A stretch of DNA of 61,560 nt, counting the filler, from Hausera hauseri (lineage: Eukaryota), in NCBI GenBank assembly GCA_046269625.1. It is 11 parts of 11 records of this genome, joined end to end, with 100 filler letters (N's around TTAATTAATTAA, not from the genome) between each part and the next. Parts side by side here need not be neighbours in the genome. Positions count along the whole stretch, not along the records: positions 16,960 to 22,936 come from JBJURY010159089.1; positions 23,037 to 31,020 come from JBJURY010837636.1; 9 more parts are not named here. One strand, 5' to 3'. The position numbers were made by a program, and so were the translations under genes. The notes under the pieces were generated by a model that saw nothing but the letters and a program-made list of their open reading frames with translations, was not told where the DNA came from and did no database searches. Shown piece after piece: positions 1-61,560 of this stretch (its first letter is position 1; each line of letters opens with the position of its first letter).

Positions 1-3000
1 CTTTATTATACAAAAAGTATAAAGGCGAAGCTATGGCTCAAATGGCCCTCTATTACGCTTAACCTAATTTACAGTATGCTAGATTTTAGAGAAAGAATTA
101 AAATATTAAACAGATATACAAACAAATAAGTAATGAGAAAAAATACATTTTAGAACAAATATTATTGAGATTAGAGTATATATTATGTTGATTTTGAGAT
201 CACATAGCTTCACATTACAAAATTAATGATTAGTAACAATAAAATAAAAATACATAACATTATAAGGAAATTCAGATACAAAAATGTTAACAATATGAAC
301 GTGTTTGCAACGCGAAAAACTTTTTATGTGATACATTACCGCGACTTTATTTTCTTTTCAAAAACGAATAGTAAAGTTATAACAAATCGCGGCGTTAGTT
401 TTTAAATTAAGTAAATATTTTGACAAAATTAAGAGAAGTAGAAGAAGGGAAGAAAATAGAAAAGAAAGGGAAAAGGAAATAGAATAAAAGAAATGAAAAA
501 AAAGTAAAAGGAAAAGAATAAGGAATAGTGAAAAAGTTAAAGACTGCCCTGCAGATCAATTTGAAATCCATTACGCACCAGCTCCAGTGTGTGTCGCTTG
601 AAAGCCCCCTTACTCTCTAACCTCCTAGTTTCAAGAGGAAGAGAGTTCCATACCCTGCAACTGCTCACCGTAAATGAGCGGTTATAAACAGAACTTCTGT
701 GGTGAGGAATACGAAGTGTGAACTCGGATCTTGTTTGGCGGTTTTCAATGAAATCAAATTTTTCCCTTAGGTATCCGGGTGAGTTAGTTTGAAAAATATT
801 AAAAAGCATAAGAAGTAAGTGAACTTTCCTTCTTTGATCAGCTCTTAGCCAAGATAATCGTTCATAGAAAGGAGAAATGTGCTCGTGCCGTCTTAATCCA
901 AAGATAAACCTCACACACGCATTTAGAGCTTTATTAAGCCTATTTGATTGTTCTTGACTTATATCTGTGAGATTTACATCACAGTAGTCGAATAGGGGGA
1001 AAATAAGAGATTGTATAAGAAGCTTACGAATGCCTGTCGGCAGATAGATGTTCAAGCGTTTCAGTGAATGGAGGGCCCGGTATACTTTACAAGAAGTAGC
1101 AACAGTTTGATCGGACCAAGTAAGTTTTTCGTTAATGATAATGCCCAGATTTTTCACTTTCTTGGACCACGGAAGAGGAGTGTTATCTAAAATAAGTTTA
1201 GGAATATTATCGTAATCTATGTTTTGGAGAAACCGAGGGCTTCCAATTATAATAACTTGGGATTTCTTTGGATTGATGATCAGTTGGTGCAATTTAGCCC
1301 AATTCTGAATGTTATGCAAGTCATGATTCATTTCATTTATTGCACGTGGAAGGTCACTTGGTTCACAGTGGCAGTAGATTTGAAAATCATCTGCGAACAA
1401 ATGGTATTTAGTATTGGTAAGAACTGACGGAAGGTAATGTATGTACAGCGTGAATAATAGGGGACCTAGAACGGATCCTTGTGGAACACCATGTGGAACA
1501 GTAAGAGTATTTGATTTCTCAGAACTGCAAGCAACAAATTGTTTTCTATCGCTCAAGTAGGCTTGAAACCACTGAATAGCTTTTGTTGAAAAATTAAGGC
1601 AGTGCATTATATGAAGAAGGTTTGTATGACGAACAGAGTCAAATGCCTTACTAAAGTCTAGTAGCGTGAGTACGGTAAGTTTTCTGGAGTCAACGGCCTC
1701 TCTAATATCATCTGTTACTTTAATAAGAGCAGAACTGGTACTATGGCCTTGTTTGAAACCCGATTGTAGGTTGTCAAGTAGATTATTGTTTCGAAGAAAT
1801 GATAAAACTTGTTTATGTATTATTTTTTCTAATATCTTAGAGATGGCAGAAAGAAGACTAATCGGACGGTAATCAGCAGCGCAGCTAGGCTTTGATACTT
1901 TGGGGAGGGGTTTAACTACAGAGGTTTTCCAAAGTGTTGGAAATGTTCCATTTTGGAGAGAGAAATTAAAAATATGTAGGAGACTAGGCATTATTAGTCT
2001 AAGAAAATCTGGATTTCTAATAAATGAAATAGGGATATTGTCATAACCTTTTGAATTAGATTTACATTTAGATAAGGCTTCAAGAACATCGTCCTCAGAG
2101 ATCAGACTGAAGTCAAATTTAGTGGAGTCATCCAGTGTGGCAGTAGAGGGTGGACTGTATATATATGTATCATTGTAGTTTCCAGAATCAGTATGAGAAG
2201 CAAAACTTTTATTAAGATCATTCAGAGGAACGCATGGTTTGAGGTCGTATGATTTATTTTTCCCTAGGCCTAATTCCTTGATGTTTTTCCAAATGGACTT
2301 TGGATTGTTATCTGAAAATAAAGAATATGTATGCCTGACTTTGGCGTTTCTAATCATAAGTTTGACTTTATTACGAACAGTTTTGTAATAATTGAAGTGA
2401 TCAATAGACTCTGGGTATTTTTTGTGCTTTCGATAGGCAGTATCTCGTTTTTTCATAAGGATTTTTATTTCTTCTGATAGCCATGGCGCAGGAGGCCTTT
2501 TGGATTTAAGTGTTTTAACTGGCGCATGCTTATCGTAGAGGGTAACTATGCTGTTTGTGAAAAACTCCACTTTTTCCGATATAGATTTGATTGAAACAAC
2601 GTTATTCCAAGGGACTTTAACAGCGTCTTCCAAGAAAGTCATTTCATTAAAATGTTTGAAATCTCTAAAAGATACTAATCTAGATTTATGTTTTGGCATC
2701 TTAATTTGAAAGGACAGATAGATTAAATCGTGATGTGATATACCAGGAACAGGAGTCTGGCCGTGTTCCATTATGAGAGTTGGGTCAGAGACAATCATTA
2801 GATCCAGAAGTGTGTGACTTGTAGTGGTATGGTGTGTGGGCTGAAGAGGTAAGATATGGAGCCCCAGAGAAGTGACTATGTTTACAAGCGGAGAGTTATT
2901 AATTCCGTTAAGATTTTCGTTAAAATCTCCCATCAGAATTGAATGTTTAAAGTTTGGTAAGAGTGAGCTTAGCTCATCTTCAATGTCCGAGAGAAATCCT

Positions 3001-3898
3001 ATTTTTGGAGGACGATACGCGACTCCTAAGAGAATGTTTTCAGTTCCGACTCGTACGTCTAAGAACAGAAACTCAGGATGGCCATAGATTTGAGGTGATC
3101 TAAAGATAATTTTAGTGACGAGGTCCTCGCGAACGAATATTCCAACGCCACCTCCTCTGCGATTTTGGCATCTGTCATGACGGAAAAAGTTGAAACCTGG
3201 TATATTTACAAGAGAGGAATTAAGCGATTCTGAAAGCCAAGTTTCTGTAACAAATGCTGCCGTACAATTTGTATTGGAAACAATATTAGAAAATTCATCA
3301 AAGTGGCTCAAAAGTGATTGGACATTAATGTGAATGCAATTAAAGCCAGAGTGGAATTTTTGGAAGGTGACATTTAGATAAGTTCTAGCATCAGTCATAT
3401 TCGGAGTGAGTGGGTCATCAGTCACGGACATATCTAGAACTGTGCTAGTATCACCTACGGGGAGCAGGTCAGGGTCATAGTGGATAGAATCATTATCCAT
3501 AATCCAGGGTAACGTTTGTACTCATAGAGGGGGTTCGGCAACAATCTGACGCGGTGCATAATGCAGAGAATGAAATAAATAAATGGGAATAATAGACGGG
3601 CAGTGAGAATAGATAAGAGGACAAGAAGAGAAGAGATGAAAGGATGAGTGAAAAATTAAACAAGTGTGAAAAGAAAATTAAAAGATTTGTAGGTATATGT
3701 AGGTCCATAGTTCTGCGTCGGTACGCGTGTCCCAGAAAGTATCTTCAGTTGATAATGTGAGTACATGGATTTTTCCGGCCTGGCTTTGTTCTAGTGGTAT
3801 ATCTTTCTTTCGAGGTGGTGTACAGTCAGCGATAGTGGTTGTTGAGAGGTCTTATATTGTAGTGAGATCGAGTGGAGAGTATCTTAAAGATGATAGGT
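1..3898 (-). mobile_element. 5'-truncated LINE including 3' UTR (purine/pyrimidine-skewed tract ~430-536, terminal stem-loop and AATAAA)
   Basis: ORF2 plus 3' end reading GGTTAAGCGTAATAGAGGGCCATTTGAGCCATAGCTTCGCC...AATAAAG on the minus strand; 5' boundary set by the PP1 exon 2 start. Confidence 0.75.
537..3500 (-). CDS. Non-LTR retrotransposon ORF2 (APE endonuclease + reverse transcriptase), L2/Kiri/CR1-group, intact 987 aa
   Basis: APE motifs HINVQSL, VTETWL, YRPP, MGDFN, LDLM, SHHDL; RT motifs YRPISLL, QSGF, LDFSKAFD, GVPQGSVLGPLLF, LFADD, KNLG; uninterrupted ORF. Confidence 0.95.
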   Translation of the reverse strand: MDNDSIHYDPDLLPVGDTSTVLDMSVTDDPLTPNMTDARTYLNVTFQKFHSGFNCIHINVQSLLSHFDEFSNIVSNTNCTAAFVTETWLSESLNSSLVNIPGFNFFRHDRCQNRRGGGVGIFVREDLVTKIIFRSPQIYGHPEFLFLDVRVGTENILLGVAYRPPKIGFLSDIEDELSSLLPNFKHSILMGDFNENLNGINNSPLVNIVTSLGLHILPLQPTHHTTTSHTLLDLMIVSDPTLIMEHGQTPVPGISHHDLIYLSFQIKMPKHKSRLVSFRDFKHFNEMTFLEDAVKVPWNNVVSIKSISEKVEFFTNSIVTLYDKHAPVKTLKSKRPPAPWLSEEIKILMKKRDTAYRKHKKYPESIDHFNYYKTVRNKVKLMIRNAKVRHTYSLFSDNNPKSIWKNIKELGLGKNKSYDLKPCVPLNDLNKSFASHTDSGNYNDTYIYSPPSTATLDDSTKFDFSLISEDDVLEALSKCKSNSKGYDNIPISFIRNPDFLRLIMPSLLHIFNFSLQNGTFPTLWKTSVVKPLPKVSKPSCAADYRPISLLSAISKILEKIIHKQVLSFLRNNNLLDNLQSGFKQGHSTSSALIKVTDDIREAVDSRKLTVLTLLDFSKAFDSVRHTNLLHIMHCLNFSTKAIQWFQAYLSDRKQFVACSSEKSNTLTVPHGVPQGSVLGPLLFTLYIHYLPSVLTNTKYHLFADDFQIYCHCEPSDLPRAINEMNHDLHNIQNWAKLHQLIINPKKSQVIIIGSPRFLQNIDYDNIPKLILDNTPLPWSKKVKNLGIIINEKLTWSDQTVATSCKVYRALHSLKRLNIYLPTGIRKLLIQSLIFPLFDYCDVNLTDISQEQSNRLNKALNACVRFIFGLRRHEHISPFYERLSWLRADQRRKVHLLLMLFNIFQTNSPGYLREKFDFIENRQTRSEFTLRIPHHRSSVYNRSFTVSSCRVWNSLPLETRRLESKGAFKRHTLELVRNGFQIDLQGSL

Positions 3899-3942
3899 AC
3901 AGACTGAAACATTTAAATAAAACATGATTATGTTTTTAGTAC

Positions 3943-3994
3943 CTTCTAAAAGGCGTCTTATTAAATCATCTATGTTTAGTTCATTGTCTGGCAT
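3943..3994 (-). CDS. Exon 1 of a protein phosphatase 1 catalytic subunit-like gene
   Basis: Translates MPDNELNIDDLIRRLLE|G, cf. PP1-beta MADGELNVDSLITRLLE|V; phase-1 GT donor at 3942; acceptor TTTCAG ending 3904 (39-nt intron) restores a Val codon. Confidence 0.8.
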
Positions 3995-4260
3995 TTTGAC
4001 ACTGATTTCTGATTGTTTTTGTAAAATTAATGCTTAAGTAGTGAATTCAAACAATTGTATAAAAACTTACTTCCTGAAATATAAAAAAGTTTGCGACTTT
4101 AATCCGAGATTTTCAGTTTTCAGTGCATTCATACTTGTTCGACAATCTACCAAAATAGAAAATTAATGCGACAATGCGGCAATAATTATTATGGAATATA
4201 CCCAACAAGATATATAATCTCGTACGTTTCTTTTACTAGTATTACGTTTTATGCATCGAT

Positions 4261-4360
4261 NNNNNNNNNNNNNNNNNNNNNNNNNNNNNNNNNNNNNNNN
4301 NNNNTTAATTAATTAANNNNNNNNNNNNNNNNNNNNNNNNNNNNNNNNNNNNNNNNNNNN
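4261..4360. other. Artificial contig linker (N-TTAATTAATTAA-N); same linker at 9547-9646, 16860-16959, 22937-23036, 31021-31120, 35199-35298, 40630-40729, 45180-45279, 53254-53353, 57497-57596
   Basis: Identical 100-nt spacer with six-frame stop core. Confidence 0.99.
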
Positions 4361-6235
4361 ATTTTGGTTTTACGGGTGTCGGCTTAGAATGTAAAGAGAG
4401 GGGAACTGTTAGTATGCATGAAAGGGTCGGGGCTGGTAGACTGGGATATGGAAAAAGGGTGAGTATGCCTGGTGAAGTTATAATGGTCGGGTCGGAAAAT
4501 AATATTGAAGGTAAGCCCTTCTTTCAGGCGGTTGAATGTGTTCGTCAGAAGAAGTCGGTGTCCAAATTGGAAGGTTCGACGGAAGGGAGAGAGGTGATAG
4601 GAGGTGAGGAAATTCGTGGATTTGAATTTACGAAAAATGGGCCCGGCAAGAAATCAAAAGGGAGATGTCTGCTCTGTGATGGATAAGGTTCTAGTGAATA
4701 AAACACATAAAATAAAGAATGATACATGTGAGGATAGAGTCGGTTTGTTACATATTTTCTACATAAAGATTCCACTTATAAGATTACTATTAACATTCTA
4801 CTTTCCTTTGTTATCAAACCTACGCATGTCCATCCTTGTTCTCCATTTCTGCCATAAACGTATTTAGTTGAACGATGCAGTTCTATACAGTTCTCTCCAA
4901 TAATGCCATCCACTTCCAACTTATGTGACATCGTGGTGAGTTTTAGATTCTTTACATGAGTGTACTTTTGTTTCACTGTAGATCAATTTACTGTCCTCCT
5001 CTTTCCAGTCAGATTTTTCATGGTCAACGCTTCGAATGGGACATCTATCGANNNNNNNNNNCAATTTGCTTCCCTCCAACGACCGTAACCGTCTGCCTTT
5101 CTGTCCTCCTGTAAACATCTAATTCGTTACATACATTTGAATCGGTGAAGATCTCTGTGCTTGCGTCATCAAGCAACATTTTTGCTTTTCTCTTTTTTCT
5201 TATTTTATCAACACTTCCATGGTACTCAGAGTTACCATTTCTTCTTATTCGCCCATTTTCTGAGTATGTTGAATTAGGTTCTTACTGGAAAATTTATAAA
5301 ACATTTATACAATGAAAATATTCTAAGATTATTTATATCCTCATTAAAATGAAATGCTATATTTATTAAAATTTTATAAAATTAAAATACAAGCTTATGT
5401 TCATTAATTTTCCATCAAACAAAAATTTGACTTCATTCAACTCATAAACTTCTTTAATTCCGGTTAATATCCCATCAATCACGAATTTACAAAGCTTTAT
5501 GTTTAACTTAGTTTGACAGACATACACAACATTTTTCTCATATGTTGTCTTGGTTTCTAACATAATTACTTTGACCCTACCAATTATCAATTCAAACGCA
5601 CATACGTGCACATTCTTCGCAATTTCCATCAGTATTCGAACACTAGGACAATCAAGAACAACGAAAAAATATATAATTAACAATACCTTTAACTCTGCCC
5701 TATATCACGCATATCTGTCCAAAAGTATCACCGTCATTTTCATCTGTCGCAGCAATCGTCTGACGATAAGATTCCATTCGATCAAATTTATTTCGTTTAT
5801 TGATAACGTAGTCAATCTCAAACAGTTTAATAGCGAAATTAAGAATTGTTCACGATTAATAGATTCATATTCGAGTCGAATAAGTTGGGTATTGGATGGA
5901 ATATGACTGTCCTAAGATTGTGATTTAGGGTTAACTGACGACTTGAGGAAAGTAACCAAATCGGTTTGTGAAAGAACTGTTTGAACTGATGGCGATGATG
6001 GCTGAAACTGAGTTATCTGAGAAATCATCGAAGCTGCTATTTGGTCATCTTGTTGATGAATCGATCATTAAAACTGAGAAATTGGGCCAGGGATATCATC
6101 TGTTACGAACGTTGGTGCTACATATGTTGCAAACGAATTGCTTCTGACCATTACCGACTTCTAAACATATCTTAAATTGAAAATACTGATTAATTTTGCT
6201 GATCGTTCATCTCGTAATCTTTCGCCCAATTCAGC

Positions 6236-9200
6236 GAGTAAAATTCTCGAGGCGAGAGTCGGATCCGACTATAGATCCGACGCGGCGATAACGGACGCCC
6301 GGCCGTGCCCAACCAAAATGGGCCAAAGAGCACCGGCCGCAGTAGGCACAATTTCACCATCCCCGTGACAAGGTTGAAACTATGAAAGAGCAAAATAGAC
6401 AGAAACAAAATTGTCAAACGGAAAAATGTCTGTATCAATTCATCATAGTGTGAACAAGACGTTGGGTGTCCTCTACTGATTTTTCCCTGCTATGCATGCT
6501 AAATGTGACTCTGCGTGTTTTGTTTGTATGCGATTTGTTTGCTTGCAGAGGTTGAAGTTGGGGAAAAATTGTCAGATTTTGTTATGGGTGTTGTGTCGTG
6601 CAAAGACAAGTCGGAAAAAAGGGAAGACGAAAGTGAAGGAGGAAGAGAGATTGTTGAAGACGGGCAGTTGAAGGTGTTCAAGAGAATGTTAGAAGACAAG
6701 GGATTGGAAAAAGACGTCGTGGCGGATGAAAAAGGAGGGACGGAAATTGGAGTAGGGATTGGAATTGTATTAGGCGAAAGAGTAGAAGTAAAAAGTGAAA
6801 CAGAGGTAGTGGTAGATATAGCAACAGAAACAGGGGTAGAAGTGAAAAGTGAAGAAAATGATGAAGTAGAACTAGGAGCAGAAGGAGGAGGTGAAACAGG
6901 TGTAGTAACAGATATAGGAACAGCAGGAAGTGCATCAGTGAGAAAAGGGGTCAACGTGTCGATTGGCAAAGTGTCGTCGACGTAAAAGGCAGGCTTTAAG
7001 TTAGTAATATGCACTGTAAGTTCTTTGTCCTCTTTAGAAATAATAGCATTGTGCGAAAGTAGATATAACAGTTTATAGGGCCCCAGATACCGCGGCTGAA
7101 AACCGCTCGGTGTTTGATTCTTTAGCCCTACGATTTTTGCCGAATACAAGTTTTCTGGTAAATATGTTTTGTCTTTGTGAAGTAACCTGCACAATGAATC
7201 TCTGCTCACCGTAATAAAGTGATTTTGCGCTGCCCGTATCGCTTTATCTGTAGGTGTGTCATTCAAGGCGGTTAGTTCGAATAAGGATCATAGAAGCGTT
7301 CCGAATAATGCTTCGGTAGGCGAGCATCCTTTAGAAGCAGACGGAGTGTTCCGCCAGCCATGCAGAACAAACGGAAGAAGGTTCGTCCAAATAGTATTGG
7401 ACTCTTCAAGGATTCTTAGTGACGTTTTCAATATTCGGTGGAAGCGTTTTAAGATGCCATTCGATTGGGGATGGTAAGGCGTAGTATCTATGTGATGGAT
7501 CCCCAATCGGTTAACAAGGGATTTGAAGAGGTTGGATTCAAACTGTGGACCCTTGTCCGTGATGGTCAACCGAGGTGATCCAAACCTGCTAATCCATGTA
7601 CGGATGAAAACGTCAGCTGTGATGTCCGTATTTGTGCTCCGCAGAGGGATGGATTCTGGCCATCGCGAGGAACGGTCCATCATGGTGAGAATGAATTGAT
7701 GACCGTTATCTGGAGGAAGAGGTCCTACGATGTCAATGTGCATGGATTCGAAACTCTATGTGCTAAGAAAGTGGAATAGTGGTGGCCTTAAATGCTTAGT
7801 CGTTTTGTATTTTTGGCAAGCCACACACTCCTTCACCCATGTCTGCACATCGGAACGCATTGACGGCCAAATTACTTGTAGGAGGGGTAAACGAAAAGTG
7901 GCTTTAGCACCATGGTGGTGTAGCGAATGTACGCTATTAAGTGCCTTCCTTTCCAATTATGGTGCGAAAATGATTATGGAATGACCTGGTTTGGAAGTGT
8001 CTAAAGCCACGCCATCAAAGATTTTGCAAGACTTGAAAGAATTAAGCATGTCTTGAGGTGCCGGGTTCTGTTGAAGTTGAGCTTGCGTAAAAATCGGTGA
8101 AAAATTAATCGAACTAACCGATCTAGATAAAAAATCGGCAACCAAATTATTAACCCCATTAATATGTTTTATGTCGAAGTTAAATGTCGATAAGTATGAT
8201 ATCTGTCGTTCTTGGCGTGTGGAAGGATGTTTCATAGCCATGATGTTAAGTAAGGACTTGTGATCTGTTTGCATAGTAAAATGGCGAGAGACAAGTAGGT
8301 GGGAGAAATGCTTTAGAGCAAGAACGATGGCCAATAATTCTCGATCGAACGTTGAATATCTAGTTTCAGGGGATGTTAGCTTACGAGAAAAAAATTTTAG
8401 CGGTTGATTTTCTTCTTTGTGGATTTGATGAAACACAGCACCTACCGCAGTGGTTGAAGCGTCTGTAGTAAGGATGATTTCCGCGTCAGGCTTGGGGAAA
8501 GCGAAAATTCCGACGGTCTTAATTCCTTCGCGTAGCTTATCAAACTGGTCAACCAAATCAGGTGTCTACTGGATTGAATGGTGTTTTTGCCGCCACTTAA
8601 GTGTGCAAATGTTGTTGCCAATTCAGAACAATATGGTACATATTTTTGTACAAAGTGTAGTGTACCAAGGAAGCTGCACATTTCGGTGGTCGTACGTGGT
8701 AACTGGATATTTTTAAGGGCTTTAACTCGGTCTGGTTGAGGAGAGTTGCCGTGTGGTGAAATAACGTGGCCAAAAGTTAATGCGTTTTTTGAAGAAATGG
8801 CATTTGTCAAAATTGACTTGGAGATTATTGTGGTTAGGCTTTGGAATATTGAGCATAGGTGTTCCTCGTGTTGTTTGGCCGAAGAGGAAACGATCAGAAT
8901 ATCATCAGTTTAGGGGTGCACAAACGGAAGATCTGAAAAAATTGAGTCGATATGTCGCTGAGAAGTCTGTGCGGCATTTCGCAAACCGAATGACATAAAC
9001 AGGAACTCGTAGAGGCCAAAAGAAGCGGTGACACAGTCTTTTTTGAATTGGGGTGCAACTGGTATTTGATGGTATGCTTGGGCCAAATCGATGGTCGAAT
9101 AAATTGCTGTTGAATTAAGGCGATGCAAGATATCCTTGATGAGTGGCAGGGGGTACGCGTTTATAACTGTCACGTTGTTTAACTGTCGGTAATCACCGCA

Positions 9201-9546
9201 TGGTGTAAAAGTTCCGTCCTTTTTGTACATGTAAATGTGACGACCAAGGAGATTTGGGACGGCGTAAAATGTCGGAGCGTCCTAGTTCAAGAAATTCGGC
9301 TTTTACGGCGTGAATACGACGAGGTGACAGTGGTCATACCTTTTGGCTTATTGGTTGTTGATGCTGTATAATTATATGATGTACAGTGATGTTTTCAGGG
9401 TTAAACGTACGATCTTTTTTGAGTATTTGTTGACATCATATGTTGACAAATTACTGTAAAGTTGTAGGCAATTGTGAGAGATTTGGTGATGATTGTGAAA
9501 TAATTTGAGTAGTAGCGGATGCAATTTATGAATTGTTTGCTTATGT
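6236..9546 (-). mobile_element. Degenerate CsRn1-like Gypsy, pol half (RT, RNase H, integrase, S/T/P-rich tail, PPT, terminal structured block)
   Basis: CGDYRQLN, IDLAQAYHQIPV, FGLRNAAQT, TTDAS, YSTFDRELLA, NLVADFLSR, HIDIVGPLP, YHPQSNG, LGPY; many stops and frameshifts. Confidence 0.92.
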
Positions 9547-12500
9547 NNNNNNNNNNNNNNNNNNNNNNNNNNNNNNNNNNNNNNNNNNNNTTAATTAATT
9601 AANNNNNNNNNNNNNNNNNNNNNNNNNNNNNNNNNNNNNNNNNNNNACTTTTTGAATGATATCTTTCGTTGGTATATCTAATAAAATATGACATTTGTAG
9701 TTTCAGAGTGAAAACAGAAATTTTAAATAATGCCATCAAAAGCAAAAAACATACATAACAACGAGAATAGATTTATTCTTTTAACTGCCAAAAATCGTTA
9801 TTCATTATATTCATATATACGATCAACTATGAATATTTTTTTACATCTGATTGACAATTATGACTTCTTGATATCCTGAATATTCCTTGGTTGTGCATTC
9901 TTTGAGATGTAATAAGTGCAGGAAATTCGAAGGGTTCATGTACCCGTGATTTTTGAAACATCATTTCCGAATATCTTCTTGAAATCTAATTGTGATAACG
10001 TTTTGGATGAGAAATCTTGAAAATAAATATTAAACAAGATTGTATAATACATGTATATAGAGTATGAGGGTTTCTTTCATAAAATATACTTTTTTCCACC
10101 TTCGTTTGGCGATTAGAATGGTCTATGACAATGCAGGAAAGCTTTTGAAACAAGACTTGAAGATTTGGAGCGAAGGTATGTCATGGAAATGTCATAAGCC
10201 TTCGAGTGTTTGAATGCATCTGCTTCTTGATCACTCAGTTACTTATTTGATAAGATTTATTTGACCTTTGTCTTCAGTATTTTAATGTTGCGTCCGAATA
10301 CAAAGAAATCGTTCTTTTGGAAATTGGGTCATTGTGTAAAATGTCGAATAGAGATCTATAAATCTGGATTGTTGTAGTCCGGGTCTAATATTCTGGCACG
10401 ATGAGATAAAAGCGACAAAAGCGTATCAACTCTGTTGGCAAATACAAAACAAATAAAAACAAATGAGAAAACAGTAATAGTGTATTTACAGGTCGTTTAC
10501 GACTTTTTGTTGGGCACAACATCACCCGCCCCTCCCCGTGACAAAGCGACGACTAGAGAGGTAAGAACGTAGAAAATGTGTGAAAACGGTGTAGGCTGTC
10601 TAAGTGGCCTTTGTGTGAATAAGACGTTGTATTCCTGGAGTATTATTCTCCTTACTGTAAGTACTAAATGTGACAAATTTGCGATTTTTCAGTGTCATTG
10701 AATCTGGTTGATGAGTTTATGGAGGTAATAAAATGTCGGATGTCGTGGTATAAGGTGTTGTGTCGTTGAAGGACGAAGAAGGAGCTTGAGAAGGAGATGC
10801 AGGAGAAAAAGAATGACAAGTTTTAAAGTTAAGAGAAGGGGGTTTAAGAGTAGGGTCTGGTAAAAGAGTAGGAATAGGTATCGGAACAAAAGGCGGTGCA
10901 GGAGTTGTAGGAACTGCAAGGGGAAAAGGCGGAGGAGACAGAAAGGAGGTAGAAGATTCAAATTCGGGGGTATCGTCTACGAAAAAGACAGGTTTGGCGT
11001 TGGTGATATGCACCGAGAGTTCCTTACCGTCTTTAAAAATAATGGCATCGTGGGAGTGTAATTGGACAAGTTTGTAAGGTCCCAAATACCGCGGTTGAAA
11101 ACCGCACGGCATTTAATTTTTTAGCCAAACGAATTTTGCTGAATACAAGTCTTCAGGTAAATATGTTTTGTCTTTGTGAAGTAACCTGCAGAACGAGTCT
11201 TTACTGATCGTGACAATGTGATTTTGCGCTGCCCGTATAGTTTCATCTGTAGGGGTGTCGTCAAGGGCAGTAAGTTCGAATAATAATTGTACAGGAGCAC
11301 CGAATAAGGCTTAAGTGGGTGAATAGCCGGTAGAAGTAGACGGAGTGATCCGCCAGCCAAGCAGAACAAATGGAAGAAGATTCGTTCAACTAGTGCTTTA
11401 CTCGGCAAGGATTCGTAGTGGCGTTTTCAATATTCAGTGGAAACGTTGTAAAAGGTCATTCGGTTGGGGGTGATAAGGAGTAGTATGTGTGTGCTGGATC
11501 CCCAATCGGTTAACAAGGGATTTGAACAGGTTGGATTCAAACTGTGAACCCTGGTCCGTCATGATAAAGTAAGGTGATCCAAGCCTGATAATCCATGTAC
11601 GAATGAAAATGTCAGCTACGGTGTCGGTATTTGTGCTCCGCAGAGGGATGGCTTCTGGCCATTACGATCCATCATATTGAGAATGAATTTGTGACTGTTA
11701 TCTGGAAGAAGAGAGCCGACGATATCAGTATGCATGGATTCGAAACGCGATGTGCATGGAAAGTGGAATAGTGGTGGCTTTAAATGTTTAGTTGTTTTGT
11801 AATTTTGGCAGGCCACACACTCCTTAACTCAGGTTTGCACGTCGGAACGCATTGACGGCCGAACTACTTGTCGGTGGAGTAAATGAAAAGTGGCTTTAGC
11901 GCCAGGGTAGTGTAGCGAATGTACGCTATTTAATGCTTGCCTTTGCAATGATGATGCAAAAATTATTACGGAATGACCTGGTTTGGAAGTGTCTAAAGCC
12001 ACGCCGTCAACAATTGTGCAAGATTTAAAAGAATGAAGCATGTCCTGAGGTGGCTGGTTCTGTTGAAGTTGTACTTGAGTGAAGATTGGTAAAAAATGAA
12101 TCGAACCAACCGTCCTAGATAAGAAATCGGCAACCAAATTATTAACCCCGTTAATATGTTTTATGTCAAAGTTGAATGTCGATAAATATGATATCTGTCA
12201 TTCTTGGCGTGAGGAAGGATGTTTCATAGCTATGGGTTTAAGCAAGGGTTTGTGATCGGTTTGTATGGTAAAATGATGAGCGACAAGTAGATGGGAGAAA
12301 TGCTTTAAAGCGAGAACGAAGGCCAATAATTCTTGATCAAACGTTGAATATTTAGTTTCAGGAGATGTTAGCTTACGAGCGAAAAATTCTAGCGGGTGAT
12401 TTCCTCCCTTGTGAATTTAGTGAAGCACAGCACTGTCCGTAGTGGTTGAAGCGTCTGTAGTAAGGATGAGTTCCGCATCAGGCTTAGGAAAAGCGAGAAT

Positions 12501-14121
12501 GTCGACGGTTTTAATTCCTTCGCGTAGCTTATCAAACTTATCAACCATTTCGGGTATCCACTGGATTGGCTTATGTTTTTAGCCGCCGCTTAAATGAGCA
12601 AATGGTGGGGTAAGTTCAGAGCAGTACAGCACATACTTGTGAACGAAGTGCAAAGTTCCCAAAAAGCTTCCCATTTCTGTTGTTGTTCGAGATAGTTGCA
12701 CGTTTCAGGGCTTCAGCTCGATCGGGCTGAGGCGAGTGACCTTCAGCAGAAATAATGTGCCCAAAGAAATTTATACGCTTCTGGAATAAGTGACATTTGG
12801 CGAAATTGATCTGCATGTTATGCTGGTGTAAACGTTGAAAGATTGATCTGAGGTGTTCCTCGTGTTGTTAATTCGAAGAGGAAACAACTAATGTGTCATC
12901 GATATAGGGATGAGCATATAGAAAATCAGAAAGGATATCATCGATGTGGCGTTGAAAAGTCTGTGCAGCATTCCGCAGGCCAAAAGGCATATTAACATAT
13001 TCGTAAAGGTCAAAAGGAGTAATGATGGCTGTTTTTTCGATATCCTCGGGCGCCATAGGAATTTGATGGTAGGCTTTGGATAAATCAATGATAGAATAAA
13101 TTGTAGTGGAATTGAGACGGTGTAAGATATTCTTAATGATTGGCAGCAGGTATGCATCCATTATGGTCAAAGTGTTCAACTGACGATAATCACCACATGG
13201 TCTAAAAGTTCCACCCTTCGAAGTCTACAAATTCGGCTTCAACTTCCTGCCTACGAGGAGGAGACAATGGGCGCACTTTCTGGCGGATAGGTCTCTGATG
13301 CTGTGTTATAATGTGGTGAAAAGTGGTATTTGCTGGTGTAAAAGACCTGTCTTTTTGAATTATTCTAAAACAAGATATGCTAATGAATTGCTGCAGACTT
13401 GCAGGTAGTTGTGAAAAATTGGTGGAAGCGAGGTGGTTTTATCGGTAACTGTTGTAATATGGACGTTATTTGGTGATCGAAAATGAAGAGGTATTCGATG
13501 TAGGACGGTAGTAATAAAAATGGTATTGTAGGAGGTAGTTTTATCTAATGATTTTGCAGGGATAACGGAATTACTGTCATCGTTGTGAAAATCCCAGTCA
13601 TCACTAATATTGTTCTTCAGTCATTTATAAAACAAATTACCATGATTGTAAGAAAAAGGTTTGTTCAACGGTTTTTTAATATCGGCATTCGAGTAGCATT
13701 CACCCGTACGACAGCCGAAATGGTTTCGGCATGATCGATTCGCTCCTTATTGCAACCACTTGTTAAGCAACGTTGTTTGCAATCGACAAGGAGATTATAG
13801 TGTGAAAGAAAGTCGGATCCTAAAATGGCTGTCTGAACATTTGCAACGGTAAATTCCCAGTGAAACATTGAAGTAAATGTCGGAAGGGTAAAAGAAAGCC
13901 TACAAGTACCGGAAACATGTAGCGGTTGTCCGGAAGCTGTAAAGAGAGGTTTATAGTTGGATAAAGTGTGTTGAATTGGAAAAGTGAGCTGCAGTAAGGA
14001 AATCACTGCACCTGATTTGACGAGGAAATCTATGTGGCGGGATGTTGGTAACGTAGTTACTGCTTTTACTGTAAATGCAGGGGAGAAAATTTTTGGCTGT
14101 TAGAAACTGAAGAATGGCCTT

Positions 14122-14164
14122 CGCCAGAACTTGCCTTAAGCTCTGGCGGCGCAATTAGTTTTTT
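14122..14164 (-). promoter_or_regulatory. gag-pol -1 ribosomal frameshift signal (A AAA AAC + stem-loop)
   Basis: CCA AAA AAC TAA at gag end followed by an 11-bp stem CGCCAGAGCTT/AAGTTCTGGCG; equivalents at 28226-28267 and 48061-48102. Confidence 0.8.
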
Positions 14165-15246
14165 GGCAGTGGTGAACTTGGGCGGCTGTTAGAAGATGAG
14201 ACAGTACGTCCGACATTCGTATGCTGTGTGCTATTTCTAAAGGTACAACCAGGAATACACTTATGCGCCTCATTCTTAAATTTTGCGTGGTACATGCAAA
14301 TAGGGTCGTTAACTCGATACTTCTGTGTGTAAAATCGGCACCCAAGATGACATTTTTGTGCTTTATGAGCAAACCTATCATGGTAGAAACAGATCAGCGA
14401 TCGTGCAGGAGAAGGTGACCTACCTCTGGGTACAGAGCGTGTGCGATCGGAGGCGAAACTCTTTCGTTGAGACAAAGAGATTTCATTTAATCTATCATTG
14501 ATATCGTTTATTGTATTATGTAGGGCTGCGTTTTCGGCCCGCAACTGTTGTATTTGATATTCTGGTGTGTTATCGTTTGCTGTACATGATGCGGAAATTA
14601 TATTTTGGATGTTCAAATATAATATCTCATACGTTTTGTCCGCAAGTTCGATTAACTTACCCAGTGCCGTCAATTCCTCGACGACGGTAAGCAGGGCTCT
14701 GATCTTGATCGGTAGTGCGTTTAGAAAGTAACGTCGTAAGAGGTCAAAATTATTTTGTTTGGTAACTCCGAGTGCTTACAGTTGCACGAGAGAAATTCTG
14801 AGAAAATCGGACGGTTTTTTCGTACCCATAGCATTATCAATGAAGAATCTATGGATTACGGAATCCATAGACGGCTCCATGAGTTTTAAAACAGCACTGT
14901 GAAGATGGGTGTACGGGTTGAATTGTTGAAATGTCTAAATATCGTGAAGGAAAGTTTTTACTGTGTTTGATAAGAGGCAAAGTAAACTATGAGCTTTAGC
15001 AGATGGATCGGTAATGTTGTTAGACTGTAGCCAGAGTTTGTGAAAGTTAAGCCAGATTTTGCTGGACATTTCGTCATTAATAAAGTATTCTGCGCACTGA
15101 GAAGTGTGTTTGGATGGCGGGATGGAAGGTGTATAAGTGGTGAAAGTAGATGGCGTGGTTACGGTCATTGATTTTTGGTGAAAAGTAAAAGGTGATGGTT
15201 TAGAGGTAGTTTTGTCAGTACTGTCAATGGTGGGCGAAGGTTCCAT

Positions 15247-15465
15247 GCCACCACGAATGCGAATGTGTAAGTGAAGAATGACATAACGGGATGTAGGAGC
15301 AAAAAGGTTTCGAAAATTGACATTAATTACAGGTAAGTTGTGAGGTAAAAATCAGGAAAATTAGCAAAGTGTAGTACATAATTGTGCAAGTAATGTGTCT
15401 ATAAAATACGTTGTATCGAGTGTGAGAAAATGGCGATTATTCAGGAAGAATAAAAAGGAAAGATT
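15247..15465 (-). other. Ubiquitin-like domain fused N-terminally to Gag (frameshifted copy)
   Basis: FLFFLNN...DFYLT...ILHLHIRIRGG followed directly by the Gag ATG at 15246; cf. ubiquitin TLHLVLRLRGG. Confidence 0.75.
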
Positions 15466-18400
15466 CGGTGTTGACCCTAGTGGTGACGCAACGGACCGAA
15501 GCGTAGCTCTCACTGACATTGGACAACCGGTTGGGCAGTCGGTTATGCTGTGATGTACTCGGAACTCAACAGCTTTGTTTTGCGTACTGTGGAGGATCTT
15601 TGACTACAAATCGGTATAATCTTTATCACATTTATGGGTCGGAACTATGTCAAATTTAGTTAAATATATATTTATTCTCATAAGGTGAGGAATAGCCATA
15701 AGGCCTGCTGTCTTTATGTCATATTCTTTTAAATCATGTCTGATGAGCTGTAATGTAGCAGCGAAGTATTCAGCGATTATTATATTACTTTTGCATGTAA
15801 CTTGCAACATGGCAGACACGGTCTCGGTAATGAACGATAAGTCAGCAAATCTGCCCGACGTGAATGGGCAGTATCTTCAGAAATCAGATGGTTATCAATA
15901 TTGGGGAACCGTAGACGTTTTAAAGTATCCGAAGTATCGAAGTAACTGGGCCTGAAGTGACAACAGCAACTGGGAGCAATGATTAAAAGGGGTGATGTTG
16001 TGTCAACAGCAGACATGTTATGAATAAAAACATGGGAAAAATAAGGAATAGGAATCGTTAACAAAAGGCAAAATAAAAAATGTTAGCCAGACAAATGGTA
16101 CACAATGATAAATCTGCCCCCATCGTTTATCAGTTTCACTGACGAGTATAGAGTGGAATTGTCCATAAATCCCACCAGATTGAATGCTGTTACTTCCGTC
16201 TGTTTCACTGTTGGTGTACTTCCAGAAACAGAAATAGGATAGTTCATATTGACGCAACTTATTTGTTGAGGAATCGCCACAGTCGAAATGATGAGAGTTA
16301 TTATCGATCTTGCATTCTGATTTTTGTACAACTGCTGGAATTTCAAGGAGCATAAAATCAGATGTCTCAGTGTACATGTTATCTGAGTCATTATCATTCT
16401 CAAATTTGTTATCGTTGTCACCCGATTCGCCTTCATTCAAATTATGCGTCGGTCCTGTACTCTCGAATGATCGAATATCAAACTAATTTACTGTTCCAGT
16501 CGGACAAAATTTGTTAACAAGGTTTTTCTTAGTTTGAGTCATCTAAAACGACTGATTTAGCAGCGAATTGCTCAAAAAGGCCGGAATTAAACATTCGGGA
16601 TATGTTTCCTCAATTTCCGATTTCTGTTTCCATTGCCGTCGTCAGCTTTGTTTTGTTGTAAAATTTTCGATCGTATATTTATTATTTTGATCATTGTTGA
16701 CGGCTGCAGCTGCTATGGATTTTTTGGCTTGAGATACACGAGTAGAACGAGCCCGAAAGCCGCCGATTCCCAAATTCGAAAACCGTCTATTTCGCGGAAT
16801 TGTACCTTTGCCGGAGCCGCCTTTGACAGCAGGAGCAGTTGTCGCAATATTTTTGGTTANNNNNNNNNNNNNNNNNNNNNNNNNNNNNNNNNNNNNNNNN
16901 NNNTTAATTAATTAANNNNNNNNNNNNNNNNNNNNNNNNNNNNNNNNNNNNNNNNNNNNACGACCTGAAGAGGCATCGCCCGAAGTGCTATCAAAATGGA
17001 AGCACGAATTAGAATCATGGATTAAAAGTGGAGTCGAATATTCGGAAGGATGGAGCAGAAATGAAGATAACGTCGACACAAAAGTCGCTAAGGCTCAAAC
17101 GCTATTGTCTACCTGAAGAGAGTAGTACGTAACCTGAAACGTATGATGGATGAAATTCGCTGCGCAATGATTAATCGGCTTAGAGAAAAACCGGTTAGTG
17201 ATCGAAGCAATGTCAATTTACAAGTATTGGGTATAGCGCAGTAGATATCCCTCCCTTAATGGAGATGATAAAAATCGTGTTCGCCATACCTAGGCACTAT
17301 ACAAACTTAGAAAACCAAATTCAAATAGAAAATGAAACGCGAACACAGATTTATAGTTTGAAAAACCGAATTATGTCCCCAAAACACGAGGAGACCCAAT
17401 ACGTAGTAAAGGCTTGTATCATAGAGTTGGACGAGTATAAGGACGAGTTTAGTTATGTCGGCCGGATTATGAATTTTCTAAGAGGGCCGGATGATGAGTT
17501 AAAGATTATTATAATTATCGCGAATCAATTGTCGGAGTGGTCCGAATTAGTAACGCGACTAAGCAAATTGGTGGAAGACCGAAAAAAAAAGAATTTCCGC
17601 AAAGCGAGCCAATGGCAAAGAAGCAACTAGAAGAAAGTTCACATGATTTAGGCACGATGCGACTAGAAATAGACATTCGTACTCAATTCGAAGCGTTGCG
17701 ACGGCTAAAATTTATGAAAAGGGAACAAGAAGCGTCGATATCGGAGGAGATCTACAAACTGATCAAAGAGATGAACTTTACCGAAAAGCAGAATATGATT
17801 TACGACGTAAACTCAAGGTTAAGGATTGTTCGACTAGAAGGAGTCCAGTACTTAACGCGACAACTTATCGACAAAATCTTTGCCGAAGATATCGAAATCT
17901 TAGATATTTGCCCAGAACATCGAGATACGTTAACAGAGGCAATAAAATTCTTGCATAACTAACAAGAATGGATAATCGGATCAGATCAGAATTTCCATAC
18001 CAAGTTGACAAAAATAAGAGACGACGCACATTTTAGTTTTCAAGAACACAAGTTCGTAAAGAAATTGCCGGATGCAATAGATCTTGATTCAAAGGTTATA
18101 AATGAGAAATGGCGAAGATCAGTGATGACAGGATGAGGCAATTGATGCCAATGATACTGAAAGTGGAAGAAACATGTATTAAAACAAAACAAAGAGCGAC
18201 AAGGTTGGACGAACTAACGAAAGAGCTCGAAGTCTATCGAAACAAATATGCTTTTACTGAATCAGAGATCAAGAATTAACGAGAATTTGTACAGAGATGG
18301 CAAAGAGATGTAGTTATAGAATTAACAGATTACCACCAAAAAGGAATCACCGATCCTAATGAATTAGGCGAGCTATTGAAATGGATTCAGTATGCCTGTA

Positions 18401-18827
18401 AAAACAGCAAAGTTTCCGAACTACGAAGATGAAAGAAATACAACCAAGATTGAAGGAAATTAGAGAAAATGTACAGATAGCAAAGACAGTTTTGATAAAC
18501 CATGGACTTCCTGAAGCTGGAAATGAACCTGAATGGGATGCATATTTCGACGCAATACTTGCCGAAAAGCCCATGACTCCAGTACAATTAAACGAGATAG
18601 AAACATGCCCGCAGGACAGGAGATTCAATGTGGAGATACTCCTGGATTCAGCGCTAACTGAAAAAGACTTAATTGAACTAATTAACGTAAATATTACAGA
18701 AAATATTTTAAGACAACTTATTCCGATCTTAACTAAATTATCTAGCGATAACACGATTTATAGCACGGTGCAGAAACTTTTAATAAGGAAGTATGCTAAA
18801 ATTTTGAGGGCTAAACCTGAAACGGCG

Positions 18828-19050
18828 ATAAAAGTGATGGTATCATCCGAATGGATGGACAAAAAAGAATGCGAATTAACTACACATTCCTATGTGAGAG
18901 ACTTGAGAGAATGGCTGGCGAAAAACGGCGGAACAAACGAGTTAAACTACAGATTTTATTTTAGAGGTAGAATACTCGACGACCTAGAACAACTAATAGA
19001 TGTCGGGATTATTTCGGACGAAACGAATCGGATAGTGGTAGTAATAGCTA
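18828..19050 (+). other. Internal ubiquitin-like domain (no terminal GG)
   Basis: IKVMV...VRDLREWLA...YRFYFRGRILDDLEQLIDVGI resembles ubiquitin [21 protein letters not shown]. Confidence 0.65.
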
Positions 19051-19700
19051 ACGAACAAACAAAAGAAGAAGCTACACGTAAAGCCAAAACAGAGCAATGC
19101 GTAGGACAAATTAAGGGAGTCCGAGACGCCGCAATGTATTTTGAGTACTTACAAACGGATGAGGGTAAGGAACGATATGACATAAATTTAGTACCACTGA
19201 GCGAAATAACAACAAAAGGGCCGAGGCCGAAACGGCACGTAGGTAGGCCCAAGAAGTGGACTATAATGGAGAATTTATTAGACAATTGAGACAGATGTCG
19301 ATTCCGATTCTTAGTAGAGACAACGAAAAATTAAGCGAGTTAATAAAGAATTTACTACGAATTGTAAATTATTCCAGTCTTCGAGGTGACGTATTAGACG
19401 ATAAAGAAAAGAAAAAGTAACTTGGCCGATAAATCGGTAATCGAAAAGATCATGGTAGAAAACACCAACGAGGAGTTGAGAAAAGTGTTATTATATTTAG
19501 CTATCAAAATAAACCCTAACCGAGAGAGTGAAATCAATAGAGCTATAAGCTTAGCACGAAAAGCAGCAAGACGAATGCCTTGCGAAGTAAATTTGGCAAG
19601 ACTGTTTGACAAGGAAGAAGACAGACGGACCAGTAATAGACTCGACGATATATTACACAATTTAACAACGACGGGTGTTGGCCACCGGAAAAATGAGTCA

Positions 19701-21525
19701 TATTGGCTAATTAGCCTGATCACCTTAATGATTCTAATAAAACACATAGTTGCAGTTACCTTCTATGATTGCGATAAGTTCAAGTTAGGACAGAGATATT
19801 CCCTAATGGATCTGGAAGTATGCAAAGATGGTAGACCACACAAGTTGGAAACAAGAGAGAAAAATTACTTCCTCTACCAACAACAAGTATTGATATCGTT
19901 AGATGGAATGGAATGCATGCTGAGACGATCGCGTAGCATATCTCACTGTGGGCTAGTACATGAATATTCCTCCATATTCAAGCCAACTACTCCACTAATT
20001 CCGATCAATTTCGAACGCCAGCACTGCAAACAAGCCAAAGAAACTGGAAGGATACAATGGGACAGTATGCAATTAGAGATGCAGCCAGGAAAAATAATTA
20101 GAGCATACAAGGTAGTGGCTGGAGAATTGGATATGCATAGTGGAAATTGCAATGGAACAGAATACGACACCGGAAAGGGATTGGAGGCAAACGTAGTGGT
20201 TGTGTATTTATACGAATCAGAAATGTGATCACAGAAGGTAAAGTTCCATAGTGTTACCAAACTGTATACAGAGAATCAAAAATGTCATTTACAAGATGGG
20301 ACCTGTACTTTTAGAAGTTCGGTTATAATATGGGAACCTCCCTCTGGAAGAAATTGTAATTTCATTAAAATTAAAGAACTAAAGTTCAATGAGACTACAG
20401 GAAAGCGATATGTGGACAAATCAGAAACTAACTCGAGGACACGCAAGGACGTATCAGAACACTCCACACCCACCATATTAATTTCGGATCAGCATGGATT
20501 GAAATTTATAAAAAAGGAGATGATGTCGTGCTGTGATGTAGTGATGTTTGCTACGAACTATGAAGCGCTTTTTGTCGCAGAAACGGAGATAAGTGCGAAA
20601 ACTTATAAGCTAAAAACACAGGATTTCCGCATAGAAGATTACCTGAAGAATAGAGAAGATTACTTTTACTACAAATGACCAGTTGGAATAACGGAATTAT
20701 ATCATAAAATTATAAAGAATGACTGCAAATTGGATACAGAAATCATTAGAACTAAAATGGCTTTGATATATGCAATCCCAGAGTTGGCTTTACCAATAAT
20801 TCCCATGAGAGAAGGAATTTTTGGTCGGGTAACAAGCGAAGTATAGCTAACTTATGAATGTGAAAACAGAGACGTACCCATCAACGTGGAAGAAAAACGT
20901 TGCATTCAGGAACTTCCTGTGATTTACCAGAATATTCCGAGATTAGCTATGCCATTGAGAAAAGTGTTGTTGGATAATGCTACCCAACCAACCATCCTTA
21001 AAAATTGTAAGGCAAGCTTAGGAGAACCTATGTTTAGACTTAGCGAGACAGATTGGGTCAGCTTGCTAAATGGAGGTATCATTGCCGCTCCAAATAAATT
21101 GACAGGAACAAATCTCGCAAAAGGAATTACAGACGATAAATTTCAAGACTCCTCATCAAAAGGTATATACAGGCCAAAGGAAATTGATGCTTTTAGACAA
21201 TTCCTTGCCTTTCCACGACAACAAACACATGAGCTAAATTGAGCTATGGCTTCTGTAGTAGATGATACACGATACCAGGCTAAATGGGAATCGTTACTCG
21301 GTGTAAACCACTATCAACGAGTAACAACCGAAATACTTTACAAAATGTGGGGAAGATTTCTGATATTTGGACAAGCTGCATCCGGATTCTTAGCGATATA
21401 TTTTCTGATACAGATGATTAAAGCAGTCATCCAAGCAGTAATAAATGACTATAAAATATTTACATTGACTGGATTTTCATGTAAGGTATTGACTGCAATC
21501 ATAACGCCCTTTGGAAAATTCTTAA
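19701..21525 (+). pseudogene. Chuvirus-like (Jingchuvirales G-type) envelope glycoprotein
   Basis: Signal-like YWLISLITLMILI, then FYDC, YSLMDLEVC, HCG, CNG, ATNYEALFV, SEV*LTYEC, CIQELPV, and TM WGRFLIFGQAASGFLAIYFLI; in-frame stops. Confidence 0.8.
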
Positions 21526-24265
21526 AGGCATACGAAAAAAATAAATGGAAAACGGACGTAGAACGCCATGTCGGATATTATCATAGTAAACGGAAAAGAA
21601 AACCCACGTTCTTGTATAAGCGGAAATTCATCAAGCATTGTACACGAAGGAATAATTCAGATGATGACGAGCCTAAGGGAGGAGAAGCGCTTTCAGGAAT
21701 AAATAGACATAAGATGTACTCTGTTGTTAAAGCGTCATTACCAATGTTACCTCCTACTGCTCCATTCTATGATGATTGTGACAAACACTCAATGAGTTCA
21801 TATCAGACGGAAATCTATAAACGAACAATTAATGTAGACGATCCTTATAAAGTAACGAAACGTTACGGAATCCTACGAAAAATGTGTTACCGACAATCCA
21901 CAGATGGTTCCAAGATGTTGTATTCTCCGAGAGAACCTTGAAACATAGAAACTAGATCAACGGTTTGGGATAATCCAAGGTTAAAAACTTTCCAGAATAC
22001 TGAATTACACACTAATAATCGAGAACCATTAACTAATACACACAAAGCGGAAGAGTTGCACATAAAAAATAATGAATTATATCCAAACGAAGAACTAAGA
22101 CATCTATCGGAGAATATAGTATCCTCCCCAGAAATCCGAAACAATGGACATAAAATATCAGCGACTAAACATCCAAAAGTAGCAGCAAATTGTTTCGGGA
22201 CAGTGATAGAAGGAAGACCCTTCGCAAAAATTACTATCGAAGACTGGAAAGTTTATGTATTAATTGATACGGATTCCGAGATGTCTTACATCAAAAATGA
22301 TTCCATACCTCAAAGGCTGAGGGGACATTTATATCCACCGTCTACGAAAGATCCAGGAAGTACAGGAGCTTTTGTTCAAATGTCGAAACCGATGTTTAAA
22401 TGGAACCCAGAAGTCCAAATAGTTGGGCAAACATTGTATCATGAATTCGCAATCATGGAACAATTAACTGATGACGTCGTTCTAGGATGTGATCTATTAA
22501 AAAGGCTACCGAATATAGCAATTGACTTACAAACAGGAAAACTAATCGAGATCAGACCAAATAAAGGCATAAAAAACGATAAATATAGAAAATTTGGACA
22601 AGTAAGTATACCAGTCGAAGAAACATTCCACCAAGAACAGAGATAATAATCTATGCTCAAGTTCAACAAGATGATGAGCAACCAGTGTATTTCGAACTAA
22701 AGGAAACTTTAAATCCGAATATAACACTTAGTAACATACTGAGAAGAGTACGCTCCGATCGTGTACCGATCAGAATAGCAAATAACGCACCGACTTCCGC
22801 CAAGCTTCATGCTTATGCTACTTTAGGAAATGCGTATACAGTGTCGTCGATACCTCTCAAAGAGAAACATTATAAATATGCTGAATTTTCACTTTATGTC
22901 GAAACTAAGTTTTCACCTGAGTCTTATTGTCGATTCNNNNNNNNNNNNNNNNNNNNNNNNNNNNNNNNNNNNNNNNNNNNTTAATTAATTAANNNNNNNN
23001 NNNNNNNNNNNNNNNNNNNNNNNNNNNNNNNNNNNNTCAAGCACGCTTCGGATTGGCTGCATGGGGGCCGGGGGCCCGGGGGGGGGTGGCGCAGGATCGG
23101 CATTTTTCCCCTACTACACACACAAACCAATACATGCCTGTATGTCTAAAAAATGTAACATTTAAAAAAACTAAGTTCTGAACGAGCGTTAACACTATTG
23201 AACCAGAGTAACCCGAAACGTCGCAGCACCGGAAAAATACACTTTACATAGTTGGATGAATAAAATTCTAAACTATAAAAATATGTAATCTTTTCAACTT
23301 CCAACAAATTTTAACAAACCAAAAAGCAATTGAGTATTGAAAAAGTCAACCTAAAATAATTTCGAAGGTAATCTGAAATACAAGCTAACAAAATATATAA
23401 AAAATTTCAGATGCTCCAAAATAATTAGATTTGGAAATCTCAAGAATAAACTGATTTCAAAACTTTATTGTAACGCGGCGAAGCATTAAAAATAATACTC
23501 TCAAGTGCTGATGGTTGAACATCGGGTGAAGCCGAATTTCTAATTCCGTTTGGAAGCAATCTGGCAGATGATGTTCGGAATAAACGTTTTTTGTATTCAA
23601 TATGCTGCTTCAAGAATCCGATATTTGCATAAATTTCCCATCCACAGATTTAATGAAATATTTTCGAAAATCTTCACCACGAACCAACATTGACAACTTT
23701 GAACAACTTTTCATGAGATTGTACGTCATAAAAGGCACAATTAATCTGGATAAGTTAGTTACTCTGAATGTGGCAAACGATGAATGACCGTGTCCGATTT
23801 TTAAATCGCAATTGACATCTGGTAGTAATTGGTATTGTGGTATACTCTGCACTGCAGCTACATCGGAAGGTGTATTCTATAAGTTTTTTGACTGATTTTC
23901 TTGGCAAGATTTAGAGGGATTCTTATTGTGCAGAAGAGACGCTTTGTAAATATAGCAACTGTTCCAGGAAAATGTCACTGCATCAAGTGGCAAAATTTGA
24001 GACGAATAATGGATCACATCTGCTTTCTCTGTATACTCATATAACAATACCTGACTCTGTAGAAATGCTGTATGTGTATTTAGAGACGATTTTACCAAAG
24101 GAGATTCATGCAAATAGTGACGACCGGACAACCGTGCCAATTTCACTGTATCCAAATTTGACGCATTACTGCTTTGATTTGGATCATACGGTTTTGTGGC
24201 CAGTTTGGACATCTTTTGCTGATGATAAAACTCGGTATTGTAGGAGCGTCTTGTTGATGGGCCAA

Positions 24266-27200
24266 CCAATTCAGCGGGTGAAATTCTCGAATCGGAAGAT
24301 CGGGCCCGACTATGGACCCGACGTGGCCTAAACGGGCACACGGCCGCGCCAAATCAAAATGGGCCAAAGTGCACCGGCCGCCGTGGGCACCACATCACTC
24401 CCTGTGGCAAAGTTAAAACTATAAAAGCAAAATAGACATAAACAAAATCGCAAAAAGAAAAAAATGTGTGTATCAACTGGTATTATTGTGAGCAAGACGT
24501 TGGGTGCCCTATACTGATTTTTCCTGCTATACATGCTAAATGTGACTCTGCGTGTTTTGTCTGTATGCGACGTGTTTGCTTGCGGAGTTTGAAGTTGGAA
24601 AGAAAGAAGGGCAGATTTTTTTATGGGCGTTGTGTCGTAAAAAGACAAGTCAGAATGAAGAGAAGAAGAAAGTGAAGGAGAGAGAGATTGTTGGGGACGG
24701 ATGGTTGAAGGTATTCAAGAGAGTGTTAGAAGACAAAGGACTGATAAACGGTGTAGTGGCAGATGAAGGAAGAGAGACGAAAATTGGAGTAAAAATTGGA
24801 ATTGTATTAAGCGGAAGAGTAGAAGTAGGAAATGAAACAAAGGTAGTGGTAGAGAAAGAAAGAGAGATAGGAATAGAAGTAGAAAGTGGAGAAAAGGATA
24901 AAGCAGAACTAGGAGCAGAAGCACGAGGTGGAACAGGTGTAGCAACAGATATAGGAACAGCAGGAAGTGTATGAGTGAGAAAAGGGGTTGACGTGACAAT
25001 TGGTGAAGTGTCGTCAACAAAGAAGGCGTGCTTTAAGTTGGTAATATGCACTGTAAATTCTTTGCCGTCTTTAGAAACAATAGAGTTGTGCGAATGCTGC
25101 AGTACCAGTTTATAGGGCCCCAGATACCGCGGATGAAAACCGCACGGCGTTTGAATTTTTAGCCATACGAATTTTGCCGAAAACAAGTCTTCGGGTAAAT
25201 ATGTTTTATTTTTGTGAAGTAACCTGCAGGACAAATCTTTGCTGACCGTGACGAAGTGATCTTGTGCCTCGCGTATCGTTTCATCTGTAGGAGTGTTGAT
25301 CAGGGCAGTTAGCTCGAACAATGATCGTACGGAAGCTCCAATTAAGGCTTCGGTAGGTGACCATCCCGTAGAAGTAGACGGAGTGTTCCGCCAGCCAAAC
25401 AGAACAAACGGAAGAAGATTCGTCCTACTAGTGTTGGACTCTGCGAGGATTCTTAGTGACGTTTTCAATGTTCGGCGGAAACGTTCTAGGAAGCCATTGA
25501 ATTGGGGATGATAAGGCGTAGTATGTATGTGATGGATCCCCAATCGGTTAACAAAAAATTTAAACAGGTTGTATTCAAACTGTAGACCCGGGTCCGTGAT
25601 GATAAAGCGAGGTGATCCAAACCTGCTAATCTATGTGCGAATGAAAACGTCAGCTATGGTGTCGGTATTTGTGCTCCGCAAAGGGATGGCTTCTGGCCAT
25701 CGCGAGGAACTGTCCATCATGGTGAAAATGAATTGATAACCGTTGTCTGGAGGAAGAGGGCCGACGATGTCAATATGCACGGATTCGAAACGAGATGTGC
25801 AGGGAAAGTAAAGTAGTGGTGGCTTTAGATGCTTAGTTGTTTTGTATTTTTGGAAAGCCACGAACTCCTTAACCCATGTCTGCACATCGGAACGCACAGA
25901 CGGCCAAACTACTTGTTGATGGAGTAAACGAAAAGCGGCTTTAGCACAAGGTGGTGTAACGAATGTACACTGTTGAAATCTTGCCTTTGCAACGGTGGTG
26001 CGAGAATTATTACGGAATGACCTGGTTTGGATGTGTTAAAAGCCACGCCGTCAACAACTGTGCAAGACTTGAAAGAATTAAGCATGTTCTGAGATGGCTG
26101 GTTCTGTTGAAGTTAAGCTTGCGTAAAAATCGGCGAAAAATTCATCGAACTAACCGACCTAGATAAAAAATCGGCAACCAAATTATTAACCCCATTGATA
26201 TATTTTATGTCGAAGTTGAATGTCGACAAATATGATGTCTGTCGTTCTTGGTGAGTGGAAGGATGTTTCATAGCCATGATGTTAAGTAAGGGTTTGTAAT
26301 TGGTCTGTATGGTAAAATGGCAAGCGACAAGTAGGTGGGAGAAATGCTTTAAAGCGAGAACGATGGATAGTAATTCTCGATCAAACGTTGAATATGTAGT
26401 TTCAGGAGATGTTAGCTTACGAGAGAAAAATTCTAGCGGTTGATTTTCTCCTTTGTGGATTTGATGAAGCACAGCACCAACAGCAGTGGTTGAAGCGTCT
26501 GTAGTAAGGATGAGTTCCGCGTCAGGCTTGGGGAAAGAGAAAATATCGACGGTCTTAATTCATTCGCGTAGCTAATCAAACTTATAAGCCAATTCAGGTG
26601 TCCGCTGAATTAGCTGGTGTTTTTTGCCGCCGCTTAAGCGTGCAAATGGTGCTTTCAGTTCAAAATATTATCGTACATATTCCTGTACAAAATATAGTGT
26701 ACCAAGGAAGCTGCATATTTCAGTGGTCGTACGTGGTAACTGGATATTCTTAAGGGCTTCAACTGGATCTGGTTGAGGAGAGTGGCCGTCTGGCGAAATA
26801 ACGTAGCCTAAAACGTTGATGCGCTTTTTGAAGAAATGACATTTGTCGAAACTGATTTGTAAATTGTGGTGATTAAGGCGTTGGACTATTGCGCGGAGAT
26901 GTTCCTCGTGTTGTTTGGCTGAAGACGAAACGACCAGAATATCATCAATGTAAGGGTGTGCAAACGGGAGATCTGAGAGAATTGAATCAATATGTTGCCA
27001 AAAAGTTTGTGCAGCATTTCGCAAACCGAATGGCATAAACAGGTATTCGTAGAGACCAAAAGGAGTATTGACAGCATTCTTTTCTATGTTGTCAAGTACC
27101 ACCGGTATTTGGTGATATGCTTTGGCTAAATCGATGGTCGAGTAAATTACGGTTGAATTGAGACTATGCACGATATCCTTGATGAGTGGCAGGGGATACG

Positions 27201-29640
27201 CATCCATAATTGTCAAGTTGTTCAACTGTCGGTAGTCACCAAATGGTCTAAAAGCGCCGTCCTTCTTTGTACAACATGTAAAAGTGATGATCAATGAGAT
27301 TTGAAACGGCGTACAATGCCGGAGCGTTCTAGTTCGAAAAATTCGGCTTCTACGGCCTGTCTACGACAAGGTGACAATGGTCGCACCTTTTGACGTATTG
27401 GTAGTTGATGCTGTGTAATTATGTAATGTACAGTGCTGTTTGTAGAGGTAAACTAACGATCTTTTTTAAGTACCCGTGGACATGATGTGGTAACAAATTG
27501 CTGTAATGTTGTAGGCAACTGTGATAGATTCGATGATGATCGTGAAACAGTTTGAGTAGTATTGGATACTATTTGTAAATTGTTTTGAGATGTGCAGTCA
27601 AGTGGTAAGATGGTCGAATTGAAAATGGCGTTGGATGAAGTGATTTCGTCAAGTGAATGAACATTGGTGACAGTACCACAATTATCGTCATTGAACCTCG
27701 ATCGAATATCGATATTATTATATAAAATTTAAGAATTGAATTATTGTTATAAAAATTCGAATTATTTATTGATTTGCCTACAATTAACCTCCGCATTCCG
27801 GTCGACTGCGCGGTAGTCGAAATGCTATTGACATGGCCAGAAATGTCACCAGTGGTGCCGTTCCTTAAACATTGTTGACTGCAGTCAACCAATAAATTAT
27901 AATGTGATAGAAAATAGGTCCCTAGAATTGTCATCTGGACGTTAGCAACTGCGAATGTCCAGTGGAAAGGTGAAGGGAATTTTGGTAAGATGAAAGATAG
28001 TTTAACCATGCCAAAAAAGTGCAGCGGTTGACGTGAAGCGGTGTATAAAGGTTTAATTCTGAATAGTAAATTTTGTACAGGGAAAGATTGTGGTAATAAG
28101 GAAATCGCTGCACCTGTATCAATGAGGAAATCAACGGATTGCGCTGTAGCAGCGGTGATTGCAGTCTTTAGAGTAAAGACAGCAAAAGAGGCGTGTCGGC
28201 ATTCATTAGGTGTAGCCGTGCCTTTGCCAGAGTTTGCCGTGACTTCTGGCGGAAAATTTAGTTTTTTTGGAAAGGTGAACTAGGACGACTATTAGAAAGA
28301 AAGGTAGCACGTCCGTCGTACGTATCAGTTTTGAAAGTGCAGCCTGGAATGTATTTACGGGCTTTATTTTTAACCTTTGCATGGTAAATATAAACAACGG
28401 TATCCGAAAAGAAGTTTTTATTATAAAATCTGCATCTTAGGCAGCATCTTTTGGCTTATGGTGACCGGTTTCTAGGTACAGAATGGGCGCGACCAGCGAC
28501 AAAATCCCTTCGGCGGGACAGCGAAAGTTCATTAAATTTATTATTAATATTGTTAATTGTTGCGTGTAGTGCAGTATTTTCGGCATGTAACTGATTTATC
28601 TGTTGTTCTATCGATGTGTTATTGCTTTAAATACCGTTTGCGGCAACTGCCACCTAAACGATTGGTCGGAGTTTAAGTGTAGAACGTCGTGTGTCTTGTC
28701 GGCTAATTCGGCCAATTTCTCAAGAGTGGTGGAGTCCTCCATCACGGTAAGGAGATCCAGAATTTGGATGGGTAACGCTTTGAGGAAGTAGTGGCGCAGT
28801 AGTTCTGGATTGTGTTCTTTAGTGACACTGAGAGTGTGTAGTTGTGCCAGAGAAGTACGTAAAAAGTCTGATGGTCGTTGTGCGCCTATAGCATTGTTAT
28901 GGTAGAAGCATTGTATGATAATCTCCATTGAGGATTCTGTGATCTTAAGAACAGAGTTGAAGAGTTGTGAATATGGATTAGGAAGTTCGAAGATTTCGAT
29001 GATGTTATGAATTCGTGTTTTGATATTGTTAGGGAGTAAGAAGAGGAGGTTGAGTGCTTTAGTTAATGAATCGGTAACGTTATTTGCTTGTAGCCACAGT
29101 TGGTGGAATTGCAGCCAAGTTTTGCTGGAGCCTTGGTTGTCAATAAAGAATTCAGTGCAGTGAGGGAAAGGAGAGGAAGAAATAGTAAGTGCAGGGTTAT
29201 TATTAGAAGTAGTAGTGGATTTTGGAGTAGTATGACGGGTTTTGGCGTCGTGGTGGTTTTATCCGTGGTGTCTATGGTTGGCGTTGAATTCATGCCACCA
29301 CTGATGCGCAAGTGTATGTGGTGGTGGGTATAAGTTGAAGAAGATTGTAGTGTTCCATCGACAGGTATTGTAGAGACGTTGTACGTGATGGAGAAGTCAG
29401 ATGAGTGAAAAGTGGAGATGGTGTTGTTGATATCTGTAGTGTTTATATGTGTTGATGCAGTTGTATAAATATGTATATTATTTAAAAAAGAAGAGAGAAA
29501 ATGGTGTGGATGTATAGCCAGGGGCGTGTCGTGGCGCGTTAGAAAACGGTGCCGTTCGACCCAATGGCATAGGGTGGGCGGCCGAGACTTCGACCCCGTC
29601 ATGGCGAATCTCAAACTTCGGGGTTACAGAGTTTCCCGCA
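24266..29640 (-). mobile_element. Degenerate CsRn1-like Gypsy, near full internal region with leader-Ubl
   Basis: HIHLRISGG|MNSTPTID (ATG 29293), Gag KLAELAD, FLIDTG protease, YIDD, RH, IN, S/T/P tail, PPT and terminal block. Confidence 0.92.
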
Positions 29641-29644
29641 GAAA

Positions 29645-30800
29645 TGGTAGGTTCAGGACGCGTATTATCGGACATGTATATTTGATGACTATTGGAATCG
29701 CATGCTTTCACAGGCAAGGTATAAATGTTCTCTTTGCCCGTTTCTAAAACCCAAACGTTCTCTCCCAGTGAAATATGAAATCACAAGTATCTCGGTTTAA
29801 CGACTAATAAAACGGACGACGGATGTCGGACTTCTTATGTGATATTTTTATCAATAAGTGTAACTTCAGTTTGGCCGTATTTTTTGCTGTAGCAGTTCAG
29901 CAATGAATATCAAGGGCTGTGATATGACTGTTGTTAACCTGGAGGGCATATTGACTGCTCGAAAGTTTTTATTTTATAAATGATCCTTGACTATGAACGT
30001 GTATTTTATACGATATGAGTGTTAGGAATCAAGTATGCGCATTGTGGCGATAAAGTAGCATTATCCATGACTAGAAGCCTAACATCTTGACTACGCACAG
30101 TACTTTTGACTTTTTCGTCGCGAAATATTAAAGAAACTCTAGCAGACACTGTTTTCGAGCCGCTGACTAACTGTGTATAACGTTTAAGTTCTTGTTGTTC
30201 CGTATTTCCAATCAACATTGGTGTTGAATATTCTGACTCAGTCCATGTTATAAATCCTAGAACACCTTGTGCATGGCTGCTTAAACTCGATGCATGTATA
30301 GACCATTCAAATAGCAAACCGTTCAACGTGGAGAACGTGTTACCGAATTTATCGGAAGGTCTGACGATAAGAGCTTTGGAAGTTTCATGTAAATATAACT
30401 CCTGTGTTCGGGTTTCAATCGGTAGGGGCTTAGTGACGTCATCAATAACGTTGCGGTGTACAATACGACCGGTAGCAGTTTTTGGCATTAATTGTAGCTG
30501 TTGCACGATGATTTGGTTGCCATAAAGAAGTAACAACAACCTCATTAGAACATTTTGCATCTGGATATAATGGTGTTATTGTTGCTACATCGGGAGTGTT
30601 TGAGGGCCATAGATGGCAAATGAAAAATGAGCCTCGTATCGTATAATATATGGGTTTAAAAGTACTTCTGCGTAAAAGAATCTTTGAATCATTTAACTTA
30701 AATTCAGTTCCTTTTATTACGTGTACATGTATGAAAAAACATGAGAATAAAATTTCAATAGGGCTCATGATAAAATTTATGAAATGAACGAAAATAGATG
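29645..30800 (-). pseudogene. NUP210: Intronless 5' fragment of nuclear pore glycoprotein gp210
   Basis: TQELYL...DKFGNTFSTLNGLLFEWSI and WVLETGKENIYTLPVKACDSNSHQIYMSDN match Nup210 ([44 protein letters not shown]); stops and frameshifts. Confidence 0.85.
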
Positions 30801-31208
30801 CTTTTGTTGCATTATAAACAATAAAAAATATTACCGTGACCGCTCTACACGGTCCATATCGGTACGTTGCCGGCGAATATCCATGATGGTTGCGTCTGGC
30901 CGCCGAAGCATTGCTGAGTGTGCGTTCTGACACAATTTATTGTCTTTATTGTTAATTGTACAAGCACAATCAAAACCTTGTCTTGTTCGCTTTTCCATAA
31001 AAAACAAATCAAATATACATNNNNNNNNNNNNNNNNNNNNNNNNNNNNNNNNNNNNNNNNNNNNTTAATTAATTAANNNNNNNNNNNNNNNNNNNNNNNN
31101 NNNNNNNNNNNNNNNNNNNNCATGCAGTAACGTGGTTTAAAAGGTAGATTATTTAATCTTCAGTAAAAACAGGTGGTTTAAACTGGACTAAAGTATGACT
31201 TATCTCAC

Positions 31209-31322
31209 TTTTTCGCGGTGTTCCCGTTCTGTATCCAGCTCTCTTTGTATCTCCAGTGCGCGTTCTTCAGCCTCATCAACTTGCTGCTGCAGAGTTTGGA
31301 TTTTCTTCTTCACCATCTCCAT
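31209..31322 (-). CDS. Tropomyosin first coding exon (short/non-muscle exon-1b type)
   Basis: MEMVKKKIQTLQQQVDEAEERALEIQRELDTEREHREK followed by GTGAGA donor; cf. AVKRKIQVLQQQADDAEERA. Confidence 0.85.
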
Positions 31323-33449
31323 GACTGCGATTATTTCGTGTATACAAACCCGGCAATAAATAACAAAAAAAGAAACAAAAAAATAAACAAAATCTTCGAG
31401 TTGAAGAATACTCTCTTCATGACGACCAAATTATTCTATATGATTTCCTTTACAATGTCGATCATCTTATTCACCTCATTGAGTCCAAACTTGTTTTAGC
31501 AGTACTGATCGAAAATTCGATCCGACTCCACGGACCCAAACAATAAGTCCCTTAAATCAAACCAATATGTCCGAGGATACTCGAATGATATACTACTCGT
31601 ACTCCTTATCGATCCAACCTCTCTGAATACAACAAAATACCACCAACACGAAACAAAACAAACGAAGTAGTATACCATATGTCAAAATTCAGATCGACAA
31701 ACTAAAAGCTAAGCTATATTACTCGACGAATAACTACATGCAATTTTTCCACGAGCTTATAGACCAATATAGATAACTCGTTGAACAACAAATTAGATGA
31801 CAGTTACGTTACTATTATCAACTCTCATACAACAGTCTTTCAACAATAAAAATTTGTAAATATTGAAATTCGTGATACTAATCAAGTAGTGGAAAAATGA
31901 GCACTCTGGTACAAACGCCTACCCCACCCCATTAATTAAATTAATTCGATAAAACAAAAGTCCATTTGACGATCGGATGAATCGGAATTAGTACTTATTC
32001 CTTATCGCTGTGAAGGTCACATGACGTCAAGGTAATTTAAGGTCAAGCTCATCTTTTTATGAGCAAAAAGGTTATAATCAAAATTTGAACATCAAAAACA
32101 TTCAAATAAACAAGAGTAAAAGAATCTCCGTCTTGCTGAACTTTATTATCTGTTGATGAAATAATGACCGTATCACATCTTTGTCTCTTTTCAAATTTTG
32201 GAAATGAAAAAATAGTAAAAGATTTTGGGAGATTAAGCTGACCCCCGTCCACAGCTTGAAGACTCCCGCCAACACCAAAAGGAGTTGAAATGGGGAATTT
32301 AATAAAATTTTGATCTGACAACCTCCTCACCAGAAACGAGTAATTTTTTTCATATGACTGAATATTTTCCAAAATGAGAAAACATAAATCTGAAATATAT
32401 AAATTTGAAACAAATTTGAAAACAAATTTGATTTTTGAAATTGTTACCGATCAATAATTCTAGAATATGTCCACCAAGAAAACATCAATTTTTTAAAAAT
32501 GTCACTTAAAATTTCTTGACGACGTATAGTGGAACAAGAAATAGAAATTTTTTTTTTCTACATATGAAATGTAAAGGTAGGGTAAAGTGGTTAAATGGCC
32601 AAGTTTACACTTATTCATTACAATATTTATGATTTTCATCGCAATATCCACACAAAGGACAAATCGATCCAGGAGTATGATGCAAATATCGATTACAATG
32701 ACACTGATTGTAATCTTATTTGTTGATGAATTTTAGAACTGGACTGTTTGGTAACTGCACAATTAAATTTTAAAGTCTTACTTAAAAGTTGACCTTTGAT
32801 GTTTTTGCAAGTTCCTTAAGATTAGTGAACGGTTTTAAGTTTGATTTTGTTAACCTACCATGAATAATGGTTTATTTAATTGAGATCTCGGAGTCTTTTT
32901 CTGTTTTGGAAACAGCTGTAATTTGGGGCGCTATTGTGCGACTACCGATATTTACTTCATCTGGACTAGCTTGGAGTTCAAATGTCCTGTCAATACGTTT
33001 TATTGTTTCTTTCACTGATGAGGTTCTCGTTAGCTCGTTCGTTGTTTATCAAATCACTGAAGAATGTCGAATGATTTTCTTTGGTTTTAAAATTTTTGAA
33101 CGACCGTTAACCGCATGAGAATCGTTAGGCGAAGGCTGAGGCGAATAGCACACCGGTCCAATGGCACCGAAAGGTAACTCTGTGGTGGTGATACCTGCAA
33201 CCGTGGCACCACAGTGCCATAATTAGAACAGATCGTTATAACGAAATGCCGCATAAAGAGGGGCTGTATAGCGAGGTATAGATGTATATGTAAAGTTTAC
33301 CTGGGCGTTGATAAGATTCTCTTGACTTTTAAGCAAAATATTATTCATGATGGAGAAGTTGCACATGTGTTTCAGTAGTGTATAACCTTTGTTGTTACTC
33401 CTGTCTCAGATATGAAGTACATGGGTAGGAAATGTGAAACCACTAGGTG

Positions 33450-34320
33450 TGAAAAATTATGTCTTTCAAATGACCGCCATTCTCAGCCTTACAAATAGCG
33501 GCTCTTCGCAGTACATTGTTCATAACTTTGTGAAGAATTGCTGACTAAAACTCACGAATTTCAGCCCGTATATTGTTTTTGAGCTGCTTGATGGTTGCTA
33601 GTTTGATGATGTATATGTATCCACGTTCTTTGAGACGCCTCCAAAGGAAAATGTTGGGTTGTTAAGTCTGGGGAACGTGATGGCCAGTTGAAAACGGCGA
33701 ACCTGGATATTATTCGCTCGCCAAAAACATGCGTTAGCAGTGCTCTGGTTTCAGGTGCTGTATGAGCAGTGACGTCAACTTTATGAAATCAGTAAGCAGG
33801 ATTAATAGCCACAGCCGGTTTTAGAAAGTTTATGGTCACGTTGCAATACCGCTCCTCTGTCACTGTTGCGACATCACCTTCAAAGAAATACGGACTGATG
33901 ATCCGTTCTGAGATTACACTGTACATTTTATTGGATGACCTTGGGGTTTTCCGTCCCCATATTCGGCAGTTTTGTTTGTTCACAACCCCATTTAAGTGGA
34001 AATGAGCTTCGTCTCGAATTATCAGATTCTGAAGAAAGTCCTGTTGTTCCGTCGCCAAGTCTTGGTAGCGAACTGCATACCTGAGACGGGCTTGTGGATC
34101 TGCGAAATTTACTCTGCATCAGTTGCATTTCGTATGTGAACAATTTCAACTCCGTCGTTGAATAATGTTGCCGAAAGCGTGCTACGAGACGGAGAATCGT
34201 AGTCTGATGAGGACAGTTGCGCACATAGAAAATCCGATGTTATGCTATCTGAGTGAGGATAATAGAACTTTGATTTTTAAAATAAAGTTTCGTGCGCTGT
34301 TCAGGACTCAATTTCTCCAT
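33450..34320 (-). mobile_element. Degenerate mariner-like (DUF4817-type) transposase
   Basis: DEAHFHLNGVVNKQNCRIW, SPYFFE, WPSRSPDL, NGGHLKDIIF. Confidence 0.85.
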
Positions 34321-34439
34321 GGTGTATCTTCCAAATGTACTTCACAGTTCCTACAAAGAAAAAAATTAAATAAATTACAAAAAAAATTGAGGCATTGCAA
34401 CCCATGCGCGACTTCTGCGAAATATCGAATGTGAAATCA

Positions 34440-34960
34440 TATGAAACCGATTGTGTATTAAGAAAAATTCACCCTTGACGGTCCGGACGGATTTACATAC
34501 TATTTCCATGATTTGAAAAGGAAATTATTTCAAAACATTAATTTGGTAAGTTACGGGACACATTATCTCAAGCATTTGAATATTTCAAACTTTTTTGTAA
34601 TTGGCAATTATTTATGTTCCGGGAGCATTTGGGTATCACGGCAGGAGCGAACTATAACTTGTACAGCTACGATTAACATCCCAAGATTATCAGGATATAC
34701 TTAGGTGCGGATTACTTTGTGATAGGGTGGTTAGCCATGAATAAAGTTTTTGTTTTGCCGTGGCCACCTCGTTCTCCCTAGGAAAACTGCTGGGGATACA
34801 TTTCTCGAAAAATCTACTCCAATGGACTACAATATGACACCGTTTCTCAGTTGGAAGCATAAATTTATCGAGCCTGGGAAGAAATGCCGGAGGAATATTT
34901 GAAAATTTTAACTTCATCAATGAAAGAAGTTATTTTAACAAATAGTGGCTATTGTGGGTA
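34440..34960 (+). mobile_element. Tc3/Tc1-like transposase relic
   Basis: FTLDGPDGFTYYFHDL; WLAMNKVFVLPWPPRSP; IYRAWEEM. Confidence 0.75.
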
Positions 34961-35479
34961 TTAAAATTAAAAATAATTGTTAAATAGTGTGTTGGTTATA
35001 CGAATTTTTGTGCAGATTATTAAAGAAATTCTGACAAGAATTATTTAAGTTGTAGCTAATGCAGATTAAATGTGTAAAATTCTGAAATATGATATTACGT
35101 TTGAAGTTTTGTATTTTATTGAATTACAAATTCAATAAACATAATTATTATTTAGCTGTTTAGTTGGGTGAACATGACAGACTTCATAATATCAATATNN
35201 NNNNNNNNNNNNNNNNNNNNNNNNNNNNNNNNNNNNNNNNNNTTAATTAATTAANNNNNNNNNNNNNNNNNNNNNNNNNNNNNNNNNNNNNNNNNNNNAA
35301 CACTGTGAGGATATAATCGAGAATGGAAATTCTAAATTTGAATTAGAAACTTTTTTAAATTTTAAAAAAATTTAATTTTAAAGTGTAATATTAAAAGTAT
35401 AATTTAAATTTAGAATTTGGGAAAATTTGAGAAAATTTGTTTATAAATAAGTATTTTGGATTATAATAAAATTTTCAAC

Positions 35480-35900
35480 AACTGGTGATAACTTTTCAAT
35501 GTGTAGTTTCAAACGATCCAATTCCGCTTCTGCGGACATACCAGGAGCAGGGATTTTCCAATCCTCCCCAAGCTAGGCGACTATGTGGACGGTGTGGTTG
35601 CGCATGCAGCCAACGCATACTATGGATTTTGAATGTGATTACAATGAAGCTTACGTGCAATCAATCATAAGAAATTTGGGATTTTTAAATACAGATCATA
35701 ATAACGTAATAACACTCAAAGATTTTCATGAAAGATATCCGTTTTTCACTTTTGTCCTCTTACTGGACTTTTGAATTGAGCAAACCAAATTGCCAAAACG
35801 GGTAAATTGAAACTAGAAATTAAATTTAGCAAAGCTCTTGATGTTCCAATTACTCTAATTACATATAGTTCATTTGATTCATAAATTCAAATTAGTAAAA
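35480..35900 (+). pseudogene. Polinton/adintovirus major capsid protein C-terminal relic
   Basis: DYNEAY...ITLKDFHERYPFFTF...LKLEIKFSKALDVPITLITY. Confidence 0.6.
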
Positions 35901-35989
35901 TACGGCCAATTTTCACACAAACATAACACCACTGGTCATGGTAACATCTATATGAAGTAAATTATTGTTATTGTATAACTTTTAAATAA

Positions 35990-36181
35990 TGTAGTATAAT
36001 TCAGATACATTGTGCATTGAAAAAAATTAGGAAAATTTTTCAAAGGCGTTTACTCATTCGATAGGCTTCCAAACTTATTAAAATCAAACGCATATGTAGT
36101 CAATACTCATACTGGCAATTTGGGTGGAAAGCATTTGATAGCTATTGATGTCAGACCAAATATTATCAATGCTTTTGATTC
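35990..36181 (+). pseudogene. Polinton/adenain-like cysteine protease relic
   Basis: FKGVYSFDRLP...YVVNTHTGNLGGKH...AFDS, directly after the capsid relic. Confidence 0.65.
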
Positions 36182-36476
36182 ATGATTGGTGTAGCATCAG
36201 TAAAGACTGCTCGGCAAAATCGGAGGATCGAAATCCTCGAGTTCACTTGCTTTCTTTTCGCTCATAATTCGAATATAAGTCTAAAGAGTTTTTTAAAAGT
36301 ATTTATCTTTTATCCAATATTTAAAAAAATTGAAAATAAATAATAATTTGCTTATTATTTATTTTTGCTGCTCTATTACTGTGGACGTTACTAATAGATT
36401 TGATTATTTCTACTTACAGGTTTTAGAAGCTATAAATATGTGCTTAAATATATAGCAAATCATTTTGAAATTGAAC

Positions 36477-37475
36477 ATGCCATGAAATTCGCAGATTTCG
36501 ATTGAAAGAAGAGCACAAACAACGGTCACTGGAATAAAACAAGTACAGATATCAAAGCAAATGAAGATGTCCAAACACGCAATGTCATCAATTTTGAAAA
36601 AGTAACTCGACCGTGGTAGGTACAAACCTGTGAAGCGCTCAAAATGTTCCAGAAATACCTCAACTAGAAATGACACCATGATCAAGAGTATATCAACAAC
36701 ACAACCACATTGGTCAGCAAAATAAATTTTAGTTAAGATACCCTCACCAGCATCAGTACAAAATATACTACATAGGCTGCATGGTGAATTTCATTTGAAA
36801 TCCAGATGACCAACAAAAAAGCCTCCGTTATCTCAGAAGAACATCAGAGCCAGACTGACATTCTGCAGATGATATAACAACTGGAACTAAGAGATGTGGA
36901 GTTTAGTGCTCTTTTCAGAAGAAAGCATAACACAGCATTTCCAGAAGCTCTCTAAATATGTTAAACGACCAGCAAACAAAAGATATGATATAAAATATAT
37001 CCAATCTACAATAAAAGATTCCGCAAGTGTGATAGTTTGGGCCAGTTTTGTCGTGCTGTTGTAGGAACAATGCGCTTCCTTCCTAGACACATAACGCCAA
37101 AAGCAATAAATTACTTCACCATTTTGCAGAACTTGTTACAGCCAACGATGTCCAGGTTTGGGCAACTATTTTCAAGAAAGATGATGCTCCTTGCCACACA
37201 GCAGCAGTGGTTAAAAACTGGTTTGCTAACAACAACATCGAGGTTCTCAAATGGCTTGGACAAATCCCAGACCTAAACCCAATAAAAAATATATGACAAA
37301 ATATAAAGAACAAAGTGGCATCAAAAGAACCACTCAGTTTAGCCCATCTGCATAACATTATTCGTAAAGTGTGGAAGGAGAACTTTTCCGTTGATGAATG
37401 TCGAAGATTGACAGATTCCATGACTAACCGTATCAAACCTCTTCTTAAGAACAAAGGAGGTCGCTACAAATACTG
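36477..37475 (+). mobile_element. Degenerate Tc1-like DD34E transposase
   Basis: KKPPLS..NIRARLTFC, VLFSEES, FQEDDAPCHTA, PDLNPIKNI. Confidence 0.88.
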
Positions 37476-37729
37476 ACAATTTATTATGGTCATGTAATAT
37501 AGTATGTATCTGTAATTTGTGTTAATAGTTGAAGGTAGATCCTATTCAACACCCAACTATAACAATTATGAAACTCAGTTTTAAAACAATGATTGTTAGC
37601 AGATAAGTTCTAACGTTCTCGTTAGAATGTTTGCACTAATTTAGGATGCGTGTACTGAGTGCTGTGCCTTGCGTAGTTTATAGAATTTTCAACTTAGCTA
37701 TAGAATTTAAAATTTCAATTTAACTTTAA

Positions 37730-38093
37730 TGTACTGCCAGTCCCTCGTAAGGAGCAACAAAAACTGTGTAATTTTTAAGATGATAAACACTTTATTAAAA
37801 AATCAACAATACCGATGATCAACAGCAATGTTCACAGTTCAGATTTCAGAATCGTCTGATTTTTTTGAATCATTTGAACTCGGAAATTTCGAATCTGTAC
37901 AATTCACTAACTTCGGTTTAAACTATCTACTTTTCTACACTACTCCAGCGTGTTTATATAGTAATTGACATGCCACATAGCTACTAACAATCTTCTAATT
38001 TTTTCTCTTTTTATTATTTCGTTTTTGATTAATTTCATGTGCTACAGATTTACAGTTGTCGAAGGTGTCCTCCTATAACATTTCTCCTCCCTG
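37730..38093 (-). repeat. Putative 3' LTR (TGT...ACA, ~350 bp) preceded by a polypurine tract
   Basis: AGGGAGGAGAAA then TGTTATAGG (38080); internal TATATAAA and AATAAA; candidate end GGCAGTACA at 37730. Confidence 0.55.
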
Positions 38094-38146
38094 AACGGCA
38101 CTCTCGGATGTGCCAGTTGCGTCAGAAGAATTGCCGCGTAGTCTGT

Positions 38147-40629
38147 TCATTCGTCTGCGCAAGTTCGCTTCCGAATCCGATTCATCCTGCGGCGATTGCG
38201 GGTCAAAGTGGTAGGATGTAGTGGGCTTTTGGGGCAGTATTCCACTACTTTTTTATTTTCTCCATTGGCGTAGTATCTCAGTCTTGTGGCCTCAGCTCTA
38301 CATACGGGGCAGGTCGTCTTCCCATTTTTCATGGTCCACGGTTCTAAACAGTACCTTTAGTACTTGTGGGTACAGTTTTTATTATCCAACACCACGAATC
38401 CTTGGTAGAGATTGGCATAACAAACAGGGCACTCTTCTTTCACCCCCGGTCTGTGTCTACGAGGTTTTCGTCGACTTCTATTCCTTCAAATACTAGTCCC
38501 TTTTTATCATGATATAGGTATCCATATAGTCGTTTTTTGGTTTGGATCTATAGAGCTTTTCTGGGGGTCATCTGACACGGTGACTAACGACCATTCGATG
38601 ATTTCTTGTTTGTCTAAGTCGGGTATTCCGGTTTTCTTATATTTCCATTTTAATTGTATTCGTACTTGGGTATCTACCGGAATGGTTAATCTATTGGTAC
38701 CGTTTTTCGACTGGAATATTTGGGTTAAGTATTTGCCAATGGTTATGTCCTCCCGAGCGTATCCATTCCCACTTACGATTCTCCTAGGAACAGTGGATAC
38801 TTAGAATATGGCTTCCTTCATCTTGCCTTTGCTGTAATATTCGGCCATGACGAGCATTCTGTTATATTTCTTTACTTTGCCAAATTCCGTGACTATGATC
38901 AGTTCATATTCTTCCCAATTTTTCCGAAGAACGTTTACTTCTGTCTTGCGGGGCTTTGTACCGGCAGTTCTCGTCTCGATTTCGTCAGAATTTTCGGCTT
39001 CCACCCTTTTGGGTTCCTTTCTAGATCAATTTGCTTGTTCGTTGAGCGTCGGACGGCCAGCAGATAGTTTCATTTCTTCGCTTAAGTTCTTACTGGTTTT
39101 ACTTCTTTTCTTGCTAATGTACTGCAAAAAGGAAGTTTTCGTTTTTTGTCCTCTTGGAACTTCTCTGATACTCGGTTTCACACTTTCCGTTGCTCTTGAG
39201 GGGACCATTTCTATTTCATTTCGAGCTTGGCTGGTTGATGGTTTTTGTTGGTTGCTGGTCGTTCTAACTGAGCTGTTTTGAACGGTCACTTGAAATCTCT
39301 TGTGTCCTTGAGGCTCAACTTGTCTACATATTGGGTATTCGCTAAATCCTTTTCGGAATTTTTGTATTAAGATTCTTTGATTGTTGTCTGACATCACATT
39401 TAGTGTATGGTTCCTAGGCTTCCACTCGTGTTCCCATCGTAGTGAGGCATAAATATCTTTTATAAGCTTCGTTCGTTGACTTCCTGACATCAACTTAGGA
39501 AATGGCTTACCATTCATGGCTTCTAGCATCATCTTGAATTGTAATTTACGTGATGCTAGCGGAAGGAGACATCCTCTTTTCCTCATTAATGTGTTTTCTA
39601 CTTGGCTTACTGCCGCGGGATTTCGACTCAGTTCACGAATTCCGGCTATATACTCCTGTCTAATTCCTAGTCTTTCTAACATTTCGTGTACTCGAAATCC
39701 GGTTACAATGCATCCGTATAAGCAATGGCTTATATCTTTCTGAATTTCCAAGAAATTTTTCCCTTTTTCGAGTTGTACTTTCGTAATTCCGGTAACATCG
39801 GGAAAGGTATCCTTCACCCGAGTTCTAGGTGAAATTATTTTACTTATAAGTTCTTCCCGTTTGTACTTCGAATAGAAACATCAATCGGTGTATACCATCC
39901 ATCATCCTTTTCTCCATAGTTCACGGCTAAAATTCGAGTATTTCGGCTGTCTGGAACTAATCGGTAAGATTCGCCATTCTGTTCTATCTCATCTTCTAAA
40001 GGCTTTTGTATGCATAGTAATGGTGGTAGCCGTTTCATCACTTCTGTCCGCCATGTCATTTCGAACATGAGTTTAGTTGGAAGTTCTGCGATTCTGAATT
40101 CCAAAGCTTAGTTCATAAGACTATATCAAAATAATTCATACGTGATAATTTTTTTTTCCTAATGGTTGGAAACGGAAGCTTCCATATTCCAATTTTTGGG
40201 TGGTATCATCGTAAATAAATACTAGGTTCTTTAGGGTAAGTGTTGTACAGATCGAGCTGCAACTGGTAGTTGTGTCCTAGCTGTAATCTACAGCACACAG
40301 TAAGCCATCGTCGTGCGATATAACAATACTCCGGAATAGGCACCGAAGTGTTCAATGGTATAAATCGGACAGAAATTTGTCTATCTTCTGGCAGTTCTAT
40401 TTTGGTCTCAATTCAAATACACTGTTTTTTTAAGTTTTTGGAAATCTCAATAATGTTATCATCTAAGAGGCTTTTAAATGGGTCAGTATTTTGGATTATC
40501 TCATCCGTCTTGGTACAATTCGTGTCATTTTGTTGAGGAATCTGGGCTGATTATAATAGGAAATTTAAAATCTATATCGATTTTTTGTCCGAAAGCCAAC
40601 TTACGACATTTCCTATGGGCTGCGTACGG
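38147..40629 (-). pseudogene. Degenerate long ORF of a probable LTR element ending in a RING finger
   Basis: CPVC-x13-CTHKY*RYC-x3-W-x8-CPVC at ~38296-38433, just upstream of PPT/LTR; upstream pieces unassigned. Confidence 0.6.
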
Positions 40630-40729
40630 NNNNNNNNNNNNNNNNNNNNNNNNNNNNNNNNNNNNNNNNNNNNTTAATTAATTAANNNNNNNNNNNNNNN
40701 NNNNNNNNNNNNNNNNNNNNNNNNNNNNN

Positions 40730-40835
40730 TCTTCATCGCTAATGTCCGAATCGGAAAATTTGTTGTAAAACATTTCCCGAGGTGGTAGGCTGGTTTCATC
40801 CAATTTGTTCCATGACGTTATGTAGTCATAGGGAA
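40730..40835 (-). pseudogene. Polinton-type DNA polymerase B fragment
   Basis: FPYDYITSWNKLDETSLPPREMFYNK. Confidence 0.75.
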
Positions 40836-42636
40836 TCACAAAACAAAAAATCACAAAACAAAATCTGTGGATTTAAGCTCATTTATTTAAATCCATAGTT
40901 TAAAGTCTGCAGTTAAGTATTCAAAAAGAATGATGAACGAATTGATCAGCCGTAGCAACAAGATGCCTTCTGAGAGAAAAACGAACGAACCGAGCAGTGG
41001 TAGCAGCAGGATGCCTCCAACGGCCAACAACTGTGTCAAAAAGCAATTGTGCTTAACCAATGCACCGAAACCTGGGAAACAAATCTCAAAGGAAGGTACA
41101 AAATCCACATTAGTCGGAATTGCCGAAAGGAAAATGCGTGTAGCGCCGAACTATCGGATACCAAAACGGCCTCAATCAGAGGTGACTACGATGCGAGATC
41201 TAGACGTCAGCCAAACCTCGGCAGTCAAGACTGACCAGCCGTGCGTGACCTGGCGAGACACCGGCTCCAAAGAAAGACGACGCCGCAACACAGGCAATTG
41301 TGCCCCGTACCGGTCCCACTCGGATTTTCTGACGGTACGGGTGCTGCTACAACGAAGCCGCTTCGTACGGCACCTGACCATATTGGGACGGAATGAATCC
41401 TATTCCTTACCCGGTGGAACGCTCCATTGGTTTTATGAGGACGGGAAAAATCGACGTCTTTTCGAATCGTCGGTTTTCCTGCTTGTCTTCCTGAGACTGC
41501 TGGCGACCGCAGACCGCCTATACGAATCGCTGGCTCCATCGGAGAGCCAGTTGATTTCTGACCGTCGAACCGCTGACAAACCGCAGGGTAGGACAGTGAG
41601 CTCCAGTCCAGACGAAGTTTTCGTACCGTGCCGTCGATGCCGGCTGCTGCCGGTAAGACTCGAACCAACAACAACCGATTCCAGTTCGGACGACGTTCCA
41701 ACCGGTGTACGCCGATGTCTCCGAAATGGCTCAGCATTGTCCTCCACGGACGCCTCGTACGCCTCGATTGACTCTACCAACACCGATTGTGATAACAATA
41801 AACTTTGTGACAATTACCCCGTTTTTTCTTCATTTTATTGTGTCATTTTTAATTTGTTGTTTTATCGCTATTATGTGGTGGGCCAGAGGTAAGGCCTGCA
41901 TTAAGGCACCGATCTCTAAAGTACCACTTATTAATGATTGTTGGAGCTGGAATAAAACGCAAATTGCCACGATAATAATTGTTGAAGATGTCGACTTGGG
42001 TCTTGTATTTGAGCAAATCGGATTCTCGCTGCCCACTTCGTCATCTCATCACGTCAATATTCATTATTATTATATCACTAATGACGACAACTCAAAATTG
42101 TTTATTGGTATATTACAAATACCCAGAGGATTATCGAAAATCTCTTTATTAAATGTTGGCTAATACGAACTGAAAATCGAGATGTATTATCGAATTGATA
42201 ACGAAATTCAATTTGTCGATACGAATGAATTGTATCCGTATCAATTTGGTTGTAATAATGGCGAATGTCACTTAAAAATTAATGTTAAACAATTTTGTGT
42301 GCAAGTGGATTTGACATGCGTCGCTAATTCATCAGTTACTGATATTGAGAAATCGGAAATCCAAGGATTGGTACGAATTGGCGAATTGGAATTTGATCCG
42401 TCTGGTGCTATTGAGGTGAATATGATTGAAGGAATAGTAGAGGAAATGACAAGTCGGGCAATTCGTACATCATATAGTGTTTATGGGAAAATTATTTTAT
42501 TGAGTAATGAACCAGAAATTGCCGCAATCGTTGAGGCGGATCTATTTCGAAGGGATTATGCGAACAATTCGTCATTGGTTTGTAAAATGGACTTGTTGTG
42601 TAGTGAGCATAAAGTGACCGCTGAAGAAACATTACA

Positions 42637-44185
42637 GGCGGGGACCTCGGCTACCCCGAAATTTGTGATCCGCCGCGGCGGGGCTGAAGTCCCGGCCGCC
42701 CACTTTATACCATTTGGTCGGGCGGCACTGTTTGCAGACGCCCCACGACACGCCCTCGGCTACACGACCTCTCCGCATTTCCTCTTCTTTTTTCTAAATA
42801 ATAAACATATTTGCACAAATGCTTTAACACACTTAAATACTGCGGCTGTCTACAACATCATCTCCACTTTTCTTTGCTCATCTGACTTTTACCTCACACA
42901 CCACGGCTCCACGGTATTTCTCGTTGGACTTTGTAACGTTCTTCAACTTATATCAACCTCCACGTACACTTTCGCATCCGTGGTGGCATGAATTCATTGC
43001 CCGCCATAGACACCACGGATAAAACCACCACGAAACCAAAATCTGTCATACTATTTCAAAAACCCACTCTTGCTTCCACCAATAATACTTCACCTATTAC
43101 CTCTTCCGCTCCTTTCCCTAATTGCACCCTATTCTTCATTGACACCCAAGGCTCCAGCAAAACGTGGTTGCAATTACATCAACTGTGACTACAGGCAAAC
43201 AATATCACCGACCCCTTAACAAAGGCACACAATCTCCTCTTTTTACTCCCTAACAACATTAAAACACAAATTCATAACATCCTTGAAATCTTTGAACTTC
43301 CTGATTCATACTCACAGCTCTCCAACGCTGTTCATAAAATCACAGAACCCTCAATGGACATCATCATACAACGCTTCTTCCACGACAATGTTATAGGCAC
43401 ACCATCAGAATTTTTACGCACGTCTTTGGCACATCTGCACACTCTCGGCGTCACTAAAGAACACAACCCCGAACTACTGCGTCATTACTTTCTTAACGCG
43501 TTACCCATCCAAATTCGGGTCCTACTTACCGTGGTGGATGACTCCACGGCTCTTGATAAATTAGCCGAATTAGCCGACAAGACACACGATATTCTACACT
43601 TAAATTCCCTATTAGTCGTTTCGGTGGCAGTTGTCCCTAACGATATTCAATCCAATAACATATCAATAGAACAACAACTCACACAGCTACGTGCTGAAAA
43701 TACCGCAATACACATAAATATTAACAATATAAACAACAAAATGAACGAGCTTTCCCTGTCCCGGAGAAGGGATTTTGTTGCTAACCGCGCCCATTCTGCA
43801 TCTAGAAACCGACCACCATCGTTTGCGAAGTCGTCGATCTGCTATTATCGTAGCAGAATTAATAAGAATGCCAAAAATGCTGCCTAGAGTGCAAATTTTA
43901 CAATAAAAGTTTTCCTTCAAACACCGTTGTTTGATTTTACCACGCAAAGTTTAAAAATCAAGCCCGTAAATGCATTCCAAGCTGCACCTTCAAACCAGAG
44001 ACGAACGACGGACGTATTACCTTTTCTTTTAATAGTAGTCCTAGTTCAATCACTTCGACGAAATCACTTCATCCAACACCATTTTCAATTCAACCATCTT
44101 ACACCAAATACCACTTGACTGCACATCACCAAACAATTCACAAATCGCATCCGCAACTACTAAAGCTGCTTCACTATCATTATTG
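42637..44185 (+). mobile_element. CsRn1-like Gypsy fragment: leader-Ubl-Gag, protease deleted, truncated
   Basis: HVHFRIRGG|MNSLPAID (ATG 42988); LRHYFLNALPIQIR; 44100-44185 matches the pro-RT linker of the other copies. Confidence 0.88.
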
Positions 44186-44448
44186 ACTAAAAAAATCATA
44201 CTAATACCACATATTTCCATATTACTTTACAACCGCAGTTCTTACTTATTTCTGGAATCTATCAAGTGTTATACTGAACCGGAATATTTAATAAACAGCA
44301 GCAATAACACGATGAATAAGAGGCTTTTTGGACAAGCACAATATCCGCTAAATCTTAACTCACATATTCCGAAAGAATTTCAAAGAATTATTCCGGGCTC
44401 TGTTCCAGATGGAACATCAAATCCCATTTATTGGTCAGATTCTTTAAA

Positions 44449-45179
44449 GGAAATAGCATTCCTCCTGGTTTTAATGACCACGTGGAGATACCACGCTACC
44501 CATCTTGCTGTGTATCCCCATCATTTTCTATCTACCGTTTTGTCAATAATAAATTTATCCATACAGGGCATATAACACAATGTATCGACACAATACAATT
44601 ATATGACCTCATTCATAAATTCGCTACTTTTAATGACTTTTATTTGACTCACAATGGATTTATTTTAACTGACCTCTCACACATCCTGTCCACACACTAC
44701 TACCTCTGTATTCACATCCACCCTAGAATTCGCAGCAGTATGATTTCTTTACCAAACAGTGACATAACAAATAAGATGACCACAAAACCAAAATCCATTA
44801 TCTACTATCCAAAATCAAACCATCTAACTCCCCCAACCGATACTAGCTTTTCTGACAAAACCTCTACAATTACACTTTCACATTGCTCTGTATACTTTAC
44901 AGACAATGAAAATTCTAGTAAGACTTGGCTACACTTCCATCAACTTTGGCTACAATCTAACTGCATTACCGACTCGTTAACCAAAGCCCATAATCTACTC
45001 GACCTTCTACCAAACTCCATAAAGACCTCAATCCATAACTTACTGGACATCTTTCAACATCCAAACCCTTATACGCAATTGTTCAGTGCTGTATTAAAGC
45101 TAACAGAACCACCACCTGACTCGATAATACAACGATTCTTTAATGAAAACGCAATGGGGACACAAAAACCTAGTGATTT
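44449..45179 (+). mobile_element. CsRn1-like Gypsy fragment: leader-Ubl (GG mutated to SS)-Gag start
   Basis: DFYLTHNG...HIHPRIRSS|M (ATG 44740), SSKTWLHFHQLWLQSN. Confidence 0.85.
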
Positions 45180-45303
45180 NNNNNNNNNNNNNNNNNNNNN
45201 NNNNNNNNNNNNNNNNNNNNNNNTTAATTAATTAANNNNNNNNNNNNNNNNNNNNNNNNNNNNNNNNNNNNNNNNNNNNATACATTATAAAACATCCAAC
45301 AAA

Positions 45304-45332
45304 TGGTAGCAGAGCGTGGTTTCGATCCACGA
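45304..45332 (-). tRNA. 3' fragment of initiator tRNA-Met including CCA (or long iMet PBS on the + strand)
   Basis: Minus strand TCGTGGATCGAAACCACGCTCTGCTACCA; GATCGAAA T-loop and CTCTGCTA acceptor are diagnostic of eukaryotic tRNA-iMet. Confidence 0.8.
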
Positions 45333-45519
45333 GGCTATCATTTAAATATTATGATAATGTTCCAACAAATGGTATATATTGGACTAAAAGTAGAGAAACT
45401 GGCGAAAGTGAGATGTTATATGAATATTAATGGTTATCGTTTTCGTCCTCTTATCTTACCAAGCGCTAGTCGGGATTTGTTTGTTAGAATGCATGATAAA
45501 ATCCATATGCATGTTTGCA

Positions 45520-45790
45520 CGTCAATATCTAATGGTGGAATCATTCCCCCGCGGAGGGGCACCGCGAGAACAATGGTCAGGTGTGCTTGTAGGTTTAATA
45601 TAAATGTCTTTTTATATTGCTATATATTGATTAAGGGAATTTGGAGGCTGGGGAGAATTCGTAGATCGAATATCATGGGATCTGGAGTTAATAACGAGAT
45701 GAAGAATATGAAGTTTAATGACAAAAGGAGGGAGACAAGGAGAGACATAATAAATATGTTGTGTATGAATGGGATGCAGCCGTATAATAA
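45520..45790 (-). mobile_element. Diverged isolated Ubl-GG|M cassette of the same family
   Basis: AHLTIVLAVPLRGG|MIPPLDID matches the GG|MxxxxxID of other copies; Gag stops a few codons later. Confidence 0.55.
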
Positions 45791-46134
45791 TAATAACCTT
45801 CGAGTATATTGCAATAATATCATCGTAAATTTCCTAATTAAAAATGTGCGGATGTTTCGCATGGCGATGGAATTAGTAAAAAATGGGTCAGTTCAATAAT
45901 GCTGACAAAAAATCCGTATAAGTTGGTTACGGGGTCGAGTAATTCTACGATTCAAAAATTTCTAAGCGGAAACAAGAAAGCATGCATCCCGAGAAACGAA
46001 TCATATGGGCCCAAAGAAGGGATGGTGAAAGTTATACGGGAGGGTTGCGTCAGAAACAAATTGGACTCCCATTTAAAGGAAGACATATAATAATCTGACG
46101 AATTTGTTGTGCCAATTTCGTATAAATTTTCCAT

Positions 46135-49100
46135 GCGGTGTGTTTCCTTGAAGAGTTTGAAGTTGGAGAAAAATGTCGGATTTTGTTGTGAGTGTTGTGT
46201 CGTGCAAAGATGAGTCAGAATAAAGAGAAGGAGAAAGTGAAGGAGGAAGAGAGATTGTTGAAGACGAAGAAATAATAAAAGGTGTAGTGGCTGATAAAGG
46301 AAGAGAGAAAGAAATTGGAATTGAATTGGTTAAAAGAGTGGAAGTGGAAGATGAAGCAGAGGTAATGGTAGAGAAAGGAAGAGAGATATCGATAGAAGCA
46401 AAGAAAGGAGAAAGTCGCGAAGTGAAAGTGAAAGGGGTAGAAGACGATGTGTGAGGAGAAACGGCGGAAGAAAGGGCCGAAGATGAAGAAGATGTGGAAA
46501 GAGAAGGAGAGAGCAAGAAAAAACGGCGAAGAGTTATAAGGCGAAAGAGAGCGAGAAGATGGAGAAGGCAAGGGAAAGTAGTTGGAAGGTGGTATGCAAG
46601 AGGTAGGAATGATGAAAGGTATAGGTGGAGAGATTGGTTAAGTCAAAGTGGTGTTTGATGGAGGAAGTATTGTAAGAGGAAAAAGTAGGTTGTTACCAGG
46701 GGATGGAGGAGGTGTTGGAAAGCTTGAAGGTGCAAAATCGGATGGGGCGAAAGAGGCTGAATTGGGAGAAGAAATTGAAGTGGAAGTTTTTGGAGAAAAC
46801 GTAGAAGAAATTGGATTAAGAAATTGAGCAGAGATGGAAGGTGAAATGTTGGATTGCTGCGCGTCGTGCAAAGATGTTGGTGGAGAAGTGACTTCAATGG
46901 GAGACGTATCGTCGATGAAGAAGGCCGGTTTAACATTATTGATGTGAACGGTTACTTCTTTGTCGCCTTTGGGAATGATGATGTTATGGGAGTGTAAGCA
47001 AATCAATTTGTAAGGGCCGACATACTGAGGTTGAAAGCCACACGGCGTCTGATTGTTTAACCAAACGAACTTGGCAGTATTTAAATCGTCGGATTTGTAG
47101 GGTTTATTTGCGTGTAACAATCTGAAAAATGACTCTTTGCTGATCTCAACGAAGTGTCTTTGTGCCGCTTGTATGGTTTTGTCTGTAGGAGTATTGTCCA
47201 ACTCAGTCAGCTCGAATAATGATTTGATAGATGTGCCAAATAATTCTTCTGCAGGTGAACAGCCTGTAGAAGTAGATGGTGTGTTCCGCCAGCCAAGCAG
47301 AACGTACGGAAGGAGTTTGCTCCAACTGCGCTTGGACTCAGCAAGAATTTTAAGAGACGTTTTCATCGTTCAATGAAAGCTTTCGAGAAGGCCATTCGAT
47401 TGGGGATTATATGGTGACGTGTAAATGTGGTTAATTCCCAATCAATTAACAAGAGCTTTAAACAGGTTGGATTCGAACTGTGGCCCTTGGTCCAAAATGA
47501 TGTGGCGAGGTGATCCAAACCTGCTGATCCAAGTGCGGATGAAAACGTTTGCAATAGTTTCTGTGTTGGTGCTCCGAAGCGGGACAGCCTCTGGCCATCG
47601 CGAGGAACGATCCATCATTGTAAGAATGAACTGATGGCCGTTGTCTAAGGGTAATGGGCCTACAAGGTCAATGTGAACAGATTCGAAACGAGACGTGCAG
47701 GCAAAATGAAATAATGGTAACATTAGGTGCTTAGTAACTTTGTATTTTTGGCATGCCACACACTGCCTAACCCATGCCTGCACGTCAGAGCGCATCGACG
47801 GAAATACTACTTGGCATTGTAAGAGTCGAAAAGTGGCCTTGGCACCGGGATGATGCAACGAATAGATGCTATTGAATGCTTCTTTTTGAAGCGATTCAGA
47901 AAGGATGACTTTAGGATTATTAAGTTTGGAAGTGTCGAAAGCCACATCGTCGGTGTCTATAAGAAAGTTAATGTTTTGCTTTGTTGGAGTATCAAATATG
48001 CTTCCAACGTGAATACAGCAAAGAAAAGTGTCGGCTATCTTTTTGGAGGTTGGTGCCTTTGCTAACACTTGCCATGTGTCGTAGCGGCGAAATTAGTTTT
48101 TTGTACCTTGTGAGTTTGGCCCACTGTGCTGTGCGAATTTCGTGGTGTTGGTTTTATTGTGTATGTTGTAGTTGCAGCCAGGTAGGCATTTTTGTGCTTT
48201 TGTGCCAAATTTTGAGTGACAGATGCAAAAGATGTTGCTTGTATTAAAATCAGGGTAATAAAATTGACAACCGATGCAGCATTTCTGACCATTATTACCA
48301 AATTTGCTATGATACTAGCAAATAGATGACCGCGCGAGCGAAGGCGACCGTCTTTGATGTTGATTAAATACATTAGGGGAAGCAGGCCTAGAAAAACCCC
48401 GTCGAGGCAGCGTTAATTCTTTTAATTTTTGGTTTATGTTGTTTATTGTTTCTTGCAGAATTTAATTTTCTGTGGGTAATTGCGCAATTTGTTGCTGCAG
48501 CATTGCATTTTGTTGCTGTTGATATGTTGTTAATGCCGCATTGACAGTTGGTGTTGTGTGCGAGTGCAGTACTTCGTATGCCTTGTTTGTCAGTCGGCTA
48601 GCTTGTCCAGAGCCGTGGAGTCTTTGACGACGGTAAGCAAAGCTCTTATTTGAAGGGGCAATGCATTTAGAAAGTAGCAGAGAATAAGTTTTGGACTATG
48701 CTCAGATGTTACGCCAAGGTGTTGAGGTGAAACAAGAATGTGCGTAAGAATTCAGAAGGCTTCTGAAGACCCATGGCGTTATCGTTGAAAAATCTTTGAA
48801 TGATTGAATTGATTGAAGGTTCAGTCAGCTTGAGAACGACATTATACAGTTGAGTATATGGGTTAGTGTGCTGAAGGATATCGATTATAGTGGTAATTTT
48901 GGTTACGATAGAAAGTGGTAAGTGGTAAAAGAGGCTAATAGCTTTGGATAGAGTCGACGACGTTCTGTGATTGCAGCCAAAATTGGTGCAGTTTTAGCCA
49001 AGTTTGAGTAGAGTTTTGGCTGTCGAGGAAATATTCAGTGCAAGGTGAATAAGTGAGGAATGTGCGTTGTGTAGAGATGTTGGAAGCGCTGTGTTTGGAT

Positions 49101-49640
49101 AAATGAATGATGGGGATCTGTGGTTTGTAAGTTTGTCCGTGGTATCAATTTTGGGCGATAAATCCATGCCACCACGGGTACGGAAATGAATATGAAAGCA
49201 GACGCAAGTTGTAGAAAGTTGGAGGGGTTTAGCGAAAGGTACTACACATTCATTGTATGTGATGTACAAGTCAGAGGAGTGGAGTAGGGTAGAGATGAAG
49301 TTATGAATGGTTTCAGTGTGTAAATGCAATGCTGTGTGTATATATTTGTTATGTAGAAAAAGAAAGATGGAGTAGGGAGAGGTGATATGTCCGGGGCGTG
49401 TTGTGAGGTGTCAGCGAAAGGCGCCCTCTGACCCACTGGCGCAGCGTGGGTGGCAGGGACCTCAGCCTCGCCGCGGCGGGTCCCAAATTTCGGTGTGACT
49501 GAATACTTACCTGTTTCAATGCGAGGTGTTTTGTAGATGACAAACGGTTGGATGGGTGATTTGGCAGCGATTTTGTAGGAATTGTATTGTGGAACTGTGG
49601 TGACGCCGAAATAATTGTACGATAGCTTAGTACTCCGGAG
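46135..49640 (-). mobile_element. CsRn1-like Gypsy with internal deletion (protease to RH), leader-Ubl, twin-CHCC Gag, IN with very long S/P tail
   Basis: HIHFRTRGG|MDLSPKID (ATG 49167); NFLIDTDDVAFDTSK junction joins the protease start to the IN region. Confidence 0.9.
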
Positions 49641-50039
49641 TATGTCAGCTCGAGATTCTTTAACTTTTTCTGATTGAATATTTTGGTTCGTTTTACTAGA
49701 TTTTTTATAGTCAAAGACTTTGACTCTTCAACTGATCTCATAAGCAGTTGGTTAGATGCATTTGAAACGGTTTAACTGGATTCTGTTCTGTCGGCCATAT
49801 TGTAACGACCAGACATTTCAAAAGAATAGTGCATAGTTTTGACAATTTTATACGGCTTATTACTATAGACAACTTGAAGATTCTCCACATGATTTTTATC
49901 TGCCTTTGCAAGGAGTTCAATTTTGCTTATTATTTCTTGATTTTGGTTATTGTACAGTTTACCTGTGGATTTTATTGCACTGACTTGACTTGCGATATTA
50001 TAACCACGGCCTTCTCTTTTATTTGATTCCGACGCAATC

Positions 50040-51500
50040 TTTAGCATACATTCTATTGCTTCCAAGCTATCCGGCATGTCTGCTTTGACAATGATTCGCA
50101 CATCCGGCACCTCGATATCTCGTTCAATTTTTGGATCATGGATAAAATCGGCCAGTTGAGGACGATTAGCTCGAAATCGATAACCTTTTCGATATTTCTC
50201 CACCAATTATTCGTTGTAACTTTTACAATAACCGTCGAGTAATTTTAAATAGGGTTTGTAATCCTCGGACGATTTTTTATTGTCCAATTCCCTAAGGCAA
50301 TTATTGATTACAACTTTTACATGTTGTTCATTCGGCACTTCAATCAACAAATCACCGGCTTTTGGATCACCGTTTTTCCATCCAGTGATGTGAATTGGAT
50401 TACTTGGACTGGCTATTGTAAATAGATGCCTGGAATCCGATAGTATCTTTCGAACTTTAGCCCAAGCCAATACTGCTATACAAACTGTACCGATTTTCAT
50501 ACATCTTTGTTGAACTAAAACTTGCTACTTTTCCGAAATTTTCCGTCATTTTTGAATCGAGAATAACCTTTTCCACGGGCCGTTGTAATCCGTTCTCAAA
50601 TTGAGAACTTCCTATGGGGCTTAAATAGATTCTTGAAGTACATCGAAATTCCACTGTTTCTCATCTGATTTTGGAATAAATTGTACATCTCCACCGTAAT
50701 CTTCGACAACAATGCCAAGTTTTGCCAGACTTTCTTTAATTGGTTCAAAATCCTTCTTAGAATTATTCGGTATCATATCGGTGAATGATTTCGAAATTCG
50801 ATCAATCTTGTTTACAGCAACTATGATGGGAACTTTAGCTTCTTTGGAATATCTGATCAATTCTAAAGTTTGAGGCATAAGTCCATCTTCAGGTGCAACT
50901 ACTAGCACAATAATGTCCGTACAATTCGCGCCCCGAAAACGCATATCTGAAAGTGCTGCATGGCCCGGAGTGTCGATAAATGTTACGACATCGACTATTC
51001 TGTTTTTTGTGAATCTTTGGTTAAATACTTTTTACTAAGGTCGAATAAATTAACTTTGAATGCGCCAGTATGTTATATAGTTCCGTCGAACTCCAATTCA
51101 ACTTGTTTGCTTCAACGTAAATTGTCGAATAAAATCGTTTTACCATGATTAACATGCCCCATTATTGTCACAATAAGTAACCGATGTTTAGTATTTAATA
51201 TGGAATGAGAACGTCTCAAAGAAATATATGTCTTTTGATAAAATTTCGTTGTTTCTTCAGCACGGAACTCGATAGAACGTCCAAATACTTAGCCACGACC
51301 CTCAGCAAATATGGATCACTGAAAGCCGTAGTTGGCGATACCGTTTGCTTTTATGATGCACGTTTTTTGACAACCATCATAAAATCAAAAACATCATTTC
51401 CAATGGAATTCGATAATTCAGAAACGGTAGTATCTTTGCATACCAACACTTTCCGTTTGTCCTTTCGCTTGACTTTTACAAAAGCTTTATATATCGAACA
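50040..51500 (-). pseudogene. MTIF2: Intronless mitochondrial translation initiation factor IF-2 fragment
   Basis: [53 protein letters not shown]; stops and frameshifts; truncated. Confidence 0.85.
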
Positions 51501-51849
51501 AAGTGGCTGAACTGCATATCGATGTATCCATACCACAGGCGATACGATGATTCGCATGGGTGTTGCGCGACTGTTTAGTATCATGCAATTATAAAACAAT
51601 CGTTTTGTAAAGACCAGGACGATTATAATTTGTAGAAATATTACGAAAGAAAATGTTATCTGACACCAATTGTGGTTATATATTATCACAAATAGCAGGC
51701 GAATGCACAAAAATGAGCCGCTAAAACGACAAATCCAAAATTCAAAAAGAAACGTGATTAAAATAAAGTTCCAAAATTTCAAAGTACAGCAAATTTCAAT
51801 CGCAAAGGTAAATACAAAATTACGACTGAATAGAAAAACTCTAAGTATA

Positions 51850-53253
51850 AATAAAGTTCTTTGTTATCCACTGGCGTTTATCATCAAACGTATCTAGCGC
51901 CTTCTTTTTGGTACTAATCGTCATTAATTGATGGTTCTTGGTCCCAATCCGTTCTTGATCAACAATTGTCCCGCATTCATTTTTGTATGCCTGTATGTAG
52001 TTGATGAATTGTAGGTCTGTCTGTTTTAGGTTTATGCCCTTGCATTTAAGGACCGGTTTGCTTTTGGTTTTAAGGGCATACGATTTCGGTCGTAAGAAAA
52101 TTGCTTCTTGATATTCAACACTACCCTTACTCTCGTCCTTAAATTTTCCTATAACGGACGCCAAACTAGTAGAATAAAGAGGGTATATAGCGTCATAGTT
52201 AAAAGTGTCCAACTGTTCATTAGCTATCATTGCTGGTTAGAATTGAGACCGCAGACCAACTCCACGACACTCAAGAAAAAGCTGTGCGTGTCACGAGCAA
52301 CAATATTTAATTCACAATTAAACTGTTGCCCATATGTCTCCAACTCAATATAATTAAGCTCATACATTCTCAATTTGGATAGATCACGTACGGCCTGACC
52401 TATGTATGCGGGTCTATCTAAGATGACCATGTCTTTATCGAGAAGAACAGCAACCACATCATCTGCGATTATAATGTCTCTGTAAACTGTGCTTTACTAG
52501 CATAAGTAACAAGCTTTTTAGCATTATTACACAATTTTAAGTTGGACATTTTCAGCTGATTTTCACCCGTTTTGCCATACAAGCTATTGTTCTTCAGCTT
52601 AGAAAAGTTTTTTTCAAAAGGATTATTCGCTGCAGCCCTCTTCGCAGTGTTTAGAATCGATATAATCCTTAAAGACATAGACTTGGTCAGTCTCAATAGC
52701 TTGATGTACCTTTTCAACTATAGCGCCTAACTGGATGTACAACTGTAAGAGCCTATAGTGAATAACATAGTTGGACTTACGCTCATGTGTCAGCAACAAT
52801 TTCTTTACTTTGGAACCAAGAGGACATTGGTTGATTTGAGCTACAGGCGGTTGGTCAAACTTATCATGTTTGTCAGCCGGAATTCTAAAGTCAACTTGAA
52901 AGACTAAGCCTCGTTTTTCTCTAACATAGTAAATAAAAGGTAATTGTTCAAGCAGGCTAGTTAATTTGTCCTCATCATATATCCATACCAAATTCTCAAA
53001 TGGCAGAGGTTGAGATAAAGCTTAGCCGTACAAATTATTTACCACTATATACAAAAACTGGTGCTCTCATCAGCGATAACCCTATGCTTATTTACAAAAG
53101 TCATGCCACTGCGATTACCTGATTGAAAGAAATTCTACATTTCGGGATCTTGAATGCGCTCAATCTTACAAGGACTTGATTTCATTGCTGTCGCCCAAGA
53201 AAAACCAGGAATTGACACAAAATTAACCGCCTCTAAACCATCCTGCAACTTAA
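51850..53253 (-). pseudogene. Polinton/adintovirus protein-primed DNA polymerase B relic
   Basis: KLKNNSLYGKT, YIGQAVRDLSK, IGKFKDE, LRPKSYA, KCKGI, DDKR. Confidence 0.9.
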
Positions 53254-54449
53254 NNNNNNNNNNNNNNNNNNNNNNNNNNNNNNNNNNNNNNNNNNNNTTA
53301 ATTAATTAANNNNNNNNNNNNNNNNNNNNNNNNNNNNNNNNNNNNNNNNNNNNTTACTCTAAATTCGATAACTCAATCAGACATCTCTTCATTATCATTG
53401 CAATCAAATCATCCGACTGTCTCATCTCATCAGACTCAGGATCCTTCGGAATTAGTACTACCAATGAGCAAGTTACACACAGGCATGTGTGCACACCATA
53501 CGCGACTGTCACTCGGTGCATGAAAATTCGACCCTATTGTTCATTATCCAATGTTTATTGTCGTAAATGTACTAATAATTATTGATCAAAATACGAGATA
53601 TCAATTACATTTTACCAGCATCGTCAAATAACTCCTAACAAAAGCTGCTAATGTCGTCGTCAAGCATTTCGAAAAATCCAGAAAGAAATATGGATGATCA
53701 AGTGTTTTTCTCTCTCAAGTCCGTTTTCGTCTCTCATGATGTATTCGTTTGACAGCAAATACCAGCAAAATGAGATTTGGACTAGAAATTATTTCCCAAA
53801 ATATTCGATGCAATATACAGAAAACTTAAAAAAGTACCAGGACATGATAATAATGAGAAAATTCGTCAACGATTAATTTCGAAATCCCTTACACAACGAA
53901 TGATAAAAATATTTCGTGGTACATCGAAATATTATCTGAAAAATTTATCCCAGACAAAATGCAAAGAACAAGGCAGCTAATGAAAATTATTAGTGTATTG
54001 AGAACATTTTAATTAACGTATAGTCTTTCTTCCTGTCCTATTAAACATATTGAATGCATGATGAATGAAAAACCATTCCAACCAAAAATTCAATCAATTC
54101 GGATTTTCCTACTTATGTCAGACAGATTTAATTTTCAACTGGTAATACGTCGTTCTTGTAAGAATCCAAATATCAGCATAAGCGGTGAAATGTTAACGAT
54201 GTGATTTATAATTTGACTGTTGCACGTATATAATTTCAACCCACCGTTTTATACTCACTATTCAACAAAATGATTTGTACCTTATTAAATTCTTTAATTT
54301 GTTTAAATATTCAATAAAATTTTTAACGATTTGAATTTTTCAACTTGTTCCTGCCATTTTAGCATTATCATTATTTTATCTTGGAATTTTGTTTTGATCA
54401 CGGACATTGTGCAATTCTTAACTATTCTCGGAATTTTTCGAGCTAACAC

Positions 54450-54810
54450 CATGCTACCACGAATACGGAGGTGTACATTAATAATGAGGTATTGGGTTGA
54501 AGAAGAGGAAAGATGACGAAAACTGACGCTATTTAGAGGTAGATAGTTAAGAATGAGATAAAAGTTAGAGATATTAGCAAAGTGTTGTACATACTTGTGT
54601 AAGTAAAGTGCGTCTTTATGGTGTGTTGTATTGTGTGTTAATATTTGGAAATTATTTAGTGCAAAGAAAAGGAAGAGGGTTAGTGTGGGTCCTAGTGGGT
54701 GATATAATAATGCAAAGGGACCGTGGCACAGGGCAGACGGCCAGGAACTCGGTCCAGCCATAACGCACCAGAAAATCGGGAGTGGCCGAATCTTCCTCAG
54801 TGGGTCCGGC
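54450..54810 (-). mobile_element. Isolated leader-Ubl cassette ending at the Gag ATG
   Basis: SATPDF...FLFFALNN...NFYLILN...NVHLRIRGS|M, then non-Gag sequence. Confidence 0.75.
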
Positions 54811-57800
54811 TGAAGTAACGATGTTCACACAGTAGAATGTTAATGATCGTACGCCTCGTAAATTACTGTACAAATTATTGTCCCGCAAGGCATTTGTCTG
54901 TTGGTTTTTTAATTTGAGTAAATTTAGAGCCATTTCGAATTGTTCGATGTTGAGTGACATATTATTTTGTTTAAAACCGCTCGTCAGTCTGACTAGACTG
55001 ATAAGAGGAAAATATCAGTCATTTTGCCGACTGCGTGACAAGCTTCCGCCTGTAAATTGGAATCCCTAAAAGCCGAAGTGATTTGATTAGAAACATTTTG
55101 CACAAAATTAACAATCTCTTTATCGAATGGCAAATGTGCATTCCTCTCAAATGCAGCTTCGACCATTTGGAACAACTTTGACAAAGACTTCTATAGGGAC
55201 ATCTGCTCATATTCCAAATGAAACAATCGAAAGTATTTTTGACTGGTCAAGTTTTCGTATTCTACCGATGTTTTATTATTGTTTGTTGATACTTTAACAA
55301 GAGTACAGTTTACTATTGAGATCGAGGAACAATTTTAATAGTTTCGAATACTCGTTTTCCAATGTTTGGTGAAAGAATCCTGTTTGATTTTCCGATAGTG
55401 AAGTGTTAAAAGATTCTTTAAGAATGTCTGATATCCATATTTGATAATAATGCCCAGCGTAAGATACCGAATCGATAAATAGTTTGGTACAAAACTCCCT
55501 CATCTCGTATTTTCCTGAATCGCTTTGTAAATTTTCAATTGATGATTTTTGCGTATACATATCTCGCTTTTTGTGTATAACTTTGGACAATAGCAAAATA
55601 AGGGACATATTTGCTAAACATGCTTTTTTAAACTAACAACTATTTCGTTAGGTGTAATTTCAAGGAACACCGAATTTTATTGAATAAGTTTTTGTAATTT
55701 TAACTGGATCCATCCGATTACCTTTCGAATAATTTCACTGGAGTTTTCGAGATATTGAAGCAGACTTGACAAACTTAAAGGCCTATCTTTCTTCTTAATA
55801 ACTTTTCTAAAAGGCTTTATTGGTCGATATTCATTACTGGTCGTACTCACGGGAGTCGGTCTTGAGGATAATTGGAGTCCGTTGTTATGAGATGAAGGGT
55901 TTGTTGGGGTAGACTTAGCATCGATCGTGCCTTTTGCTTTAGATGTATGAAAACCATCAATCGAATGTTTATCTGTGGTGTTGTGTCGAACTTTAAGGTT
56001 CAACCCTTGCGAAGGAAAATCATCCTTGAAACTGACCGATTCTCCTTGGACTTCGAACATTTATGGATTGAAGTCTGATTGTGGTCGAAGAATTTGTTAA
56101 ATATTGTGAGATACATGAGAAAAATTAACAGCCGGACTCCTTATTTACACCCATTTTTATCTCTTAAATAGTTTAACTTGAGAAAATTTGACGGTTTCCT
56201 TTTTTATTGTAAAATCATAATATTTGCCAAATGTTACGGTTGATTTTGTGAATCCTGAACAGTCAGATTCGGTATCGTCATTATTCGAATTTATGATTCC
56301 GTTTTCAATGTAATTACACGTACTTTTGGAGTCAAAAATGGTGGGGAAGAGTAGGTACTAGCGTTTGACATTAAGTTCCGTTGAGTAGCAATAAAGCGAC
56401 TCCATGCCATACATTCCTTTTGTAGGATATATTACTAGACGACTTTCGATTTATAAAGGATTCGTGATTTCGATGTCACCATTCCCTGGTAAGTGGGTTG
56501 AATGTATTGCGTGACAAAAATTTGAAACCATGAGTAGACACAAAATGTAACGTGTTAAGGATAAATTGAAAGTCATTATTGGACATAAAGAAAGACATTG
56601 ATTCGCACAAAGCCGGGTCTAAGAATTTTTTGTGTGGGTATTAAAAATATATAATCATTACGCTTTGTTTCATAACATGTGTAACGAGAGCGTCCTCCTC
56701 GATTCCTAAAAGATCCATTAAACACGGACTGGCGTAATCACATTCACTGCTGGGTTGGATACCAAATGAATCGTTGAGGAATGAACGCACAAGATTGTAA
56801 TGCAAATATAGATATTCTTCGTAGTACATTTTGTGCCGAATTAAAAGTAAAATTATTAGCATACGATGGGTTTGTGAAACAGCAAAATTATTATATTTGA
56901 TATTTTTGGAAAATGATATGTACAATGAGCCCTGGTACGGCATCGTTCCTTAATTGAAATGCTAAATTGGCCCGAATCGAATCACTATTAGCGGTGGCGC
57001 TGCCTTCTTTCCTTTGTTTAACTGCATTTAAATAGTTGTGATTATTTTTACGAACGAAGAATATTGCGCAGCCTTCAATACCTCCTGGAAATTTTACACC
57101 AGGTGAAAACAACCACCTTTTGGCCTGAAAATCTTCAACAAATTTATGCATCAAAAAATAAACTACATTTTTACACAAAATTACGATTTGGTTTGCCAAT
57201 AATCGCGCCAAAACAAATGCATAAATACGGCGCACTTGCCTCAAAATTTAAAAATTCAACTCCTTTGTAACCACGAACAAGTGCCAAAATGCCATCAACA
57301 TTGCCGACAACTCCCGACACCTCTCTTAGAAACAACGCACATAATTGAATTCCATCACCAGATCCAATCGATTTTAGTCAAACGTAAAATGTGAAACTGT
57401 AACTGCACACAACTAGAGAAAAACAATGCAATAATAACATTCAATGAATAAACTAATGCCAAAATAATTGTCCATAATTATATTGAAAAAATAATTNNNN
57501 NNNNNNNNNNNNNNNNNNNNNNNNNNNNNNNNNNNNNNNNTTAATTAATTAANNNNNNNNNNNNNNNNNNNNNNNNNNNNNNNNNNNNNNNNNNNNATAT
57601 ATAGAAACCGTGATGAAATTTTAAGTTTGGCGCTGAGAAATTTATGTATTTTCATGCATTGAAATAAATTTTTGTACGTCTATGCATGACATTAACAAGT
57701 CAAGTACACTATGGAAACAAGTTCATGTAAATGATGCATTAAAACAAAGTGTTCTAGAATGTTTGGAAAAATCCATAAACGGAGAAATATGTGCGTTGAC

Positions 57801-59569
57801 ATGGCTACATATTTTATTATTTCCAAATTCACTTCCAAGAATGGTGAGTTTTGTTATTTTTGCTCCTCAAATAATTGGTTTGTTTAGATTTGCAACTGCT
57901 ACAAATTTTGCATGGCGCAGAAACACGAGGAGCAGAATTGCCAGTGTAATACAGCATTACTTTGGATACCAACACAATAGGACTCAATAATATGTATGTC
58001 CTGCATGTGAGATAGTGTTCCAGACCGGTTACGAGGAATTTTACAACCAACATAAACAGCATCTGGATTCGTTCACAAAATAGGAGAAAGCTATATTCAA
58101 CAGTAATATGCTAATGACAACAAGTGTCCCAAAAGCAAATCAGATGTGCGTTTCCTATGCGTATTGCACATCAAAAGCACATAATCCGCAACAATGTCAT
58201 AAAGCAATGCAGCGGTATTATGGACACAAATACAAAAGGATCCAATATTACATATGTCCGGGATGCAAGACTGTATGCGGTGCAGATTACATATAGTTCT
58301 ACTGTGATCACAAACATTATTTGAGTCACTTCGCATCAAAATAAAAGAAGGCCATCTATAATGAGCAACATAATATTGATGCATCTACTTCGCAGTGTTA
58401 TGCGTCGCAGTATGATGCTTCGCAGCATTATGCTTCTCATTATGCAGCTGGATCTTGTGCAGCAGCTGCGAAGCATATTAGAGAATTAAAACGCGCAGCC
58501 GCATCGTGCGCATCAGGGCCATCAGGCGCAGCAGCATCAGACACGGCCACATCAGACGCACCGGCTCCATCAAAAAGCCAAAGACAGCGGCCAGTGGATG
58601 CGGCAGCATTAAAGAAAAAATGCCGCAAATATGTTATTGAGGCAACTGGTCAAACAACCCTCCGAGAGTTCCCCTTATAAACAATGGAAGAAACAGAGGG
58701 GATTCTTCAGGACAACATTGTGGTGCCGCAGACTCGGACACCACCATAATCCACCTCACAGGAGAGAATCAACTCTACCATTAAATAGAGAATCGAAGGT
58801 CCTCAAAAATTTAGTAGTAGCAGATTCTGAACAGAATTTAAAAAATTCCATATCTCAATAATTTTACCAGCCGTTCATTTCTGCCAAACACGATGAAGTA
58901 ATCGACTCAGAGATGATGTTCGTCTTCATTCACAATCGCCCGTACCCTACAATCAGTTACGCTTGGCCTGTATACGGCTGTTCGTTTCCACCGACAAATC
59001 CTATCACCAATGCCAACCATTATTCGGGCAATCGTATTGTGAACAATTTTGTCCGCTCAAAGGATACATGTATATCCACATATAGTGATATATCTAGGCC
59101 TTTTTACATTTTCATTCACCTTTTTTTATTTTTGTTTGCGCAAACAACTGACTACAGTTCAACAGAATCAAAAGAAGACCTTATCTCGGTGTTGTACAAA
59201 ATCCTTCACTATTAACATTATTTTAGCATTTTAGCATTTTATGTTTGCTTAACTGATTTTAATCATTATTATTTTGACAAACTCTTGTATATATATATAT
59301 ATACTCAATCAATCGACTCTTCCGGTACACTTCAGTGCAAGTTCAAACTACCTCATCAATACTCCAAATACGTCATTTCACATTTTGCTTGTATATATTG
59401 TATAAAATTTAGTTACTTATGTGTGTAGAATAAAAAAAAATGATTTTGTAGATTATCGATGAAATTTTTGAATGTATAGAATAATAAAACTTGTCAATCA
59501 GCTTTTTCTTATCGATTTATAATAACTGTGATTTATTCGAAATTTTTATATTCTCATTCTATGTACAAA

Positions 59570-60090
59570 ATAATGGTGTCAGAAGTCTACAGAACTGTGA
59601 TACAATATCATAAAATTTTACGTTTGTCACCACTTAAAATTGAAAATTTCATATATTCAATGGTTTCCAATGAAAATTCCATGTTATTATCAGAAATTCA
59701 TGTCTTTATTAAAATTGTTAATTCGTGAAGATGAATATGCAAACACGTCATATCTTGATGGATGTTATGACATGGCCGGAAATGTGGCAACAATACATCA
59801 CCTCAATGGATGAAACCAGAGAGAAAATAACCATTCCAGAATCGTTCCAATTCGCTTGTCTTGACGATCGAATCAACGTATTGGAATTTTTATTGGATTT
59901 ATTCGTCTACGGCCCATCACTAAGAGCAGAAATATCGAGAAAATTTCATAACTCACGAAGACTGTCGAAATGTCAGACGAGCGGCGAAGTTCTTTGCTGT
60001 GAAGCTTTTTCAGCTGTTTACCATTTGGATTGTTTGGGTATACCATCAGTACCGAAATCTCCATGCACTTACACGGTTCCTCTCCTCTAG
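59570..60090 (+). pseudogene. BPTF/NURF301-like fragment (DDT, WHIM1, PHD)
   Basis: ILRLSPLKIENF...LLSEIHV; MDVMTWPE; RINVLEFLLDLF; CQTSGEVLCCEAFSAVYHLDCL. Confidence 0.8.
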
Positions 60091-60299
60091 ACAAATTGCG
60101 CATGTACTGTTCATTTTGAAAATAATGAGAGTAACAAAAGTATAGATGTATAGTAGTGGTTTATTTATAAGTGTGTTGAGAAGTGCATTGATGCATTGTA
60201 TTGATGAGCGTATTCATTAATGTATTGATTTACTTATTAGTTCCACTGCTTTGATAGGACACATGTTACCTATATTTCACCTTAATTAACTGTATTACC

Positions 60300-60650
60300 A
60301 GCATATTACATACATAGTACCTGCAGATTACTCATACTAGCTAAATATTACTTGCATTTATACACAGACATATATCTGAGCTATACATTTTCCAAAGTTA
60401 GATGCATGTTAGTGCACCCACACAGGCAAACACACAGACATACCTGAAATACAGCTTTTCTTAGGTTGGTTGCACTTTACAAGCATAAGCATGCGAACAT
60501 ATACATGAGATATATCTTTTCTCAGGTTACTTACATTTTGTATGCACAGACAAGTACATACACAAGCATACAAACATATACCTGAGATATCCCTTTTCTC
60601 AGGTTAGTTGCACTTTACATATACAGACATGCACACAAGCACACACACAC
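60300..60650. repeat. Degenerate tandem repeat, ~60-80 bp unit, 4-5 copies
   Basis: Recurrent ACATATACCTGAGATAT..CTTTTCTCAGGTTAGTTGCAC. Confidence 0.75.
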
Positions 60651-60838
60651 TAAAGTGTTTAGCGCTGTCAAAGTTATGTTGTTATGAAATAAATGTGTTA
60701 TGAATTTAGTTGACCTTATCCTATATAGTAGTTGCTTAGTTTTACTTGGTCTTATCCTATATCCCACATTACTTGATCAAGGAGACAACACGATATTTCT
60801 ATAACATTTATTAACAATGAATAACAATATGTACATAT

Positions 60839-61560
60839 TTACAATGACACATGTCCGTGAGGTAGTGTGTAGATTCCATGGTTCAGGATCTGGCGCTTGT
60901 CGTCCATCCAATCTAAACTTTTCTTTTGCAGTGTTACAGTTTGGATGTTATGATCCCTAGATTGGATTCTTCGCATCTCTGATATAATGTGAGTCTGCTC
61001 CTGCAGAACTCTCATAATCCTAAAAACTGATCTTCTTGGCCAATGTAGTCCTTTGAACACCCTTAGCTCTCTTTTTTATCTGGCCACATATCAATCGCGT
61101 ACATCTTAGATTTGAGAGCTACAAATCTCGAGATTATTGCTCCATTCACCTTGTTTTTGAGTTTCCCTAGGAACTTCTGGTTGGCAATAGAATAATTTGG
61201 ATGATCCTTTGCATAATCCGAGGTATCCATATGTTGGGGCAATTGGGCAAAGTCATTATAAATATCATCTGTATGGATCTTATATATGAAACTATCAGTA
61301 TTCATACACATCAGCTGCATAGACTTTAACTTGGGGACCATGATGTCATAATGGAATTGATACACCAAGGTCTTTGACAGATCAAATATTGCCATACCCA
61401 CATATATGGGCTTACTGAATACCAAGGATGTTTTCAGCATATGTATTCTGACCAAGTTCTCAGTATATATGGTGCTGCTGTAGAAGTTAGACTTTGCAAT
61501 AAGCTTCTTTGCCCGTTTCCACTCAGAAACCAGCTCGATATTGATCCTGTTACGGATATT
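60839..61560 (-). pseudogene. Polinton-type DNA polymerase B C-terminal relic
   Basis: KPIYVGMAIFDLSK, NTDSFIY, DTSDY, FVALKSKMYA, DDKR..TLPHGH. Confidence 0.9.

Follow-up and report, generated by a model that had tools for sequence, protein, structure and literature searches.

A contig of about 6 kb from Hausera hauseri, at positions 16960-22936 (5977 bp) of the analyzed stretch, very likely derives from a Burro-like Ty3/gypsy element whose envelope is of the gB type, as a genomic copy that is now dead. The whole stretch (61,560 nucleotides from assembly GCA_046269625.1; hereafter the window) joins parts of 11 records, and this contig (+ strand), with N-spacers at both ends, is an internal fragment of one element on which no LTR, RT, or integrase was found. 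In one frame, a ubiquitin-like domain (UBL) is followed by an internal signal peptide, then by a class III (gB-fold) glycoprotein of the chuvirus type with its membrane anchor, and last by a retropepsin. An earlier note on this DNA had recognized these parts in a frame of about 1400 codons, and profiles, fold matches, and hydropathy agree with it.

The frame at 18429-22646 (+) comprises 1406 codons and 12 stops, 11 internal and the last one, whereas 500 shuffles had 103 on average and never fewer than 70. The description of this frame as broken only by stops is inexact at 19287-19397 (+), where 6 of the 11 internal stops are packed into 37 codons and the adjacent frame is stop-free. This segment looks like a stretch out of register; the piece in the adjacent frame showed no significant homology. 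The coding region also starts and ends elsewhere than at 18429 and 22646, the limits proposed earlier. Coding homology extends into another frame at 22622-22894 (E 5.6e-10 with the relatives' profile), and upstream lies a weak capsid-like match at 17289-17573. The region at 17574-18659 (+) is frame-broken and probably coding, with long stop-free pieces in changing frames and no match to the relatives. Because of the 11 internal stops, the out-of-register stretch, and the degenerate protease site, the copy is dead and can itself make none of the products proposed below. The frame is far more open than expected by chance, as could be expected of an element-derived gene domesticated by the host, but the same three defects and the thousands of diverged matching contigs make domestication very improbable.

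Those contigs come from two public runs, in which all 30 bins of the 6-kb contig are matched by many diverged contigs; the copy belongs to a large, diverged, multi-copy family. Related DNA loci were not found in viral contigs, GTDB genomes, or JGI metagenomes. RNA runs with a family match are not listed among the public runs, and no conclusion on expression is drawn from this.

A word-index homologue search with the glycoprotein region yielded nothing among 3294 candidates, and the full HMMER scan gave homologues. Of the 19 matches at E<=1e-30, 17 close relatives were scanned for domains. Single proteins of the relatives show the order Gag, accessory modules (helical-UBL and Bcl-2-like among them), signal peptide, class III glycoprotein, anchor, retropepsin(s), RT, RNase H, and integrase. 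A protease follows the glycoprotein in one protein in 11 of the 17 scanned relatives, and a run-on to RT-RNase H (Ty3/gypsy RT) was seen in 5 of the 17; in the remaining 6, the protein stops within the glycoprotein or shortly after it. RT or integrase precedes the glycoprotein in none of the 17. The stretch from glycoprotein through protease to integrase is also present in two more members of the cluster, 4844 and 3003 aa long, and the 4844-aa relative carries ankyrin repeats. Since env is followed by protease in single proteins of 11 relatives, 5 of them continuing to RT, the domain order is not due to chance. The earlier note had made its reading depend on glycoprotein and protease being linked in other copies. 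The 11 relatives show this linkage, and the note was right in reading an enveloped retroelement whose env lies in frame ahead of the protease.

As an alternative, the glycoprotein gene of a chuvirus might have landed by chance, and accidentally in frame, in a gypsy copy that was decaying. Chuvirus-type glycoprotein EVEs are reported often to adjoin fragmentary gypsy elements in arthropods (PMC10084718), and no single contig spanning the whole 6-kb stretch was found in the two public runs. Nevertheless, the env-protease order recurs in the relatives, the entire 6 kb is covered by the diverged multi-copy family, and in the tree the envelope falls among the protease-linked proteins and apart from the named chuvirus protein. 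The relatives' architecture and the envelope tree largely refute such an insertion, which is left with hardly any probability.

The RT of the relatives has Ty3 RT as its best PDB match (E 1e-82) and is 46-79% identical among them, and no BEL/Pao marker domains were found in the relatives. By this Ty3-like RT and the PR-RT-RH-IN order of the relatives, the element can be assigned to Ty3/gypsy (Metaviridae); the window's own RT lies off the contig. The earlier note had linked the element to Anakin, BEL/Pao elements of mosquitoes with a chuvirus-type glycoprotein (Dezordi et al. 2020, PMC7642597) and the best known chuvirus-G retroelement. The glycoprotein in the window belongs to the same Pfam family and likewise lies inside an LTR element, but the superfamily differs. 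The only DUF5641-bearing, BEL/Pao-type match found has its glycoprotein downstream, behind DUF5641, and falls in another envelope clade. An Anakin-type BEL/Pao element with a captured glycoprotein is refuted for the relatives by their RT and domains, and for the copy in the window, as judged through those relatives, its probability is close to nil.

The glycoprotein is preceded by an internal signal peptide or signal anchor at 19707-19763 (+) (hydropathy 2.28; model helix 101-115), and a matching hydrophobic stretch is present in most relatives. The ectodomain at 19755-21302 (+) contains four internal stops and matches PF24664 Monjiviricetes_fusion with E 3.4e-57 (profile 8-604 of 653). In fold searches with its model (pLDDT 79.9), the best matches were herpesvirus gB in PDB (E 7e-14, Z 9.9) and chu-like glycoproteins in BFVD (E 5e-39). 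The alignment used for the model included chuvirus-type proteins, and thus these fold matches cannot count as evidence separate from the Pfam match. A membrane-proximal helix and membrane anchor are placed at 21303-21540 (+) (model helices 636-714), and a second hydrophobic stretch lies in frame at 21357-21413. By PF24664, the predicted gB-like fold, the signal, and the anchor, the window glycoprotein is classified as a class III fusogen of the chuvirus/gB kind, as the earlier note had proposed. It shares family and fold with glycoprotein G of Chuviridae and Jingchuvirales (PF24664) and is 24% identical to the named Chuviridae glycoprotein (E 1.4e-26). The Chuviridae G differs in being a stand-alone protein with an N-terminal signal.

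The envelope tree was constructed with FastTree from 85 glycoproteins; P0018 and P0020 were left out as too short. All protease-linked glycoproteins, that of the window among them, form one clade (19 of the 85 rows, SH-like support 99), which excludes the named Chuviridae glycoprotein and the DUF5641-bearing protein. The window is on a long branch (1.64), and its envelope is only about 30% identical to the nearest relatives. Three short motifs, taken from Schmidtea mediterranea envelope rows in supplement 2 of PMC13524379, were found in 11, 14, and 5 of the 18 members of the clade, but in 0 of the 66 glycoproteins outside. Of four flatworm-type motifs tested, the window has only one, and this is the least specific, present in 15 of 18 clade members and in 14 of 66 glycoproteins outside. 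By eye, the bryozoan and nematode envelope rows in the same supplement differ from the clade.

On the N-terminal side, a Gag profile built from relatives only has its best match in the window at the capsid-like region 17289-17573 (+), with a weak E of 0.78 window-wide; the targeted score was reached by 1 of 1769 shuffles, for a segment picked after the fact. A zinc knuckle (CCHC) pattern was not found in the window; zf-CCHC or Gag matches occur in the relatives P0007, P0011, P0016, and P0018. A SIR2-like lead from the atlas search for 17202-17627 (0.85-0.87, under 0.9) was dropped for the capsid-like match. A three-helix region at 18660-18809 (+) (model helices 27-76) precedes the UBL. It is common to the relatives and lies inside their profile match; it received no fold assignment in searches with the helical-UBL model, which barely sampled it.

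The ubiquitin/SUMO-like domain at 18822-19052 (+) is without a C-terminal di-glycine. Its match to Pfam ubiquitin is below the cut-off (E 0.008), a profile built from relatives alone matches at 18690-19043 with E 8e-10, and its model fits ubiquitin/SUMO folds with Z 12.2 and rmsd 2.4 over 78 residues. By the profile match, the helical-UBL module is judged homologous between the window and the relatives. A scan of 19 relatives found it in 5, with leave-one-out E values from 1e-4 to 1e-21; P0112 is UBL-like by eye, had no match to the profile, and was therefore excluded from this count.

A weak remnant of a Bcl-2-like helical domain is placed at 19401-19556 (+) by the relatives' profile (E 1.1 window-wide). 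Its targeted score was reached by 3 of 1994 shuffles, and helical controls were not significant; the BH2-like motif of the relatives is absent from this segment in the alignment. The module occurs in 4 of 19 relatives (leave-one-out E 9e-6 to 2e-15), and all 60 PDB matches listed for P0005 are Bcl-xL/Bcl-2, the best with E 0.01. The Pfam Bcl-2 match of the relatives is under the cut-off (20.1 vs 31.4 bits), the profile search gave E 0.2 at best, and atlas searches, in which all leads stayed under 0.9, yielded nothing for the Bcl-2-like part of P0015. Taken together, the Bcl-2 identity of the relatives' module is suggestive.

The retropepsin at 22212-22526 (+) is recognized by the relatives' protease profile (E 1.4e-12), with a Pfam RVP match below the cut-off (E 0.011) and an active-site motif degenerate in this copy. 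The relatives have one or more retropepsin copies, 2 to 7 in some, and the literature search yielded no report of tandem proteases in elements of this kind. The segment at 22622-22894 (+, other frame) is a homologue of the relatives' protease-to-RT spacer domain, the counterpart of which is described as dUTPase-like in Burro (PMC6431247). A PDB search of 22589-22933 found no dUTPase match; two matches at E about 1 were judged chance.

Dugesiid planarians harbor the giant LTR retrotransposons of the Ty3/gypsy type known as Burro or GYPSM1 (Arkhipova and Yushenova 2019, PMC6431247); in planarians, smedwi-2 RNAi is reported to raise the level of BURRO1 RNA (PMC8532177). Burro elements are described in PMC6431247 with the order Gag, Ubi2/SUMO-like, BCL2, in-frame env, PR, dUTPase-like, and RT, an ORF of about 5000 aa, long LTRs, and a size over 30 kb, and decayed fragments with stops and frameshifts are reported from Dugesia japonica. 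By that description, the copy in the window resembles Burro in its env in frame between gag-side modules and protease, its Ubi2/SUMO-like domain upstream of env, and its spacer domain homologue behind the protease. It differs in a shorter part before env, about 900 codons on the contig, and in a degenerate Bcl-2-like part; the MATH, BIR, and ankyrin modules of Burro1 and a zinc knuckle were not seen on the contig. The Burro env was reported to match mononegavirus-type fusion proteins and was linked by HHpred to the gypsy Env/F type (PMC6431247), in contrast to the predicted class III gB fold in the window. Membership in Burro, which was compared by description, would thus rest on architecture and short motifs. 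The layout with env in mid-polyprotein is real but has been in print since 2019 (PMC6431247), and the novelty that the earlier note implied for env before pol does not hold. In the literature searched, only PMC6431247 describes the UBL-BCL2-env order; subscription papers were thinly covered, and a direct comparison may exist.

Chary and Hayashi (2026, PMC13524379) catalogued GAG-ENV-POL errantiviruses with HSV/gB-type ENV from Platyhelminthes, Nematoda, and Bryozoa. These errantiviruses share a Ty3/gypsy pol and a gB-type env between gag and pol with the element described here, and motifs of the protease-linked clade recur in their six S. mediterranea envelope rows. That catalogue is restricted to intact copies, its flatworm entries come from three species, and Burro, Bcl-2, and ubiquitin have 0 occurrences in its main text. 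In its POL tree, gag-env-pol elements are not monophyletic. This would be consistent with a gag-env-pol gypsy lineage of its own, like those of nematodes or bryozoans, with a Burro-like layout that is independent or the result of a very early split, as would the divergent, long-branched envelope of the window and the clade members P0008, P0011, and P0016, in which Gag leads directly to env without UBL or Bcl-2-like matches. Against it stand the homologous helical-UBL module and the clade motifs common to the S. mediterranea rows, together with the visual dissimilarity of the bryozoan and nematode rows. A separate lineage is accordingly considered unlikely, and a Burro-like element is preferred.

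Nematode non-canonical ERVs, set beside the window by description, have nematode hosts, unlike the element described here. Those of Sacco et al. 2022 reportedly have a continuous gag-env-pro-pol ORF, and they are not known to have a UBL/Bcl-2 module. As cited in PMC13524379, they resemble the copy in the window in having env before pol, an RNA-virus-like glycoprotein, and a metavirus RT. Troyka was rejected for comparison, as it is described as encoding no envelope (PMC12440569).

A flatworm is the probable host. Another contig of the window carries a remnant of NUP210, which shares 45-51% identity with orthologues from flatworms and 35% with those from lizards. In AU tests with references that included no planarian, placement with cestodes (p 0.115), with trematodes (p 0.114), or outside the sampled flatworms (p 0.29) was not rejected.

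From the anatomy of the element, and from what is generally known of how viral polyproteins are processed, the ancestor of this copy may have encoded one polyprotein threading the ER membrane twice. The internal signal would send the glycoprotein into the lumen and the anchor would stop transfer, so that the cytosol would hold Gag and the accessory modules at one end of the glycoprotein and Pol at the other end. The glycoprotein N-terminus would be freed by signal peptidase, leaving the upstream part attached to the signal peptide, and the element protease would release Gag, the accessory domains, and the Pol enzymes. Gag, Env, and Pol would thereby be tied to one membrane site for budding of enveloped particles. 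The Bcl-2-like domain would have a tail anchor, as the Bcl-2 proteins of cells do, and its most likely role would have been to dampen cell death. As the UBL is without a di-glycine, it is proposed to be an adaptor domain, not a conjugated tag. More tentatively, Burro may be a branch of a wider, old enveloped-gypsy clade beyond dugesiid planarians, in which the env signal peptide is the tail anchor of a Bcl-2 mimic regulating cell death, released with the UBL adaptor by the element's own protease; this copy would then mark a flatworm group not yet listed.

With this copy, a little-studied group gains a divergent family of high copy number, and this kind of envelope is placed in class III, not in the F type. 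The copy also joins two descriptions under different names, the UBL-Bcl2-env-PR polyprotein of Burro and the gB-type gag-env-pol errantiviruses of flatworms. The tail-anchored Bcl-2 mimic, if true, would give a retrotransposon a virus-like means of interfering with cell death.

The element copy was found on one of the eleven contigs in the window (16960-22936, 5977 bp). These contigs of 4-8 kb are joined only by spacers of N's that include a linker with stops in all frames; adjacency across the spacers is meaningless. The frame at 18429-22646 (+) comprises 1406 codons with 12 stops, against a mean of 103 in 500 shuffles, none of which had fewer than 70. Six of the 11 internal stops are clustered within 37 codons (19287-19397), where the neighbouring frame is open. 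Our reading is that the register is shifted here; homology was looked for in the neighbouring-frame piece and could not be shown. Homology continues at 22622-22894 in a different frame. The copy is dead. Its family is large and diverged: public run X1 includes 18,665 contigs on the 6-kb stretch, the majority less than 95% alike. All 30 bins of the stretch were covered in both public runs, in which no single contig spans the whole stretch, and depth there does not represent copy number.

The region 19704-21560, with stops read as X, matched the Monjiviricetes fusion glycoprotein PF24664 (E-value 3.4e-57, positions 8-604 of 653), with hydrophobic stretches on either side of the ectodomain (19707-19763 and 21357-21413). 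The AlphaFold model (74-row alignment, pLDDT 79.9) showed herpesvirus gB as the best PDB match (E-value 7e-14; Z 9.9, 430 residues, rmsd 9.0), and chu-like glycoproteins as the best match among predicted viral structures (E-value 5e-39); these fold matches are not independent of the Pfam match, because the model alignment included chuvirus-type rows. The protease was matched weakly by Pfam (E-value 0.011) and clearly by the profile of the relatives (E-value 1.4e-12). The single frame with UBL, glycoprotein and protease described in the earlier note is confirmed.

The full HMMER scan with the glycoprotein returned 583 matches, 19 of them at E-value ≤1e-30; the domain scan took 17 of these relatives, omitting two short fragments. 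A retropepsin follows the glycoprotein in the same protein in 11/17, five extend further into RT and RNase H, and six stop within or shortly after the glycoprotein. RT or integrase ahead of the glycoprotein was observed in none of the 17. Two cluster members (4844 and 3003 aa) extend to integrase, and Gag or zinc-knuckle matches precede the envelope in P0007, P0011, P0016 and P0018. The linkage to a protease and the chuviral similarity on which the earlier note had staked its reading therefore both held. Its enveloped retroelement was right in outline but not in lineage, as the nearest solved structure to the RT of relative P0009 is Ty3 RT (E-value 1e-82), and is not new.

In the glycoprotein tree (FastTree, 85 glycoproteins), one clade (SH-like 99) included all 14 protease-linked glycoproteins, three fragments and two Bcl-2-linked glycoproteins. 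The named Chuviridae glycoprotein and two proteins with the glycoprotein after integrase-side domains fall outside, and the window glycoprotein is long-branched.

Several further features of the relatives were recognized. Multiple retropepsin domains are present in P0003, P0004, P0006, P0007, P0010, P0011, P0152 and P0156, in many cases two to four after the envelope; P0152 has seven, two of them behind the integrase. The accessible part of the Burro description names just one protease (PMC6431247). Long C-terminal extensions after integrase, with more hydrophobic stretches, are seen in P0002, P0003, P0014, P0152 and P0156. P0002 (HBK71150.1) is a eukaryotic gypsy polyprotein that carries a hypothetical-protein annotation in a Flavobacteriaceae MAG, probably animal DNA inside a bacterial bin. 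Residues 110-290 of P0014, ahead of the envelope, resemble a DEDD-type exonuclease by eye; the Pfam scan gave no match there.

The UBL was matched weakly by Pfam (E-value 0.008); its model is a beta-grasp matching ubiquitin and SUMO (Z 12.2). A helical-plus-UBL module precedes the envelope in 5/19 relatives, and a profile from relatives only matched the window module at E-value 8e-10. Directly ahead of the signal peptide, 4/19 relatives have an extra domain. That of P0005 matched Pfam Bcl-2 below the cut-off (E-value 0.001); all 60 PDB matches listed were Bcl-xL or Bcl-2, over BH1-BH2 (best E-value 0.01), and the profile search gave the Bcl-2 family in 48 of 50 rows, all at E-value 0.2 or worse. 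The corresponding window segment is weak (E-value 1.1 window-wide, with one chance match ahead); tested alone, its score was reached by 3 of 1994 shuffles, and alignment with the relatives revealed no BH2-like motif in it. The capsid-like match found at 17289-17573 is weak too, and both lie at the positions predicted by the architecture. Between the UBL and the Bcl-2-like remnant is a GRPK motif (19242-19253), which may be AT-hook-like; similar motifs precede the envelope in 5/19 relatives.

The envelope-before-protease layout is not new. PMC13524379 records GAG-ENV-POL gypsy elements of gB type from flatworms as well as from nematodes and bryozoans; S. mediterranea contributes six, which reach as many as 215 copies. 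Its main text does not use the name Burro, and thus we can only infer that these six are Burro. Three motifs of its available S. mediterranea envelope rows occur in 11/18, 14/18 and 5/18 clade members and in 0/66 other glycoproteins; the window glycoprotein retains only a fourth, less specific one. There is good reason to believe that the element functions in the manner of Burro, and it most probably belongs to the Burro group as a divergent member.

The other contigs carry a LINE, a second gypsy family and a NUP210 remnant. The LINE ORF (537-3521, minus strand) is open, with 994 aa including endonuclease and RT. The second gypsy family is present as several decayed copies (6500-14800, 24600-29600 and 42000-48700), and its RT is only 33-36% identical to those of the Burro-like relatives. 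The NUP210 piece (29658-30753, minus strand; ~400 residues) is broken and apparently intron-less, adjoins a gypsy element within its contig, and may be a retrocopy. It shares 45-51% identity with 15 flatworm rows and 35% with three other rows, and groups with flatworms (support 97/97), in a reference set seeded with a tapeworm protein and including, by name, no planarian, mollusc or annelid. AU tests did not settle the group placement; the host is probably a flatworm, with no finer placement.

Of the working model, the order of the domains is established, as are the UBL and envelope folds. The single polyprotein would cross the ER membrane twice, signal peptidase would open the N-terminus of the envelope, and the element's own protease would release Gag, Pol and the accessory domains on the cytosolic side. 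The UBL, without a di-glycine, may serve as an adaptor. The signal peptide of the envelope would remain as the membrane anchor of the Bcl-2-like domain, similar to a tail-anchored Bcl-2 protein, and this domain would probably hold off cell death. We propose that, by this double crossing and cytosolic release, capsid, envelope and enzymes would collect at one membrane.

Follow-up and report, generated by a model that had tools for sequence, protein, structure and literature searches.

Host-gene pieces ahead of a ubiquitin-like domain and Gag in a decayed Ty3/gypsy-order retroelement family of Hausera hauseri

Described systems and the present locus

Capture of host genes by LTR elements normally cripples the element. 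Among the products of such capture, LTR-mediated retrocopies are described as partial, sometimes multi-gene pieces of mRNA, joined by template switching, transcribed in sense, frequently keeping the reading frame of the parental protein and at times copied again, the piece replacing part of the internal ORFs of a non-autonomous element that has both its LTRs (Tan et al., 2016, PMC5131818, partial text). The CsRn1 clade (PwRn1, AgCRs) is another point of comparison: its elements have a CHCC Gag motif, a weak DUF7041, the order PR-RT-RH-IN, a GPY motif and a polypurine tract followed by TG, together with paired LTRs, a tRNA-Trp primer-binding site (PBS) in the leader and target-site duplication (PMC2582038, partial text). 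In cytopathogenic pestiviruses, a ubiquitin unit is placed in the polyprotein, and cellular hydrolases use it to make the authentic downstream N-terminus (PMC8310069, partial text), while in Ty1 the CYC5 and CYC3 sequences pair the 5' and 3' ends of the RNA over a long range (PMC7969010, partial text).

We set beside these systems a family found in a window (the whole stretch of DNA analysed) of 61,560 nt, filler included, from Hausera hauseri (GCA_046269625.1), made of 11 contigs of about 4–8 kb each linked by N's, in which all upstream stretches stop at a contig end. As in the LTR-mediated retrocopies, the host pieces here, as captured, are partial, sense and intronless, and come at times from several genes; unlike what is described there, the cargo is placed in front of a complete gag-pol, always at the same site, and is followed by a ubiquitin-like domain (Ubl) with a terminal di-glycine (PMC5131818, partial text). 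The Gag, Pol and polypurine features listed for the CsRn1 clade, which was compared by description, are shared, whereas its paired LTRs, leader PBS and target-site duplication are not seen here, and the N-terminal Ubl and the host cargo would set the present family apart (PMC2582038, partial text). The pestiviral unit is a true ubiquitin, recently captured by an RNA virus (PMC8310069, partial text); the Ubl here is in contrast old, divergent and fixed across a retrotransposon lineage, and would be cleaved by analogy. The pairing of RNA ends resembles that of Ty1, from which it differs in being predicted only, in its length of about 130 degenerate nt and in reaching into the polypurine tract. 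We file the host-gene cargo ahead of Ubl-Gly-Gly-Gag as new, regarding it as a variant form of gene capture by LTR elements, here in a CsRn1-like family, and report for the first time the complementarity between leader and 3' tail; the literature searched (limited coverage) describes no Ubl-Gag, LTR-less or inverted-end gypsy element. Our best explanation, which we hold to be evenly poised between right and wrong, is a family of Ty3/gypsy order with Ubl-Gly-Gly-Gag and probable mobile host-gene cargo, likely translated in frame and likely cleaved by deubiquitinases.

The element, its ubiquitin-like domain and its relatives

The window holds one retroelement family, with seven main copies (63–87% identity in a self-comparison of the window) and an Ubl remnant, copy H. 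Six decayed copies all begin at a fixed leader of about 125 nt, followed by Ubl and Gag, and stops and frameshifts are present in all window copies; the sole unbroken long frame of the window is that of an intact LINE ORF2 of 994 codons (537–3521, minus strand; endonuclease and reverse transcriptase). Copy B, whose body runs from leader to 3' tail at 24266–29655 (-), has in order leader, Ubl (Gly-Gly ending at 29294), Gag, protease, reverse transcriptase (RT), RNase H and integrase, then a polypurine tract (24403–24395) and a 3' tail starting with TG (24394–24266). In this copy and others, Pfam recognises in order RVT_1 (E=8e-29), RT_RNaseH (9e-27), Integrase_H2C2 and rve, with a weak protease match (E=0.03); the domain order is that of Ty3/gypsy (Metaviridae), Gag-PR-RT-RH-IN. 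Polypurine tract and TG are clear in B and F, and altered in G. The Gag signature is a tandem C-x2-H...C-x3-C (CHCC) in copy F and relatives, and DUF7041 is matched at E=0.017–0.025 in the window and at 2e-6 in the relative P0011, alone in reaching the cut-off. Gag, RT and integrase are under purifying selection, with between-copy dN/dS of 0.15–0.41 where computable (pS being saturated in four of nine pairs), which, together with the saturated synonymous sites, indicates that the copies derive from long-separated active lineages.

The other copies are less complete. Copy F (10517–15876, minus strand) has leader (15600), Ubl ending R-G-G, gag-pol, polypurine tract and about 12 nt of tail only; copy G is a 3' half (6226–9538, minus strand) whose tail match to B ends at 6226/24266; and copy E (leader at 49510) extends from leader to a truncated integrase tail (46133–49525, minus strand). 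Copies A and C lie on JBJURY010575450.1 (40,730–45,179), on the plus strand. Copy A starts with the fixed leader at 42638; the leader (42638–42765, with an S-x-T-P-K start and complementary to the 3' tail) is followed by an Ubl ending R-G-G (42766–42987, frame break near 42931) and by a CsRn1-like Gag with a remnant of the next region, the remainder being deleted (42988–44186). In copy C (at 44449), leader, Ubl and Gag start form a single open frame (44443–45179) that is broken off where the contig stops; its Ubl ends R-S-S, the Gly-Gly being lost, and its DUF7041 match is at E=0.017. Copy D has leader and an Ubl ending R-G-S (54453–54830, minus strand) with no Gag behind; the frame runs on past the Ubl for some 50 non-Gag codons (54300–54453, minus strand), a possible Ubl-host fusion. 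Copy H, a divergent seventh Ubl remnant (45440–45892, minus strand) ending L-R-G-G-M, lies at 45553, co-oriented, behind copy E, and has no Pfam match. In C and H, which stand behind truncated A and E, element sequence flanks the captured piece on both sides; in the other copies such flanking on both sides is not seen.

The Ubl is a domain of about 75 residues before Gag with a Gly-Gly end; this Gly-Gly is kept in five of seven window copies (C and D have lost it). Residues 10–97 of the relative P0003 have structural matches in the ubiquitin family (TM 0.75–0.79), the family profile of the domain has polyubiquitin as its top PDB match (E=0.005), and the model of the copy C domain gives strand-strand-helix-strand-strand, the order expected of ubiquitin, at pLDDT of about 58–79. 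Compared pairwise, copy C and P0003 match weakly (E=0.11), their link depending on alignment and position; a model of P0004 came out at too low a confidence for use (pLDDT 39). As modelled, the ubiquitin fold is real, which makes buffering of upstream cargo by cleavage plausible. A second, unrelated retroelement of the window (17200–22936, plus strand), which has a chuvirus-type fusion glycoprotein (PF24664, E=1e-15) ahead of its protease, contains an internal ubiquitin-like stretch at about 18870–19020 (PF00240, E=0.008) without terminal Gly-Gly.

Relatives of the element are few. Searched with HMMER, 1.84 billion representatives yielded 13 matches, four of which (P0005-7 and P0013) are low-complexity-like by many stretches; a word-based protein search gave no match with copy C, and two and five with family profiles, and no related locus was confirmed among the viral contigs or metagenome contigs searched. 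Gly-Gly is invariant in 11 of 11 rows of relatives (matches and cluster members), mostly without a following Met, P0009/P0022 and P0017 being left out of this count as having no Ubl. Named host pieces occur, among about eight distinct relatives, in a single cluster, that of P0001 and P0014 (ENA), with DIS3L at 44–361 (E=4e-25), CNOT1 at 439–544 (E=1e-16) and a whole Gag. P0014, an intact relative predicted from an assembly and known as protein only, has a single frame of 1,051 codons for DIS3L, CNOT1, leader, Ubl and Gag, about 700 of which stay free of stops from the two host genes on into the Ubl; a leader-like piece between its DIS3L and CNOT1 was considered and rejected. Three relatives (P0012, P0016 and P0021) have 80–165 unnamed residues in front, and three others (P0003, P0008 and P0010) a short front with a Met, so that Ubl-Gag predates the fusions. 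The similar records P0009 and P0022 join the Gag start to leucine-rich repeats, and P0017, in which a bacterial-type DUF5777 beta-barrel is joined to Gag, is probably an assembly chimera.

The 5' junction and the DNA upstream of it

No recognisable 5' LTR is visible, as the preliminary description of this DNA had stated: the 3' tail of B or G has no direct copy in seven upstream stretches of 0.25–3.7 kb each, on contigs ending inside the mosaic (best, 16/200 shuffles). Nor is an intact PBS visible, the CsRn1 pattern giving five matches (with at most two mismatches) against 6.0 expected and none at the leader, and because this tRNA-Trp test failed the family is filed as CsRn1-like only, not as a member of CsRn1. 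Around the candidate ends of copy B no target-site duplication was seen. Two other candidates were rejected, a diverged 3' tail at 41860 (26, 180 and 1 of 500 shuffles, T-rich DNA driving the score) and the use of the junction as a splice acceptor (in the public run X1, 576 of a depth of 628 departs from A at 42637). Shared homology starts where it had been placed, the Ser codons of S-x-T-P lying at 42647, 29630, 44455, 54789 and 49502, and four long-diverged lineages have the same non-TGG leader start. That these codons vary mainly at third positions had been taken to mean that the leader is translated; the argument falls short of significance, since over 38 leader codons of copies A, B and E the variable columns number 10, 15 and 18 by codon position (p=0.15), and leader dN/dS (0.49–0.69) is not separable from that of a 3'-tail control (0.50–2.21). 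The leader is open and in-frame homologous in the intact relatives P0002 and P0014, and this is better evidence that it may be translated. As to a start codon, the visible tails of B and G have no ATG in the continuing frame.

The leader is reverse-complementary, in a degenerate manner, to the polypurine tract and to the tail of about 130 nt behind it. Inverted, the leader of copy B agrees with its own tail at 88 of 138 aligned nt (0 of 1500 shuffles), and this is, by a small margin, the best non-leader match in the window. RNA duplex energies of leader and tail beat shuffles in eight of eight pairs (at most 4 of 150), against none of eight in the antisense control; alignment scores are significant for B with B only (p=5e-4), three of the seven remaining pairs coming close to 0.02, and DNA profiles of leader and tail fail to detect each other. 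Homology between B and G stops at the point corresponding to the 5' junction, and on the inverted alignment the border from Nup210 to leader, the divergence of the 5' copies and the end of the B-G tail fall within about 10 nt. We can understand this complementarity in three ways: as a long-range RNA contact, by analogy with CYC5/CYC3 of Ty1; as the long inverted ends of a giant LTR with cargo in its middle; or as the true inverted termini of an LTR-less element.

Upstream of the junction, the DNA differs between copies and lies in sense, and in both respects the preliminary description is borne out. No blastn match is found, and A-D alone of 15 pairs beat all 100 shuffles. Over 210 nt upstream, the least-stopped frame is sense in six of six copies (p=0.016); up to the contig ends, 35 of 50 tiles are sense, 11 tied and 4 antisense, although tiles are not independent, as compared with 11/6/6 downstream and a rough balance in three element-free contigs (6/4/9, 9/5/11 and 10/4/4). 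The upstream frame is also, as had been described, that of the leader in A, B, D and F, with E tied and C in another frame; four of six corresponds to p=0.10 against an expectation of 1/3 and to 0.009 against 1/6.

The gene content of the window comprises pieces of an Egalitarian winged helix, DDT-PHD, a tropomyosin-like protein and Nup210, which suggests an animal, and the host origin of three window pieces, and of two in the intact relative, is clear. In copy B alone does a named gene run in frame into the leader. Its decayed Nup210 piece (29664–30768, minus strand), in the leader frame and intronless over about 370 codons, is matched by Pfam Ig_NUP210 1st, 2nd and 4th and by human Nup210 316–393 (E=6.6e-8), and begins at its own Met and ends near human residue 390, with 1,104 nt from Met to junction and the frame open for 56 codons upstream of the Met. 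It retains a signal-peptide-like start, which would send an in-place fusion to the ER, off cytosolic Gag assembly. Behind the tail of copy B lies a sense open frame (23613–24260, minus strand, one stop in 199 codons), which was rejected as the rest of Nup210, not being recognised as such; homology between upstream and downstream flanks was also rejected. The mosaic before copy D (54800–56060, minus strand) holds, 0.5–1.3 kb away, an Egalitarian winged-helix piece (55680–56060) and a COG5 piece (55297–55632), after which come 70 open leader-frame codons that no tool assigned. Before copy E (49530–51288, minus strand) is found, at about 0.3 kb, mitochondrial IF2 (GTPase, EF-G D2 and IF-2 domains), followed by a piece that has two open frames and no assignment. 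In both D and E unrelated genes are chained on one strand, which is not what insertion into a single resident gene yields. Two fragments (51841–53021 and 61063–61560, both minus strand) have, on visual inspection, the look of a Polinton-type DNA polymerase B, without a Pfam match; the former has the same orientation as IF2 and copy E. An element-free contig carries a decayed, apparently intronless DDT and PHD piece, BPTF-like (59480–60090, plus strand).

Pfam and protein searches gave no gene name to the upstream pieces of A, C and F. That of F is a stretch of 90 codons (15876–15607) in frame with the leader, one stop intervening, and that of C (44186–44440, plus strand) is sense-coding, off the leader frame and without Pfam match. 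The cargo of copy A (41657–42637, plus strand) amounts to about 330 codons in the leader frame with one stop, and none across the 450 nt preceding the junction; it has a hydrophobic stretch near 41800–41890, a weak Ig-like match below cut-off (Pfam Ig_NOMO, E=0.0017) and no Atlas match. Further upstream is an open frame of 333 codons without Pfam match (40891–41892, plus strand), within which a repeat at about 41177–41623 reaches a summed X1 contig depth of 1,750–4,000 as against 116–290 alongside. This repeat, a single copy in the window with a depth like that of the element's leader, might represent a 5' module common to the family. The same upstream chain has another high-copy repeat (40730–40878), with a depth of about 70,000.

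In X1 (0.40 of the words), one contig spans the copy A junction (42566–42700) with no differences, and several contigs, 80–90% alike, cross it, 31–39 being counted at 42621–42637. Among the loose ends listed at this junction, at least nine contigs are like the upstream DNA of B and at least ten like that of E (agreement 0.56), and the best 6 of 88 loose-end rows show no dominant shared upstream sequence. The copy A cargo is multi-copy, as is every bin of the contig (40730–45179), at depths that could stem from duplicated or pooled DNA. The upstream pieces behave like subfamily-specific extensions.

Origin of the mosaics and their significance

The preferred explanation would run as follows. 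Host pieces would be captured ahead of the leader by reverse transcriptase switching between co-packaged RNAs, and template switching on mRNA gives sense, intronless pieces without selection. Translation would start upstream of the cargo, so that only in-frame captures would go on producing Gag and spread as subfamilies, and host deubiquitinases, by analogy, would cut after Gly-Gly, leaving the same Gag N-terminus whatever cargo precedes. The leader would pair with the 3' tail, either in a long-range contact within the RNA or because the two are long inverted ends of an LTR, and the promoter-bearing 5' end would lie past the ends of the 4–8 kb contigs rather than having been replaced; the real 5' end is probably outside these contigs. 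The earlier proposal, that the family borrows host promoters and start codons, is supported in so far as host pieces are fused in sense, mostly in frame, before Ubl-Gly-Gly-Gag; the support does not extend to a replaced 5' LTR or to host promoters and starts used in place, the upstream DNA being a multi-gene, multi-copy mosaic. This mosaic, the multi-copy junction and the signal-like start of Nup210 are better accounted for by cargo in a mobile unit than by one-off borrowing of promoters. Against mobile cargo stand the restriction of named in-frame genes to copy B, copy C, out of frame, copy E, ambiguous, an in-frame excess which taken alone has p=0.10, and the lack of a 5' LTR within up to 3.7 kb, since this implies cargo of great length; the sense frame behind the tail of B also counts against it, being unexplained unless the LTR itself contains cargo, as a giant LTR would.

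A rather improbable alternative, which extends the earlier proposal, is an LTR-less gene trap with degenerate inverted ends, inserting in host frames and using host promoter and start, from which the Ubl would free Gag. It would agree with the lack of both LTR and PBS in six of six copies, with three boundaries that the inverted alignment brings to within about 10 nt of one another, with the leader-tail duplex (eight of eight, antisense none of eight) and with the fact that the Nup210 and DIS3L pieces start near their own N-termini; yet the frame downstream of B is not recognised as the remaining Nup210, no target-site duplication is seen, the ends have no TG...CA, their profiles do not detect each other and their alignment is significant for B-B only, while the upstream DNA is multi-gene and multi-copy and signal or targeting peptides would misroute the fusion. 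That a Ty3/gypsy lineage has come to live without LTRs or tRNA priming, with inverted ends of about 130 nt, as a host-expressed gene trap growing in-frame mosaics, we hold to be unlikely. Returning to capture from mRNA, the copies may be dead-end chimeras of LTR-bearing masters located elsewhere, produced by a minus-strand jump near the PBS onto host mRNA, with untranslated upstream DNA and coincidental frame. Fixed junction, sense and lack of introns would all follow without selection, every window copy is broken, the in-frame excess is at p=0.10 only, and the S-x-T-P codons resemble by eye a tRNA-Trp PBS minus its TGG (PMC2582038, partial text); we nevertheless find this quite unlikely in view of the roughly 700 codons open in P0014 through two host genes into the Ubl, of the lack of a dominant shared upstream sequence in the best 6 of 88 X1 loose-end rows and of the same non-TGG start in four long-diverged lineages. 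Ordinary decayed insertions into DNA that is gene-dense, duplicated or pooled, to which assembly chimeras would add, are very unlikely to account for the whole: the decayed, apparently intronless DDT-PHD piece of an element-free contig, the multi-copy state of all bins of 40730–45179 and the example of such a chimera in P0017 favour them, but they fit neither the sense bias (six of six copies and 35:4 tiles against balanced controls), nor the letter-for-letter recovery of the copy A junction in an X1 contig, nor one fixed junction position, unexpected under random truncation.

Under the preferred reading of mobile host-gene cargo, an autonomous element could, thanks to a di-glycine Ubl before Gag, put up with whatever in-frame cargo stands at the N-terminus, and would be a lasting source of host-gene mosaics, a gene-shuffling machine. 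If the cleavage is true, this would be a case of a mobile element exploiting the ubiquitin-processing system of its host; if the LTR-less reading were true, we would have before us a new way in which a retroelement with a DDE integrase achieves expression and marks its ends.
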